The translations under genes were made by a program, and so were the position numbers. 32,000 nucleotides of DNA from Candidatus Saccharimonadota bacterium. GTDB taxonomy: Bacteria > Patescibacteriota > Patescibacteriia > 2-12-FULL-60-25. The stretch lies in the NCBI GenBank assembly GCA_963718585.1, contig OY970357.1:180001-212000 (forward strand). Direction: 5' to 3'. This document shows, one piece after another, positions 1-32,000 of the stretch (its first letter is position 1; every line of letters starts with the position of its first letter). The notes beneath the pieces are model-generated. The model did no database searches, was not told the DNA's origin, and was given only the letters and a program-made list of their open reading frames with translations.

Positions 1-447
1 GTCGATCCCGAGTGCGAGTCCGGAGATGACACAGGCGCCGGTGCGGGCGAACGCCTCTCCAAGGAGTGATGCGACGCGGCGTCCGTACATCGTACACGCG
101 CGCGTGCCTACGATCGCGATCGGGAGTCGGTCGTCTGTGAGGGGCGTGCCACGAATGAAGAGCGCGAATGGCGGGTCCGCGATCTCGGCGAGCAGGCGTG
201 GGTAGGTCTCGTCCGTGCGGAGGACAAAGGCGATCCCTTCCGCATCCATGCGCGCGATGGCAGATCCCGGGTCGAACGTTTTCCGGTGTTCGACAAATCG
301 ATCGATCACATGTGCAGGATGGCCCAGACGCGCGAGCGTCTTCCGGTCGACCTGCGCGGCGCGTGTGCCGTCTCCATACTGCGCGTGGAGGCGGGTAAAC
401 GTCTTACTGCCAAATCCATCGAACGAGTTCAGCATCAACCAGCCCAT
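1..447 (-). CDS. dprA: DNA-processing protein DprA/Smf, N-terminal part (3' end runs off the window)
   Basis: Own minus-strand translation from the ATG at 447: MGWLMLNSFDGFGSKTFTRLHAQYG...TYPRLLAEIADPPFALFIRGT...LPIAIVGTRACTMYGRRVA...GACVISGLALGID. This matches the DprA pattern (YP..L..I.DPP..L..RG; AIVGTR..T.YG; SGLA.GID). It is missing from the ORF track because there is no stop inside the window. The start is uncertain: the frame stays open upstream and contains a GTG. Confidence 0.8.
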   Translation of the reverse strand, partial: MGWLMLNSFDGFGSKTFTRLHAQYGDGTRAAQVDRKTLARLGHPAHVIDRFVEHRKTFDPGSAIARMDAEGIAFVLRTDETYPRLLAEIADPPFALFIRGTPLTDDRLPIAIVGTRACTMYGRRVASLLGEAFARTGACVISGLALGID

Positions 448-550
448 GCGGTCGGGGCACCAGGTTACGGGGAGTTGGACGTGGGACGTTGGGAGTGGAG
501 GCACTCTTCCACCGCTGCCCGAGTTCAACTGAAACGTCAAGCGCGCCCGA

Positions 551-1108
551 TCAGGCGCGCTTGTTCCACTGGGTCATGGCGGCGTCGAGACCGTCGGTGA
601 TCCATGTTCGGATCGCATCTGGTGCGCGAGCGATCGTTTCGAGCGTCCGCTCATCCGCGTTCTGCAGGACCCAATCTTCGGTCGGGATCAGACCCTCGGG
701 CCGGCCGATGCCGATCCGGAGGCGATCGATGTCACTGCGACCGAAGAGTTCCTGGATCGAGGTGATGCCGTTATGCCCGGCTGCGCCCCCTTTGGCCAAA
801 AAGGCCATGGCTCCAGGCGGGAGGTCCATCTCATCCTGAACGATCAGAATGTCTTCCGGGCCTACCTTATAATAGGAAGCAAGAGCGGTCGCCGCCTCGC
901 CCGAGAGGTTCATGAAGGTCGTAGGCTTGGCCAGGAGGATGGTCGTTCCAGCGATCTGGCACTTTGCGACCCAGGCGTGATGCTTTGCGTCTTCGGACCA
1001 GGCGGCACCTTCGTCTGTCACGAGCGCGTCGACGGAAAGGAATCCAGCGTTGTGCCGGGTCTTTTCGTACTCTATTCCGGGATTGCCGAGACCGACGATG
1101 AGTTTCAT
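551..1108 (-). CDS. pth: peptidyl-tRNA hydrolase
   Basis: 185-aa ORF with the canonical Pth N-terminus MKLIVGLGNPGIEYEKTRHNAGF and the GHNG motif (AAGHNGITS). Confidence 0.95.
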   Translation of the reverse strand: MKLIVGLGNPGIEYEKTRHNAGFLSVDALVTDEGAAWSEDAKHHAWVAKCQIAGTTILLAKPTTFMNLSGEAATALASYYKVGPEDILIVQDEMDLPPGAMAFLAKGGAAGHNGITSIQELFGRSDIDRLRIGIGRPEGLIPTEDWVLQNADERTLETIARAPDAIRTWITDGLDAAMTQWNKRA

Positions 1109-1109
1109 A

Positions 1110-2549
1110 TCAATATCTGAATCCCTTCCGGCCGATGGGGCGCTTCCGTCGCGGCTTCTGTCCTTTTTTGGTGACGTTCATCATGTCTTTGTCTGAGATG
1201 GCGACGGTCTGCGCCTTGATCACGATCGGCGTGCCCTGGAAACCGAATTTTTCGCGAAGACGATTCTCGAAATATCGAAGCCAGGATTCATGGAGGTTGC
1301 CTTTGCGACCGCGGACCGTGATCTGGAATCGTGGCGGATCGATCCCGATCTGCGTCACATCGTGGACGTACGGGGAGAAGGCACCGACTTCGGCGAGTGG
1401 TTTTTTCCGCGCAAGGACGACCTTCAAGAATTTTTGCAGGGCGTTGTATGTGATCTGGCGCCGGCGTTCCTCACGGATGTTGAAGGCAAGGTCCAGGACC
1501 TTGTGGACGCGTTGACGGTCTTTGGCGGAGATGAAGATGATCGGCGCCCAGGCGAGGAACGGAAAATCCCGACGCAATCGCTGCTCGAATTCCTTTGTGC
1601 TCTTTTCTGTCTTGTCCGGAACCAGATCCCATTTGTTCGCGACGAGGACGAGTCCCTTGGTCTCGTCTTTCATCAGACCGGCGAGACGCTTGTCTTCCTT
1701 TTTTGGCGACTCGGTCGCGTCAAAGACGAGGAGGGCGATGTCCGCCCGCTTGAGCGCCAGCCGGTTGCGTTCGAGGCTTTCTTCCTCCAGCCCGGGTTCC
1801 GCAAGCGAACGACGTCGCATGCCGGCTGTGTCCACCAGGGTCACGGGTTCACCTTTCCATTCCAACGCCGTGTCGATCGGCTCGCGTGTCGTGTGCGCGA
1901 TGGGGGAGACGATGACGCGTTCCTCGCCGAGGATCCCGTTGACGAGCGAGGATTTCCCGACATTCGGTCGGCCCATGACCACGACACGAAGGCCGCCAGG
2001 CTTCTCGGCCGGAGCGGGTGGTTTTCCCAGGCGTGCCAGCTCGACGAAGACGCGATCCAACAGATCGCCGACGCCGCGTCCGGTCGAGGCGGAACAGTAG
2101 ATCGGTTCGCCGAGGGTCAGGCCCCAGACTTCGCGAGCGAACGCTGCCCCGACACTTTTCAGATCATCCGCTTTGTTCGACACGAGCAGGATATGTTTGT
2201 TCAACTTCAACGATTCGCGGGCGAGTTCGCGGTCTTGAGGCAGGATGCCCGAGCGCGTATCCACGAGGAACAGGACCAGATCCGCGTCTTTGATCGCGCG
2301 GTGAGCTTGGGCGCGGATGCCGTTTTCGATCGGTCCTTCCGGGACGTCCATACCCCCCGTGTCGATCACCTCGAACGTCTCGCCGCGCCAAAGGACATCA
2401 CCGTAATTCCGATCTCGGGTCGTATGTTCCTCTTCGGAGACGAGGGCGCCCATCGTTTCGGTCAAACGATTCCAGAGGGTGGATTTTCCCACGTTCGTGC
2501 GCCCGACAAGGGCGACGACGGGAAGTTTACGGAGACGGCGTGCCGGCAT
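1110..2549 (-). CDS. der: ribosome-biogenesis GTPase Der/EngA (tandem GTPase domains plus KH-like C-terminus)
   Basis: Two G-domains. First: GRTNVGKST, DTGG, NKAD. Second: GRPNVGKSS, DTAG, NKWD. Basic C-terminal tail. Its stop lies 1 nt from the pth start. Confidence 0.95.
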   Translation of the reverse strand: MPARRLRKLPVVALVGRTNVGKSTLWNRLTETMGALVSEEEHTTRDRNYGDVLWRGETFEVIDTGGMDVPEGPIENGIRAQAHRAIKDADLVLFLVDTRSGILPQDRELARESLKLNKHILLVSNKADDLKSVGAAFAREVWGLTLGEPIYCSASTGRGVGDLLDRVFVELARLGKPPAPAEKPGGLRVVVMGRPNVGKSSLVNGILGEERVIVSPIAHTTREPIDTALEWKGEPVTLVDTAGMRRRSLAEPGLEEESLERNRLALKRADIALLVFDATESPKKEDKRLAGLMKDETKGLVLVANKWDLVPDKTEKSTKEFEQRLRRDFPFLAWAPIIFISAKDRQRVHKVLDLAFNIREERRRQITYNALQKFLKVVLARKKPLAEVGAFSPYVHDVTQIGIDPPRFQITVRGRKGNLHESWLRYFENRLREKFGFQGTPIVIKAQTVAISDKDMMNVTKKGQKPRRKRPIGRKGFRY

Positions 2550-4005
2550 AATAGGGGTCTACAAAACTCAAGGATGAACCACCCAGGATCACAAGGAACT
2601 GGCTCGAGGTGGCGGCGACGGGTTCGCTGCCTTGGTCGGTCAGGACGGAGGGGCCGGGCGGGGCAGAAGAGACGTTCGCGTCAATGAGGCTGCGCAATCG
2701 GGCGAGCTCGTCCGGTTTTGCGCCGCCGGTCAGGTCATAGATGACCGTCTTCTCATAGCCGCGATGCGCTGCATTGCCGATCGCCGTGACCGTGTAGCCA
2801 AGGTCTTTCAATTTCTGAGAGACCTGCGATGCGAAACCGGTCCGTGTGGTCCCATTGCGGATCTCGACCGCGACCTGTTGCTGGGGATGGTTCTTTGCCT
2901 CGATCTGCGCCTTGGTCTCGAACGGATCGGCGACCGCAGCGCGGATCTCGGACCAGTCTGGTTTGCGCGGGAAGAGCATGAACGCACCTTCGACCGACGT
3001 GTCGACCAGTTCGCCGTCCGGGCCGTCCGTGAGGACGCGCGTCGTAATGTCCGTCTTCGCATAGTCAAGGGCAAGTGGCGCGAACTTCACAAGGTCCCAT
3101 GCCGTCAGGTCGGTCTGCACGTGCGAAGAGATCGCGGTCCAGAGGTCGGTGATCTTTTTCGGATTGGACAAGGTACCGAGGGAGAGGAGCTTGGAGCGGA
3201 CCGCCTCGATCACGAGTTGCTGACGGGCGCTGCGCGCAAAGTCTGACCCTTCGCCGTTGTTGCCGTGTCGCGAGCGTGCGAATTGGAGTGCCGTGTGCCC
3301 ATCCATGTGTTGGAGTCCTTTTTTGAAAGAGACGACCGTCCATTGGTCCGGGTTTGGTCCGTTGTCATCCGTGGGGAACTGGTAATCCGTGAACGTATTC
3401 TGCACGTCGATGTCCACGCCGCCGAGGGTGTCGACAAAATCTTCGAATCCTTTGAAGTCGATCTTCAGGACACGGTCGATGCGGACGCCTAAGAGTTTTG
3501 AGAAGTCCGTGGCGGTCTCGGCCGCTCCTTGTCCCGGATGCGCCTGTTCTGCGTACGCATTGACGGCGTTGATCTTCATGAACCGGCCGCCGCCGAGCGG
3601 ATAGGCGAGGTCACGGGGGATCGAGACGAGCCCGACCTTTTTGGTCGTGCGGTCGATGGAGGCGATGATGATCGTGTCCGTCAGTTGGGAACCTGCATGA
3701 CCACTGCCACCGATCCCGAGGATGAGGATATTGAGTCGGTTGTCGGGCGTGGCAAATGGATCATTCGCCGCATTCGCACTTCCCCCAAGGACAACGTTCC
3801 GAATGTCCGTGAGCGCGAGCATGTTACCGACTTCGCTCAAGACACTCGTGCCATGCGTGGCGGCACGGAACGATGCTCCGCCGCCGACCGCCGCCAAGAG
3901 ACCCACGAATAGCGTAAAGAGCCCGGCGGCGACCAGGGTCGTCCGGCGGGCTTTTCGCTCGGCATCTCCGTTCAGTAAATTGATCTTGACTCCGCGTGAT
4001 TTCAT
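2527..4005 (-). CDS. LytR-CpsA-Psr (LCP) family cell-envelope polymer transferase with C-terminal LytR_C-like domain
   Basis: N-terminal TM segment (LVAAGLFTLFVGLLAAV). LCP core LNILILGIGGSGHAGSQLTDTIIIASIDRTTKKVGLVSIPRDL. C-terminal VAVEIRNGTTRTGFASQVSQKLKDLGYTV. Overlaps the der start by 23 nt. Confidence 0.9.
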   Translation of the reverse strand: MKSRGVKINLLNGDAERKARRTTLVAAGLFTLFVGLLAAVGGGASFRAATHGTSVLSEVGNMLALTDIRNVVLGGSANAANDPFATPDNRLNILILGIGGSGHAGSQLTDTIIIASIDRTTKKVGLVSIPRDLAYPLGGGRFMKINAVNAYAEQAHPGQGAAETATDFSKLLGVRIDRVLKIDFKGFEDFVDTLGGVDIDVQNTFTDYQFPTDDNGPNPDQWTVVSFKKGLQHMDGHTALQFARSRHGNNGEGSDFARSARQQLVIEAVRSKLLSLGTLSNPKKITDLWTAISSHVQTDLTAWDLVKFAPLALDYAKTDITTRVLTDGPDGELVDTSVEGAFMLFPRKPDWSEIRAAVADPFETKAQIEAKNHPQQQVAVEIRNGTTRTGFASQVSQKLKDLGYTVTAIGNAAHRGYEKTVIYDLTGGAKPDELARLRSLIDANVSSAPPGPSVLTDQGSEPVAATSSQFLVILGGSSLSFVDPYYAGTPSP

Positions 4006-4025
4006 GCCTTCTTCTGTGTTGTCCG

Positions 4026-4034
4026 ACTATACCA
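4026..4034 (-). promoter_or_regulatory. extended -10 promoter box TGGTATAGT for the LCP gene
   Basis: Minus strand reads TGGTATAGT, then 20 nt containing GAAGAAGG (SD-like), then the ATG at 4005. One mismatch to the TGGTATACT box seen three times elsewhere in intergenic DNA. Confidence 0.55.
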
Positions 4035-4131
4035 GCGTCCGGGTGGTTTGGCGAGGGGGGTATGGAGCGACGGAATGCCTGAGCCAAGCCCTCTTTTCAG
4101 GGTGTATCCCTGCGCCGGACGAAACGGATTA

Positions 4132-4140
4132 TGGTATACT
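4132..4140 (+). promoter_or_regulatory. extended -10 promoter box TGGTATACT for the T4SS-like operon
   Basis: TGGTATACT (TGn + TATACT) in the divergent intergenic region. The hexamer ends 9 nt before the ATG at 4150, implying a leaderless or near-leaderless transcript. Confidence 0.6.
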
Positions 4141-4149
4141 TCTCATTAG

Positions 4150-7137
4150 ATGAAGGACCGCCTCTTCGCATCGTTCTTGGCATTTCGCGAGAAGGCCTCT
4201 TTTTGGCGCGAGCATATCCGAATGCGTGTGGATCGTTCGCCAAGCTGGACGCGGATCGGGTTGATTATCGCGACCGTTGGATTAGGTATTTCTTCTGGAG
4301 CAGAAGTCGTCCATGCGCAGGCGGCGGCTGCGGTGGTAGGTGCCGCGGCCAGTGCGATCCCGGGCGGTACCGTCTTCGCGGGATTGGTGTCCGCCATCCC
4401 TTCGGTCGGCAGTCTGATCACAAACGGACCGGCATCCATCGCCGTCGGCATCGTCTCGGTCATCCTCAACACGCTGCTCTACGTCGTCATCCAGCTCTTG
4501 CTCAAGCTGAACACGGGACTGACCTACATCCTGGTCCACGCGGCAGCGTACAACTATTTCGTGAATGCGGGCGTCGTCGTGACGGGGTGGACCCTGGTGC
4601 GCGACATCTGCAACATGTTCTTCATCGTGGTCCTGCTGATCATCGCGTTCTCCACGATCATCGGGTATCAGGAATTCCACTACAAGCGGTATCTGCCGAA
4701 GTTGCTCCTCATGGCCGTGCTGATCAATTTCTCGCGGACGCTGATCGGGCTGCTCATCGACTTCTCGCAGGTCATCACGCTGACGTTCGTCAACGGATTC
4801 CAGAACGCGGCATTCGGCAATTTCGCGAGCGCCTTCCAGCTCACGAATCTGTTGAATACGTCGAAGGACGTCTCGCAGGCGATCGCGACCGGGAATTATC
4901 AAGGTGCGGCGAGTGATCTGGGTTCGACCATGATCACCATGCTGTATGCCATCAGCGTGCTGACCATTGCCGCGACCACGATCACGATCCTGGCGCTCTA
5001 TTTCATCGTCCGCATCATCTTCCTCTGGATCCTGTTGATCCTCTCGCCGATCGCGTTCCTCATGACGGCCCTGCCCGGCAAGATGCAAAAGGCTGTTGCG
5101 CCTGCGAGTCAGGATTTTTGGAACAAATTATCCGCGTGGTTGACCGGCGGGCCCATCGTCGCGTTCTTTCTCTGGTTAGCCCTTGCGACCGTGCAAAAAG
5201 GGACGAATGATTTCGCCACGATCGTTCCGGATTCCCCGGAAGCGAACATCACGGCGAACGCGGCTTTCAGTGAGGCGAGTACGCCGACCAATATGTCGCT
5301 CTTCATCGTGTCCGTCGCCTTCATGCTCATCGGCGTGAATACGGCGGTCAGCGTTTCGCAGAAGGCGGCGCCGCAGCTTGGCGGCATTGCGGCGCGGATC
5401 AAGTCCGAAGGCGGACCGGCCGGCTATGTCGGCCGTCGTGCCGCGCGTGTGACCGGTCGTGCCGCGCGCGCCGGCGGACGGGCGAGTTTGGCGTTGGCCA
5501 GACCGTACGTCGGACAGGCTGCAGGTCAGCTTGGCTCACGCGTTCAATCTGCGGCGCCAGGATTGGCGCGGATCCCAGGGATCGGTGCGCCGCTCGCCCG
5601 CGGAGCTGCCCGTCTCGGTGGTCGCGGGATCGGGTTCGAGCGGGGTCTGCAAGCGGAAGCAGCAAAGGGATTGGGCAAAGAGACAGAATTCATGCCGCCA
5701 GAGACCGCTCTCGCGTATATGCAATCGCTTAAGCAGCGGAATCTGCCTCCGGATCAGGCGCATGCGGTCGATCGGAAGATGGCGGAGATGGCGACCAAGG
5801 GCGGGCAAAAGGCGTATATCGATCAAGCGAAAGCCGGGCTTCAGGGCCGAGGGCTCTCCGGTGATCAGCTCAATGCGGTCGCCGACGCCCAGGCTGAGGA
5901 TCGGATGCGTTCTATCATCGCCGCAGACAGCTCTAATGCCAAAGCATCGAACGATTCGAAGCGTTCTGGAGAGATCGACGAAGCGTATAAGAAGGATCCG
6001 TCCAAATACAATGACATCAAAGACATCCTCAAGTCCGTCAACGAAAATCCGGATAGTACGCGGAAGCATGATGCCTATAAGGATATGGCAGTGGTCGCAG
6101 CCGAACTCAACAAACGCGGATTCGCGGATGCGGAGTCCGGCTTGACCAAGCCGGCGAATGAGATCCTGGAAGATGACGACTTCAAGAAGATGCTCACGGG
6201 TGCACGGGGCGAATACATACGCGCAGCCATGACCGATTTCGGGACGGCGGAAGGCAATGGCCGACTGCGTCAGATCCTCGCGGCCGGGACCGAGGCGGGG
6301 TCAAAGGATGCAGGGACCGTGTCCGCCGCCAATGCTCAGCGCTACCGCATGTCCAAATCCGCAGACGGGAAGCAAATGGTCTTTGCAAATGCCGCAGGTC
6401 AGTTCGGAGGCTTTGACATGAAAGAGGTGAAGGCCGGGAGTCAGCGGGTCCGGAGCGTCCCCCAGTTGGTCGGACAGGTCAGTGATGGGGCGTTGCGTGG
6501 ACGCGCGGAACGGGCGTCGCATTCCCTTGGCGTGGATACGCCGTCACGTATCCGATCGTTCCAGCAGCCGCTCAATGAACGTCAGGCGAACGCCATGGTC
6601 AATGTCGCTCAGGCCTACAGTAATCCGCCGGCGACGACGAACGCCGCGGCGATGTCAGACTTCGCGCATGCACAGGGTGAGGCATTGGCAAGCGGTCTAC
6701 CGACCTCGGTCGCCGCGAATTATGATGATGCGACGAATACCTATCGGGATGATCAGAGTCGGTCCGCACATCTGGAAAATCTGGATTCAGCGATGGCCAA
6801 TGTCGATTCGGATGACCCGGATATTCAAAGCGCCTCCATCAGCATGGTCGCGAACACGAATGCGGATCTGTTGAAGAACGGAGGGCAGATGCGGGATGTG
6901 GTCGTGGACGCCTTGAATCGGAATGCGGACAAGGTCAGGAAACTTTTCTCCAATGCCACGAAGGAACAGGGGAAGAAGATGCAGTCGATGATGAAAGAGC
7001 TTTCCAAACAGGCAGAGGCAGTGGTCGACCGCGGCGGTCCGACGAATACAGGCGAAGAACATCTTGTGGAACTCCGTACGAAGCTCGGTGGAAAGGCCAT
7101 GCGGAACCTCGGCGGCGATTCTAACAAGAAAGCCTAG
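4150..7137 (+). CDS. VirB6/TrbL-like polytopic membrane protein with a long hydrophilic C-terminal extension (T4SS-like operon, gene 1)
   Basis: 995-aa ORF. Signal-like segment RIGLIIATVGLGISSGAEVVHAQ. Multiple long hydrophobic helices follow (e.g. MFFIVVLLIIAFSTIIG, LLLMAVLINFSRTLIGLLIDF, IFLWILLILSPIAFLM, IVAFFLWLALATV), an arrangement typical of VirB6/TrbL proteins. After about aa 415 the protein is entirely hydrophilic. Alternative start: ATG at 4222. Family assignment is by architecture and operon context, not by a search. Confidence 0.6.
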   Translation: MKDRLFASFLAFREKASFWREHIRMRVDRSPSWTRIGLIIATVGLGISSGAEVVHAQAAAAVVGAAASAIPGGTVFAGLVSAIPSVGSLITNGPASIAVGIVSVILNTLLYVVIQLLLKLNTGLTYILVHAAAYNYFVNAGVVVTGWTLVRDICNMFFIVVLLIIAFSTIIGYQEFHYKRYLPKLLLMAVLINFSRTLIGLLIDFSQVITLTFVNGFQNAAFGNFASAFQLTNLLNTSKDVSQAIATGNYQGAASDLGSTMITMLYAISVLTIAATTITILALYFIVRIIFLWILLILSPIAFLMTALPGKMQKAVAPASQDFWNKLSAWLTGGPIVAFFLWLALATVQKGTNDFATIVPDSPEANITANAAFSEASTPTNMSLFIVSVAFMLIGVNTAVSVSQKAAPQLGGIAARIKSEGGPAGYVGRRAARVTGRAARAGGRASLALARPYVGQAAGQLGSRVQSAAPGLARIPGIGAPLARGAARLGGRGIGFERGLQAEAAKGLGKETEFMPPETALAYMQSLKQRNLPPDQAHAVDRKMAEMATKGGQKAYIDQAKAGLQGRGLSGDQLNAVADAQAEDRMRSIIAADSSNAKASNDSKRSGEIDEAYKKDPSKYNDIKDILKSVNENPDSTRKHDAYKDMAVVAAELNKRGFADAESGLTKPANEILEDDDFKKMLTGARGEYIRAAMTDFGTAEGNGRLRQILAAGTEAGSKDAGTVSAANAQRYRMSKSADGKQMVFANAAGQFGGFDMKEVKAGSQRVRSVPQLVGQVSDGALRGRAERASHSLGVDTPSRIRSFQQPLNERQANAMVNVAQAYSNPPATTNAAAMSDFAHAQGEALASGLPTSVAANYDDATNTYRDDQSRSAHLENLDSAMANVDSDDPDIQSASISMVANTNADLLKNGGQMRDVVVDALNRNADKVRKLFSNATKEQGKKMQSMMKELSKQAEAVVDRGGPTNTGEEHLVELRTKLGGKAMRNLGGDSNKKA

Positions 7138-7140
7138 CCT

Positions 7141-8931
7141 ATGCCGACGAAACGGCAGTCATTCGGAGACCTGTTCGACATGCCGGATGGACTCCGGAAA
7201 TTCGTCTTATCCCAGGCATTCGAGGACGCGGACACGAACCTGCAGAAGACGTATCAGCTTACCCCGGAACAGACGACGGCGATGGGAGATGCGGTCATGG
7301 CCGCGATCTATGGACAGGATCTCGCGAGTACCATCGACACGATCAAGCAGGTCGTCGTTCCCGCCGCGCTGCCGGAAGAAAAATGGAAAACGTTCCTTGC
7401 CGATATGGTCAAACTCGAGCTGTGGCCGATCCGGGAGTTGTTCGGGTCCGAATTGACCGATGTGTTGAATCAGCATCAGATCGGGACCGGCGGTTGGCCG
7501 ACGGAGCGCGTTCTCCTCAAGCCTTTGTCGTATAGTGGCGCGGCGACCGAGACCGCATCCATGGCCGGATTCACCCTCATGGGTCCGCAGATGCGTGAAC
7601 GGTTGCGCGATCTGATCGTCAGTAAATCCAAAGGCGTTCGGACCGATGCGCAAGTCCGCGATGTCCTCACGCGTTCGGGCGATTTCGGCGGGCTTGGCCT
7701 GGATGGAGCCGGGGCCGACAAAACGCTTGCGGTCATGAACAATATCCTGTCGAGCGTGAAGGTCATGTCCGAGGATGAATATTCCTCCTGGTTGGCCGAA
7801 TCGGCGAAACCAAAGGCCGAGGTCCCCGCAGAAGAGGGGGCGGAACTGACGGAAGAAGACCAGGAGATCGCCCAGATCAAAGCGAAGATGCCGAAAGCGT
7901 CAAAAGCACCGGAGACCGTGCTCGAGCAGGCGATCGATAAGACGTTCGATCAGATCGGATATGACGTTGCAGATAATTACCTCTCCAATCGGTTGCGTCA
8001 CATCATCTCATCCCGATTCCGCGATGTGCGCACGTCGCTCGAGGTCAAACAGCTCCTCATGCGGGACTCCAAGGTCGGTGGCATGAGCTTGGATGAAGGG
8101 TTGGCCGACCGGCTCACGCATGAGATCGAGGATGCATACAAGACCTATCACGATGCGATATATAAGGAAGAGGAAGGGCGACTCGTGAAGCAAAAAGAAG
8201 AGCAGAAGATCAAGATCGATGAACGGCGTGAACGCGAGGCAAAGGAGCATGCCAAATGGTATGAGGAGCGGATCCTGGCCAAGAAAGAGACGGAGTCGAA
8301 GCAAAAAGAGTTGGCCGCGCAGATGAAGAGCACCTATCAGGCGTACATCGCGGGGCCGACGACGCCTCTCGCGGGCGCACACCCCTTGGAGGCGAAGGAA
8401 CAGCGCCGTGAGACAGAGCGATTCGGGACGATGGTCCCGGCCGCAGCCGCCGGCGCAACGGCCATTGCCGAGAAGGGGACGGCGCCAAGCACGGGCAAGG
8501 CCGCGCGACCGGAGGTGAAGGTCTCTGCGCCGACCGCGAAGCTCGCAGCCGAAGCCCCGATCGCCCTGAAACCCAAGATGCAGGACATTGCGCGCACGTC
8601 TCCCAAGCTCGTCGGTCCGGCTGAGGAGCTGCACAACATGACCCTGGCCACATTCCGGCGTCTGTCGAGCGATCCGGAGGAGGCGGCGACGAAGATCATG
8701 GAGAAGATCGATACGCTCGGACAGGAGTCGTTCGAAAAACGGTCTGCAGGGATCAAGGCTTGGCAGCAAAGTCCGTTACAGCGAGCCTATGTCTCGCTGG
8801 TAGGGGAGTCGTTCCGCTCCGGAAAGCCGGTGACCGAGATCGCGGAGCAGAAACGCACCGGGGGCGAGGATACACTGCTTCCGCCCGAGGTCGCGGCTAT
8901 CATTTCGCTCAATTCTAAGTTACACTATTGA
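7141..8931 (+). CDS. hypothetical soluble protein with a central K/E-rich coiled-coil-like segment (T4SS-like operon, gene 2)
   Basis: 596-aa ORF starting 3 nt after the gene 1 stop. No TM segment. Charged block KEEEGRLVKQKEEQKIKIDERREREAKEHAKWYEERILAKKETESKQKELAAQMK. No catalytic motif recognised. Confidence 0.7.
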   Translation: MPTKRQSFGDLFDMPDGLRKFVLSQAFEDADTNLQKTYQLTPEQTTAMGDAVMAAIYGQDLASTIDTIKQVVVPAALPEEKWKTFLADMVKLELWPIRELFGSELTDVLNQHQIGTGGWPTERVLLKPLSYSGAATETASMAGFTLMGPQMRERLRDLIVSKSKGVRTDAQVRDVLTRSGDFGGLGLDGAGADKTLAVMNNILSSVKVMSEDEYSSWLAESAKPKAEVPAEEGAELTEEDQEIAQIKAKMPKASKAPETVLEQAIDKTFDQIGYDVADNYLSNRLRHIISSRFRDVRTSLEVKQLLMRDSKVGGMSLDEGLADRLTHEIEDAYKTYHDAIYKEEEGRLVKQKEEQKIKIDERREREAKEHAKWYEERILAKKETESKQKELAAQMKSTYQAYIAGPTTPLAGAHPLEAKEQRRETERFGTMVPAAAAGATAIAEKGTAPSTGKAARPEVKVSAPTAKLAAEAPIALKPKMQDIARTSPKLVGPAEELHNMTLATFRRLSSDPEEAATKIMEKIDTLGQESFEKRSAGIKAWQQSPLQRAYVSLVGESFRSGKPVTEIAEQKRTGGEDTLLPPEVAAIISLNSKLHY

Positions 8932-9031
8932 TGAAAGAATCTGGAATCGAGAATCTCGGATTTAGCAGGGGAACGGATCCGACCGCGCCCCTCCTAGCTT
9001 CCAGATCCTCACTTCCAGCTTCCAGCCCAAC

Positions 9032-9466
9032 ATGCCCGAAAAATTCATCGTTCCCCAATTCATCGATAAAGAGGACCAGATCCTGGGGCCGATCACGGTT
9101 CGGCAGTTTTTGATCATGCTCGTTTCGGCATTTCTCATCTTCATCTTCTATAAGCTCCTCGCATTTCCGTATTTCATCGCTTCAGCCATCCTGATCGCTG
9201 CGATCGGCGGGACGTTCGGCTTCATGAAGATCAATGGCCAGCCGTTCCACGTCTTTTTCATCAACGCCCTCCAGACCCTCACGCGTCCGGCGCTCCGGGT
9301 GTGGGACAAGACCTATAACGATGCGGAGATCCGCGCGTTCCTCGCGGTCGCACCCAGTGCTCCGGTGAAGGTCACGCCGCACAAGGAGCATCCGCCGTCG
9401 AGCCGTCTCCGCGATCTGTCACTCGTGGTGAATACGGGCGGCGTATACAAGCCGGAGGAAGAGTAG
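9032..9466 (+). CDS. PrgI-family / VirB3-like small membrane protein (T4SS-like operon, gene 3)
   Basis: 144 aa. The N-terminus MPEKFIVPQFIDKEDQILGPITVRQFLIML, followed by two TM helices, matches the PrgI-family pattern (VP.FID.E.KI.GP.T.RQF). Lies just upstream of VirB4, as in Gram-positive T4SS loci. Confidence 0.7.
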   Translation: MPEKFIVPQFIDKEDQILGPITVRQFLIMLVSAFLIFIFYKLLAFPYFIASAILIAAIGGTFGFMKINGQPFHVFFINALQTLTRPALRVWDKTYNDAEIRAFLAVAPSAPVKVTPHKEHPPSSRLRDLSLVVNTGGVYKPEEE

Positions 9467-9467
9467 T

Positions 9468-10148
9468 ATGCAAAGCAAGAAACTCGCAGGATCCAAACCG
9501 GGCGTTCCGTCTCAGCGATATCTCGATATCGCGGAGATCAAGGAAGACGTCGTGGTGATGAAGGACGGCACCATCCGTGCGGTCTTGCTCGTGTCGAGTA
9601 TCAACTTTGCGCTCAAGTCCGTGGATGAGCAGAATGCCATCGTCCAGGCGTACATGCAGTTCCTGAACTCGCTCGATTTCCCGATCCAGGTGGTCGTCCA
9701 ATCGCGGCGGATGAACATCGACGATTATCTGCGACGGCTGAGCGCGTCAGAAAAGACGCAGTCGAACGATCTTCTGCGTCGGCAGATCGCGGATTATCGC
9801 GAATACATCCGTCAACTCGTCGAACTCGGGGACATCATGCAGAAGAAGTTCTTCATCACCGTGCCGCTCGATCCGTCCACGGATAAGCAGAAGGGGTTCT
9901 TCGGGCGGCTGTCCGCGATCCTCTCGCCTGCCGCGACGATCAAATTGTCGGAAGATAAGTTCAAGAGCAATAAGCAGTCGCTCATGTTGCGGGTGAACTC
10001 GATCATCGGCGGGCTTCAGTCCATGTCGCTCAACGCCGCGATGCTCGATACGCAGAGCCTCATCGAGCTGTATTACACGGTCTACAACCCGGAACTGTTC
10101 GAAAACGAACGGATGGTCCCGACCGAGAAACTTCAAGTCGAAGGCTGA
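9468..10148 (+). CDS. hypothetical protein resembling a stand-alone VirB4 N-terminal domain (T4SS-like operon, gene 4)
   Basis: 226 aa, 1-nt gap after gene 3. No P-loop. By hand alignment it parallels the pre-ATPase region of the downstream VirB4 (see finding). Coding status is strong; function is tentative. Confidence 0.45.
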   Translation: MQSKKLAGSKPGVPSQRYLDIAEIKEDVVVMKDGTIRAVLLVSSINFALKSVDEQNAIVQAYMQFLNSLDFPIQVVVQSRRMNIDDYLRRLSASEKTQSNDLLRRQIADYREYIRQLVELGDIMQKKFFITVPLDPSTDKQKGFFGRLSAILSPAATIKLSEDKFKSNKQSLMLRVNSIIGGLQSMSLNAAMLDTQSLIELYYTVYNPELFENERMVPTEKLQVEG

Positions 10149-10151
10149 CCT

Positions 10152-12170
10152 ATGGCGATCAAGATCAAAGAGGAAAAAGGATTCGACGCTTCCGCCCTCA
10201 CCGCGGGAGGTATCGGATTGAAAAAGGGCCCCTCCAAGGCCGAGCAAAAGAAGAAGCACGACACCGAACGCGTCGCGTTGGAAGAGGAACGGGTCTATCG
10301 AAAGGGTGTCACGTCCATCAAAGACCTCATTTCGCCGAGCTCGATGAAGGTCGATCCGGGGTTCGTCCGGCTCGGTGACGTGTGGGTGCGTACGCTCTTC
10401 ATCATCACGTATCCGCGCTACGTCACGGTCGGTTGGGCATCGCCGATCATCAACCTGAACGCCCAGATGGATATCGCGATGTTCTTCTATCCCATCAAGG
10501 CGGACGTCATCCTCAAACAGCTCAAGAAGAAGGTCGGTGTGCTCGAGGCGCAGATCACCTCGGATGCCGAAGCCGGGAAGCCGCGCGATCCGATCTCTGA
10601 GACGGCGTTGCGCGACATCGAGCAGCTGCGGGACGACCTGACGCAGGGGATCGAGCATTTTTTCCAGTTCGCCTTTTACTGCACGTTCTACTCCACCTCC
10701 CTCGAGGAGCTGGAGCAGTTGTCGAACACCGTCGAATCCACATTCGGCTCCATGTTGATCTATACGAAGCGTGCGTACTTCCAGGCGGAACAGGGTTTCA
10801 ACTCCACGCTGCCCGTCGGCAATGACGAACTCATGATCACGTTCAACATGAGCACGTCGCCGCTCGCGTCGTCCTTCCCGTTCACGTCTGCGGAACTCAC
10901 GTCAGACAACGGGATCTTGTACGGGATCAACCGTCATAACAATTCGCTCATCATCTTCGACCGTTTCTCGCTCCAGAACGCCAACGCGGTCGTGTTCGCC
11001 ACCTCTGGTGCCGGGAAATCATATTTCGTGAAGCTCGAGATCCTGCGGTCGCTCATGCTTGGCGTCGATGTCATCGTCATCGATCCGGAAATGGAGTACA
11101 AGCATCTTTCTGATGCCGTGGGCGGAACGTACATCAATATCTCGCTCGCTTCCGACGCCAAGATCAATCCGTTCGACCTTCCGCGGCCGTCCGGAGAAGC
11201 GACGTCCACCGAAGACATCATCCGATCCGCGGTCATCACGATCAAAGGGCTATTACGCCTCATGCTCGGCAAGCTCACGGTCGCGGAAGACTCCATCCTT
11301 GATCGCGCGCTCCTTGAGACGTATGCGAAAAAGGACATCGTGCCGGGTGCCGACCTGACGGCCATCGAGCCGCCGATCCTGCAGGATTTCCAGGACATCC
11401 TTGAAGGGATGGAAGGCACGGGCGATCTCGTCCTGCGTTTGAAGAAATACACCGAAGGGACGTTCTCCGGCCTGTTGAACTCGCCGACGACCGTGCGCAT
11501 GAACAATCAGCTCGTCATCTTCTCGGTCCGCGATCTGGAAGATGAGCTCCGGCCGATGGCGATCTATACGATCATAAACTACATCTGGAATGTCGTGCGT
11601 TCCGAGCGGAAGAAGCGCATCCTCGCCATCGATGAGGCATGGTGGCTCATGCAGAATGAGGACTCGGCGAAATTCGTGTTCGCACTCGTCAAACGCTGCC
11701 GTAAGTATTACCTCGGTATCACGACGATCACGCAGGATGTGAATGACTTTTTGACGTCTCCATACGGCCAAGCGATCGTGACCAACTCATCCATGCAACT
11801 GTTGCTGAAGCAGTCGCCGGCATCCATCGACCTCGTCGCGCGCGTCTTCCTCCTCACACAATCCGAGAAATACCTCTTGCTCGAGTCCGGACGCGGAGAA
11901 GGGATCTTCTTTGCCGGACAAAAACACGCCGCGATCCAGGTCGTGGCGTCGTACACGGAAGATCAGATCGTGACGACCGACCCGAATCAGCTCCTCAAGA
12001 TCGAACAGGCGAAGAAAGAGTTCATCCAAGCGCTTGGTGAAGGGAGCGGAGGCGGACAAGGCGGAGGAACGCCGGCCACGGCACCACAGCCGGCTCCGGA
12101 ACCGGCGCCAACCCCAGCACCAGCACCTGAAACGCCGATCTCGGCGGAGCCGCCAACACCTGCCGTATGA
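10152..12170 (+). CDS. virB4: VirB4/PrgJ-type T4SS ATPase
   Basis: 672 aa. Walker A VVFATSGAGKSYFVK. Walker B RILAIDEAWWLM (the DEAW motif typical of VirB4/TraC/CagE). QDVNDF and LLLKQ motifs downstream. Pro/Ala-rich C-terminal tail (PATAPQPAPEPAPTPAPAPETP). Confidence 0.9.
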   Translation: MAIKIKEEKGFDASALTAGGIGLKKGPSKAEQKKKHDTERVALEEERVYRKGVTSIKDLISPSSMKVDPGFVRLGDVWVRTLFIITYPRYVTVGWASPIINLNAQMDIAMFFYPIKADVILKQLKKKVGVLEAQITSDAEAGKPRDPISETALRDIEQLRDDLTQGIEHFFQFAFYCTFYSTSLEELEQLSNTVESTFGSMLIYTKRAYFQAEQGFNSTLPVGNDELMITFNMSTSPLASSFPFTSAELTSDNGILYGINRHNNSLIIFDRFSLQNANAVVFATSGAGKSYFVKLEILRSLMLGVDVIVIDPEMEYKHLSDAVGGTYINISLASDAKINPFDLPRPSGEATSTEDIIRSAVITIKGLLRLMLGKLTVAEDSILDRALLETYAKKDIVPGADLTAIEPPILQDFQDILEGMEGTGDLVLRLKKYTEGTFSGLLNSPTTVRMNNQLVIFSVRDLEDELRPMAIYTIINYIWNVVRSERKKRILAIDEAWWLMQNEDSAKFVFALVKRCRKYYLGITTITQDVNDFLTSPYGQAIVTNSSMQLLLKQSPASIDLVARVFLLTQSEKYLLLESGRGEGIFFAGQKHAAIQVVASYTEDQIVTTDPNQLLKIEQAKKEFIQALGEGSGGGQGGGTPATAPQPAPEPAPTPAPAPETPISAEPPTPAV

Positions 12171-12775
12171 CCCGTCGCAGCAAGATCCTCATCCTCATCA
12201 TCGTCGGGATCCTTCTCCTGTTATTGGGGTTGTACATCTTCTTCCGTCCATTCCTCGTCCAGCGCACCGGACCACCGGCACAGCCGCCGACACCTGCTGG
12301 CGGAACGCCATATGTGCCTTCCGCACCGGCACAGGGTCAGCCAACAGCCGGCGGAGCGACCACGACCCAGCCGGCACAAGCGGATGACCTGTTGGCTCTT
12401 GAGCATGCTGCAAAGGCAGCAGCTGGACGTGTTGGATCAGGTTCAAACGAGAACGGCTTCCTCGGTTATCAAGACGAGTATTACGATGCCACGCCTTCGT
12501 ATCGTGCGACCCTCCTGTCTGACATGGCGGCGATGCAGAAGCTACACCCGGCAACCGGGCCGTTGTACAGTATTTCCACCTTCGCCGCGTCAGCTTCGAG
12601 TAATGATACATATGGAGATCCGACTATCGTGATGCAGGTGCAGGCGCGGCAGACCGTGACTGCGGGAAATGCCGCACCGGTCACGACATCGAAGAAGGTC
12701 GACGTGACGTTCCAACGTCAGTCTGACGGCTCCTATCTGGTCGACGACATCCAGTGGTCTGACCTGCAGTTGTAG
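12167..12775 (+). CDS. bitopic membrane protein, possible VirB8/PrgL-like component (T4SS-like operon, gene 6)
   Basis: 202 aa. The ATG overlaps the VirB4 stop (ATGA). N-terminal TM ILILIIVGILLLLLGLYIFF, then a P/A/G/Q-rich linker, then a ~120-aa globular C-terminus ending VDVTFQRQSDGSYLVDDIQW (beta-rich, NTF2-like feel). The VirB8-like call rests on position and topology only. Confidence 0.4.
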   Translation: MTRRSKILILIIVGILLLLLGLYIFFRPFLVQRTGPPAQPPTPAGGTPYVPSAPAQGQPTAGGATTTQPAQADDLLALEHAAKAAAGRVGSGSNENGFLGYQDEYYDATPSYRATLLSDMAAMQKLHPATGPLYSISTFAASASSNDTYGDPTIVMQVQARQTVTAGNAAPVTTSKKVDVTFQRQSDGSYLVDDIQWSDLQL

Positions 12776-12802
12776 AGGAGGGAAACAGCTAAAGAACGTG
12801 TC

Positions 12803-12824
12803 ATGTCGAGCGAAGTCGAGACAT
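12803..12824 (+). repeat. short hairpin repeat, copy 1 (ATGTC-GAGCGAAGTCGA-GACAT)
   Basis: 5-bp stem ATGTC/GACAT around a GAGCGAAGTCGA loop, 28 nt after the operon stop. The core is related to copies at 16921, 17246 and 29977. Confidence 0.5.
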
Positions 12825-12991
12825 CTTCGAATTGAACATACTTTGATACTCTCGGTAGAGGTCCTCATGAGGAAGATCCTCACGGTCGTTCCACTTCCCT
12901 CAGGATGACGCTTTTTAAGTGAATTACGTTTTTTTCTCGTTTCATCATCCACGTATTGACGACGACGCCTTTTTCATGGCAGCGGTGGTAT

Positions 12992-13705
12992 ATGGCACAT
13001 CGCGCCGTTGACCTCCTTCTCGAGACCGCGTTCCCGACGCGTTGTGTCTCCTGCCATGTCGCTGGCGCGTGGTGGTGCGGTGATTGTCAGCACGCGGTCG
13101 AGCCATTCCGCTGGAATGTGAAACAGGAAAAACTCGCTTCTGCAAAGAAAGGGGAAGCGTCAGCTCTAAGTGGTTCCGTCGCGGACGGGCTCGATGGCCT
13201 GATAGCGACCGGTTTTTATCATGATCCGCGCCTGCGCGCCGTCATCCACGCGCTCAAGTTCAACGGCGCGACCTGCGTGCTCCCAGAGATCCGCGCATAC
13301 CTCAAACAATGGGCGACAGAACGCCTTGAACCGTGGCCATGGGCCGGTGCGACGGGCCTCGCGATCCAACCGCTCATCACGAGCGTACGGCGCGATCGAT
13401 CCCGCGGATTCGATCAAGCGCGGCTCCTTGCCGGCCTGGTCCATGAGACGATCGTGCCCTGGGCCACATCCGTCGACCTCCTTCAGCGGAAAGGAGCACA
13501 CACGCCTCAATCGTCGCTCGATCCCGGTCCGCTCCGTCAGGCGAACGTCCTGGGATCCTACGACGCGATCGGTCCCGTCGCGCCGACCATTCTCCTCGTG
13601 GATGACGTGGTCACGACCGGCGCGACCATGCGCGAAGCCGCCCGCACCCTTAAAGCCACTGGCGCGGAACGCGTCTTCGGCTTTGCCATAGCCGTGGGGA
13701 AATGA
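12992..13705 (+). CDS. comFC: ComF-family competence protein (ComFC, phosphoribosyltransferase-like)
   Basis: N-terminal Cys pairs (CVSCHV...WWCGDCQ) and a C-terminal PRTase motif ILLVDDVVTTGATMREAARTLKATGA. The ORF-track start at 12956 is a TTG; the ATG at 12992 (MAHRAVDLLLETAFPTRCVSC) looks more likely. Confidence 0.85.
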   Translation: MAHRAVDLLLETAFPTRCVSCHVAGAWWCGDCQHAVEPFRWNVKQEKLASAKKGEASALSGSVADGLDGLIATGFYHDPRLRAVIHALKFNGATCVLPEIRAYLKQWATERLEPWPWAGATGLAIQPLITSVRRDRSRGFDQARLLAGLVHETIVPWATSVDLLQRKGAHTPQSSLDPGPLRQANVLGSYDAIGPVAPTILLVDDVVTTGATMREAARTLKATGAERVFGFAIAVGK

Positions 13706-13746
13706 TCGATGTTGCTACGTACACGGCAGACCGCTATGCTTTCGAT

Positions 13747-14233
13747 ATGTCCAAATACATCCTCAACATTTCGGAATTGGAATATAAGCCGTTTCCGGCA
13801 CCCATGCCCGATAGGGTCAAAGACACATTCGAGGGCGCGACCCTCGGGTGGGTCGGGCCTCGGGTCGGCGCGCAGAAGCTCGGATATAACGTCACGGTCC
13901 TGCCGCCCGGCAAGCGCGCGTTCCCTATTCCATAGCCATCGCGTGAACGAGGAGATGTTCTTCGTGCTTGAAGGGGCGGGGGAGGTGCGGATCGGGGGAG
14001 AGACGTTTCCGATCAAAAAAGGAGACTTCATCGCGTGTCCGCCCGGCGGTCCCGAGCTCGCGCATCAGATCGTGAACACATCGGATGCAGAGCTGAAATA
14101 TCTTGCGGTGAGCACGAAAGAATCTCCCGAGATCGCGGAGTATCCGGATTCCAAGAAGTTCGGCGTCATGACCGAAGGGTTCCGTTTCCTCGGCCGCGCT
14201 GGAGATTCACTCGACTATTGGGACGGAGAATGA
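13747..14233 (+). pseudogene. cupin-domain protein interrupted by a 1-nt frameshift near 13925-13935
   Basis: Frame 1 reads MSKYILNISELEYKPF...GYNVTVLPPGKRAFPIP* (stop at 13933-13935). Frame 2 continues FHSHRVNEEMFFVLEGAGEVRIGGETFPIKKGDFIACPPGGPELAHQIVN, which is the cupin motifs G(X)5HXH(X)3-4E and G(X)5PXG(X)2H. Joined, the two frames give a normal cupin. An alternative upstream ATG at 13702 overlaps the comFC stop. Confidence 0.8.
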
Positions 14234-14237
14234 ATCT

Positions 14238-14846
14238 ATGCAACTGTATCTCTCCTGGATCGGATGGTGTTGGGTCGGGTTTTTGGCGTTTTGGGCGGTG
14301 ATGGCGCTGTCGGTCAAAAAGACCAAGGTGCGCGAACCGTTCCTCAACCGCACGATGTACGGCGTTTGGCTCATGATCTCCGGATTGCTGTTGGTCCAGG
14401 GCCAGTTCCCCTCCGACAAGACCGGACGATCGAATCTCTTCGATTTCGCCGCTGTCCCATTCGGTGACAAGATCTTCACCCCGACCGCGATGACCGGACT
14501 CATCGGTCTCATCCTCGCGATCCTCGGCCTCGCCCTCGCGATCTGGGCGCGGACCACGCTTGGCAGGAACTGGAGCGGAGATGTGACGATCAAGAAGGAT
14601 CATCAGCTCGTCACGCGCGGTCCATACGCGTTCGTCCGTCATCCGATCTACACGGCGATGCTCATGATGTTCGTGGGGACGTGGCTCACGTTGGGGAACC
14701 TTGGCGGAATCGCCGGCCTCGCGGCAATGTTCTATGGTTTTTGGGTCAAGCTGAAAAAAGAAGAGGCCTTCATGCGGAAGACCTTCCCGGACCAGTATCC
14801 CGCCTACGCCAAGCGCGTAAAACGCCTGATCCCGTGGGTGTTCTAA
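14238..14846 (+). CDS. isoprenylcysteine carboxyl methyltransferase (ICMT)/phospholipid methyltransferase family membrane protein
   Basis: 202 aa, multi-TM. Family motif LVTRGPYAFVRHPIYTAMLMMFVGTWL and a C-terminal EEAFMRKTFPDQYPAYAKRVKRLIP. Confidence 0.85.
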   Translation: MQLYLSWIGWCWVGFLAFWAVMALSVKKTKVREPFLNRTMYGVWLMISGLLLVQGQFPSDKTGRSNLFDFAAVPFGDKIFTPTAMTGLIGLILAILGLALAIWARTTLGRNWSGDVTIKKDHQLVTRGPYAFVRHPIYTAMLMMFVGTWLTLGNLGGIAGLAAMFYGFWVKLKKEEAFMRKTFPDQYPAYAKRVKRLIPWVF

Positions 14847-14882
14847 GAAAACCCAACGGGCCTGTATATAAGCAAGTACAGC

Positions 14883-15647
14883 TTATTTTACGATTCTTTT
14901 TAAATTGCGCACCAACTTATCCTTCCCTCCAGACACTCTTGTTAAAAACGGGAGACCGATAAATTCATAACGTCCGTCAATTTTACCAAGGCTAAAATTG
15001 TATTTGTCTTCAAAATGAATCACTTTTTTAAATTCTGGCTTTACTAGATAAGGTTTAAGCGTTGGGAAGCCTACAATGAAAATAGTTTTTTTTGGATTAA
15101 TATGACGGATGATCTTTAAAAGAATTTCGAAATAAATTTCACGATATTTCGTTAGATCATTGATTCGTAGGCCTGCTGCATCGGATGAGTGATATGGTAT
15201 GAATTCAAGCGCGATAACATTTTTCTGAAACCACTCCCAATCAATTTTCTCCTTTATTCCATCGTAGCGTTTGAGAAAGCCTTTGATATTTGCGTAATAA
15301 GGGATCAGTCCAGGTTTGCTGTAATGAAAGTCCGAAAAGAGATGACAGTAACCGTTAAAAAGACCCCGTCTTTTAAGATAGGCATTTTCTAAACTGTTGT
15401 TACTGTTATAGCCTGGATTAATGCCTATAAAAATGTACTTGTCCCTTGGGTTCGTGATATCTCCAATAAAATAAGTGGGGTAGACAGGATAACGTGGGAA
15501 GATCCCAAAATCAGTATTTATGTCTTCAAATGTTGAACCCTTTAAAAAATTTTTATTAGTAAAGCGAAGCTCTTCAAGCTGTAGCAGTTTTTTTATGAAA
15601 TCTATGCCCTTAAGCTTTGCGATCTTTTTATATTGAGCAGAGTTCAT
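14883..15647 (-). CDS. hypothetical protein (orphan, low-GC island)
   Basis: 254-aa intact ORF rich in K/N/I/F/Y. Contains YIFIGINPGYNS and later ALEFIPYHSS. These are faintly reminiscent of UDG-superfamily motifs A/B (GINPG ... HPS-like), but the spacing is atypical. Confidence 0.7.
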   Translation of the reverse strand: MNSAQYKKIAKLKGIDFIKKLLQLEELRFTNKNFLKGSTFEDINTDFGIFPRYPVYPTYFIGDITNPRDKYIFIGINPGYNSNNSLENAYLKRRGLFNGYCHLFSDFHYSKPGLIPYYANIKGFLKRYDGIKEKIDWEWFQKNVIALEFIPYHSSDAAGLRINDLTKYREIYFEILLKIIRHINPKKTIFIVGFPTLKPYLVKPEFKKVIHFEDKYNFSLGKIDGRYEFIGLPFLTRVSGGKDKLVRNLKRIVK

Positions 15648-15673
15648 ATTAGGTAGCTTCTAGTGTCTTAAGC

Positions 15674-16816
15674 TCAACGATCCGTACTTCCACTCGGAAT
15701 TTTTTCAAGATCACTGTCCGTAATTCCGAGACCGAGGTAGCGCATGATCTGATAGGCAGCGTCGCCATCTTTCATATAAATACGACGGCACTTGGATGGA
15801 TCGACATACCACGCCTCACCGTGTTGTTGAATCTGTAACAGGATCTTACCTTTGGTCTGCTTTGCGAGGCTATTTGAAGCACAGACACTTGTAGCGTCTT
15901 TCATACTTTGTGTATCAGCGACGATCGGGATCTTTGCGAGGTCTGTATCTGTGATGCCGAGTCCGAATGATCGCATCATGCTGTACGCAACCGCTCCATC
16001 ACGCATGTAATAACGTGTCTGGTCTGCTGGATTGATGTACCACGCTTCGCCGTGATCTTGGACTTGAAGAGGATTTGTCCAGAAAGTCTGTTGATGAGCG
16101 TTGAATCTTTTTTAAGAGGATCAAAGCTACCATGAATTGGAAAAGCAGCTGAATTAAATGTTACCTCGTTTGAAGTAACATTTGTTTGGTTTGGGATTGT
16201 TGATACCGTTGGCCAGCGTATTTGATAGCCTGGGATATGCTTCTGGATCGACATTGCAGTTAAGCGAGATGTTTTGGTAAAGATAATCAAACGAGTGGGT
16301 ATTTAGGACCCCCAAAGCAAGTATCTCTTCTCGTGTGTCATCAACTGGGACGCCACAATATTTAATATTTTCATTTTCAATAAGTTGTTGGATTTGAGGA
16401 CCACTATAATCTTCACATGTACTTCCATTCCAAATTTCGGCGTTTAGGCATTGGCAAACATCGTTGTCTGCTATCCGCATACCCTTTTTACAGGTTGGGT
16501 CGAATTTAAGAGCCGTAACGAAATAGTTGTTCTGGACACAATCGCTGAAAGTAGCCTGATCGCCTGATAAGAGATTCCTACAATAAGAAAGCGCTATGTC
16601 TGTAAGTTGTTGATCTAGAGTAAGGTCGCAGGAGTTTAGAATTGAAACTGAACTATCTGGCCACCCATCATTGCAAATAACCGAAAGATCATTCAAATCA
16701 AATGTACTGCAGTTTACCCCTTGGTGAGATGAGCATGCTCCCGATGTGGCATGGGCGATCGGAATATAAAAGAACAGCGCTATTAAGCTAAGCGAGGCGT
16801 ATTTCAAGCGGTTCAT
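15674..16816 (-). pseudogene. secreted Cys-rich protein with two C-terminal GEAWY-type repeats, broken by two 1-nt frameshifts
   Basis: Three overlapping ORFs in different frames (16154-16843, 15976-16290, 15674-16006) join into one protein. Signal peptide MNRLKYASLSLIALFFYIPIAHA. Cys-rich region GACSSHQGVNCS...VICNDGWPDSSV. Two repeats ...Q(V/I)Q(D/Q)HGEAWY(I/V)(N/D)P..(T/C)R(Y/R)(Y/I)M(R/K)DG.AAY.(M/I)MR..GLGITD(T/S)DL.KIP. Frame breaks lie near 16165-16185 (CCCAAACCAAACAAA tract) and 16070-16080. The ATG at 16816 is preferred over the TTG at 16843. Confidence 0.7.
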
Positions 16817-16832
16817 AGGGCTATCTAGACCC

Positions 16833-16838
16833 AGTATA
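16833..16838 (-). promoter_or_regulatory. -10 box TATACT (GGGTATACT) for the Cys-rich gene
   Basis: Minus strand reads TTGGGTATACT, then 18 nt, then the ATG at 16816. Same hexamer as the TGGTATACT promoters. Confidence 0.45.
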
Positions 16839-16867
16839 CCCAATATCTACAGACGACGCATAAAGTC

Positions 16868-16896
16868 TTGAAATAGACCTTCAAAGATAGTAAGCT
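16868..16896 (+). promoter_or_regulatory. sigma70-like promoter TTGAAA-17 nt-TAAGCT for tRNA-Ser(GCT)
   Basis: TTGAAA (16868-16873), a 17-nt spacer, TAAGCT (16891-16896). Implies a ~110-nt 5' leader before the tRNA. It sits back-to-back with the divergent promoter at 16833. Confidence 0.5.
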
Positions 16897-16920
16897 CGGG
16901 TGGCTCAATTTAGCGTTCTC

Positions 16921-16939
16921 TTGCGAACGAAGTGAGCAA
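16921..16939 (+). repeat. short hairpin repeat, copy 2 (TTGC-GAACGAAGTGA-GCAA) within the tRNA-Ser(GCT) leader
   Basis: 4-bp stem TTGC/GCAA around GAACGAAGTGA. Same core as 17246 and, on the other strand, 29977. Confidence 0.5.
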
Positions 16940-17014
16940 AGCGCCGACCCGCGAGTAGAGCGACCGAGGGCGCTAAGGCGCACGAGGGTCGCCAAGCTCG
17001 CAGGGGTCGAGCAC

Positions 17015-17104
17015 GGAGAGGTACCCAAGAGGCTGAAGGGGGGAGATTGCTAATCTCCTAGGGGGTAAAACCGCGCGAGGGTTCGAATCCCTCCCTCTCC
17101 GCCA
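17015..17104 (+). tRNA. tRNA-Ser (anticodon GCT), CCA encoded
   Basis: Acceptor GGAGAGG/CCTCTCC. Anticodon arm GGAGA-TTGCTAA-TCTCC. Long variable arm (class II). T-arm GAGGG-TTCGAAT-CCCTC. Discriminator G plus CCA. Confidence 0.95.
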
Positions 17105-17140
17105 TAAGATAAGACCCGCATTCACGCGGGTCTTATCTTA
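17105..17140 (+). terminator. perfect 15-bp hairpin immediately after the tRNA (TAAGATAAGACCCGC-attcac-GCGGGTCTTATCTTA)
   Basis: A perfect 15-bp inverted repeat with a 6-nt loop starts at the first base after CCA. There is no U-tract, so it is either a processing/terminator hairpin or the end of an inserted segment. Confidence 0.5.
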
Positions 17141-17271
17141 TGTAGGGACGGTAATCCAACGGGGAAAGGGGTCGGGGAAACGGGAGTTTCCCCGTGGCGG
17201 AGGGAACGAGCGGAGCGAGTTGGGAACCGATGGGTTCCTAGCGCAGGGAACGAAGTGACGAGCAGTGAGAT

Positions 17272-17288
17272 TCCCTCCCTCTCCGCCA
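17272..17288 (+). repeat. 17-bp direct duplicate of the tRNA-Ser(GCT) 3' end (TCCCTCCCTCTCCGCCA)
   Basis: Identical to 17088-17104; 19 of 20 if extended (GAaTCCC.. versus GAtTCCC..). Start-to-start distance is 184 bp. An inverted partial copy TGGCGGAGGGA lies at 17195-17205. Confidence 0.85.
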
Positions 17289-17294
17289 TGCACG

Positions 17295-17318
17295 AAACCC
17301 GCCGAACGGCGGGTTTTT
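17295..17318 (+). terminator. rho-independent terminator (AAACCCGCC-gaac-GGCGGGTTT + TT)
   Basis: 9-bp GC-rich stem, 4-nt loop and a U-tract, directly after the duplicated tRNA 3' end. Probably the original tRNA terminator. Confidence 0.75.
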
Positions 17319-17326
17319 GGTATACT
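17318..17326 (+). promoter_or_regulatory. extended -10 promoter box TGGTATACT upstream of the PAP2 gene
   Basis: An exact TGGTATACT abuts the terminator U-tract. It would give a ~110-nt 5' UTR that begins with the hairpin CCGTCCAT-cc-ATGGACGG (17331-17348). Confidence 0.5.
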
Positions 17327-17440
17327 GTTTCCGTCCATCCATGGACGGACGACGACCTCCTTAGGAGTTGCGTCCTATCGGTCGGGTCGGTACAACGGTT
17401 TCGTTCCGGTGCCTTTCATCTCATGATCATCTAAACATCT

Positions 17441-17941
17441 ATGGACGCATTCGAGATCTTCTCTGCGAAATATCTATTCCTCCTCCCTCTGGTAATCCTT
17501 GGGGCATACTTCCTCACACGCAAATGGCCCGCGCAAAAGCGCATGACGCTTTTTGCGATCCCGGCAGGGATCCTGACATTCTCGATCGGATATCTCGTTC
17601 GGCTGTTCTACTACGACCCGCGCCCGTTCGTCGTCGGACACTTCACCCCGCTCATCCAACACGCAGCGGACAACGGCTTTCCGTCAGACCATACGCTTCT
17701 CGTCGCCGCGCTTGCGATGGTCGGGACGTATTGGAACAAGTGGCTTGGTGTCGTCTTATGGGTGATCGTGGTCCTCGTGGGGAGCGCTCGGGTGTATACC
17801 GGCGTCCATCACGCGATCGATATCCTCGCGAGCATCCTCATCGCCATCGTCTCGGTGATCGTGTGGTATGCGATCGTCGATCGCCTGTGGAAGCCCAAAG
17901 ACGCGAGACCGCCGAGCGAGAAGCCTTCGGCTTCGTCCTAA
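17441..17941 (+). CDS. PAP2-family membrane phosphatase (BcrC/undecaprenyl-diphosphatase-like)
   Basis: 166 aa. PAP2 motifs: YYDPRPF (KX6RP-like), FPSDHT (PSGH) and SARVYTGVHHAIDI (SRX5HX3D). Multi-TM. Confidence 0.85.
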   Translation: MDAFEIFSAKYLFLLPLVILGAYFLTRKWPAQKRMTLFAIPAGILTFSIGYLVRLFYYDPRPFVVGHFTPLIQHAADNGFPSDHTLLVAALAMVGTYWNKWLGVVLWVIVVLVGSARVYTGVHHAIDILASILIAIVSVIVWYAIVDRLWKPKDARPPSEKPSASS

Positions 17942-17944
17942 ACG

Positions 17945-17964
17945 CATCCGCCGAACGGCGGATG
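17945..17964. terminator. hairpin between convergent PAP2 and cyoE genes (CATCCGCC-gaac-GGCGGATG)
   Basis: 8-bp stem with a GAAC loop. It shares the 14-nt core CCGCCGAACGGCGG with the terminator at 17295. U-tracts are weak on both strands. Confidence 0.5.
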
Positions 17965-17971
17965 TTCCGCA

Positions 17972-18841
17972 TCAGATCGATGTCACTGCGATCGTGAGGA
18001 AGAGGATCATCATCACGATGAGAGACGTGTTGAACATCTGATGCGCCCAGGCGATGTTCCGTTTTGACGTGTCCGGAATCAGGAGACCGCGGATCGCGAG
18101 GATGAGCCACAGGAGGGAAAGACCGATCGCGATCGTGAAATAGAATATCCCGGTGTAGCCGAAGACTGTGAGCGACGGTGCGAGGAGGGTGAACGCGATG
18201 ATGTAGAGGAGGATCTGGATCTTCGTCGCCTTGAGGCCGTGTCCGACCGGGAGTGCTGGGACGCGCGCATCCGCGTAGTCATTCCTCCGCCGGATCGCGA
18301 TCGCGTAGAAATGCGGCATCTGCCACGCGATCATGATCACGAAGAGGAGGAAGGCCGCGAAGTCGATCCGTCCGCTTGCGGCGGCATAGCCCGCGACCGG
18401 CGGCGTGGCGCCGGCGACGCTGCCAATGACCGTGGACCACGACGTCTCGCGCTTGGACCAGAGGCTGTACGGGAAGAGGTAGAAGAAAAAGCCGACCGCG
18501 GCGACCGCGGCGGCTGTGAGGTCCACGAAGAGCGCAAGCGTCGCGAATCCGGTGAATCCGAGGACAAAGCCTGTCATCGTCCCGCCGGCAGGCGAGATGC
18601 GTCCGCTGGCGATCGCCCGATCCTTCGTCCGTTCCATCTTCGTATCGATGTCCCGATCGATGACGTTGTTGAATGCGCACGCGGACGCGATCACGAGCGC
18701 GATGCCGACGAACGTGAGGAGAAAGAGATGCGCGTCGATGCGGCCACGCGACGCGAGGAAGAAGCCGCCGATGAGCGTCACCGCGTTCCCCGCGATGATG
18801 CCGGGCTTCGTGATCTCGACGTAGTCCCAGAGCGACGCCAT
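17972..18841 (-). CDS. cyoE: protoheme IX farnesyltransferase (heme O synthase)
   Basis: 289 aa, UbiA family: ITKPGIIAGNAVTLIGGFFLAS, NNVIDRDIDTKMERTKDRAIASGRIS. Last gene of the cyo block. Confidence 0.9.
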   Translation of the reverse strand: MASLWDYVEITKPGIIAGNAVTLIGGFFLASRGRIDAHLFLLTFVGIALVIASACAFNNVIDRDIDTKMERTKDRAIASGRISPAGGTMTGFVLGFTGFATLALFVDLTAAAVAAVGFFFYLFPYSLWSKRETSWSTVIGSVAGATPPVAGYAAASGRIDFAAFLLFVIMIAWQMPHFYAIAIRRRNDYADARVPALPVGHGLKATKIQILLYIIAFTLLAPSLTVFGYTGIFYFTIAIGLSLLWLILAIRGLLIPDTSKRNIAWAHQMFNTSLIVMMILFLTIAVTSI

Positions 18842-18842
18842 A

Positions 18843-19211
18843 TCAGAATCCTTGTTGTCCGTTGATGTATTGCGTCATGGCATCCGGTGACGCCATCATG
18901 TTGTAGTTCAGGTGCGCCATGATCCAGACGGAGCCGCCGACGATGATGAGGACCGAGCCCATGGTGGCGATGAATGTCCCGATCTTCCACCGTCGGCCAG
19001 CGCCGAAGCCAAGGTCGATGAAGCAGAGCATCTGCACCCCGAGCTGGATCACGGCAAATGTGAGGATCAGAGCGCCCAACGCCCACCCCAAGAGCCAGTG
19101 CTGGATCACGGCCAGATACGCGGCGAAGGTGAGCGCGATCGCGAGGACGTAGCCGATGAGGACGTTTTTGAGCGTCAGACTGGAGGTGCGTTCCATAGGT
19201 TTAGCGGACAT
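18843..19211 (-). CDS. cyoD: cytochrome o/aa3-type quinol oxidase subunit IV
   Basis: 122 aa with 3 TM helices, positioned between subunit III and cyoE. The N-terminus LKNVLIGYVLAIALTFAAYLAV resembles CyoD/QoxD. Confidence 0.8.
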   Translation of the reverse strand: MSAKPMERTSSLTLKNVLIGYVLAIALTFAAYLAVIQHWLLGWALGALILTFAVIQLGVQMLCFIDLGFGAGRRWKIGTFIATMGSVLIIVGGSVWIMAHLNYNMMASPDAMTQYINGQQGF

Positions 19212-19773
19212 GGCCGAGGAGATACACGGCTGTGAAGATGAAGATCCAGACGAGGTCGAGGAAGTGCCAGAAGAGGCTGAAGCGCTGGAGACGTGAGACC
19301 ACGAACCGGCTAAGTCCGCGGATCCGGATCTGCATCATACCCACGAACATCCAGAGGAGACCGAGGGTGATATGGAGACCGTGCGCACCCACGAGTGTGA
19401 AGAAGGAGGAGAGGAACGCGTTGCGCTGGGGGCCGTTGCCGGTGGTGATGAGATGCGCGAATTCTGAAAGCTCGAGTCCGAGAAAGGCCGCGCCCAAAAG
19501 GAATGTCACCGCAAGCCACGCGACCGCGTGATCCGCGCGCTTTTTTCCGATCGCGAGCATGGCGAGACTGCTCGTGAGACTGCTCGTGAGGAGGGCGAGC
19601 GTCTCCCAGAGCGCGTTGGTGAGGTTGAGGAGATCGCCGGCGCCCGGGCCGCCGAACGTCGCGCCACGTAGGACGGCGTACGATGCGAAGAGCACCGCGA
19701 ACATGAGCAGGTCGGTCAGGAGGAAGACCCAGAATCCGAAGGCTAATTTTTCCGATCGGGCATCCGTGGTCAT
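19201..19773 (-). CDS. cyoC: quinol oxidase subunit III
   Basis: 190 aa. FGFWVFLLTDLLMFAVLFASYAVL and the C-terminal FWHFLDLVWIFIFTAVY are typical of CyoC/COX3. Confidence 0.9.
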   Translation of the reverse strand: MTTDARSEKLAFGFWVFLLTDLLMFAVLFASYAVLRGATFGGPGAGDLLNLTNALWETLALLTSSLTSSLAMLAIGKKRADHAVAWLAVTFLLGAAFLGLELSEFAHLITTGNGPQRNAFLSSFFTLVGAHGLHITLGLLWMFVGMMQIRIRGLSRFVVSRLQRFSLFWHFLDLVWIFIFTAVYLLGHVR

Positions 19774-21737
19774 ACACGTTTCGCTTCAAGCCGCTTCACC
19801 TCTGCGGCCGTGAGGATATATTCCGTGTCATCGTCGAACGAGCGGGCGATGAGGCATGCGACGATGCCCCCGAAGCCAAGCACCGCAAGCCAGAGGATGT
19901 GCCAGACGAGAGCGAATCCGAGGAGGAGTGCGAAGCCCGCGATGTACATGCCGAGCGGGGTGTTCCGGGCCATGACGATGTCTTCGTATCTTGTCGGTGC
20001 CTTGTCCAGGCCCTTTTTCTTCATCTCCCAGAATGCGTCGCGGCACGTGACGCGCGGCGTGACGGCAAAGCTGTAGAACGGCGGAGGGGAGGGGACGGAC
20101 CATTCGAGCGTGCGGCCGTTCCACGGATCACCGGTCGTATCGCGATGCTGCTTCCGTTCCTTCACGCTCACGACGATCTGGATGATCTGTGTGATCGCAC
20201 CGAGCGTCAGCACGCAGATACCTACTGCGGCCGTGATGAAGAGCGGCTGATATCCGGACGAGGCGGCGTAGTGGTCGAGGCGCCGATTCGCCCCCATGGC
20301 GCCGAGGATGTAGAGCGGGCCGAAGGAGAGGAAAAAGCCGAAAAGCCAGAGCCAGAACGCGCGCTTGCCCCAGCGTTCATTCAACGTGAAGCCGAAGACC
20401 TTGGGGAACCAGTACGTGATCCCCGCGAAGATACCGAAGAGCGCGACGCCAACGATCATGGTGTGGAAGTGCGCGACGAGGAAAAGCGTGTTGTGGAGCT
20501 GGTAGTCCGCGGTCGGAGAGGCGAGGAGCGCGCCCGCCATGCCACCGAACGTGAAGAGTGCGGCGAATCCCAGGAACCAGTACATGGGCGTGAAGAAGCG
20601 GATGCGTCCCCGCCACATGGTCATGATCCAGTTGAAGACCTGGACGCCGGCGGGGATCGCGATGAGCATGGTCGAGAGGCCGAAGATGAGGTTCACGTCC
20701 GAGCCTGCGCCCATGGTGAAGAAGTGGTGGAGCCATACGAGCGTCGCGATGAAGGTGACCCCGATCGCGGCGAGGACCATGGAGACATAGCCGAAGACGC
20801 GTTTTTGCGAGAATGTTGCAACCACCTCGGAGAAGATGCCGAAGGAGGGGAGCACGAGGATATATACCTCCGGATGGCCCCACATCCAGATGAGGTTCAC
20901 ATACATCATGGGGTTGCCGCCTGCGCCGGTGGTGAAGAAATGCATACCGAAGAACCGGTCGAGCCAGATGAGGAGCGTTGTGACCGTGAGCACGGGGAAC
21001 GCGGCCGTGATGAGTGCCGAGGCGCAGAGCGATGTCCAGGTGAATAAGGGCATCCGCATGAGCTTCATGCCTGGCGCGCGCATCTTGAGGATCGTGACGA
21101 AAAAGTTCAGTCCCGTGAGTAGGCTGCCGAGGCCGGAGATCTGTAGGCTCCAGACCCAGTAATCCACGCCAGGACCCGGGCTATATGCGAGCTCGGCGAG
21201 CGGCGGGAGCGAGAGCCAGCCTGTGGCCGCGAACGATCCGCCGAAGACGAAAAAGAGATTGATGAGGATCGCGCCCGCGACATAGAGCCAGAAGCCGACG
21301 GAGTTGAGGAACGGGAAGGCGAGGTCCCGTGCGCCGATCTGGAGCGGGACGATGAGGTTCATGAGTCCCACGATGAGGCCCATGGTGACGAAAAAGACCA
21401 TGACATCCCCATGGGCAGTGAAGATCTGCTGGAAGTGTGCAGACGTGAGGTAACCGTGCGATGCGCCGGACGACATCGCTTGTTGGAACCAGATCATGGC
21501 CGCGTCGATGAGCCCGCGGAAGAACATGAGCCCAGCGACGATGATGTACATGACCCCGATCTTCTTCGGATCAGTCGCGGTCAACCACTCTTTCCAAAGC
21601 CGTCTCCACTTCCTCTTCGCCGTGAGGAACCACGCCGCAGCCGCGAGCATCGCGATGATCGATGCCGTGCCCCCGACCGTGTACCAATGGTGAGGCAGGG
21701 CATCAAGTGTCAGGTTGCCGAAGAGGAAATGCCACAT
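19770..21737 (-). CDS. cyoB: heme-copper quinol oxidase subunit I
   Basis: 655 aa. HCO signatures WGHPEVYILVLP, WLHHFFTMGAG, VAHFHTMIV. C-terminal GDPWNGRTLEWSVPSPPPFYSF as in CyoB. Confidence 0.95.
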   Translation of the reverse strand: MWHFLFGNLTLDALPHHWYTVGGTASIIAMLAAAAWFLTAKRKWRRLWKEWLTATDPKKIGVMYIIVAGLMFFRGLIDAAMIWFQQAMSSGASHGYLTSAHFQQIFTAHGDVMVFFVTMGLIVGLMNLIVPLQIGARDLAFPFLNSVGFWLYVAGAILINLFFVFGGSFAATGWLSLPPLAELAYSPGPGVDYWVWSLQISGLGSLLTGLNFFVTILKMRAPGMKLMRMPLFTWTSLCASALITAAFPVLTVTTLLIWLDRFFGMHFFTTGAGGNPMMYVNLIWMWGHPEVYILVLPSFGIFSEVVATFSQKRVFGYVSMVLAAIGVTFIATLVWLHHFFTMGAGSDVNLIFGLSTMLIAIPAGVQVFNWIMTMWRGRIRFFTPMYWFLGFAALFTFGGMAGALLASPTADYQLHNTLFLVAHFHTMIVGVALFGIFAGITYWFPKVFGFTLNERWGKRAFWLWLFGFFLSFGPLYILGAMGANRRLDHYAASSGYQPLFITAAVGICVLTLGAITQIIQIVVSVKERKQHRDTTGDPWNGRTLEWSVPSPPPFYSFAVTPRVTCRDAFWEMKKKGLDKAPTRYEDIVMARNTPLGMYIAGFALLLGFALVWHILWLAVLGFGGIVACLIARSFDDDTEYILTAAEVKRLEAKRV

Positions 21738-21738
21738 A

Positions 21739-22662
21739 CTACATGGACAAGCCGGCGGGCATCGGGGCGGGCACCGTTTGATCCGACGGCGTGGAAGAAG
21801 ACATATCTGGCATCATATCCTTCGTGAGCACCCAGCCATAGAGGTTCGGGTCGCCTAAGGTATAGACGGCGGGCGGGACATCCGTACTGGGTTTGACGAG
21901 CGTGGCGTAGGTCTGTCGATCAAGGGATCCGGATGAACGCTGGACTTGGTGGACCCACGCATCGAAATCCTCGGACGTGACGGACTTCGCGGTAAACGTC
22001 ATGCCCGCATATCCCGCACCATTGATCTCCGTGTCGCGGCCTAGATATTCGCCGGTCGAGGAGGCCATGAGGCTCAACTGCGTCTGCATCGCGGCCATGG
22101 CGTAGATCTGGCTGCCGAGCTGTGGGATCCAGAATGAGCTCATGGGCGCGTCGGCCGTGAGTTCGAAATGGACGGGCCGCTGTTCCGGAAACACGATCTG
22201 GTTCACGGTAGCGATGTGCTGGTCGGGATAGATGAAGAGCCACTTCCATCGCAATGCGATGACTTGGATCGTGAGCGGTGGCTGAGATGATGGGATCGAT
22301 GCGTATGGATCGAGTCGAGGCGTGTTCTGCCAAGAGATCATTCCGATGACGACCACGACAGCAGCCGGGATAACCCACAGCGCAGCCTCGGCCCAGGGGC
22401 TATGCACGCGCTCCGGTTCGTAGGTCGCTTTTGTATTGTCCGCCCGGTATCTCCACGCGAACGTGTAGAGCAGGATGAGCATGGGGATCGCCACCACCAG
22501 CATGGCGAGGATCGAATACACGATGACATCGCGTTCCTGCGAGGCGATGGTCCCTTGCGGAGTCAGTAAAGCGACGAGGCTGTTCCCGATGAGCAGTCTG
22601 ATGAGGATGATCGCCGCAAGGGCGATCAGGATGCCGAGGAGGATGCGGAAACGCGCCTTCAT
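21739..22662 (-). CDS. cyoA: quinol oxidase subunit II (no CuA site)
   Basis: Collinear with the E. coli CyoA sequence as recalled from memory (…FAWRYRA…, IALRWKWLFIYPDQHIATVNQIVFP, SSFWIPQLGSQIYAMAAMQTQL). The cupredoxin region has no Cys/His CuA ligands, so this is the quinol-oxidase type. There is no lipobox Cys. The ATG at 22662 (MKARFRILLG…) is preferred because the ORF-track start at 22719 lies inside the upstream terminator hairpin. Confidence 0.9.
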   Translation of the reverse strand: MKARFRILLGILIALAAIILIRLLIGNSLVALLTPQGTIASQERDVIVYSILAMLVVAIPMLILLYTFAWRYRADNTKATYEPERVHSPWAEAALWVIPAAVVVVIGMISWQNTPRLDPYASIPSSQPPLTIQVIALRWKWLFIYPDQHIATVNQIVFPEQRPVHFELTADAPMSSFWIPQLGSQIYAMAAMQTQLSLMASSTGEYLGRDTEINGAGYAGMTFTAKSVTSEDFDAWVHQVQRSSGSLDRQTYATLVKPSTDVPPAVYTLGDPNLYGWVLTKDMMPDMSSSTPSDQTVPAPMPAGLSM

Positions 22663-22716
22663 TTCCCTCTGATTTTCCCACAGGCCGGGCGGAACGTCTA
22701 GCGGGTAGATCGATGA

Positions 22717-22740
22717 CAAAAGACCCGCCGAAGCGGGTCT
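22717..22740 (-). terminator. rho-independent terminator after the ABC exporter genes (AGACCCGC-ttcg-GCGGGTCT + TTTT on minus strand)
   Basis: 8-bp GC-rich stem with a 4-nt loop followed by TTTT on the minus strand. It starts 4 nt after the stop at 22744 and separates the ABC operon from the cyo operon. Confidence 0.75.
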
Positions 22741-22743
22741 GTG

Positions 22744-24489
22744 TCACGATGCACGTTTATGGTGCATGAGCATGTCCACGGCGTGCTCGAGGGAGCCGGC
22801 CGGCGTGATGCCTCCTGCGTTCACAAAGAAGATCTCGTCTGCGTTCTCAATGGTGTTGAGGCGGTGGGCGATGACGACTTTGGTCGTCTCGGTCGGGAGT
22901 TTCTCCAGTACGGCCTGGAGCAATTGTTCCGTGACCGTGTCGATGTTCGCCGTAGCCTCGTCGAGGATCAGGATCTCGGGTTTGCGGAGCACGGCGCGCA
23001 CGAAGGCGATGAGCTGGCGCTGGCCAAGGCTGATGGTCTCACCGCTTGTTTGGACTTCCACATCGAGTCCCTGCGAGAATCCTTGGAGCAGTTCGTCGAG
23101 CCCTGCATCTTTGATGGCGGCCATGCGCTGTTCCGTCGTGGCACCGCCGAGCGTCGGATGACCGTAGAAGATGTTGTCGAGGAGAGTGCCAGTGAAGAGG
23201 AATGGCTCCTGGAGGATGAAGCCGATCTTGTCCGCGCGCTCCGCGGTCGTGTAGGAACGGATATCTTTCCCTCCAAGGAGGATGCAGCCTTCCGTCGGAT
23301 CGTACAACCGCGCCATAAGTGAGGCGGTCGTGGTCTTGCCGCCGCCCGTCGGACCGACGAGCGCGTATTCCTTCCCGCGTTCAAGGGCGAACGAGTCTCC
23401 CGTCAGCACTTCTTTGCCCGCCGGATATCGGAAGTGCACGTTGCGGAACTCGATGACCGCATTTGATGCCTCGGGTTCCGCGGGGAGCACGGGCATGTCG
23501 GTCGAGAGTGTGAGGACCTCTGAGATGCGGTCCATGGCCGCGAGGGACTGCTGGAACGTCGCCCAGACGCTCGCGATCTGCTGGAGCGGCATGTAGAAGT
23601 TGTCGACGTAGAGCAGGAAGCTGATGAGGAGACCGATGGTGAGATGGCCGGCGCCGATGAGCGTGATGCCGTACATGAGGACGATGACGCGGGCCGCGCT
23701 TGATGCGAAGAAGTAGATCGGATTGAACAGGTTGTTGGCGTACCCTGCGCGCACCGCCGCTCCGAAGTTCTTCTCGTTCGCTTCGCCGAACTTCGTGCGG
23801 AAATAATCGAGGCGATTGAAGGCCACGATGACCTTGAAGTTGGTCAGGCTCTCCTGCACTTCCGCGCTCATACCGCCGAGGCTCTGGAGGCTGAGGAGGT
23901 TGCGGTGCTTGACCCATCCGGAGATGAGTTGAGTGACGATGAACACGCTGACTGCCGGCGTGAGCGCTGCGGCTCCCAAGCGGAGGTCGAGCGTGAGGAG
24001 GAAGATGCCGGCGCCGACGATGAGGAAGAAGTTCCGCATGAACTGCATCAGCGCCTGTGAGAAGAACTGGTTCAGCTGATCCGTGTCGTTGTTGATACGC
24101 GAGATGAGGTCGCCGGTCTTGTTCTGGTTGAAGAAGGCGACGGGAAGCTCCTGCAGTTTCAGGAAGATCGCGTTCCGGAGACGGAAGAGCACGCGCCGAC
24201 CGATGCTGCCCATGGAGATGGTCTGAAGATAGCCGCTCCCAAGCGCCAACAGGTAGAGGACGAAGAGCGTCGCGGATGCCACAAGGACGCCATGGAAGTC
24301 ATGGTTCTGTATGAAGTGGTCCACGGCATACCCGATGACGACCGGTGCGAGCAGGGTCGAGACCGCGTTGACGATGATGGCGACGGTCGCGGTCGCAAGC
24401 TGCGCCTTCTCTTCTTTCAGGAAGGGGAGGAGTCGTTTGGCCGCAGCGGTCATGCCGCCGTTCTGGGTCTTATTCAGCTTGTAATTCAT
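22744..24489 (-). CDS. ABC exporter, fused permease/ATPase half-transporter (partner B of a heterodimer)
   Basis: Six-TM exporter domain plus an NBD. Walker A GPTGGGKTT, deviant signature ISLGQRQ, Walker B ILILDEATANID. The start is ambiguous: ATGs at 24558, 24489 and 24453. 24489 was chosen (MNYKLNKTQNGGMTAAAKRLLPFLK). Confidence 0.85.
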   Translation of the reverse strand: MNYKLNKTQNGGMTAAAKRLLPFLKEEKAQLATATVAIIVNAVSTLLAPVVIGYAVDHFIQNHDFHGVLVASATLFVLYLLALGSGYLQTISMGSIGRRVLFRLRNAIFLKLQELPVAFFNQNKTGDLISRINNDTDQLNQFFSQALMQFMRNFFLIVGAGIFLLTLDLRLGAAALTPAVSVFIVTQLISGWVKHRNLLSLQSLGGMSAEVQESLTNFKVIVAFNRLDYFRTKFGEANEKNFGAAVRAGYANNLFNPIYFFASSAARVIVLMYGITLIGAGHLTIGLLISFLLYVDNFYMPLQQIASVWATFQQSLAAMDRISEVLTLSTDMPVLPAEPEASNAVIEFRNVHFRYPAGKEVLTGDSFALERGKEYALVGPTGGGKTTTASLMARLYDPTEGCILLGGKDIRSYTTAERADKIGFILQEPFLFTGTLLDNIFYGHPTLGGATTEQRMAAIKDAGLDELLQGFSQGLDVEVQTSGETISLGQRQLIAFVRAVLRKPEILILDEATANIDTVTEQLLQAVLEKLPTETTKVVIAHRLNTIENADEIFFVNAGGITPAGSLEHAVDMLMHHKRAS

Positions 24490-26224
24490 AGGAGCTGGTA
24501 CTGCGCTGGGAATCGGCGATCTGGACGTATTCTGGGGACGTTGTGAGAAGTTCGGCATGCGTACCCTTGGCCAAGAGGTCGCCTTCCATGAGCAGGAGGA
24601 TCTGATCGTAGTGTTCGATGGGCGCGATCTTCTGCGTGACCGAGATGATGGTCATGCCCGGGTAGTTGGTCCGGATGTTATGGAGGATCTTCTGTTCCGT
24701 CTCTGCGTCCACGCGTGCCGTGAAGTCGTCGAGGAGCAGGACGCTTGGCTCGAGTGCGAGTGCGCGGGCGAGCATGAGACGCTGTTTCTGTCCGCCGGAA
24801 AGGCTCGTGCCGCGCTCGGACACGACCGTGTCGAGGCCTTCTGGGAGCGCGTCGACGAAATCGCGGAGCTCGGCCGTGTCGATCGCCTTCTTCAGCGATG
24901 CATCCGTGACCGTGTCGCTGAACGCGATGTTCTCGCGGACGGTGAGGTTGAAGACGGAGCTGTCTTGGAAGACGAAACCGATACGCGCATGGAGGGAGAC
25001 CGGGTCATAGTCCGCAAGCGGGACGCCGGCATACGCGATCGTACCTTTCGCTGGGACGATGAGTCCGGCGAGGAGGTAGAGGAGCTGGGTCTTCCCTGCG
25101 GCCGTGGGACCGATGATCGCGGTGCGCGATCCCATTGTGACCGTGAAGGTCACATCTTTGAGCACGGTCTTTTCTCCATACACGACGGACACGTCATTGA
25201 AGGTCACAGCGCCGTCCGCGGGCGCGTCGCGTGTGCCGGACGGGACCGGGTCGGGCGCGTCGAGGACCTGATGGACGCGCGCATATGAAGCAGATGCTCG
25301 GGCGATCACGTTGCTCATGAAGCCGATGACGATCATCGGGAAGATGAGCATGCCGAGATAGCTGTTGAACGCGGTGAACGAACCGATCGTCATGTCGCCG
25401 TTGATCACGAACCGTCCACCGACGAGCAAGATCGAGAGCGTGGCGATGTTTGCCGCGAACGTGATGACCGGGATGAGCGACGCGAAGAGGTTCAGGATCT
25501 TGAGGCCCACGTCCATCGCCTCCGTATTCGCCGCGAGGAACTTTTGTGTCTCGGGCTGTTGGGAGTTGAGGATGCGGATGAGCGCGGCGCCGAGAATACT
25601 CTCGTTGATCACCTTGTTCAGCCAGTCGATCGCTTCCTGCGAGCGGATGAAGAGCGCGCGGATGCGCTTCATGACCACAAAGAACGTGATGCCGATGACG
25701 GGAACGATGCAGAGCACGATGAGTGCGAGCTTCCAATCGAGCGTCAGGAGGAGGATGCTCGCGCCGATGATCAAAAAGCCAGAGGACACGATCGATGCAA
25801 CGGCCATGGACACGAAGGTCTTGACCGCATCGATGTCGGATGTGAGATTGGTGAGCAGTTTTCCGGGCGTGATGCGCTGGATGAACGCGTATTCCTGGAC
25901 CGAGATCTTCGCCGCGAGGCGGGTCCGAAGGTCGCGCGCGACCCGTTCAGACGTGTAGGTCTGCAGGAGGCTTTGGAGATAGGTGAAGACGAAGATCCCG
26001 AGCACGATGAACCCGAGGATCACGGCCGTCCGCGACAGCATGAACGTCCCGGCCGTAAAGGCGTCGATAGACAAGGCGATCATCTTGGGGATCGCGAGGC
26101 TCATCGTGTTCGCCAAGACCGTCATCAGCGCGAGGAGGACGATGAAGCCGCGGTATGGCTTCAAGAGACCGAAGAGACTCGGCCCTGCGGGTCTACGGGA
26201 TTTGGTCATTTTGGGAGGCTTCAT
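24470..26224 (-). CDS. ABC exporter, fused permease/ATPase half-transporter (partner A; Walker B lacks the catalytic Glu)
   Basis: Walker A GPTAAGKTQ, signature LSGGQKQ. Walker B is VLLLDDFTARVD, with D in place of the catalytic E, implying a degenerate ATP site paired with the deviant signature of the partner. The true start is the ATG at 26224 (MKPPKMTKSRR…), which overlaps the marR stop (ATGA). The 84-aa upstream extension in the ORF track lies inside marR. Confidence 0.9.
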   Translation of the reverse strand: MKPPKMTKSRRPAGPSLFGLLKPYRGFIVLLALMTVLANTMSLAIPKMIALSIDAFTAGTFMLSRTAVILGFIVLGIFVFTYLQSLLQTYTSERVARDLRTRLAAKISVQEYAFIQRITPGKLLTNLTSDIDAVKTFVSMAVASIVSSGFLIIGASILLLTLDWKLALIVLCIVPVIGITFFVVMKRIRALFIRSQEAIDWLNKVINESILGAALIRILNSQQPETQKFLAANTEAMDVGLKILNLFASLIPVITFAANIATLSILLVGGRFVINGDMTIGSFTAFNSYLGMLIFPMIVIGFMSNVIARASASYARVHQVLDAPDPVPSGTRDAPADGAVTFNDVSVVYGEKTVLKDVTFTVTMGSRTAIIGPTAAGKTQLLYLLAGLIVPAKGTIAYAGVPLADYDPVSLHARIGFVFQDSSVFNLTVRENIAFSDTVTDASLKKAIDTAELRDFVDALPEGLDTVVSERGTSLSGGQKQRLMLARALALEPSVLLLDDFTARVDAETEQKILHNIRTNYPGMTIISVTQKIAPIEHYDQILLLMEGDLLAKGTHAELLTTSPEYVQIADSQRSTSSYELQAE

Positions 26225-26661
26225 GATCGTGGGGTGGAAGTGAGGACTTTTTGTTGGAGCCGGCGCCACTCGCGAAGTTCGGCGTCGGTGAGGGATGAGA
26301 GATGCGCAGCGAATGCGGCGATCATGTGCGTGCGGGCGCGCGAGAGGCGGCGTTTGCCCGCGGCCGTGAGCGCGAGCCGGATCTGTCGCTTGTCGGCGGC
26401 ATCCGGCGATCGGGAGACGAGTTTGTCTTTGACGAGCGCATTCACGAGCTGGGTCGCGGCGCTGGGGGAAATGCACATCCGATGGGCAAGGTCTTTGGCG
26501 TGTTGCGGTCCGGCATGGCTAAGGAACATCAGGATACCGAATTGCGCCCGCGTGGGCAGGCCTTTGGCAGGGCAGGCATGCGCAGACGTACCGGCGGCGT
26601 GCCTGCGCAATGCGACGAGGCCGTCGGCCACTTCGGTCAGGAGTCGGGATCGATCGGACAT
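26221..26661 (-). CDS. MarR-family transcriptional regulator
   Basis: Winged-helix region GPQHAKDLAHRMCISPSAATQLVNALVKDKLVSRSPDAADKRQIRLALTAAGKRRL. The ATG at 26661 (MSDRSRLL…) sits 8 nt downstream of a -10 box. The ORF-track start at 26679 is a GTG. Confidence 0.9.
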   Translation of the reverse strand: MSDRSRLLTEVADGLVALRRHAAGTSAHACPAKGLPTRAQFGILMFLSHAGPQHAKDLAHRMCISPSAATQLVNALVKDKLVSRSPDAADKRQIRLALTAAGKRRLSRARTHMIAAFAAHLSSLTDAELREWRRLQQKVLTSTPRS

Positions 26662-26667
26662 GAGCAG

Positions 26668-26688
26668 ATTGTTTAGCACCTTAACAAT
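26668..26688. promoter_or_regulatory. near-perfect palindrome ATTGTTTAG-cac-CTTAACAAT (putative MarR operator)
   Basis: 9-bp arms (8/9 complementary) separated by 3 bp. It overlaps the -10 region of the marR promoter, a typical autoregulatory layout. Confidence 0.55.
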
Positions 26689-26698
26689 ATGGTGTCAA
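26670..26698 (-). promoter_or_regulatory. promoter TTGACA-17 nt-TAAACA for marR/ABC operon
   Basis: Minus strand: a perfect -35 TTGACA (26698-26693), a 17-nt spacer, TAAACA (26675-26670), then 8 nt to the ATG at 26661. Confidence 0.55.
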
Positions 26699-26720
26699 CG
26701 CATGGCTCGTGGACGGAGCG

Positions 26721-27617
26721 TTATGCTGTGAACAATTCTGCAGGGAAAGCGGGAGAATGCGTTACGGAAAAGTCCTTGTGTAGAACGAGATATTCAAAAT
26801 CATACCCGTCCGTCAGCCGTTCCGCTGGAACGAAAAAGAGGGAGGTTGCCAGCGCGTCCGCGATCAGCGCGTCCGTGGCCGTGGTCCAGGTCGCGACGAT
26901 CTCCCGTGGCGATGTCAGGGTCCGGGGGTCGATGATGTGATGGAACCGGTCCCAGGTGCGCCGGTTGCCTGCTGATCCACACAGGCTCGCGTTCGAGATC
27001 GTGGCCACGCCGATGACCTGTTGCGGATCATCCGGATGTTCCAAACCGATACGGAGCGGATCGCCCTTCGCGCTGTGATGGAGCAGATCTCCGCCCGCAT
27101 CGATGCAGAACGATCCAATGCCGAAGCGCGTGATCTCAGTGCCGATGATGTCGATGAGATGACCCTTGCCCGCCGCACCGACGTCCAACAGCGCTGGCTG
27201 TTTGAGGGTCAGTTCCGGTGCGTGATAGTCGAGGACGTCGTCCCAGGCGGGAGGCGTGTGCAGTTCTTTCGGGATGAGAGAGTAGCGGGCGTCATATCCT
27301 GCCTCTTCCATCACGCTTCCGATGAGGGGCGTGAGCGCGCCGTCCGTCCGTCGGTACAGGTCCTGATACAGCGTGAACATGGGCTCCGCATCTTCGGGGA
27401 GACGATATGTCCCTGCATGACGGGACATCGCCGTCACGAGGGAGTCTTCTCGGAAACGGGAATAGTCTTTATCAAAGACGGCGATCCGTTCGCGGACACG
27501 ATTCAGGAGCCGCTCCCGTTGGGTCGAGGTCAGCGGGTCGTCGATGTCGATCTGCCATCGCGTGCCGATCGCATCAAAGACAAGTGCGTCATCGCGCACT
27601 GGAAGCTTACCGTTCAT
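26721..27617 (-). CDS. apbE: FAD:protein FMN transferase (ApbE family)
   Basis: 298 aa. FDAIGTRWQIDI, AGKGHLIDI, IDAGGDL, SLCGSAGNRRTWDRFHHIIDPRT match the ApbE family pattern. No N-terminal signal peptide or lipobox is visible. Confidence 0.85.
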   Translation of the reverse strand: MNGKLPVRDDALVFDAIGTRWQIDIDDPLTSTQRERLLNRVRERIAVFDKDYSRFREDSLVTAMSRHAGTYRLPEDAEPMFTLYQDLYRRTDGALTPLIGSVMEEAGYDARYSLIPKELHTPPAWDDVLDYHAPELTLKQPALLDVGAAGKGHLIDIIGTEITRFGIGSFCIDAGGDLLHHSAKGDPLRIGLEHPDDPQQVIGVATISNASLCGSAGNRRTWDRFHHIIDPRTLTSPREIVATWTTATDALIADALATSLFFVPAERLTDGYDFEYLVLHKDFSVTHSPAFPAELFTA

Positions 27618-27626
27618 GCGTAAAGC

Positions 27627-28130
27627 TCAGGATCTGGCCGCTTGCGCCTTGATCTTTGCGAGTGCGTCGTTGAAGCCGATCGGCGTCAGAGACGATCCGG
27701 AGACCTTTCCGAGATGGATGTCGTTGATGTTCTTTCCGACGACCATGGGTTTGTAGTTTGCGGCGAACATGCCCTGATAGCGGGCGGACATCTGCGCATT
27801 CGGCGTGGCGGAGAACTGCGAATCCGTGACGATGTTGTTCTTGAGGGTCAGCGTGACTTGCACCTGCTCCGGACCCGCGTGGGTCCGATAGCTTCCGTTC
27901 GCGGAGTAGGTCCCGTCTTTATACGAGACAGCCGAGGTGTTGCCGGTCGATGCGTCCGCATTTGCGGGAGAGCCGTGCGGGAGGACGTATGCCCCGATCC
28001 CGGCGACCGCGATGATCACGCCGCCGATCATGAATAATTTTCCGTTGGATGGTTTGGCGGCAGTTCGCGATACATGCGGTGACGTATGAGACGTGTCGTT
28101 TTCGACGGGGGTGTTGTTCGTTTGGTCCAT
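27627..28130 (-). CDS. membrane-anchored FMN-binding-domain protein (ApbE substrate candidate)
   Basis: N-terminal TM LFMIGGVIIAVAGIGAYVL. The domain YKDGTYSANGSY…VQVTLTLKNNIVTD… ends in LGKVSGSSLTPIGF, an S-G-S-S variant of the [ST]GA[ST] flavinylation motif. The ATG at 28130 is preferred; the ORF-track start at 28163 is a TTG. Confidence 0.75.
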   Translation of the reverse strand: MDQTNNTPVENDTSHTSPHVSRTAAKPSNGKLFMIGGVIIAVAGIGAYVLPHGSPANADASTGNTSAVSYKDGTYSANGSYRTHAGPEQVQVTLTLKNNIVTDSQFSATPNAQMSARYQGMFAANYKPMVVGKNINDIHLGKVSGSSLTPIGFNDALAKIKAQAARS

Positions 28131-28180
28131 AGGAGTGAACGGATTTTTACGGATTTGGAGCAAGAATGCAACTGAACGCG

Positions 28181-28206
28181 AACATCCGCTCAGGTGAGCG
28201 GATGTT
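28181..28206 (-). terminator. 11-bp hairpin between the repeat-protein gene and the FMN-binding gene (AACATCCGCTC-nnnn-GAGCGGATGTT)
   Basis: Perfect 11-bp stem with a 4-nt loop, 15 nt after the stop at 28221. No clear U-tract, so this is either an intercistronic stabiliser or a terminator. Confidence 0.4.
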
Positions 28207-28220
28207 TCATCAGAGGATGT

Positions 28221-29177
28221 TTAATGTCGGAAGTGTCCCATGCCAGGGCCGCGGCCGCGGAAGCCGGTTCCCAGAAAGGACTTGAAGGCGGGGAGAATGT
28301 CGATATGCATCGCGGTGACGCTCGAGCCGTTAAGGGTCCCGACAACGGAGACGTGCGCATCGGTCATGATGTCCGAGAGTGCGGCGGCTGCCTCATTCGG
28401 TCCGAATCCTTTTGAGATTTTCGCGTTCGCAGCGTTGACCGTGTATGACGTGCCTTTCCCGTCCTGGATCGTGATGGTGGAGCCGTTGATCGCCGTGACC
28501 TTTCCGTTGAAGAGGTTGCGACCCTGGAAGGATGTGTCGCTGATCCGGTTGGCGGCGACGTCCGTGTCCGTGACGGTGCCTTGGACCATGATCGTGTCAC
28601 CGGTCTGAATATCGGCGAGTGTCAGACCATCTTCTGGTTTGGAGAGAAGTGACGCTTTGCTCGTGTCGATGGTGTAGGTTTTTCCATCTTTCCCGGTCAA
28701 CGTATAGGTCGTTCCGTTGATCGATGCGACTGTGCCGACGACGCCTTTGGGACCCATCAGAGCTCGTCCACGGAACCCAGGACCCCGTGTCCCGTTCTCG
28801 GCGGTGAGCAGGTCGATCTCTGTGGCGGTGACGTTCGTATCATTCACGGTTCCTTTGACCATGAGATGGGCTCCGGTCGTGACGTCGGTCAGGGCGGCTG
28901 TGGCAGCATTGGGGCCAAAACCCTTCGTCACCTTTGCGTTCGATGCGTCGACTGAATACGTCGTATTATTTCGTCCTGTGAGCGTGATGATCGTTCCGTT
29001 GATCGATGCGACCGTTCCGCTGACACCTGGGGCCCGTGCTGGGCGTTGTGTGGCATGCGGTGTCATCCATCGTTCAAAAGGGATTCCGTGACCTGTGACT
29101 TGGGCTGATACGGCGATCGGCAGGATGACCGAAGCGGCGATCGCGGTCCCGGTGAGGAGGTGTGTACGTTTACGCAT
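28221..29177 (-). CDS. secreted protein with three ~75-aa tandem repeats (DUF5666-like)
   Basis: The true start is the ATG at 29177: MRKRTHLLTGTAIAASVILPIAVSAQV (signal peptide). Three repeats follow of the form G(T/K)V(A/T)(S/A)INGT.(I/Y)T(L/I)….(T/S)Y(S/T)(V/I)(D/N).(S/A)(N/K)A…G….V.GTV.D..V.A..I. The 117-aa N-terminal extension in the ORF track (P/H/R-rich) is rejected. Confidence 0.75.
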   Translation of the reverse strand: MRKRTHLLTGTAIAASVILPIAVSAQVTGHGIPFERWMTPHATQRPARAPGVSGTVASINGTIITLTGRNNTTYSVDASNAKVTKGFGPNAATAALTDVTTGAHLMVKGTVNDTNVTATEIDLLTAENGTRGPGFRGRALMGPKGVVGTVASINGTTYTLTGKDGKTYTIDTSKASLLSKPEDGLTLADIQTGDTIMVQGTVTDTDVAANRISDTSFQGRNLFNGKVTAINGSTITIQDGKGTSYTVNAANAKISKGFGPNEAAAALSDIMTDAHVSVVGTLNGSSVTAMHIDILPAFKSFLGTGFRGRGPGMGHFRH

Positions 29178-29266
29178 AGAAGTGGGTCGTTCTGAAAGAG
29201 TATTGGCTTTGCATTGGGATATACGGAACAAGCCCAGGGATGGGTTCATGTCCGGTCGCTTCGTCC

Positions 29267-29742
29267 CTAGCGAGTGCGTTTTCGCTGTGTTGCGGGCGAT
29301 GGATGTCCGGGGAGCGGATGGAGCTGTGCCGCGATGCCGATGGCCGCGGCGATGATGACGAGGTTCTTGATGATGTACTGCCCTTCGAGCGTCGGGACGA
29401 AGAAGCCGGCCCACGTGATCGACGGGAGGAGGAAGAGCGGCATGAAGGTCGTGATCATGTGGAGCGCGAGGAGGGGGATCACGAGGCGCTCCATCTTGGG
29501 GATCAGGAAGAGGATACCAATGAGGCATTCGAACAGACCGAAGAGGAGGTAGCAGGTGTCAAAGGGGATGAAGGGGATCGTCCGCGAGAAGAGATCTTGG
29601 ACGAGCGGACCGGCGGGGCTCAGTTCACGACCTTCAGCGCGCCGAACCAGAAGAAGACGACGAAGAGGCCGAAGCGCGCCATCGGCATGCTGATGCGTTG
29701 GAAGAAGTGGATCAGCCGTCTATCGATCGCTTTGATGTCCAT
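29267..29742 (-). pseudogene. small DoxX/DUF417-like membrane protein interrupted by a 1-nt frameshift near 29620
   Basis: Own translation from the ATG at 29742: MDIKAIDRRLIHFFQRISMPMARFGLFVVFFWFGALKVVN*. It continues in another frame as (E)LSPAGPLVQDLFSRTIPFIPFDTCYLLFGLFECLIGILFLIPKMERLVIPLLALHMITTFMPLFLLPSITWAGFFVPTLEGQYIIKNLVIIAAAIGIA… Restoring one base (AAC-TGA to AAC CTG A) gives a continuous 4-TM protein. Confidence 0.7.
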
Positions 29743-29749
29743 TGATCAC

Positions 29750-29755
29750 ATTGTA
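29750..29755 (-). promoter_or_regulatory. -10 box TACAAT, 7 nt upstream of the ATG at 29742
   Basis: Minus strand reads TGTAGTACAAT-gtgatca-ATG. This spacing implies a leaderless transcript. Confidence 0.5.
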
Positions 29756-29787
29756 CTACAGTTTCGTCGTCATCTTGGACGTATCAC

Positions 29788-29811
29788 AAAACCCGCCGTT
29801 CAGCGGGTTTT
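29788..29811 (-). terminator. terminator after tRNA-Ser(TGA) (AAAACCCGC-tgaacg-GCGGGTTTT)
   Basis: 9-bp stem whose A/T ends provide U-tracts in both directions. Starts 4 nt after the tRNA 3' end. Confidence 0.7.
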
Positions 29812-29815
29812 ATCC

Positions 29816-29906
29816 TGGCGGAGGGGGTGGGATTCGAACCCACGGTAACCTTGCGGCTACGCCGGATTTCAAGTCCGGTGCCTTAGACCAACTCAGCCAC
29901 CCCTCC
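29816..29906 (-). tRNA. tRNA-Ser (anticodon TGA), CCA encoded
   Basis: Reverse complement: GGAGGGG-tg-GCTGAGTTGGTCTAAGGC-a-CCGGA-CTTGAAA-TCCGG, a long variable arm, GTGGG-TTCGAAT-CCCAC, CCCCTCC-G-CCA. Confidence 0.95.
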
Positions 29907-29976
29907 TTCCTCGCTTCAACGAGCTTGCTCCATTCAGCCTCGAAGGCCTCATTACGCCATAGTTCGTCAGCTCCGG

Positions 29977-29998
29977 TTTGTTCGCTTCGCTCACAAAG
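29977..29998 (-). repeat. short hairpin repeat, copy 4 (TTTGT-GAGCGAAGCGA-ACAAA) within the tRNA-Ser(TGA) leader
   Basis: Minus strand reads CTTTGTGAGCGAAGCGAACAAA: a 5-bp stem around a GAGCGAAGCGA loop. It has the same orientation relative to its tRNA as copy 2. Confidence 0.5.
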
Positions 29999-30016
29999 AC
30001 GCAACAAGCCTGCGCA

Positions 30017-30045
30017 AACGTACCAGCTTGCAGGTCCTTTTTCAA
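30017..30045 (-). promoter_or_regulatory. promoter TTGAAA-17 nt-TACGTT for tRNA-Ser(TGA)
   Basis: Minus strand: TTGAAA (30045-30040), a 17-nt spacer, TACGTT (30022-30017). Implies a ~105-nt leader. Same -35 hexamer and spacing as the tRNA-Ser(GCT) promoter. Confidence 0.5.
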
Positions 30046-30068
30046 GGATACGCGTGGCCTATCACGCG

Positions 30069-30077
30069 TGGTATACT
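30069..30077 (+). promoter_or_regulatory. extended -10 promoter box TGGTATACT
   Basis: An exact TGGTATACT whose hexamer ends 8 nt before the ATG at 30086 (leaderless). Back-to-back with the tRNA promoter. Confidence 0.6.
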
Positions 30078-30085
30078 CTTTTTAT

Positions 30086-30589
30086 ATGCCTTCCACCGAG
30101 TTTTTGGATCAGATGGCCAAAGCGCAAGACATCTTCGTCTGGGAAGCGCCTGCATGGGAAAAAGCTGATCGTCATCCACGCTGGTATCTGATCATGGGCG
30201 GGATCGCCTTTCTTTTTGCTGCTTATGCGGTCTTCACGTCGAATTATCTTTTTGCCTTTATCATCTTCTTGACCGCGATCATCTTGGTCTTGGCGGGAAA
30301 TGAGAATCCCAAAGCGGTCCTCATCCAGATCGGTGACAATGGGATCGTCGTGAACGGAAAACTCTATCAGTTCGACAAGTTACATAATTTTGCGATCATC
30401 TACCACCCACCCCACACCAAGGTCCTATACGTTGAACCGAATAACGCCGTTCTTCCCCGGCTCCGCATCGATCTTGAGGACCAGGACCCCGTGGCGATCA
30501 GGGCGCATTTGCTCCAATATCTGGACGAGGATACGGACTTGCGAGGAGAGCATTATTCTGATATATTCGGCCGGCTCTTAGGGATCTAA
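30086..30589 (+). CDS. hypothetical two-TM membrane protein
   Basis: 167 aa starting at MPSTEFLDQMAKAQDIFVWEAPAWEK. TM hairpin WYLIMGGIAFLFAAYAVF / LFAFIIFLTAIILVLAG, then a soluble C-terminal domain. The ORF-track start at 29978 is rejected because it would lie upstream of the promoter and inside the tRNA leader. Confidence 0.7.
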   Translation: MPSTEFLDQMAKAQDIFVWEAPAWEKADRHPRWYLIMGGIAFLFAAYAVFTSNYLFAFIIFLTAIILVLAGNENPKAVLIQIGDNGIVVNGKLYQFDKLHNFAIIYHPPHTKVLYVEPNNAVLPRLRIDLEDQDPVAIRAHLLQYLDEDTDLRGEHYSDIFGRLLGI

Positions 30590-30599
30590 GATGTACCCC

Positions 30600-30620
30600 T
30601 TGTCCGCCCCTGGCGGACAA
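30600..30620 (+). terminator. 9-bp hairpin after the membrane-protein gene (TTGTCCGCC-cct-GGCGGACAA)
   Basis: Perfect 9-bp stem starting 11 nt after the stop. Followed by AA rather than a U-tract, so terminator function is uncertain. Confidence 0.4.
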
Positions 30621-30693
30621 AACGCAGGCGGTCGCCGGGGCACAAGCAAACGCTGGAGGCGGATGCGCAGTGCAAGACGACAACGCCGAGTAT

Positions 30694-30770
30694 GCGGCCG
30701 TAGCTCAGCTGGATAGAGCGCCTCCCTGCGAAGGAGGAGGTCAGACGTTCGAATCGTCTCGGTCGCACCA
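30694..30770 (+). tRNA. tRNA-Arg (anticodon GCG), CCA encoded
   Basis: GCGGCCG-ta-GCTC-AGCTGGATA-GAGC-g-CCTCC-CTGCGAA-GGAGG-AGGTC-AGACG-TTCGAAT-CGTCT-CGGTCGC-A-CCA. The anticodon loop CT-GCG-AA gives GCG. Confidence 0.9.
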
Positions 30771-30776
30771 GAGGGA

Positions 30777-30801
30777 AGGCCCGCCAAATGGCGGGTCTTT
30801 T
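30777..30801 (+). terminator. rho-independent terminator after tRNA-Arg (AGGCCCGCC-aaat-GGCGGGTCT + TTT)
   Basis: 9-bp stem (one G-U pair), 4-nt loop and a U-tract. Confidence 0.75.
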
Positions 30802-30820
30802 CGTATCGAACTCGTCACGG

Positions 30821-30849
30821 TTTACGGATGAGGCACAGCGCGTTAGGTT
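30821..30849 (+). promoter_or_regulatory. promoter TTTACG-17 nt-TAGGTT for mscS
   Basis: TTTACG (30821-30826), a 17-nt spacer, TAGGTT (30844-30849), then 8 nt to the ATG at 30858. This is the same leaderless spacing seen at four other genes. Confidence 0.4.
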
Positions 30850-30857
30850 ACAGGCGT

Positions 30858-31715
30858 ATGAATCTTGATCCGATCTCTGCGGCCATGCCGTGGTTCACCA
30901 TCTGGTGGGTACGCATCCTCCTCATCCTCGCCGGGGCGTACGTCGCCAAACGCATCGTGCATGCATCCCTCGCACGCGTCATCCGTAAGTTGGTCCGTCC
31001 GGACGCGTATGCGTCGAAAGAGGCGGAGGTCAAGCGCGAGGATACGCTCATCAAGGTCTTCTCCACGACCTTCAACGTCGTCTTCTGGCTCATCGTCCTC
31101 ATGCTCGTGCTTTCCGAGCTCGGGTTGGACATCGCGCCGCTCATCGCCGGTGCGGGCATCGTCGGGATCGCCGTGGGATTCGGCGGACAGTATCTGATCC
31201 GTGACATCCTGAGCGGACTCTTCATCATCATCGAGAATCAATACCGCGTGGGAGATGTCGTGAAGATCGACGAGGTGAGTGGCGTGGTGGAAGACATCAA
31301 TCTCCGCGTGACGATCCTGCGCGACCTCGACGGGACCGTGCACACGATCCCGAATGGGGAAGTATCGATCTCGTCGAACATGTCCCGCGACTTCGCCCGT
31401 GTGAATCTGGTGATCGGTGTCGGATATGACGCGGAGCTTTCAAAGGTCTCCGAGATCATGAATGCGGTCGGGAAAGAACTTGCAGAGGACCCGGTATACA
31501 AGGATGCGATCCGGAGCGCGCCGATGTTCGTCCGCGTAGAGGAATTCGCGGATTCCGCGGTCATGATCCGCGTCCTCGGCGATGTCGCTCCGCTCAAGCA
31601 ATGGGACGTGGCCGGGGAATACCGCCGTCGGCTTAAGACTGCCTTTGATCAGGAGGGGATCGAGATCCCATTTCCCCAACGCGTGGTCCATCTCCGGAAC
31701 GCGCCAAGCGCCTGA
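30858..31715 (+). CDS. mscS: small-conductance mechanosensitive channel (MscS family)
   Basis: TM helices followed by the MscS core GFGGQYLIRDILSGLFIIIENQYRVGDVVKIDEVSGVVEDINLRVTILRDLDGTVHTIPNGEV. Alternative in-frame ATG at 30828. Confidence 0.9.
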   Translation: MNLDPISAAMPWFTIWWVRILLILAGAYVAKRIVHASLARVIRKLVRPDAYASKEAEVKREDTLIKVFSTTFNVVFWLIVLMLVLSELGLDIAPLIAGAGIVGIAVGFGGQYLIRDILSGLFIIIENQYRVGDVVKIDEVSGVVEDINLRVTILRDLDGTVHTIPNGEVSISSNMSRDFARVNLVIGVGYDAELSKVSEIMNAVGKELAEDPVYKDAIRSAPMFVRVEEFADSAVMIRVLGDVAPLKQWDVAGEYRRRLKTAFDQEGIEIPFPQRVVHLRNAPSA

Positions 31716-31754
31716 CGGTTTGGCCAAATCCGTGCGGTTCGGTACTGTCTTGGC

Positions 31755-32000
31755 ATGCTGAATTGGTCGGACCCCGTCTCCTTCATCCACGGGCTCTCGC
31801 CGCAGGCGCGCAAGGCCCTGAAGACGCTCGAGCTTGAGACCGTAGGGGCGCTTTTGGATACCTTTCCGCGCCGATACGACGACTACTCCCATGTGACACC
31901 GATCGCGCAGGCGCCGACCGGCGAACCGGTGACCGTGCGCGCGACCGTGCAGGAACTCAAGGCGGCGCCGACATTCCGTCGTCGCATCGCCATCATCAAA
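31755..32000 (+). CDS. recG: ATP-dependent DNA helicase RecG, N-terminal part (runs off the window)
   Basis: Own translation: MLNWSDPVSFIHGLSPQARKALKTLELETVGALLDTFPRRYDDYSHVTPIAQAPTGEPVTVRATV… This matches the RecG N-terminus/wedge-domain pattern (G.. ….L..LGI.TV.DLL..FPRRYED… I..L..GE.VTV.G.V). Confidence 0.75.
   Translation, partial: MLNWSDPVSFIHGLSPQARKALKTLELETVGALLDTFPRRYDDYSHVTPIAQAPTGEPVTVRATVQELKAAPTFRRRIAIIK

Follow-up and report, generated by a model that had tools for sequence, protein, structure and literature searches.

The six genes at 4150-12775 of the window (the whole 32-kb stretch of DNA analysed here) very probably encode a stripped-down, chromosomally fixed T4SS of the ultra-small Patescibacteria (CPR), arranged as is usual in class ABY1 (Uhrbacteria and their relatives). 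Patescibacteria T4SS are among the few machines that this very large and mostly uncultured group has been shown to need for its epibiotic life. The locus is an already described system in the published ABY1/Uhrbacteria layout, and nothing in it is new in kind, since its layout matches that given by Quinonero-Coronel et al. (2025, Microb Genom; PMC12102498), down to the comF and recG genes that lie close to the T4SS in this class. According to that paper, VirB4 is found in 2417 of 3035 Patescibacteria genomes, where it forms a monophyletic clade nested within monoderm MPF-FATA. Its partners are TrsD, PrgI and VirB6, with VirB8 being rare and mostly found in ABY1, and relaxases are almost absent. 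VirD4-like homologues occur in most genomes, distant from virB4. The genes comF, recG and radA lie near the T4SS in class ABY1, whereas in other Patescibacteria classes the T4SS lies near dnaA.

The locus described here shares with the Patescibacteria clade its chromosomal location, a separate TrsD-like protein, PrgI/VirB3 and VirB6 components and the lack of a relaxase, and it shares with the ABY1 systems of PMC12102498 a VirB8 partner and the proximity of comF and recG. As far as could be found in the available text of that paper and of Wang et al. (2023, Cell; PMC10633639), what goes beyond them is the operon-level coupling of comFC, a VirB4 far better conserved than the housekeeping genes around it, a VirB8 fold for the product of the ~200-aa gene that follows virB4, and the large uncharacterised family to which ORF2 belongs. 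A comparison of 80 genomes sharpens the question of the substrate, as the constancy of VirB4, the fixed position of the VirB8 fold, the ORF2 family and the packing of comFC lead to a testable hypothesis, ComFC-coupled nucleic-acid handling.

Layout of the operon

The features of the locus are as follows.

1..447, - strand: dprA, N-terminal 149 aa, running off the window (Pfam, NCBIfam; context only)
4132..4140, + strand: extended -10 promoter-like box TGGTATACT, a predicted promoter (sequence read)
4150..7137, + strand: ORF1, 995 aa, extended VirB6/TrbL-like polytopic membrane protein (TrbL matches of orthologues, hydropathy)
7141..8931, + strand: ORF2, 596 aa, soluble and all-alpha, a member of an uncharacterised Patescibacteria family (AF2 model, homologue search)
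9032..9466, + strand: ORF3, 144 aa, PrgI/VirB3-like, two TM segments (Pfam PrgI)
9468..10148, + strand: ORF4, 226 aa, TrsD/TraC-like, the VirB4 N-terminal domain as a separate polypeptide (NCBIfam, Pfam)
10152..12170, + strand: ORF5, 672 aa, VirB4-family ATPase without the N-domain (NCBIfam conju_CD1110)
12167..12775, + strand: ORF6, 202 aa, bitopic, VirB8/PrgL-like (AF2, Foldseek, profile)
12956..13705, + strand: comFC-like gene of the ComF family (NCBIfam, Pfam, synteny)

The coordinates confirm the tight packing of six same-strand ORFs, with spacings of 3, 100, 1, 3 and -4 nt, on which the original prediction was built. The single promoter box that it proposed, TGGTATACT, ends 9 nt before the ATG of ORF1, a distance that would imply a leaderless or near-leaderless mRNA. 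This box is not flagged by a simple two-hexamer sigma-70 scan. Of 37 related loci, 24 have a TGnTAnn[A/C]T box at the equivalent position 5' of their first gene, compared to a frequency of 2.8% in random 90-nt windows. The G+C content stays at 0.56-0.62 over 1-14 kb, and the operon shows no compositional break, as had been claimed. The sole low-G+C island of the window, at 14.9-16.8 kb, lies outside the operon, beside a tRNA-Ser gene, and is devoid of T4SS genes.

The VirB4 ATPase and its detached N-terminal domain

ORF5 matches the NCBIfam model conju_CD1110 over profile positions 170-730 of 752 (E=1.3e-104, 351 bits, cut-off 325) as well as Pfam P-loop_TraG (E=2.9e-27), which bears out the VirB4-type ATPase that had been read from the translation. 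The Walker A motif SGAGKS (aa 285-290, nt 11004-11021) and the Walker B motif ILAIDEAWWLM (aa 490-500, nt 11619-11651) are both present, as reported, with SGAGKS and DEAWW being invariant across the VirB4 alignment. The C-terminus is a Pro/Ala-rich tail. More than 8000 homologues were found; the best 120 share 83-92% identity with ORF5 and come from contigs that reach 1.5 Mb in length. Apart from two with other labels, those that are named are Patescibacteria or Uhrbacteria. This similarity is consistent with ORF5 being a member of the Patescibacteria VirB4 clade.

The N-terminal domain that ORF5 lacks is encoded by ORF4, which matches the N-terminal ~110 positions of the NCBIfam models VirB4_plasma (E=6.8e-9) and CD1110 (E=7.8e-7), as well as the NCBIfam TrsD/TraD model (E=3.9e-5), and which carries the precomputed Pfam annotation PF26593 (TraC-like). 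Every component call made in the original prediction stands; its list had not recognised ORF4 as the detached, TrsD-like N-domain of VirB4, and had left ORF2 without an identity.

ORF4 and ORF5 share one frame, with only TGA CCT between them, and jointly span a complete VirB4, which could be taken to mean that virB4 has decayed into a pseudogene here, or that the TGA at 10146-10148 is read through to give a full-length VirB4. This is barely credible, as the TrsD-like and VirB4 genes are separate in all 78 related loci, lie in a common frame in only 20 of these, close to the one-third that chance predicts, and are spaced from 1 nt to several kb apart. The stop of the TrsD-like gene is TAA in 56 loci, TGA also terminates many other genes in the window, and separate TrsD proteins are given in PMC12102498 as the commonest VirB4 partner in Patescibacteria. 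With the frame relation being random in the 78 relatives and TAA the usual stop, stop-codon readthrough or recoding was rejected, and the in-frame TGA between the two parts of VirB4 is a coincidence. Insertions of 4.9-6.7 kb separate the TrsD-like gene from virB4 in two loci (L035 and L036), and the ORFs within them match no Pfam family.

Membrane-associated partners

The PrgI/VirB3-like assignment of ORF3 is upheld by Pfam PrgI (E=1.3e-8, 35.7 bits, cut-off 27), next to a match to Pfam TcpE (E=0.004). Hydropathy places two hydrophobic segments in aa 27-64, and the motif MPEKFIVPQFIDKEDQILGPITVRQF is present as described.

The window copy of ORF1 has no match of its own in Pfam, NCBIfam or PADLOC. 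Among its orthologues, Pfam TrbL is matched by 3 of 32 full-length proteins and by 4 of 10 N-terminal halves, the latter covering profile positions 3-203 of 215, and one orthologue matches TrbL_4. The TrbL matches (E 1.5e-5 to 5.6e-3, 17-25 bits) fall below the cut-off of 25.9, and it is transitively, through these sub-threshold matches, that ORF1 appears VirB6/TrbL-like, in line with the earlier call. Hydropathy indicates ~9 hydrophobic segments within aa 36-396, followed by a hydrophilic and poorly conserved C-terminal extension of ~600 aa. The extension starts Arg-rich after the last TM segment, suggesting that it is cytoplasmic. The family has a conserved core that is visible in the alignment, and its profile retrieved only coiled-coil noise from the PDB sequences.

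ORF6 has an N-terminal TM helix, then a Pro-rich linker and then an NTF2-like domain. Direct matches in Pfam, NCBIfam and PADLOC are absent, and a single-sequence homologue search returned 2 matches only, so that a profile search was needed; searched against the PDB, the profile has PrgL (7aed, E=0.006) as its top match. The AF2 model (pLDDT 84.6) finds CagV (6iqt) as its best Foldseek match, with E=2.9e-6 and a target TM-score of 0.72, followed by the VirB8 proteins of Agrobacterium and Brucella, TrwG, DotI and PrgL. As modelled, ORF6 is a bitopic VirB8-fold protein, consistent with the VirB8/PrgL position that it had been given. Where the contig extends far enough, nearly every locus has an ORF of ~200 aa in this position.

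An uncharacterised all-helical family

ORF2 is a lineage-specific, all-helical cytoplasmic protein without a match among curated families or solved structures. It matches nothing in Pfam, NCBIfam or PADLOC, its family profile, like that of ORF1, finds only coiled-coil noise among PDB sequences, and the best Foldseek match of its model in the PDB has E=0.76, a test that is limited by the model being multi-domain with a pTM of 0.44 (pLDDT 86.7). The family itself is large, with 2321 cluster representatives at E<=1e-3. Features of the protein are an 85-residue helix (319-403), a linker that is disordered and a conserved helical domain at the C-terminus (493-593). Within the sequence, aa ~146-186 recur at ~283-323 as an internal duplication (repeat E=3e-9). 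The duplicated 'R..GGLGL....A' module resembles a helix-hairpin-helix by eye; this reading is not claimed, because the HhH Pfam models match none of 35 family members. The position of ORF2 is kept in 72 of 80 loci, and a relative at 23% identity occupies the same place. No mention of this 596-aa protein was found in the available parts of PMC12102498 and PMC10633639.

A vertically inherited machine

The synteny sample consists of 80 species-level loci from ABY1-type MAGs (Uhrbacteria, Magasanikbacteria, Falkowbacteria). The gene order ORF1-ORF2-PrgI-TrsD-VirB4-VirB8-comFC recurs on one strand in these 80 loci, so that the block is conserved in relatives, and in closer relatives it is flanked by LCP, der, pth and dprA. 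Over the same 18 genomes, identity is 83% for VirB4, 69% for the TrsD-like protein and 58% for PrgI, compared to 56% for Der, 52% for LCP and 49% for Pth; ComFC has diverged to about 32% identity. Such comparisons point to the T4SS block being a vertically inherited core machine and no ICE.

Searches with Pfam or NCBIfam, which covered all those long ORFs (at least 170 aa) of the 32-kb window that were taken as genes, revealed no relaxase, T4CP, integrase, peptidoglycan hydrolase or pilin among them, in agreement with what had been noted from the translations. Relaxase, T4CP and integrase families are likewise absent within +/-10 kb of the block in two related loci (L082 and L083), and VirB9 and VirB10 families are absent from the window. 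A VirD4-like protein may be encoded elsewhere in the genome.

The operon resembles MPF-FATA systems (pCF10 Prg, pGO1/pSK41 Trs, CTn2 CD1110) in its PrgI and CD1110-type VirB4, both above cut-off, in the split TrsD-type VirB4 N-domain that is known from pGO1, in the PrgL/VirB8 fold of ORF6 and in the absence of outer-membrane components. The nearest curated VirB4 model is that of the CD1110 family of clostridial conjugative transposons, and PrgI, TrsD and VirB8 are also the companions of VirB4 in conjugation systems of Gram-positive bacteria, as might be expected if the operon were what is left of an integrative conjugative element or still worked as part of one. This is highly improbable. The locus differs from MPF-FATA in lacking a relaxase, a T4CP (PcfC/TcpA type), a VirB1-type hydrolase (PrgK/TrsG) and an adhesin (PrgB), and in being inherited vertically rather than carried by a mobile element. 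Its composition equals that of its flanks, its chromosomal neighbours are unchanged in 80 species, its VirB4 is conserved above Der or Pth, and the low-G+C island is distinct from it. An ICE or other conjugative element was thus rejected on synteny, composition and missing mobility genes, and with no relaxase, coupling protein or integrase alongside, the operon is not the conjugation apparatus of a mobile element. The earlier view of a domesticated core machine, rather than a conjugative element, is supported, given the synteny amid housekeeping genes, the conservation of VirB4 above Der and Pth and the absence of mobility genes.

Coupling to comFC and candidate substrates

The operon had been described as bracketed by natural-transformation genes, which holds mainly for comFC, because dprA lies on the minus strand and recG starts at 31755, 19 kb from the operon. 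The dprA fragment is recognised by Pfam DNA_processg_A (E=4e-21) and NCBIfam dprA (E=4.5e-22), and the full-length product in one relative (L081) has 355 aa; linkage to the operon is seen in only 12 of 80 related loci, all closer Uhrbacteria-level relatives. The comFC product has a CxxC-x8-CxxC zinc-finger motif and a phosphoribosyltransferase-type domain (Pfam Pribosyltran), with VDDVVTTGAT readable in the translation. Its matches to ComF TIGR00201 (E=1e-12, 48 bits, cut-off 234) and NCBIfam GntX (E=3e-13) are below the curated cut-offs, and it is probably a divergent ComF-family member. The distance of 217 nt that had been given between ORF6 and comFC fits the ATG at 12992 (216-nt gap), whereas the longest ORF begins at 12956 (180-nt gap). 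The gene lies 3' of the block in 69 of 80 loci, nearly always as the immediate neighbour of the VirB8-like gene, and the minimum gap between the two has a median of 0 nt and is <=50 nt in 47 of 65 loci, often with overlap. On this gene order, comFC appears to be the conserved last gene of the T4SS block in class ABY1, and this operon-level link makes nucleic acid a serious candidate substrate there.

By inference from VirB/Prg systems, a VirB4 hexamer would dock at the membrane via PrgI/VirB3 and the TrsD-like N-domain, VirB6 would form the membrane conduit and VirB8 would build an extracytoplasmic collar through the wall. ATP hydrolysis would then drive assembly and/or the passage of macromolecules over the single membrane at a site of host-cell contact.

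In Southlakia epibionticum, T4SS genes are essential for epibiotic growth by Tn-seq, while comEC, comF and dprA are dispensable in Saccharibacteria, where transformation is ComEC-dependent (PMC10633639). This essentiality apart from the com genes, together with the absence of a relaxase and T4CP in Southlakia, led Wang et al. to propose protein export or another role. A host-contact machine for effector delivery or pilus assembly, with comFC as a mere passenger, is a contender that we place a little short of even. It is favoured by this com-independent essentiality, by the tubular structures that have been reported between parasite and host and by the extreme conservation of VirB4, which fits the growth-essential role in Saccharibacteria. 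Yet neither the window nor the conserved block has a gene for a VirB2-like pilin, an adhesin or a candidate effector, and the persistence of comFC over the sampled ABY1 loci is hard to explain for a passenger. Pilin genes of the VirB2 type often, but not always, accompany virB4 in the Patescibacteria clade; here a hydropathy screen found no small two-TM, pilin-like ORF near the operon. The Southlakia cluster also differs, as described, in having a VirB2-like pilin array and an adjacent peptidase/lysozyme, which are essential; with both missing from the window, the machine here may be incomplete, or may rely for these parts on genes in the rest of the genome.

Helicobacter pylori ComB and archaeal Ced (CedA/A1/A2/CedB) share with the present locus a VirB4-like ATPase and a polytopic protein without a relaxase, and all three have a genetic or functional association with competence proteins. 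In H. pylori, ComFC is required downstream of ComB. ComB differs in its diderm VirB7/9/10 core, and CedB is matched by ORF5 only partially and weakly (E=1.2e-16, 60.5 bits). That the ABY1 machine is a comparable device for nucleic-acid import, with VirB4 as the motor and single strands passing to ComFC and then DprA, is possible though rather doubtful. The CedB match is far under both its cut-off of 700 and the conjugative VirB4 match, comFC lies 180-216 nt away in the window itself, gene adjacency alone is no evidence of interaction, and the essential T4SS with dispensable com genes in Saccharibacteria, like the dnaA-proximal T4SS of other classes, speaks against it. On the other side, the partial match to CedB favours it, the absence of a relaxase and T4CP argues against DNA export, PMC12102498 also suggests 'functional coordination', and a 2026 preprint links VirB4 to the acquisition of macromolecules from hosts. 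A more far-reaching version, which we consider unlikely, would make the ABY1 T4SS and ComFC one pathway, in which the VirB4-powered translocon, in place of a ComFA-type motor, brings in nucleic acid from the host or the environment, ComFC, followed by DprA and RecG, then feeds it into recombination or nucleotide salvage, and ORF2 with the cytoplasmic tail of the VirB6-like protein serves as a docking platform. Import is in keeping with the retention of comFC behind the VirB8-like gene despite the low identity of ComFC, with dprA lying four genes off in Uhrbacteria, and with recG lying <=10 kb downstream of the block in at least 8 loci.

Operon layout and promoter

The T4SS feature is real and its annotation correct. 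It consists of six plus-strand ORFs separated by gaps of 3, 100, 1, 3 and -4 nt, in full agreement with the original prediction.

Features of the operon and its competence-gene neighbours
1-447, minus strand: dprA, N-terminal part
4132-4140: promoter-like box TGGTATACT, nine bases 5' of the ORF1 ATG
4150-7137, plus strand: ORF1, VirB6/TrbL-like
7141-8931, plus strand: ORF2, predicted all-helical family
9032-9466, plus strand: ORF3, PrgI/VirB3-like
9468-10148, plus strand: ORF4, TrsD-like
10152-12170, plus strand: ORF5, VirB4 ATPase
12167-12775, plus strand: ORF6, VirB8-like
starts 12956: ComF-family gene (comFC), divergent, with CxxC pairs and PRT motif
starts 31755: recG

A two-hexamer sigma-70 scan did not flag the TGGTATACT box at 4132-4140, and its promoter-like matches around the operon were no commoner than in shuffled sequence. 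Nevertheless, 24 of 37 related loci have a TGnTAnn[A/C]T box at the corresponding place, as against 2.8% of random 90-nt windows, and this conservation supports the proposal of a single promoter ahead of the operon. The box-to-ATG spacing would imply a leaderless or nearly leaderless transcript. TGA is an ordinary stop codon in the window genes. The G+C content of operon and flanks alike is 0.56-0.62, in agreement with the predicted lack of a compositional break.

A two-part VirB4 and its PrgI-family partner

ORF3 has two hydrophobic segments by hydropathy and scores 35.7 bits against Pfam PrgI (cut-off 27), and is a PrgI-family (VirB3-like) protein. ORF5 reaches 351 bits against the NCBIfam CD1110 family (cut-off 325), matches Pfam P-loop_TraG at E = 2.9e-27 and is a VirB4 ATPase; the profiles agree with the first reading of both proteins. 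ORF5 covers only positions 170-730 of the 752-position CD1110 model. ORF4, which carries Pfam PF26593 (TraC-like), aligns with the opening ~110 positions of VirB4 models as well as with the NCBIfam TrsD/TraD family, and supplies the N-domain missing from ORF5.

ORF4 and ORF5 share one reading frame, with TGA CCT ATG at 10146-10154 as the sole separation, which raises the idea of readthrough of the TGA. This was rejected on comparison with 78 relatives: the TrsD-like gene and virB4 are separate in all of them, share a frame in only 20 (chance expectation one-third) and are spaced from 1 nt to several kb apart, and the TrsD-like gene usually stops with TAA. The in-frame TGA is coincidental and not recoding, and VirB4 is natively made as two proteins.

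At two related loci (L035:196-6911 and L036:1133-5989), the TrsD-like gene and virB4 are parted by an insertion of 4.9-6.7 kb, which in L036 comprises four or five ORFs (270-470 aa), none with a Pfam family. The window VirB4 ends (12040-12170) in a ~40-residue Gly/Pro/Ala/Thr-rich tail (GGGQGGGTPATAPQPAPEPAPTPAPAPETPISAEPPTPAV) that is absent from most relatives (about 632 aa vs 672 aa in the window).

VirB6-like, VirB8-like and unannotated components

ORF1 itself has no family match, and the VirB6/TrbL-like call is sustained by its orthologues together with about nine hydrophobic segments within aa 36-396. Pfam TrbL/VirB6 is matched just below cut-off by 3/32 full-length orthologues and by 4/10 N-terminal halves, the matches covering nearly the entire profile, and one orthologue matches TrbL_4. 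Beyond aa 396 lies a weakly conserved, hydrophilic extension of 600 residues, whose Arg-rich start suggests a cytoplasmic location; ORF1 appears to be an "extended VirB6".

Direct search with ORF6 likewise gave no family match. Among PDB sequences, a profile of 42 positional homologues matches PrgL best (7aed, E = 0.006), and in the AlphaFold2 model (pLDDT 84.6) a disordered Pro-rich linker joins a TM helix to a helix-plus-sheet domain. Its best structural match is CagV, followed by Agrobacterium and Brucella VirB8, R388 TrwG, DotI and PrgL (best E = 2.9e-6, target TM-score about 0.7). ORF6 had been described as a bitopic protein in the VirB8/PrgL position, and these matches of the predicted fold therefore indicate that the VirB8 assignment is structural and not merely positional.

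The soluble ORF2 protein has no match in Pfam, NCBIfam, PADLOC or PDB sequences, and its confident, all-helical model (pLDDT 86.7) has no fold match among PDB structures. It harbors an internal duplication and belongs to a family of 2321 cluster representatives (50% clustering) at E ≤ 1e-3. A relative that is 23% identical sits in the same position, ahead of a PrgI-sized ORF and a TraC-like gene.

The ORF2 family is always encoded between the VirB6-like and PrgI genes. Its duplicated "R..GGLGL....A" module has a faint helix-hairpin-helix look, and no HhH model matches the family. Magasanikbacteria-like and other more distant loci have a shorter ORF2, and an extra soluble ORF of 300-430 aa separates it from the VirB6-like gene (about 6300-7700 in L057, L059, L062 and L066; about 5300-6800 in L043 and L046), and the 596-aa ORF2 of Uhrbacteria may thus be a fusion. 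In L071 (3116-7034), this interval holds an extra 482-aa ORF and metK-like and ahcY-like genes, identities that are putative and read from the sequences.

Conservation among relatives

VirB4 has more than 8000 homologues. Identity is 83-92% in the best 120 clusters, whose members measure about 630-650 aa, lie on contigs of up to 1.5 Mb and, where named, almost all come from Patescibacteria or Candidatus Uhrbacteria. Taking one genome per species yielded 80 loci from Uhrbacteria, Magasanikbacteria, Falkowbacteria and other Patescibacteria (VirB4 71-92% identical). Synteny of the operon holds among them: the order and strand ORF1-ORF2-PrgI-TrsD-VirB4-(~200-aa bitopic ORF)-comFC are kept in essentially every locus with sufficient contig. 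The upstream dprA-pth-der-LCP genes are found in closer relatives only, and genes beyond comFC are variable.

Median identity to the window proteins in the 18 genomes carrying all genes (Der, LCP and Pth are neighbouring housekeeping-type proteins)
VirB4: 83%
TrsD-like: 69%
PrgI: 58%
Der: 56%
LCP: 52%
Pth: 49%
ORF2: 37%
ORF1: 35%
ComFC: 34%
ORF6: 32%

This is the pattern of an old core machine, inherited vertically and under strong constraint, and not that of a mobile element. Pfam or NCBIfam searches of all long ORFs taken as genes in the 32-kb window detected no relaxase, coupling protein, integrase, peptidoglycan hydrolase, adhesin or pilin, as the original prediction had held, and screening by hydropathy turned up no small two-TM ORF in the vicinity of the operon. 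The operon is not an ICE, and its description as a domesticated core machine stands on conserved synteny, the identity of VirB4 relative to Der and Pth, and the lack of mobility genes in the window; conjugation is a most improbable role.

Upstream of the operon in three related loci (L021, L023 and L069), the LCP-der-pth block has the opposite orientation to that in the window, and the T4SS block is unaltered, which would place a rearrangement breakpoint at the promoter side of the operon.

Relation to published systems and possible role

The machine is known in kind, since it is an instance, competence-gene neighbourhood included, of the T4SS described in a survey of 3035 Patescibacteria genomes (Quinonero-Coronel et al. 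2025, PMC12102498). There, VirB4 occurs in 2417 genomes as a monophyletic clade nested in MPF-FATA, most commonly with TrsD, then with PrgI/VirB3 and VirB6, whereas VirB8 is seldom detectable and mostly in ABY1, the class that includes Uhrbacteria. Many genomes have VirB2-like pilin arrays, relaxases are almost absent, and in ABY1 the T4SS has comF, recG and radA in its neighbourhood, "suggesting a functional coordination". A 2025 review (PMC12857230) lists the Patescibacteria systems as a new T4SS group.

Relative to the portions of these accounts cited here, four points appear to be modest additions: operon-level coupling to comFC; the higher conservation of VirB4 than of Der or Pth; the predicted VirB8 fold of the product of the ~200-aa gene found after virB4 in nearly every locus reaching it; and ORF2 as a large, unannotated, fixed operon member.

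With the parts list, gene order, conservation and promoter box as direct observations, a mechanism can be modelled on VirB/Prg systems. A VirB4 hexamer would be tethered through PrgI/VirB3 and the TrsD-like N-domain, VirB6 would form the membrane conduit and VirB8 an extracytoplasmic collar, and the ORF1 extension, probably cytoplasmic, could combine with the soluble ORF2 protein into a platform.

Host contact, effector delivery or a pilus, as proposed for Saccharibacteria, is a plausible role that falls somewhat short of even odds. Wang et al. 2023 (PMC10633639) found by Tn-seq that epibiotic growth of the Saccharibacteria epibiont Southlakia requires T4SS genes; comEC, comF and dprA proved dispensable, and transformation goes through ComEC. 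For ABY1, import of nucleic acid in a pathway coupled to ComFC is rather unlikely. The minimum gap between the VirB8-like gene and comFC has a median of 0 nt over 65 loci (47 at ≤50 nt, 33 overlapping or abutting), the 180-216 nt of the window being at the long end of the range, and at least eight loci carry recG no more than 10 kb downstream.

Genes flanking the operon

The suggested bracketing by competence genes holds in part. The downstream comFC is a divergent ComF-family member below curated cut-offs, whereas dprA lies on the minus strand, as do the pth, der and LCP-family genes that come after it, and recG begins only at the far end of the window. The unusually long stretch that separates the VirB8-like gene from comFC (12776-12955) contains T-rich runs, and a simple scan found no terminator in it.

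Between comFC and recG lie a cupin gene, an ICMT-like methyltransferase, a low-G+C islet, tRNA-Ser, a cyoABCDE operon, two ABC exporters and ApbE. The islet (14883-16843; G+C 0.39-0.44 vs about 0.6 elsewhere) adjoins tRNA-Ser (17015-17104), holds three minus-strand ORFs without a Pfam family, has no PADLOC match and no integrase, and was probably acquired horizontally at the tRNA gene. Its 254-aa ORF has a weak likeness, far short of the NCBIfam cut-off (E = 8.6e-5), to Brig1, an anti-phage DNA glycosylase. The minus-strand operon at 17972-22719 is a complete cyoE-cyoD-cyoC-cyoB-cyoA-type haem-copper quinol oxidase operon (UbiA, COX4_pro, COX3, COX1, COX2); Patescibacteria are usually described as being without a respiratory chain.

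Follow-up and report, generated by a model that had tools for sequence, protein, structure and literature searches.

VirB4 is the signature ATPase of type IV secretion systems (T4SSs). In the R388 system, the VirB4 N-domain mediates VirB4 dimerization, is wrapped by VirB3, and binds VirB8 tails; the VirB3 and VirB8 contacts tether the hexameric ATPase to the membrane (PMC9259494). In staphylococcal plasmids of the pGO1/pSK41 type (MPF-FATA subclass; NF041427), two consecutive genes are found instead, encoding TrsD/TraD and TrsE/TraE, with lengths of 227 and 670 aa. A recent survey of Patescibacteria (Quinonero-Coronel et al., Microb Genom 2025, PMC12102498) reported, in the portion of its text available to us, that TrsD is the most abundant T4SS component found in this phylum, with 2,272 homologues, 1,664 of which adjoin virB4. 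According to the same text, the TrsD gene is essential in Ca. Southlakia epibionticum ML1, and TrsD has a remote homology to the N-terminal portion of VirB4 and no assigned function. This portion of the survey contains no statement that the neighboring VirB4 lacks its N-terminal portion, nor that the halves of the N-domain are alike.

Here, we analyzed a gene pair in a 32,000-nt window (the whole stretch of DNA under study) from a genome represented by one 1.08-Mb contig with a completeness rating of 100%. As far as the available survey text describes them, the Patescibacterial TrsD-VirB4 loci agree with ours in family, phylum, gene position, and placement in a chromosomal T4SS cluster with PrgI/VirB3. 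Nothing essential differs, and our locus is one more instance. The staphylococcal pairs have the same gene order and comparable sizes (226 and 672 aa in our locus), but they belong to plasmid conjugation systems, whereas the pair here lies in a chromosomal cluster, and identity is about 20%. With the TrsD-VirB4 pair catalogued in Patescibacteria and known from pGO1/pSK41-type plasmids, the locus adds nothing new by itself. What we make explicit is that TrsD and the short VirB4 are complementary pieces of one canonical VirB4. This complementarity gives TrsD a concrete, testable role: it would supply module N1 of the domain by which the motor docks to the membrane.

Locus layout and gene junction

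The gene pair and the features on which the comparison depends are as follows.

9032..9466, + strand: PrgI/VirB3-like small membrane protein, 144 aa (PF12666 PrgI, E 1.3e-8, 35.7 bits, cut-off 27)
9468..10148, + strand: ORF1, assigned to the TrsD/TraD family, 226 aa, ATG to TGA, without P-loop; putative N1 module
10140..10154, + strand: gene junction between ORF1 and ORF2, from direct reading of the sequence
10152..12170, + strand: ORF2, short VirB4, 672 aa, predicted N2 module plus ATPase domain, without N1 (NF045971 match; hhalign)
10344..10772, + strand: putative N2 module, ORF2 residues ~65-207, the part previously aligned by hand with ORF1
10896..11975, + strand: VirB4 ATPase (C-terminal) domain of ORF2
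10998-11021, + strand: Walker A of ORF2, residues 283-290

At the junction, a Shine-Dalgarno-like GAAGG (10140-10144) lies inside the last ORF1 codons, 7 nt before the ORF2 ATG. It is followed by the TGA stop (10146-10148), a CCT spacer, and the ATG of ORF2 (10152-10154), leaving a gap of 3 nt. In this genome, ORF1 and ORF2 are in the same frame (GGC TGA CCT ATG). The order is therefore a PrgI-like gene of 144 aa, a 226-aa gene without a P-loop, and a 672-aa VirB4 gene, and a PrgI-like gene was also found directly 5′ on the same strand in 49/49 related loci. This agrees with the original prediction, made from the DNA sequence alone, of a real 226-aa ORF without a Walker A motif between VirB3-like and VirB4 genes, which we now identify by PF12666 on the 5′ side and NF045971 on the 3′ side.

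Family identity of ORF1

We assign ORF1 to the TrsD/TraD family (Pfam PF26593, TraC-like) by sequence comparison. PF26593 was recorded on the ORF1 product and on 120/120 homologues among the matches listed, and the clusters nearest to ORF1 in the ESM Atlas were 94-100% PF26593. An ORF1 profile aligned full-length with S. aureus TraD (hhalign, 175 columns, E 1.6e-5, prob. 79%). Against the NCBIfam TrsD model NF041427, ORF1 reached 23.6 bits, with a cut-off of 200, and it is therefore a distant superfamily member rather than an equivalog. The closest database proteins were named Candidatus Uhrbacteria or Patescibacteria, and a search of a large collection returned 5,989 matching proteins of 124-396 aa. 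We also observed three longer proteins (569, 435, and 443 aa) that carry the PF26593 module with extra sequence; by their Pfam record, these are not fused VirB4s.

ORF1 is a piece of the VirB4 N-domain and not itself a VirB4 ATPase. We looked for a Walker A motif or P-loop in its sequence and found neither, and its matches to the NCBIfam VirB4 models (E 7e-9 to 8e-4) were all far under the full-length cut-offs (17-34 bits vs 325-957). These matches covered only N-terminal model positions (10-116, 18-171, and 15-128). Among the PDB searches, those by sequence, with ORF1 alone and with an 82-sequence ORF1 profile, found no VirB4, and the VirB4 N-domain was recovered for ORF1 by fold search only. 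The ORF1 fold resembles the R388 TrwK N-domain (residues 15-400); the VIA-align span of 5-409 on TrwK gives only the first and last aligned residues and not the exact segment. The structural comparison and the N-terminal model matches thus bear out the earlier proposal that ORF1 is a stand-alone protein derived from the VirB4 N-terminal domain.

Complementary mapping onto fused VirB4s

ORF2 is a member of the VirB4 ATPase family. It scored 351 bits against NF045971 (CD1110 VirB4), above the cut-off of 325, carries a Walker A motif, and over residues 249-608 is homologous (E 3.5e-47) to 4AG5, the crystallized ATPase domain of the T. pseudethanolicus VirB4. ORF2 shares a conserved ATPase domain and Walker A with the fused VirB4s, TrwK and that of E. 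gilvus. The original prediction described ORF2 as a full-length VirB4, and this description failed: ahead of its P-loop, ORF2 is shorter by ~170 residues than TrwK or the E. gilvus protein. It lacks the N-terminal ~170-215 positions of fused VirB4s.

The missing positions are those to which ORF1 maps. On NF045971, ORF1 residues 24-128 matched positions 10-116 and ORF2 residues 38-591 matched positions 170-730. On TIGR00929, ORF1 fell at 18-171 and ORF2 at 266-729, and NF045975 gave the same order. We found the same arrangement on the fused 797-aa E. gilvus VirB4 (pCR1C, CD1110-family), where the ORF1 profile aligned weakly to residues 26-133 (E 0.013) and residues 55-594 of the ORF2 profile aligned to 216-777 (hhalign, prob. 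99.9%). By sequence, the similarity between ORF1 and fused VirB4 is confined to residues ~11-129. A read-through AF2 model of ORF1 plus ORF2 was collinear with R388 TrwK (PDB 7O41/8RTD) over residues 20-783. With a pTM of 0.40 and a fit to TrwK of about 11 Å rmsd, this model does not predict how N1 packs on N2, and it therefore serves only for collinearity and the folds of the individual modules.

From this mapping, it is very probable that ORF1 is the first N-domain module of VirB4 (N1), encoded as a gene of its own, and ORF2 the second module (N2) plus the ATPase, together making up one VirB4. The whole length of the fused proteins is collinear with ORF1 plus ORF2. Unlike them, the polypeptide here is cut between the first and second N-domain modules, and ~135 poorly conserved, low-confidence residues flank the cut (the ORF1 tail plus ORF2 residues 1-54). 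Gene boundaries around VirB3 and the VirB4 N-domain have likewise been plastic in evolution in some MPF-T systems, for which the available part of Guglielmini et al. 2014 (PMC4027160) describes VirB3-VirB4 fusions. There, neighbors were fused, whereas here the change would run in the opposite direction, as a fission of VirB4.

The small protein had instead been taken for an additional N-domain paralogue beside a complete VirB4, one that, placed between VirB3/VirB8 and VirB4, could work as an adaptor or set the subunit stoichiometry. Such a separate subunit might, in theory, occur at a copy number unlike that of the ATPase, and ORF1 and the pre-ATPase part of ORF2 are indeed alike at the profile level (42 vs a null of 15 ± 2.6) and in the order of their secondary-structure elements. 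However, the protein that such a paralogue would accompany is incomplete, as its sequence begins only at position ~170-216 in the fused proteins, and ORF1 occupies the N-terminal positions that are missing rather than the part that ORF2 keeps. Moreover, fused VirB4s hold both modules in tandem. The two sequences that resemble each other are the halves of a single VirB4, rather than a complete protein and a surplus copy. The complementary mapping, in which ORF1 supplies exactly what ORF2 lacks, has largely refuted the idea of an extra paralogue, which we now consider improbable.

Conservation of the split

We surveyed related genomes for the two genes. Homologues of ORF1, about 226 aa long, were present in 58/61 of the related genomes searched and in 23/25 families of the class. 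In the 58 genomes with a homologue, the open frame always ended near residue 226, and this length was held down to 72% identity across independent assemblies. The two genes were split in all 49 related loci in which both were readable, and ORF2 homologues, where complete in the fetched loci, were 611-666 aa.

Across these 49 loci, the details of the junction varied. The ORF1 homologue ended in TAA in 38 loci, TGA in 7, and TAG in 4; the relative frame of the second gene was 0, 1, or 2 in 16, 15, and 18 loci, respectively; and the gap between the genes ranged from −11 to 176 nt, with a median of about 5 nt. Within the window, TGA is the stop of 10/20 main ORFs, conserved genes included. No fused form was found among relatives longer than 396 aa, and the best 150 cluster representatives were all ≤443 aa.

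These observations bear on the possibility that a single VirB4 gene is merely interrupted here, whether by an assembly or sequencing error, by a recent nonsense mutation, or by a TGA subject to read-through or recoding, giving a single 900-aa protein. Such an explanation would fit the in-frame arrangement in this genome, where just TGA and one codon separate ORF1 from ORF2. Yet three stop codons, three frames, and a wide range of gaps occur among relatives, the 226-aa length is kept in independent assemblies, fused relatives were not found, and TGA ends conserved genes nearby. We therefore regard the shared frame and the TGA at this junction as coincidence, and an interrupted gene as barely credible. 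The variable stop codon, frame, and gap refute a sequencing or assembly error or a pseudogene, and TGA recoding was rejected, as the stop varies in relatives and TGA is an ordinary stop in the window. On this comparison, the split is natural and old. The original prediction had named one gene split by an assembly error as the outcome that would overturn it; instead, the position of the stop was kept while its codon and frame varied.

Two relatives had broken TrsD homologues. In one, the homologue appeared as two consecutive pieces (5281-6011; residues 1-92 and 84-225), and in another, just an 87-aa open frame was present (7319-7558). Decay, a frameshift, or a break in the assembly may account for them.

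Two-gene VirB4 in Bacillota plasmids

Searching plasmids by tblastn with ORF2 and examining the annotation of the matches, we identified the following pairs in Bacillota.

S. aureus plasmid (pSK41-type): traD/TraD, 227 aa, and TraE, 670 aa
Pontibacillus plasmid: 274 and 621 aa
B. thuringiensis plasmid: PrgI, then 210 and 630 aa
L. brevis plasmid: 219 and 671 aa
B. cereus plasmid: PrgI, then 304 and 699 aa
Virgibacillus pLS20-type plasmid NZ_CP017963.1: 206 aa (781-1398) and a 641-aa VirB4-like ATPase

The order of PrgI, small protein, and short VirB4 was shared by the S. aureus, B. thuringiensis, and B. cereus plasmids. The ORF1 profile recognized the small proteins of Pontibacillus (E 1.6e-34) and B. 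thuringiensis (E 1.8e-12). In the Virgibacillus plasmid, the TrsD position was kept without recognizable sequence, and the 206-aa protein there had no match to the TrsD profile.

A two-gene VirB4 is normal in these ultra-small bacteria, where it extends to the whole class, and it also occurs in several Bacillota plasmid families; the layout is frequent and already in the literature. The earlier suggestion that ORF1 would be an unusual T4SS component is contradicted by its presence in 58/61 relatives, by the 5,989 proteins recovered, by the Bacillota plasmids, and by the Patescibacterial survey, as far as its available text goes (PMC12102498).

Resemblance between N1 and N2

The idea of an N-domain paralogue had grown out of a segment-by-segment hand alignment of ORF1 with the pre-ATPase part of ORF2. 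Pairwise, this mirroring was at chance level: BLASTP of ORF1 against ORF2 gave an E of 20, Smith-Waterman alignment gave a z of 0.4 vs 500 shuffles, and the four segment pairs contained 21 identities in 112 positions. A first comparison of Patescibacteria-only profiles of the two families was likewise blank (prob. 0.1%); its ORF2 alignment had too little diversity (Neff about 2). Later profiles, with Bacillota members added to both alignments, placed ORF1 64-215 on ORF2 94-240 (hhalign score 41.6, P 1.2e-4, probability 55%), in the register of segments 2-4 of the hand alignment. Against the N-terminal 260 residues of ORF2 alone, the score was 42.2 (P 1.8e-5, probability 78%). Hence, the proposed mirroring failed for the sequence pair but was recovered by diverse profiles, at scores of 41.6-42.2 and P of 1e-4 to 2e-5, for three of its four segments.

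Reversed-profile controls scored 13.8 and 16.1, and 150 block shuffles scored 15.1 ± 2.6 (max 25.1), placing the real score about 10 sd above the null. When any one Bacillota row was left out, the score stayed at 36-43, and Bacillota-only profiles gave 30.3 (P 0.0013). Mixed pairs with one low-diversity side gave weak top matches (P 0.04 and 0.42) in the same register. Overall, the top match fell in the same collinear register over three independent profile pairs. Predicted secondary-structure elements also came in the same order in N1 and N2, and each module has the same two additions: a beta-hairpin at its front and a helical hairpin that separates the second core strand from the third. However, a crude shuffle of element order was not significant (z 1.2), so the secondary-structure resemblance alone proves nothing.

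Two readings of this resemblance compete. We lean slightly toward an ancient tandem duplication of one alpha/beta module within the VirB4 N-domain, with the TrsD/VirB4 split falling exactly at the repeat boundary. In the repeat module, a beta-hairpin would precede a ferredoxin-like beta-alpha-beta-beta-alpha-beta core into which the helical hairpin is inserted. If the split lies at the repeat boundary, TrsD would amount to a single repeat of the domain that docks the motor to the membrane, made as a separate protein.

It is also quite conceivable, at somewhat less than an even chance, that two unrelated alpha/beta modules converged without any duplication. The ferredoxin-like fold is among the commonest, and convergence would be consistent with the non-significant order shuffle, the weak results of the lower-diversity profile pairs, and hhalign probabilities of just 55-78%. 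By contrast, it would not readily account for a score so far above the block-shuffle null and the reversed controls, for the robustness of that score to removal of any one Bacillota row, for the shared register in three independent profile pairs, or for the presence of the same two additions in both modules.

In the literature searched, we found no statement of an internal duplication in VirB4, and the repeat relationship between N1 and N2 is the only possibly new point of our analysis. If confirmed on the solved TrwK structure, duplicated N1 and N2 modules would explain why the gene can be cut here and would also bear on the origin of the VirB4 N-domain.

Proposed assembly of the two products

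Our analysis established homology, complementary collinear mapping, conservation of the split, and synteny, and on this footing we outline a putative mechanism. VirB4 is very probably encoded as two adjacent cistrons, N1 (226 aa) and then N2 plus the ATPase domain (672 aa). The 3-nt gap and the Shine-Dalgarno-like GAAGG in the end of ORF1 suggest that both products would come from one transcript in similar amounts. The same features may indicate that translation of ORF1 and ORF2 is coupled, and a Shine-Dalgarno-like 4-mer also precedes the second gene in 20/49 related loci. The two products might then associate non-covalently and rebuild a complete VirB4 N-domain.

Other features of the window

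Upstream of the PrgI-like gene, two large T4SS-operon genes lie on the + strand at 4150-7137 (995 aa) and 7141-8931 (596 aa); their products had no Pfam match at E ≤ 0.1. At the other end of the pair, the ORF2 tail (~12020-12170) is Pro/Ala-rich and of low confidence, and the ORF2 stop overlaps by 4 nt (ATGA) the start of a 202-aa ORF (12167-12775, +). The product of this ORF has a single hydrophobic segment, at the N terminus, and matched no Pfam family. A phosphoribosyltransferase-domain (ComF-like) gene comes next, at 12956-13705.

Further along, a stretch at ~14850-17000 has a G+C content of 0.39-0.44 vs 0.55-0.63 in the rest of the window and looks like a foreign island. The minus-strand ORFs within it (14883-15647 and 16154-16843) had no Pfam match. 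Patescibacterial genomes are usually without respiratory chains. At 19770-21737 on the − strand, we observed a gene for a 654-aa heme-copper oxidase subunit I (Pfam COX1, E 3e-136), which is noteworthy in a 1.08-Mb Patescibacterial genome and raises the question of oxygen scavenging or an acquired gene.
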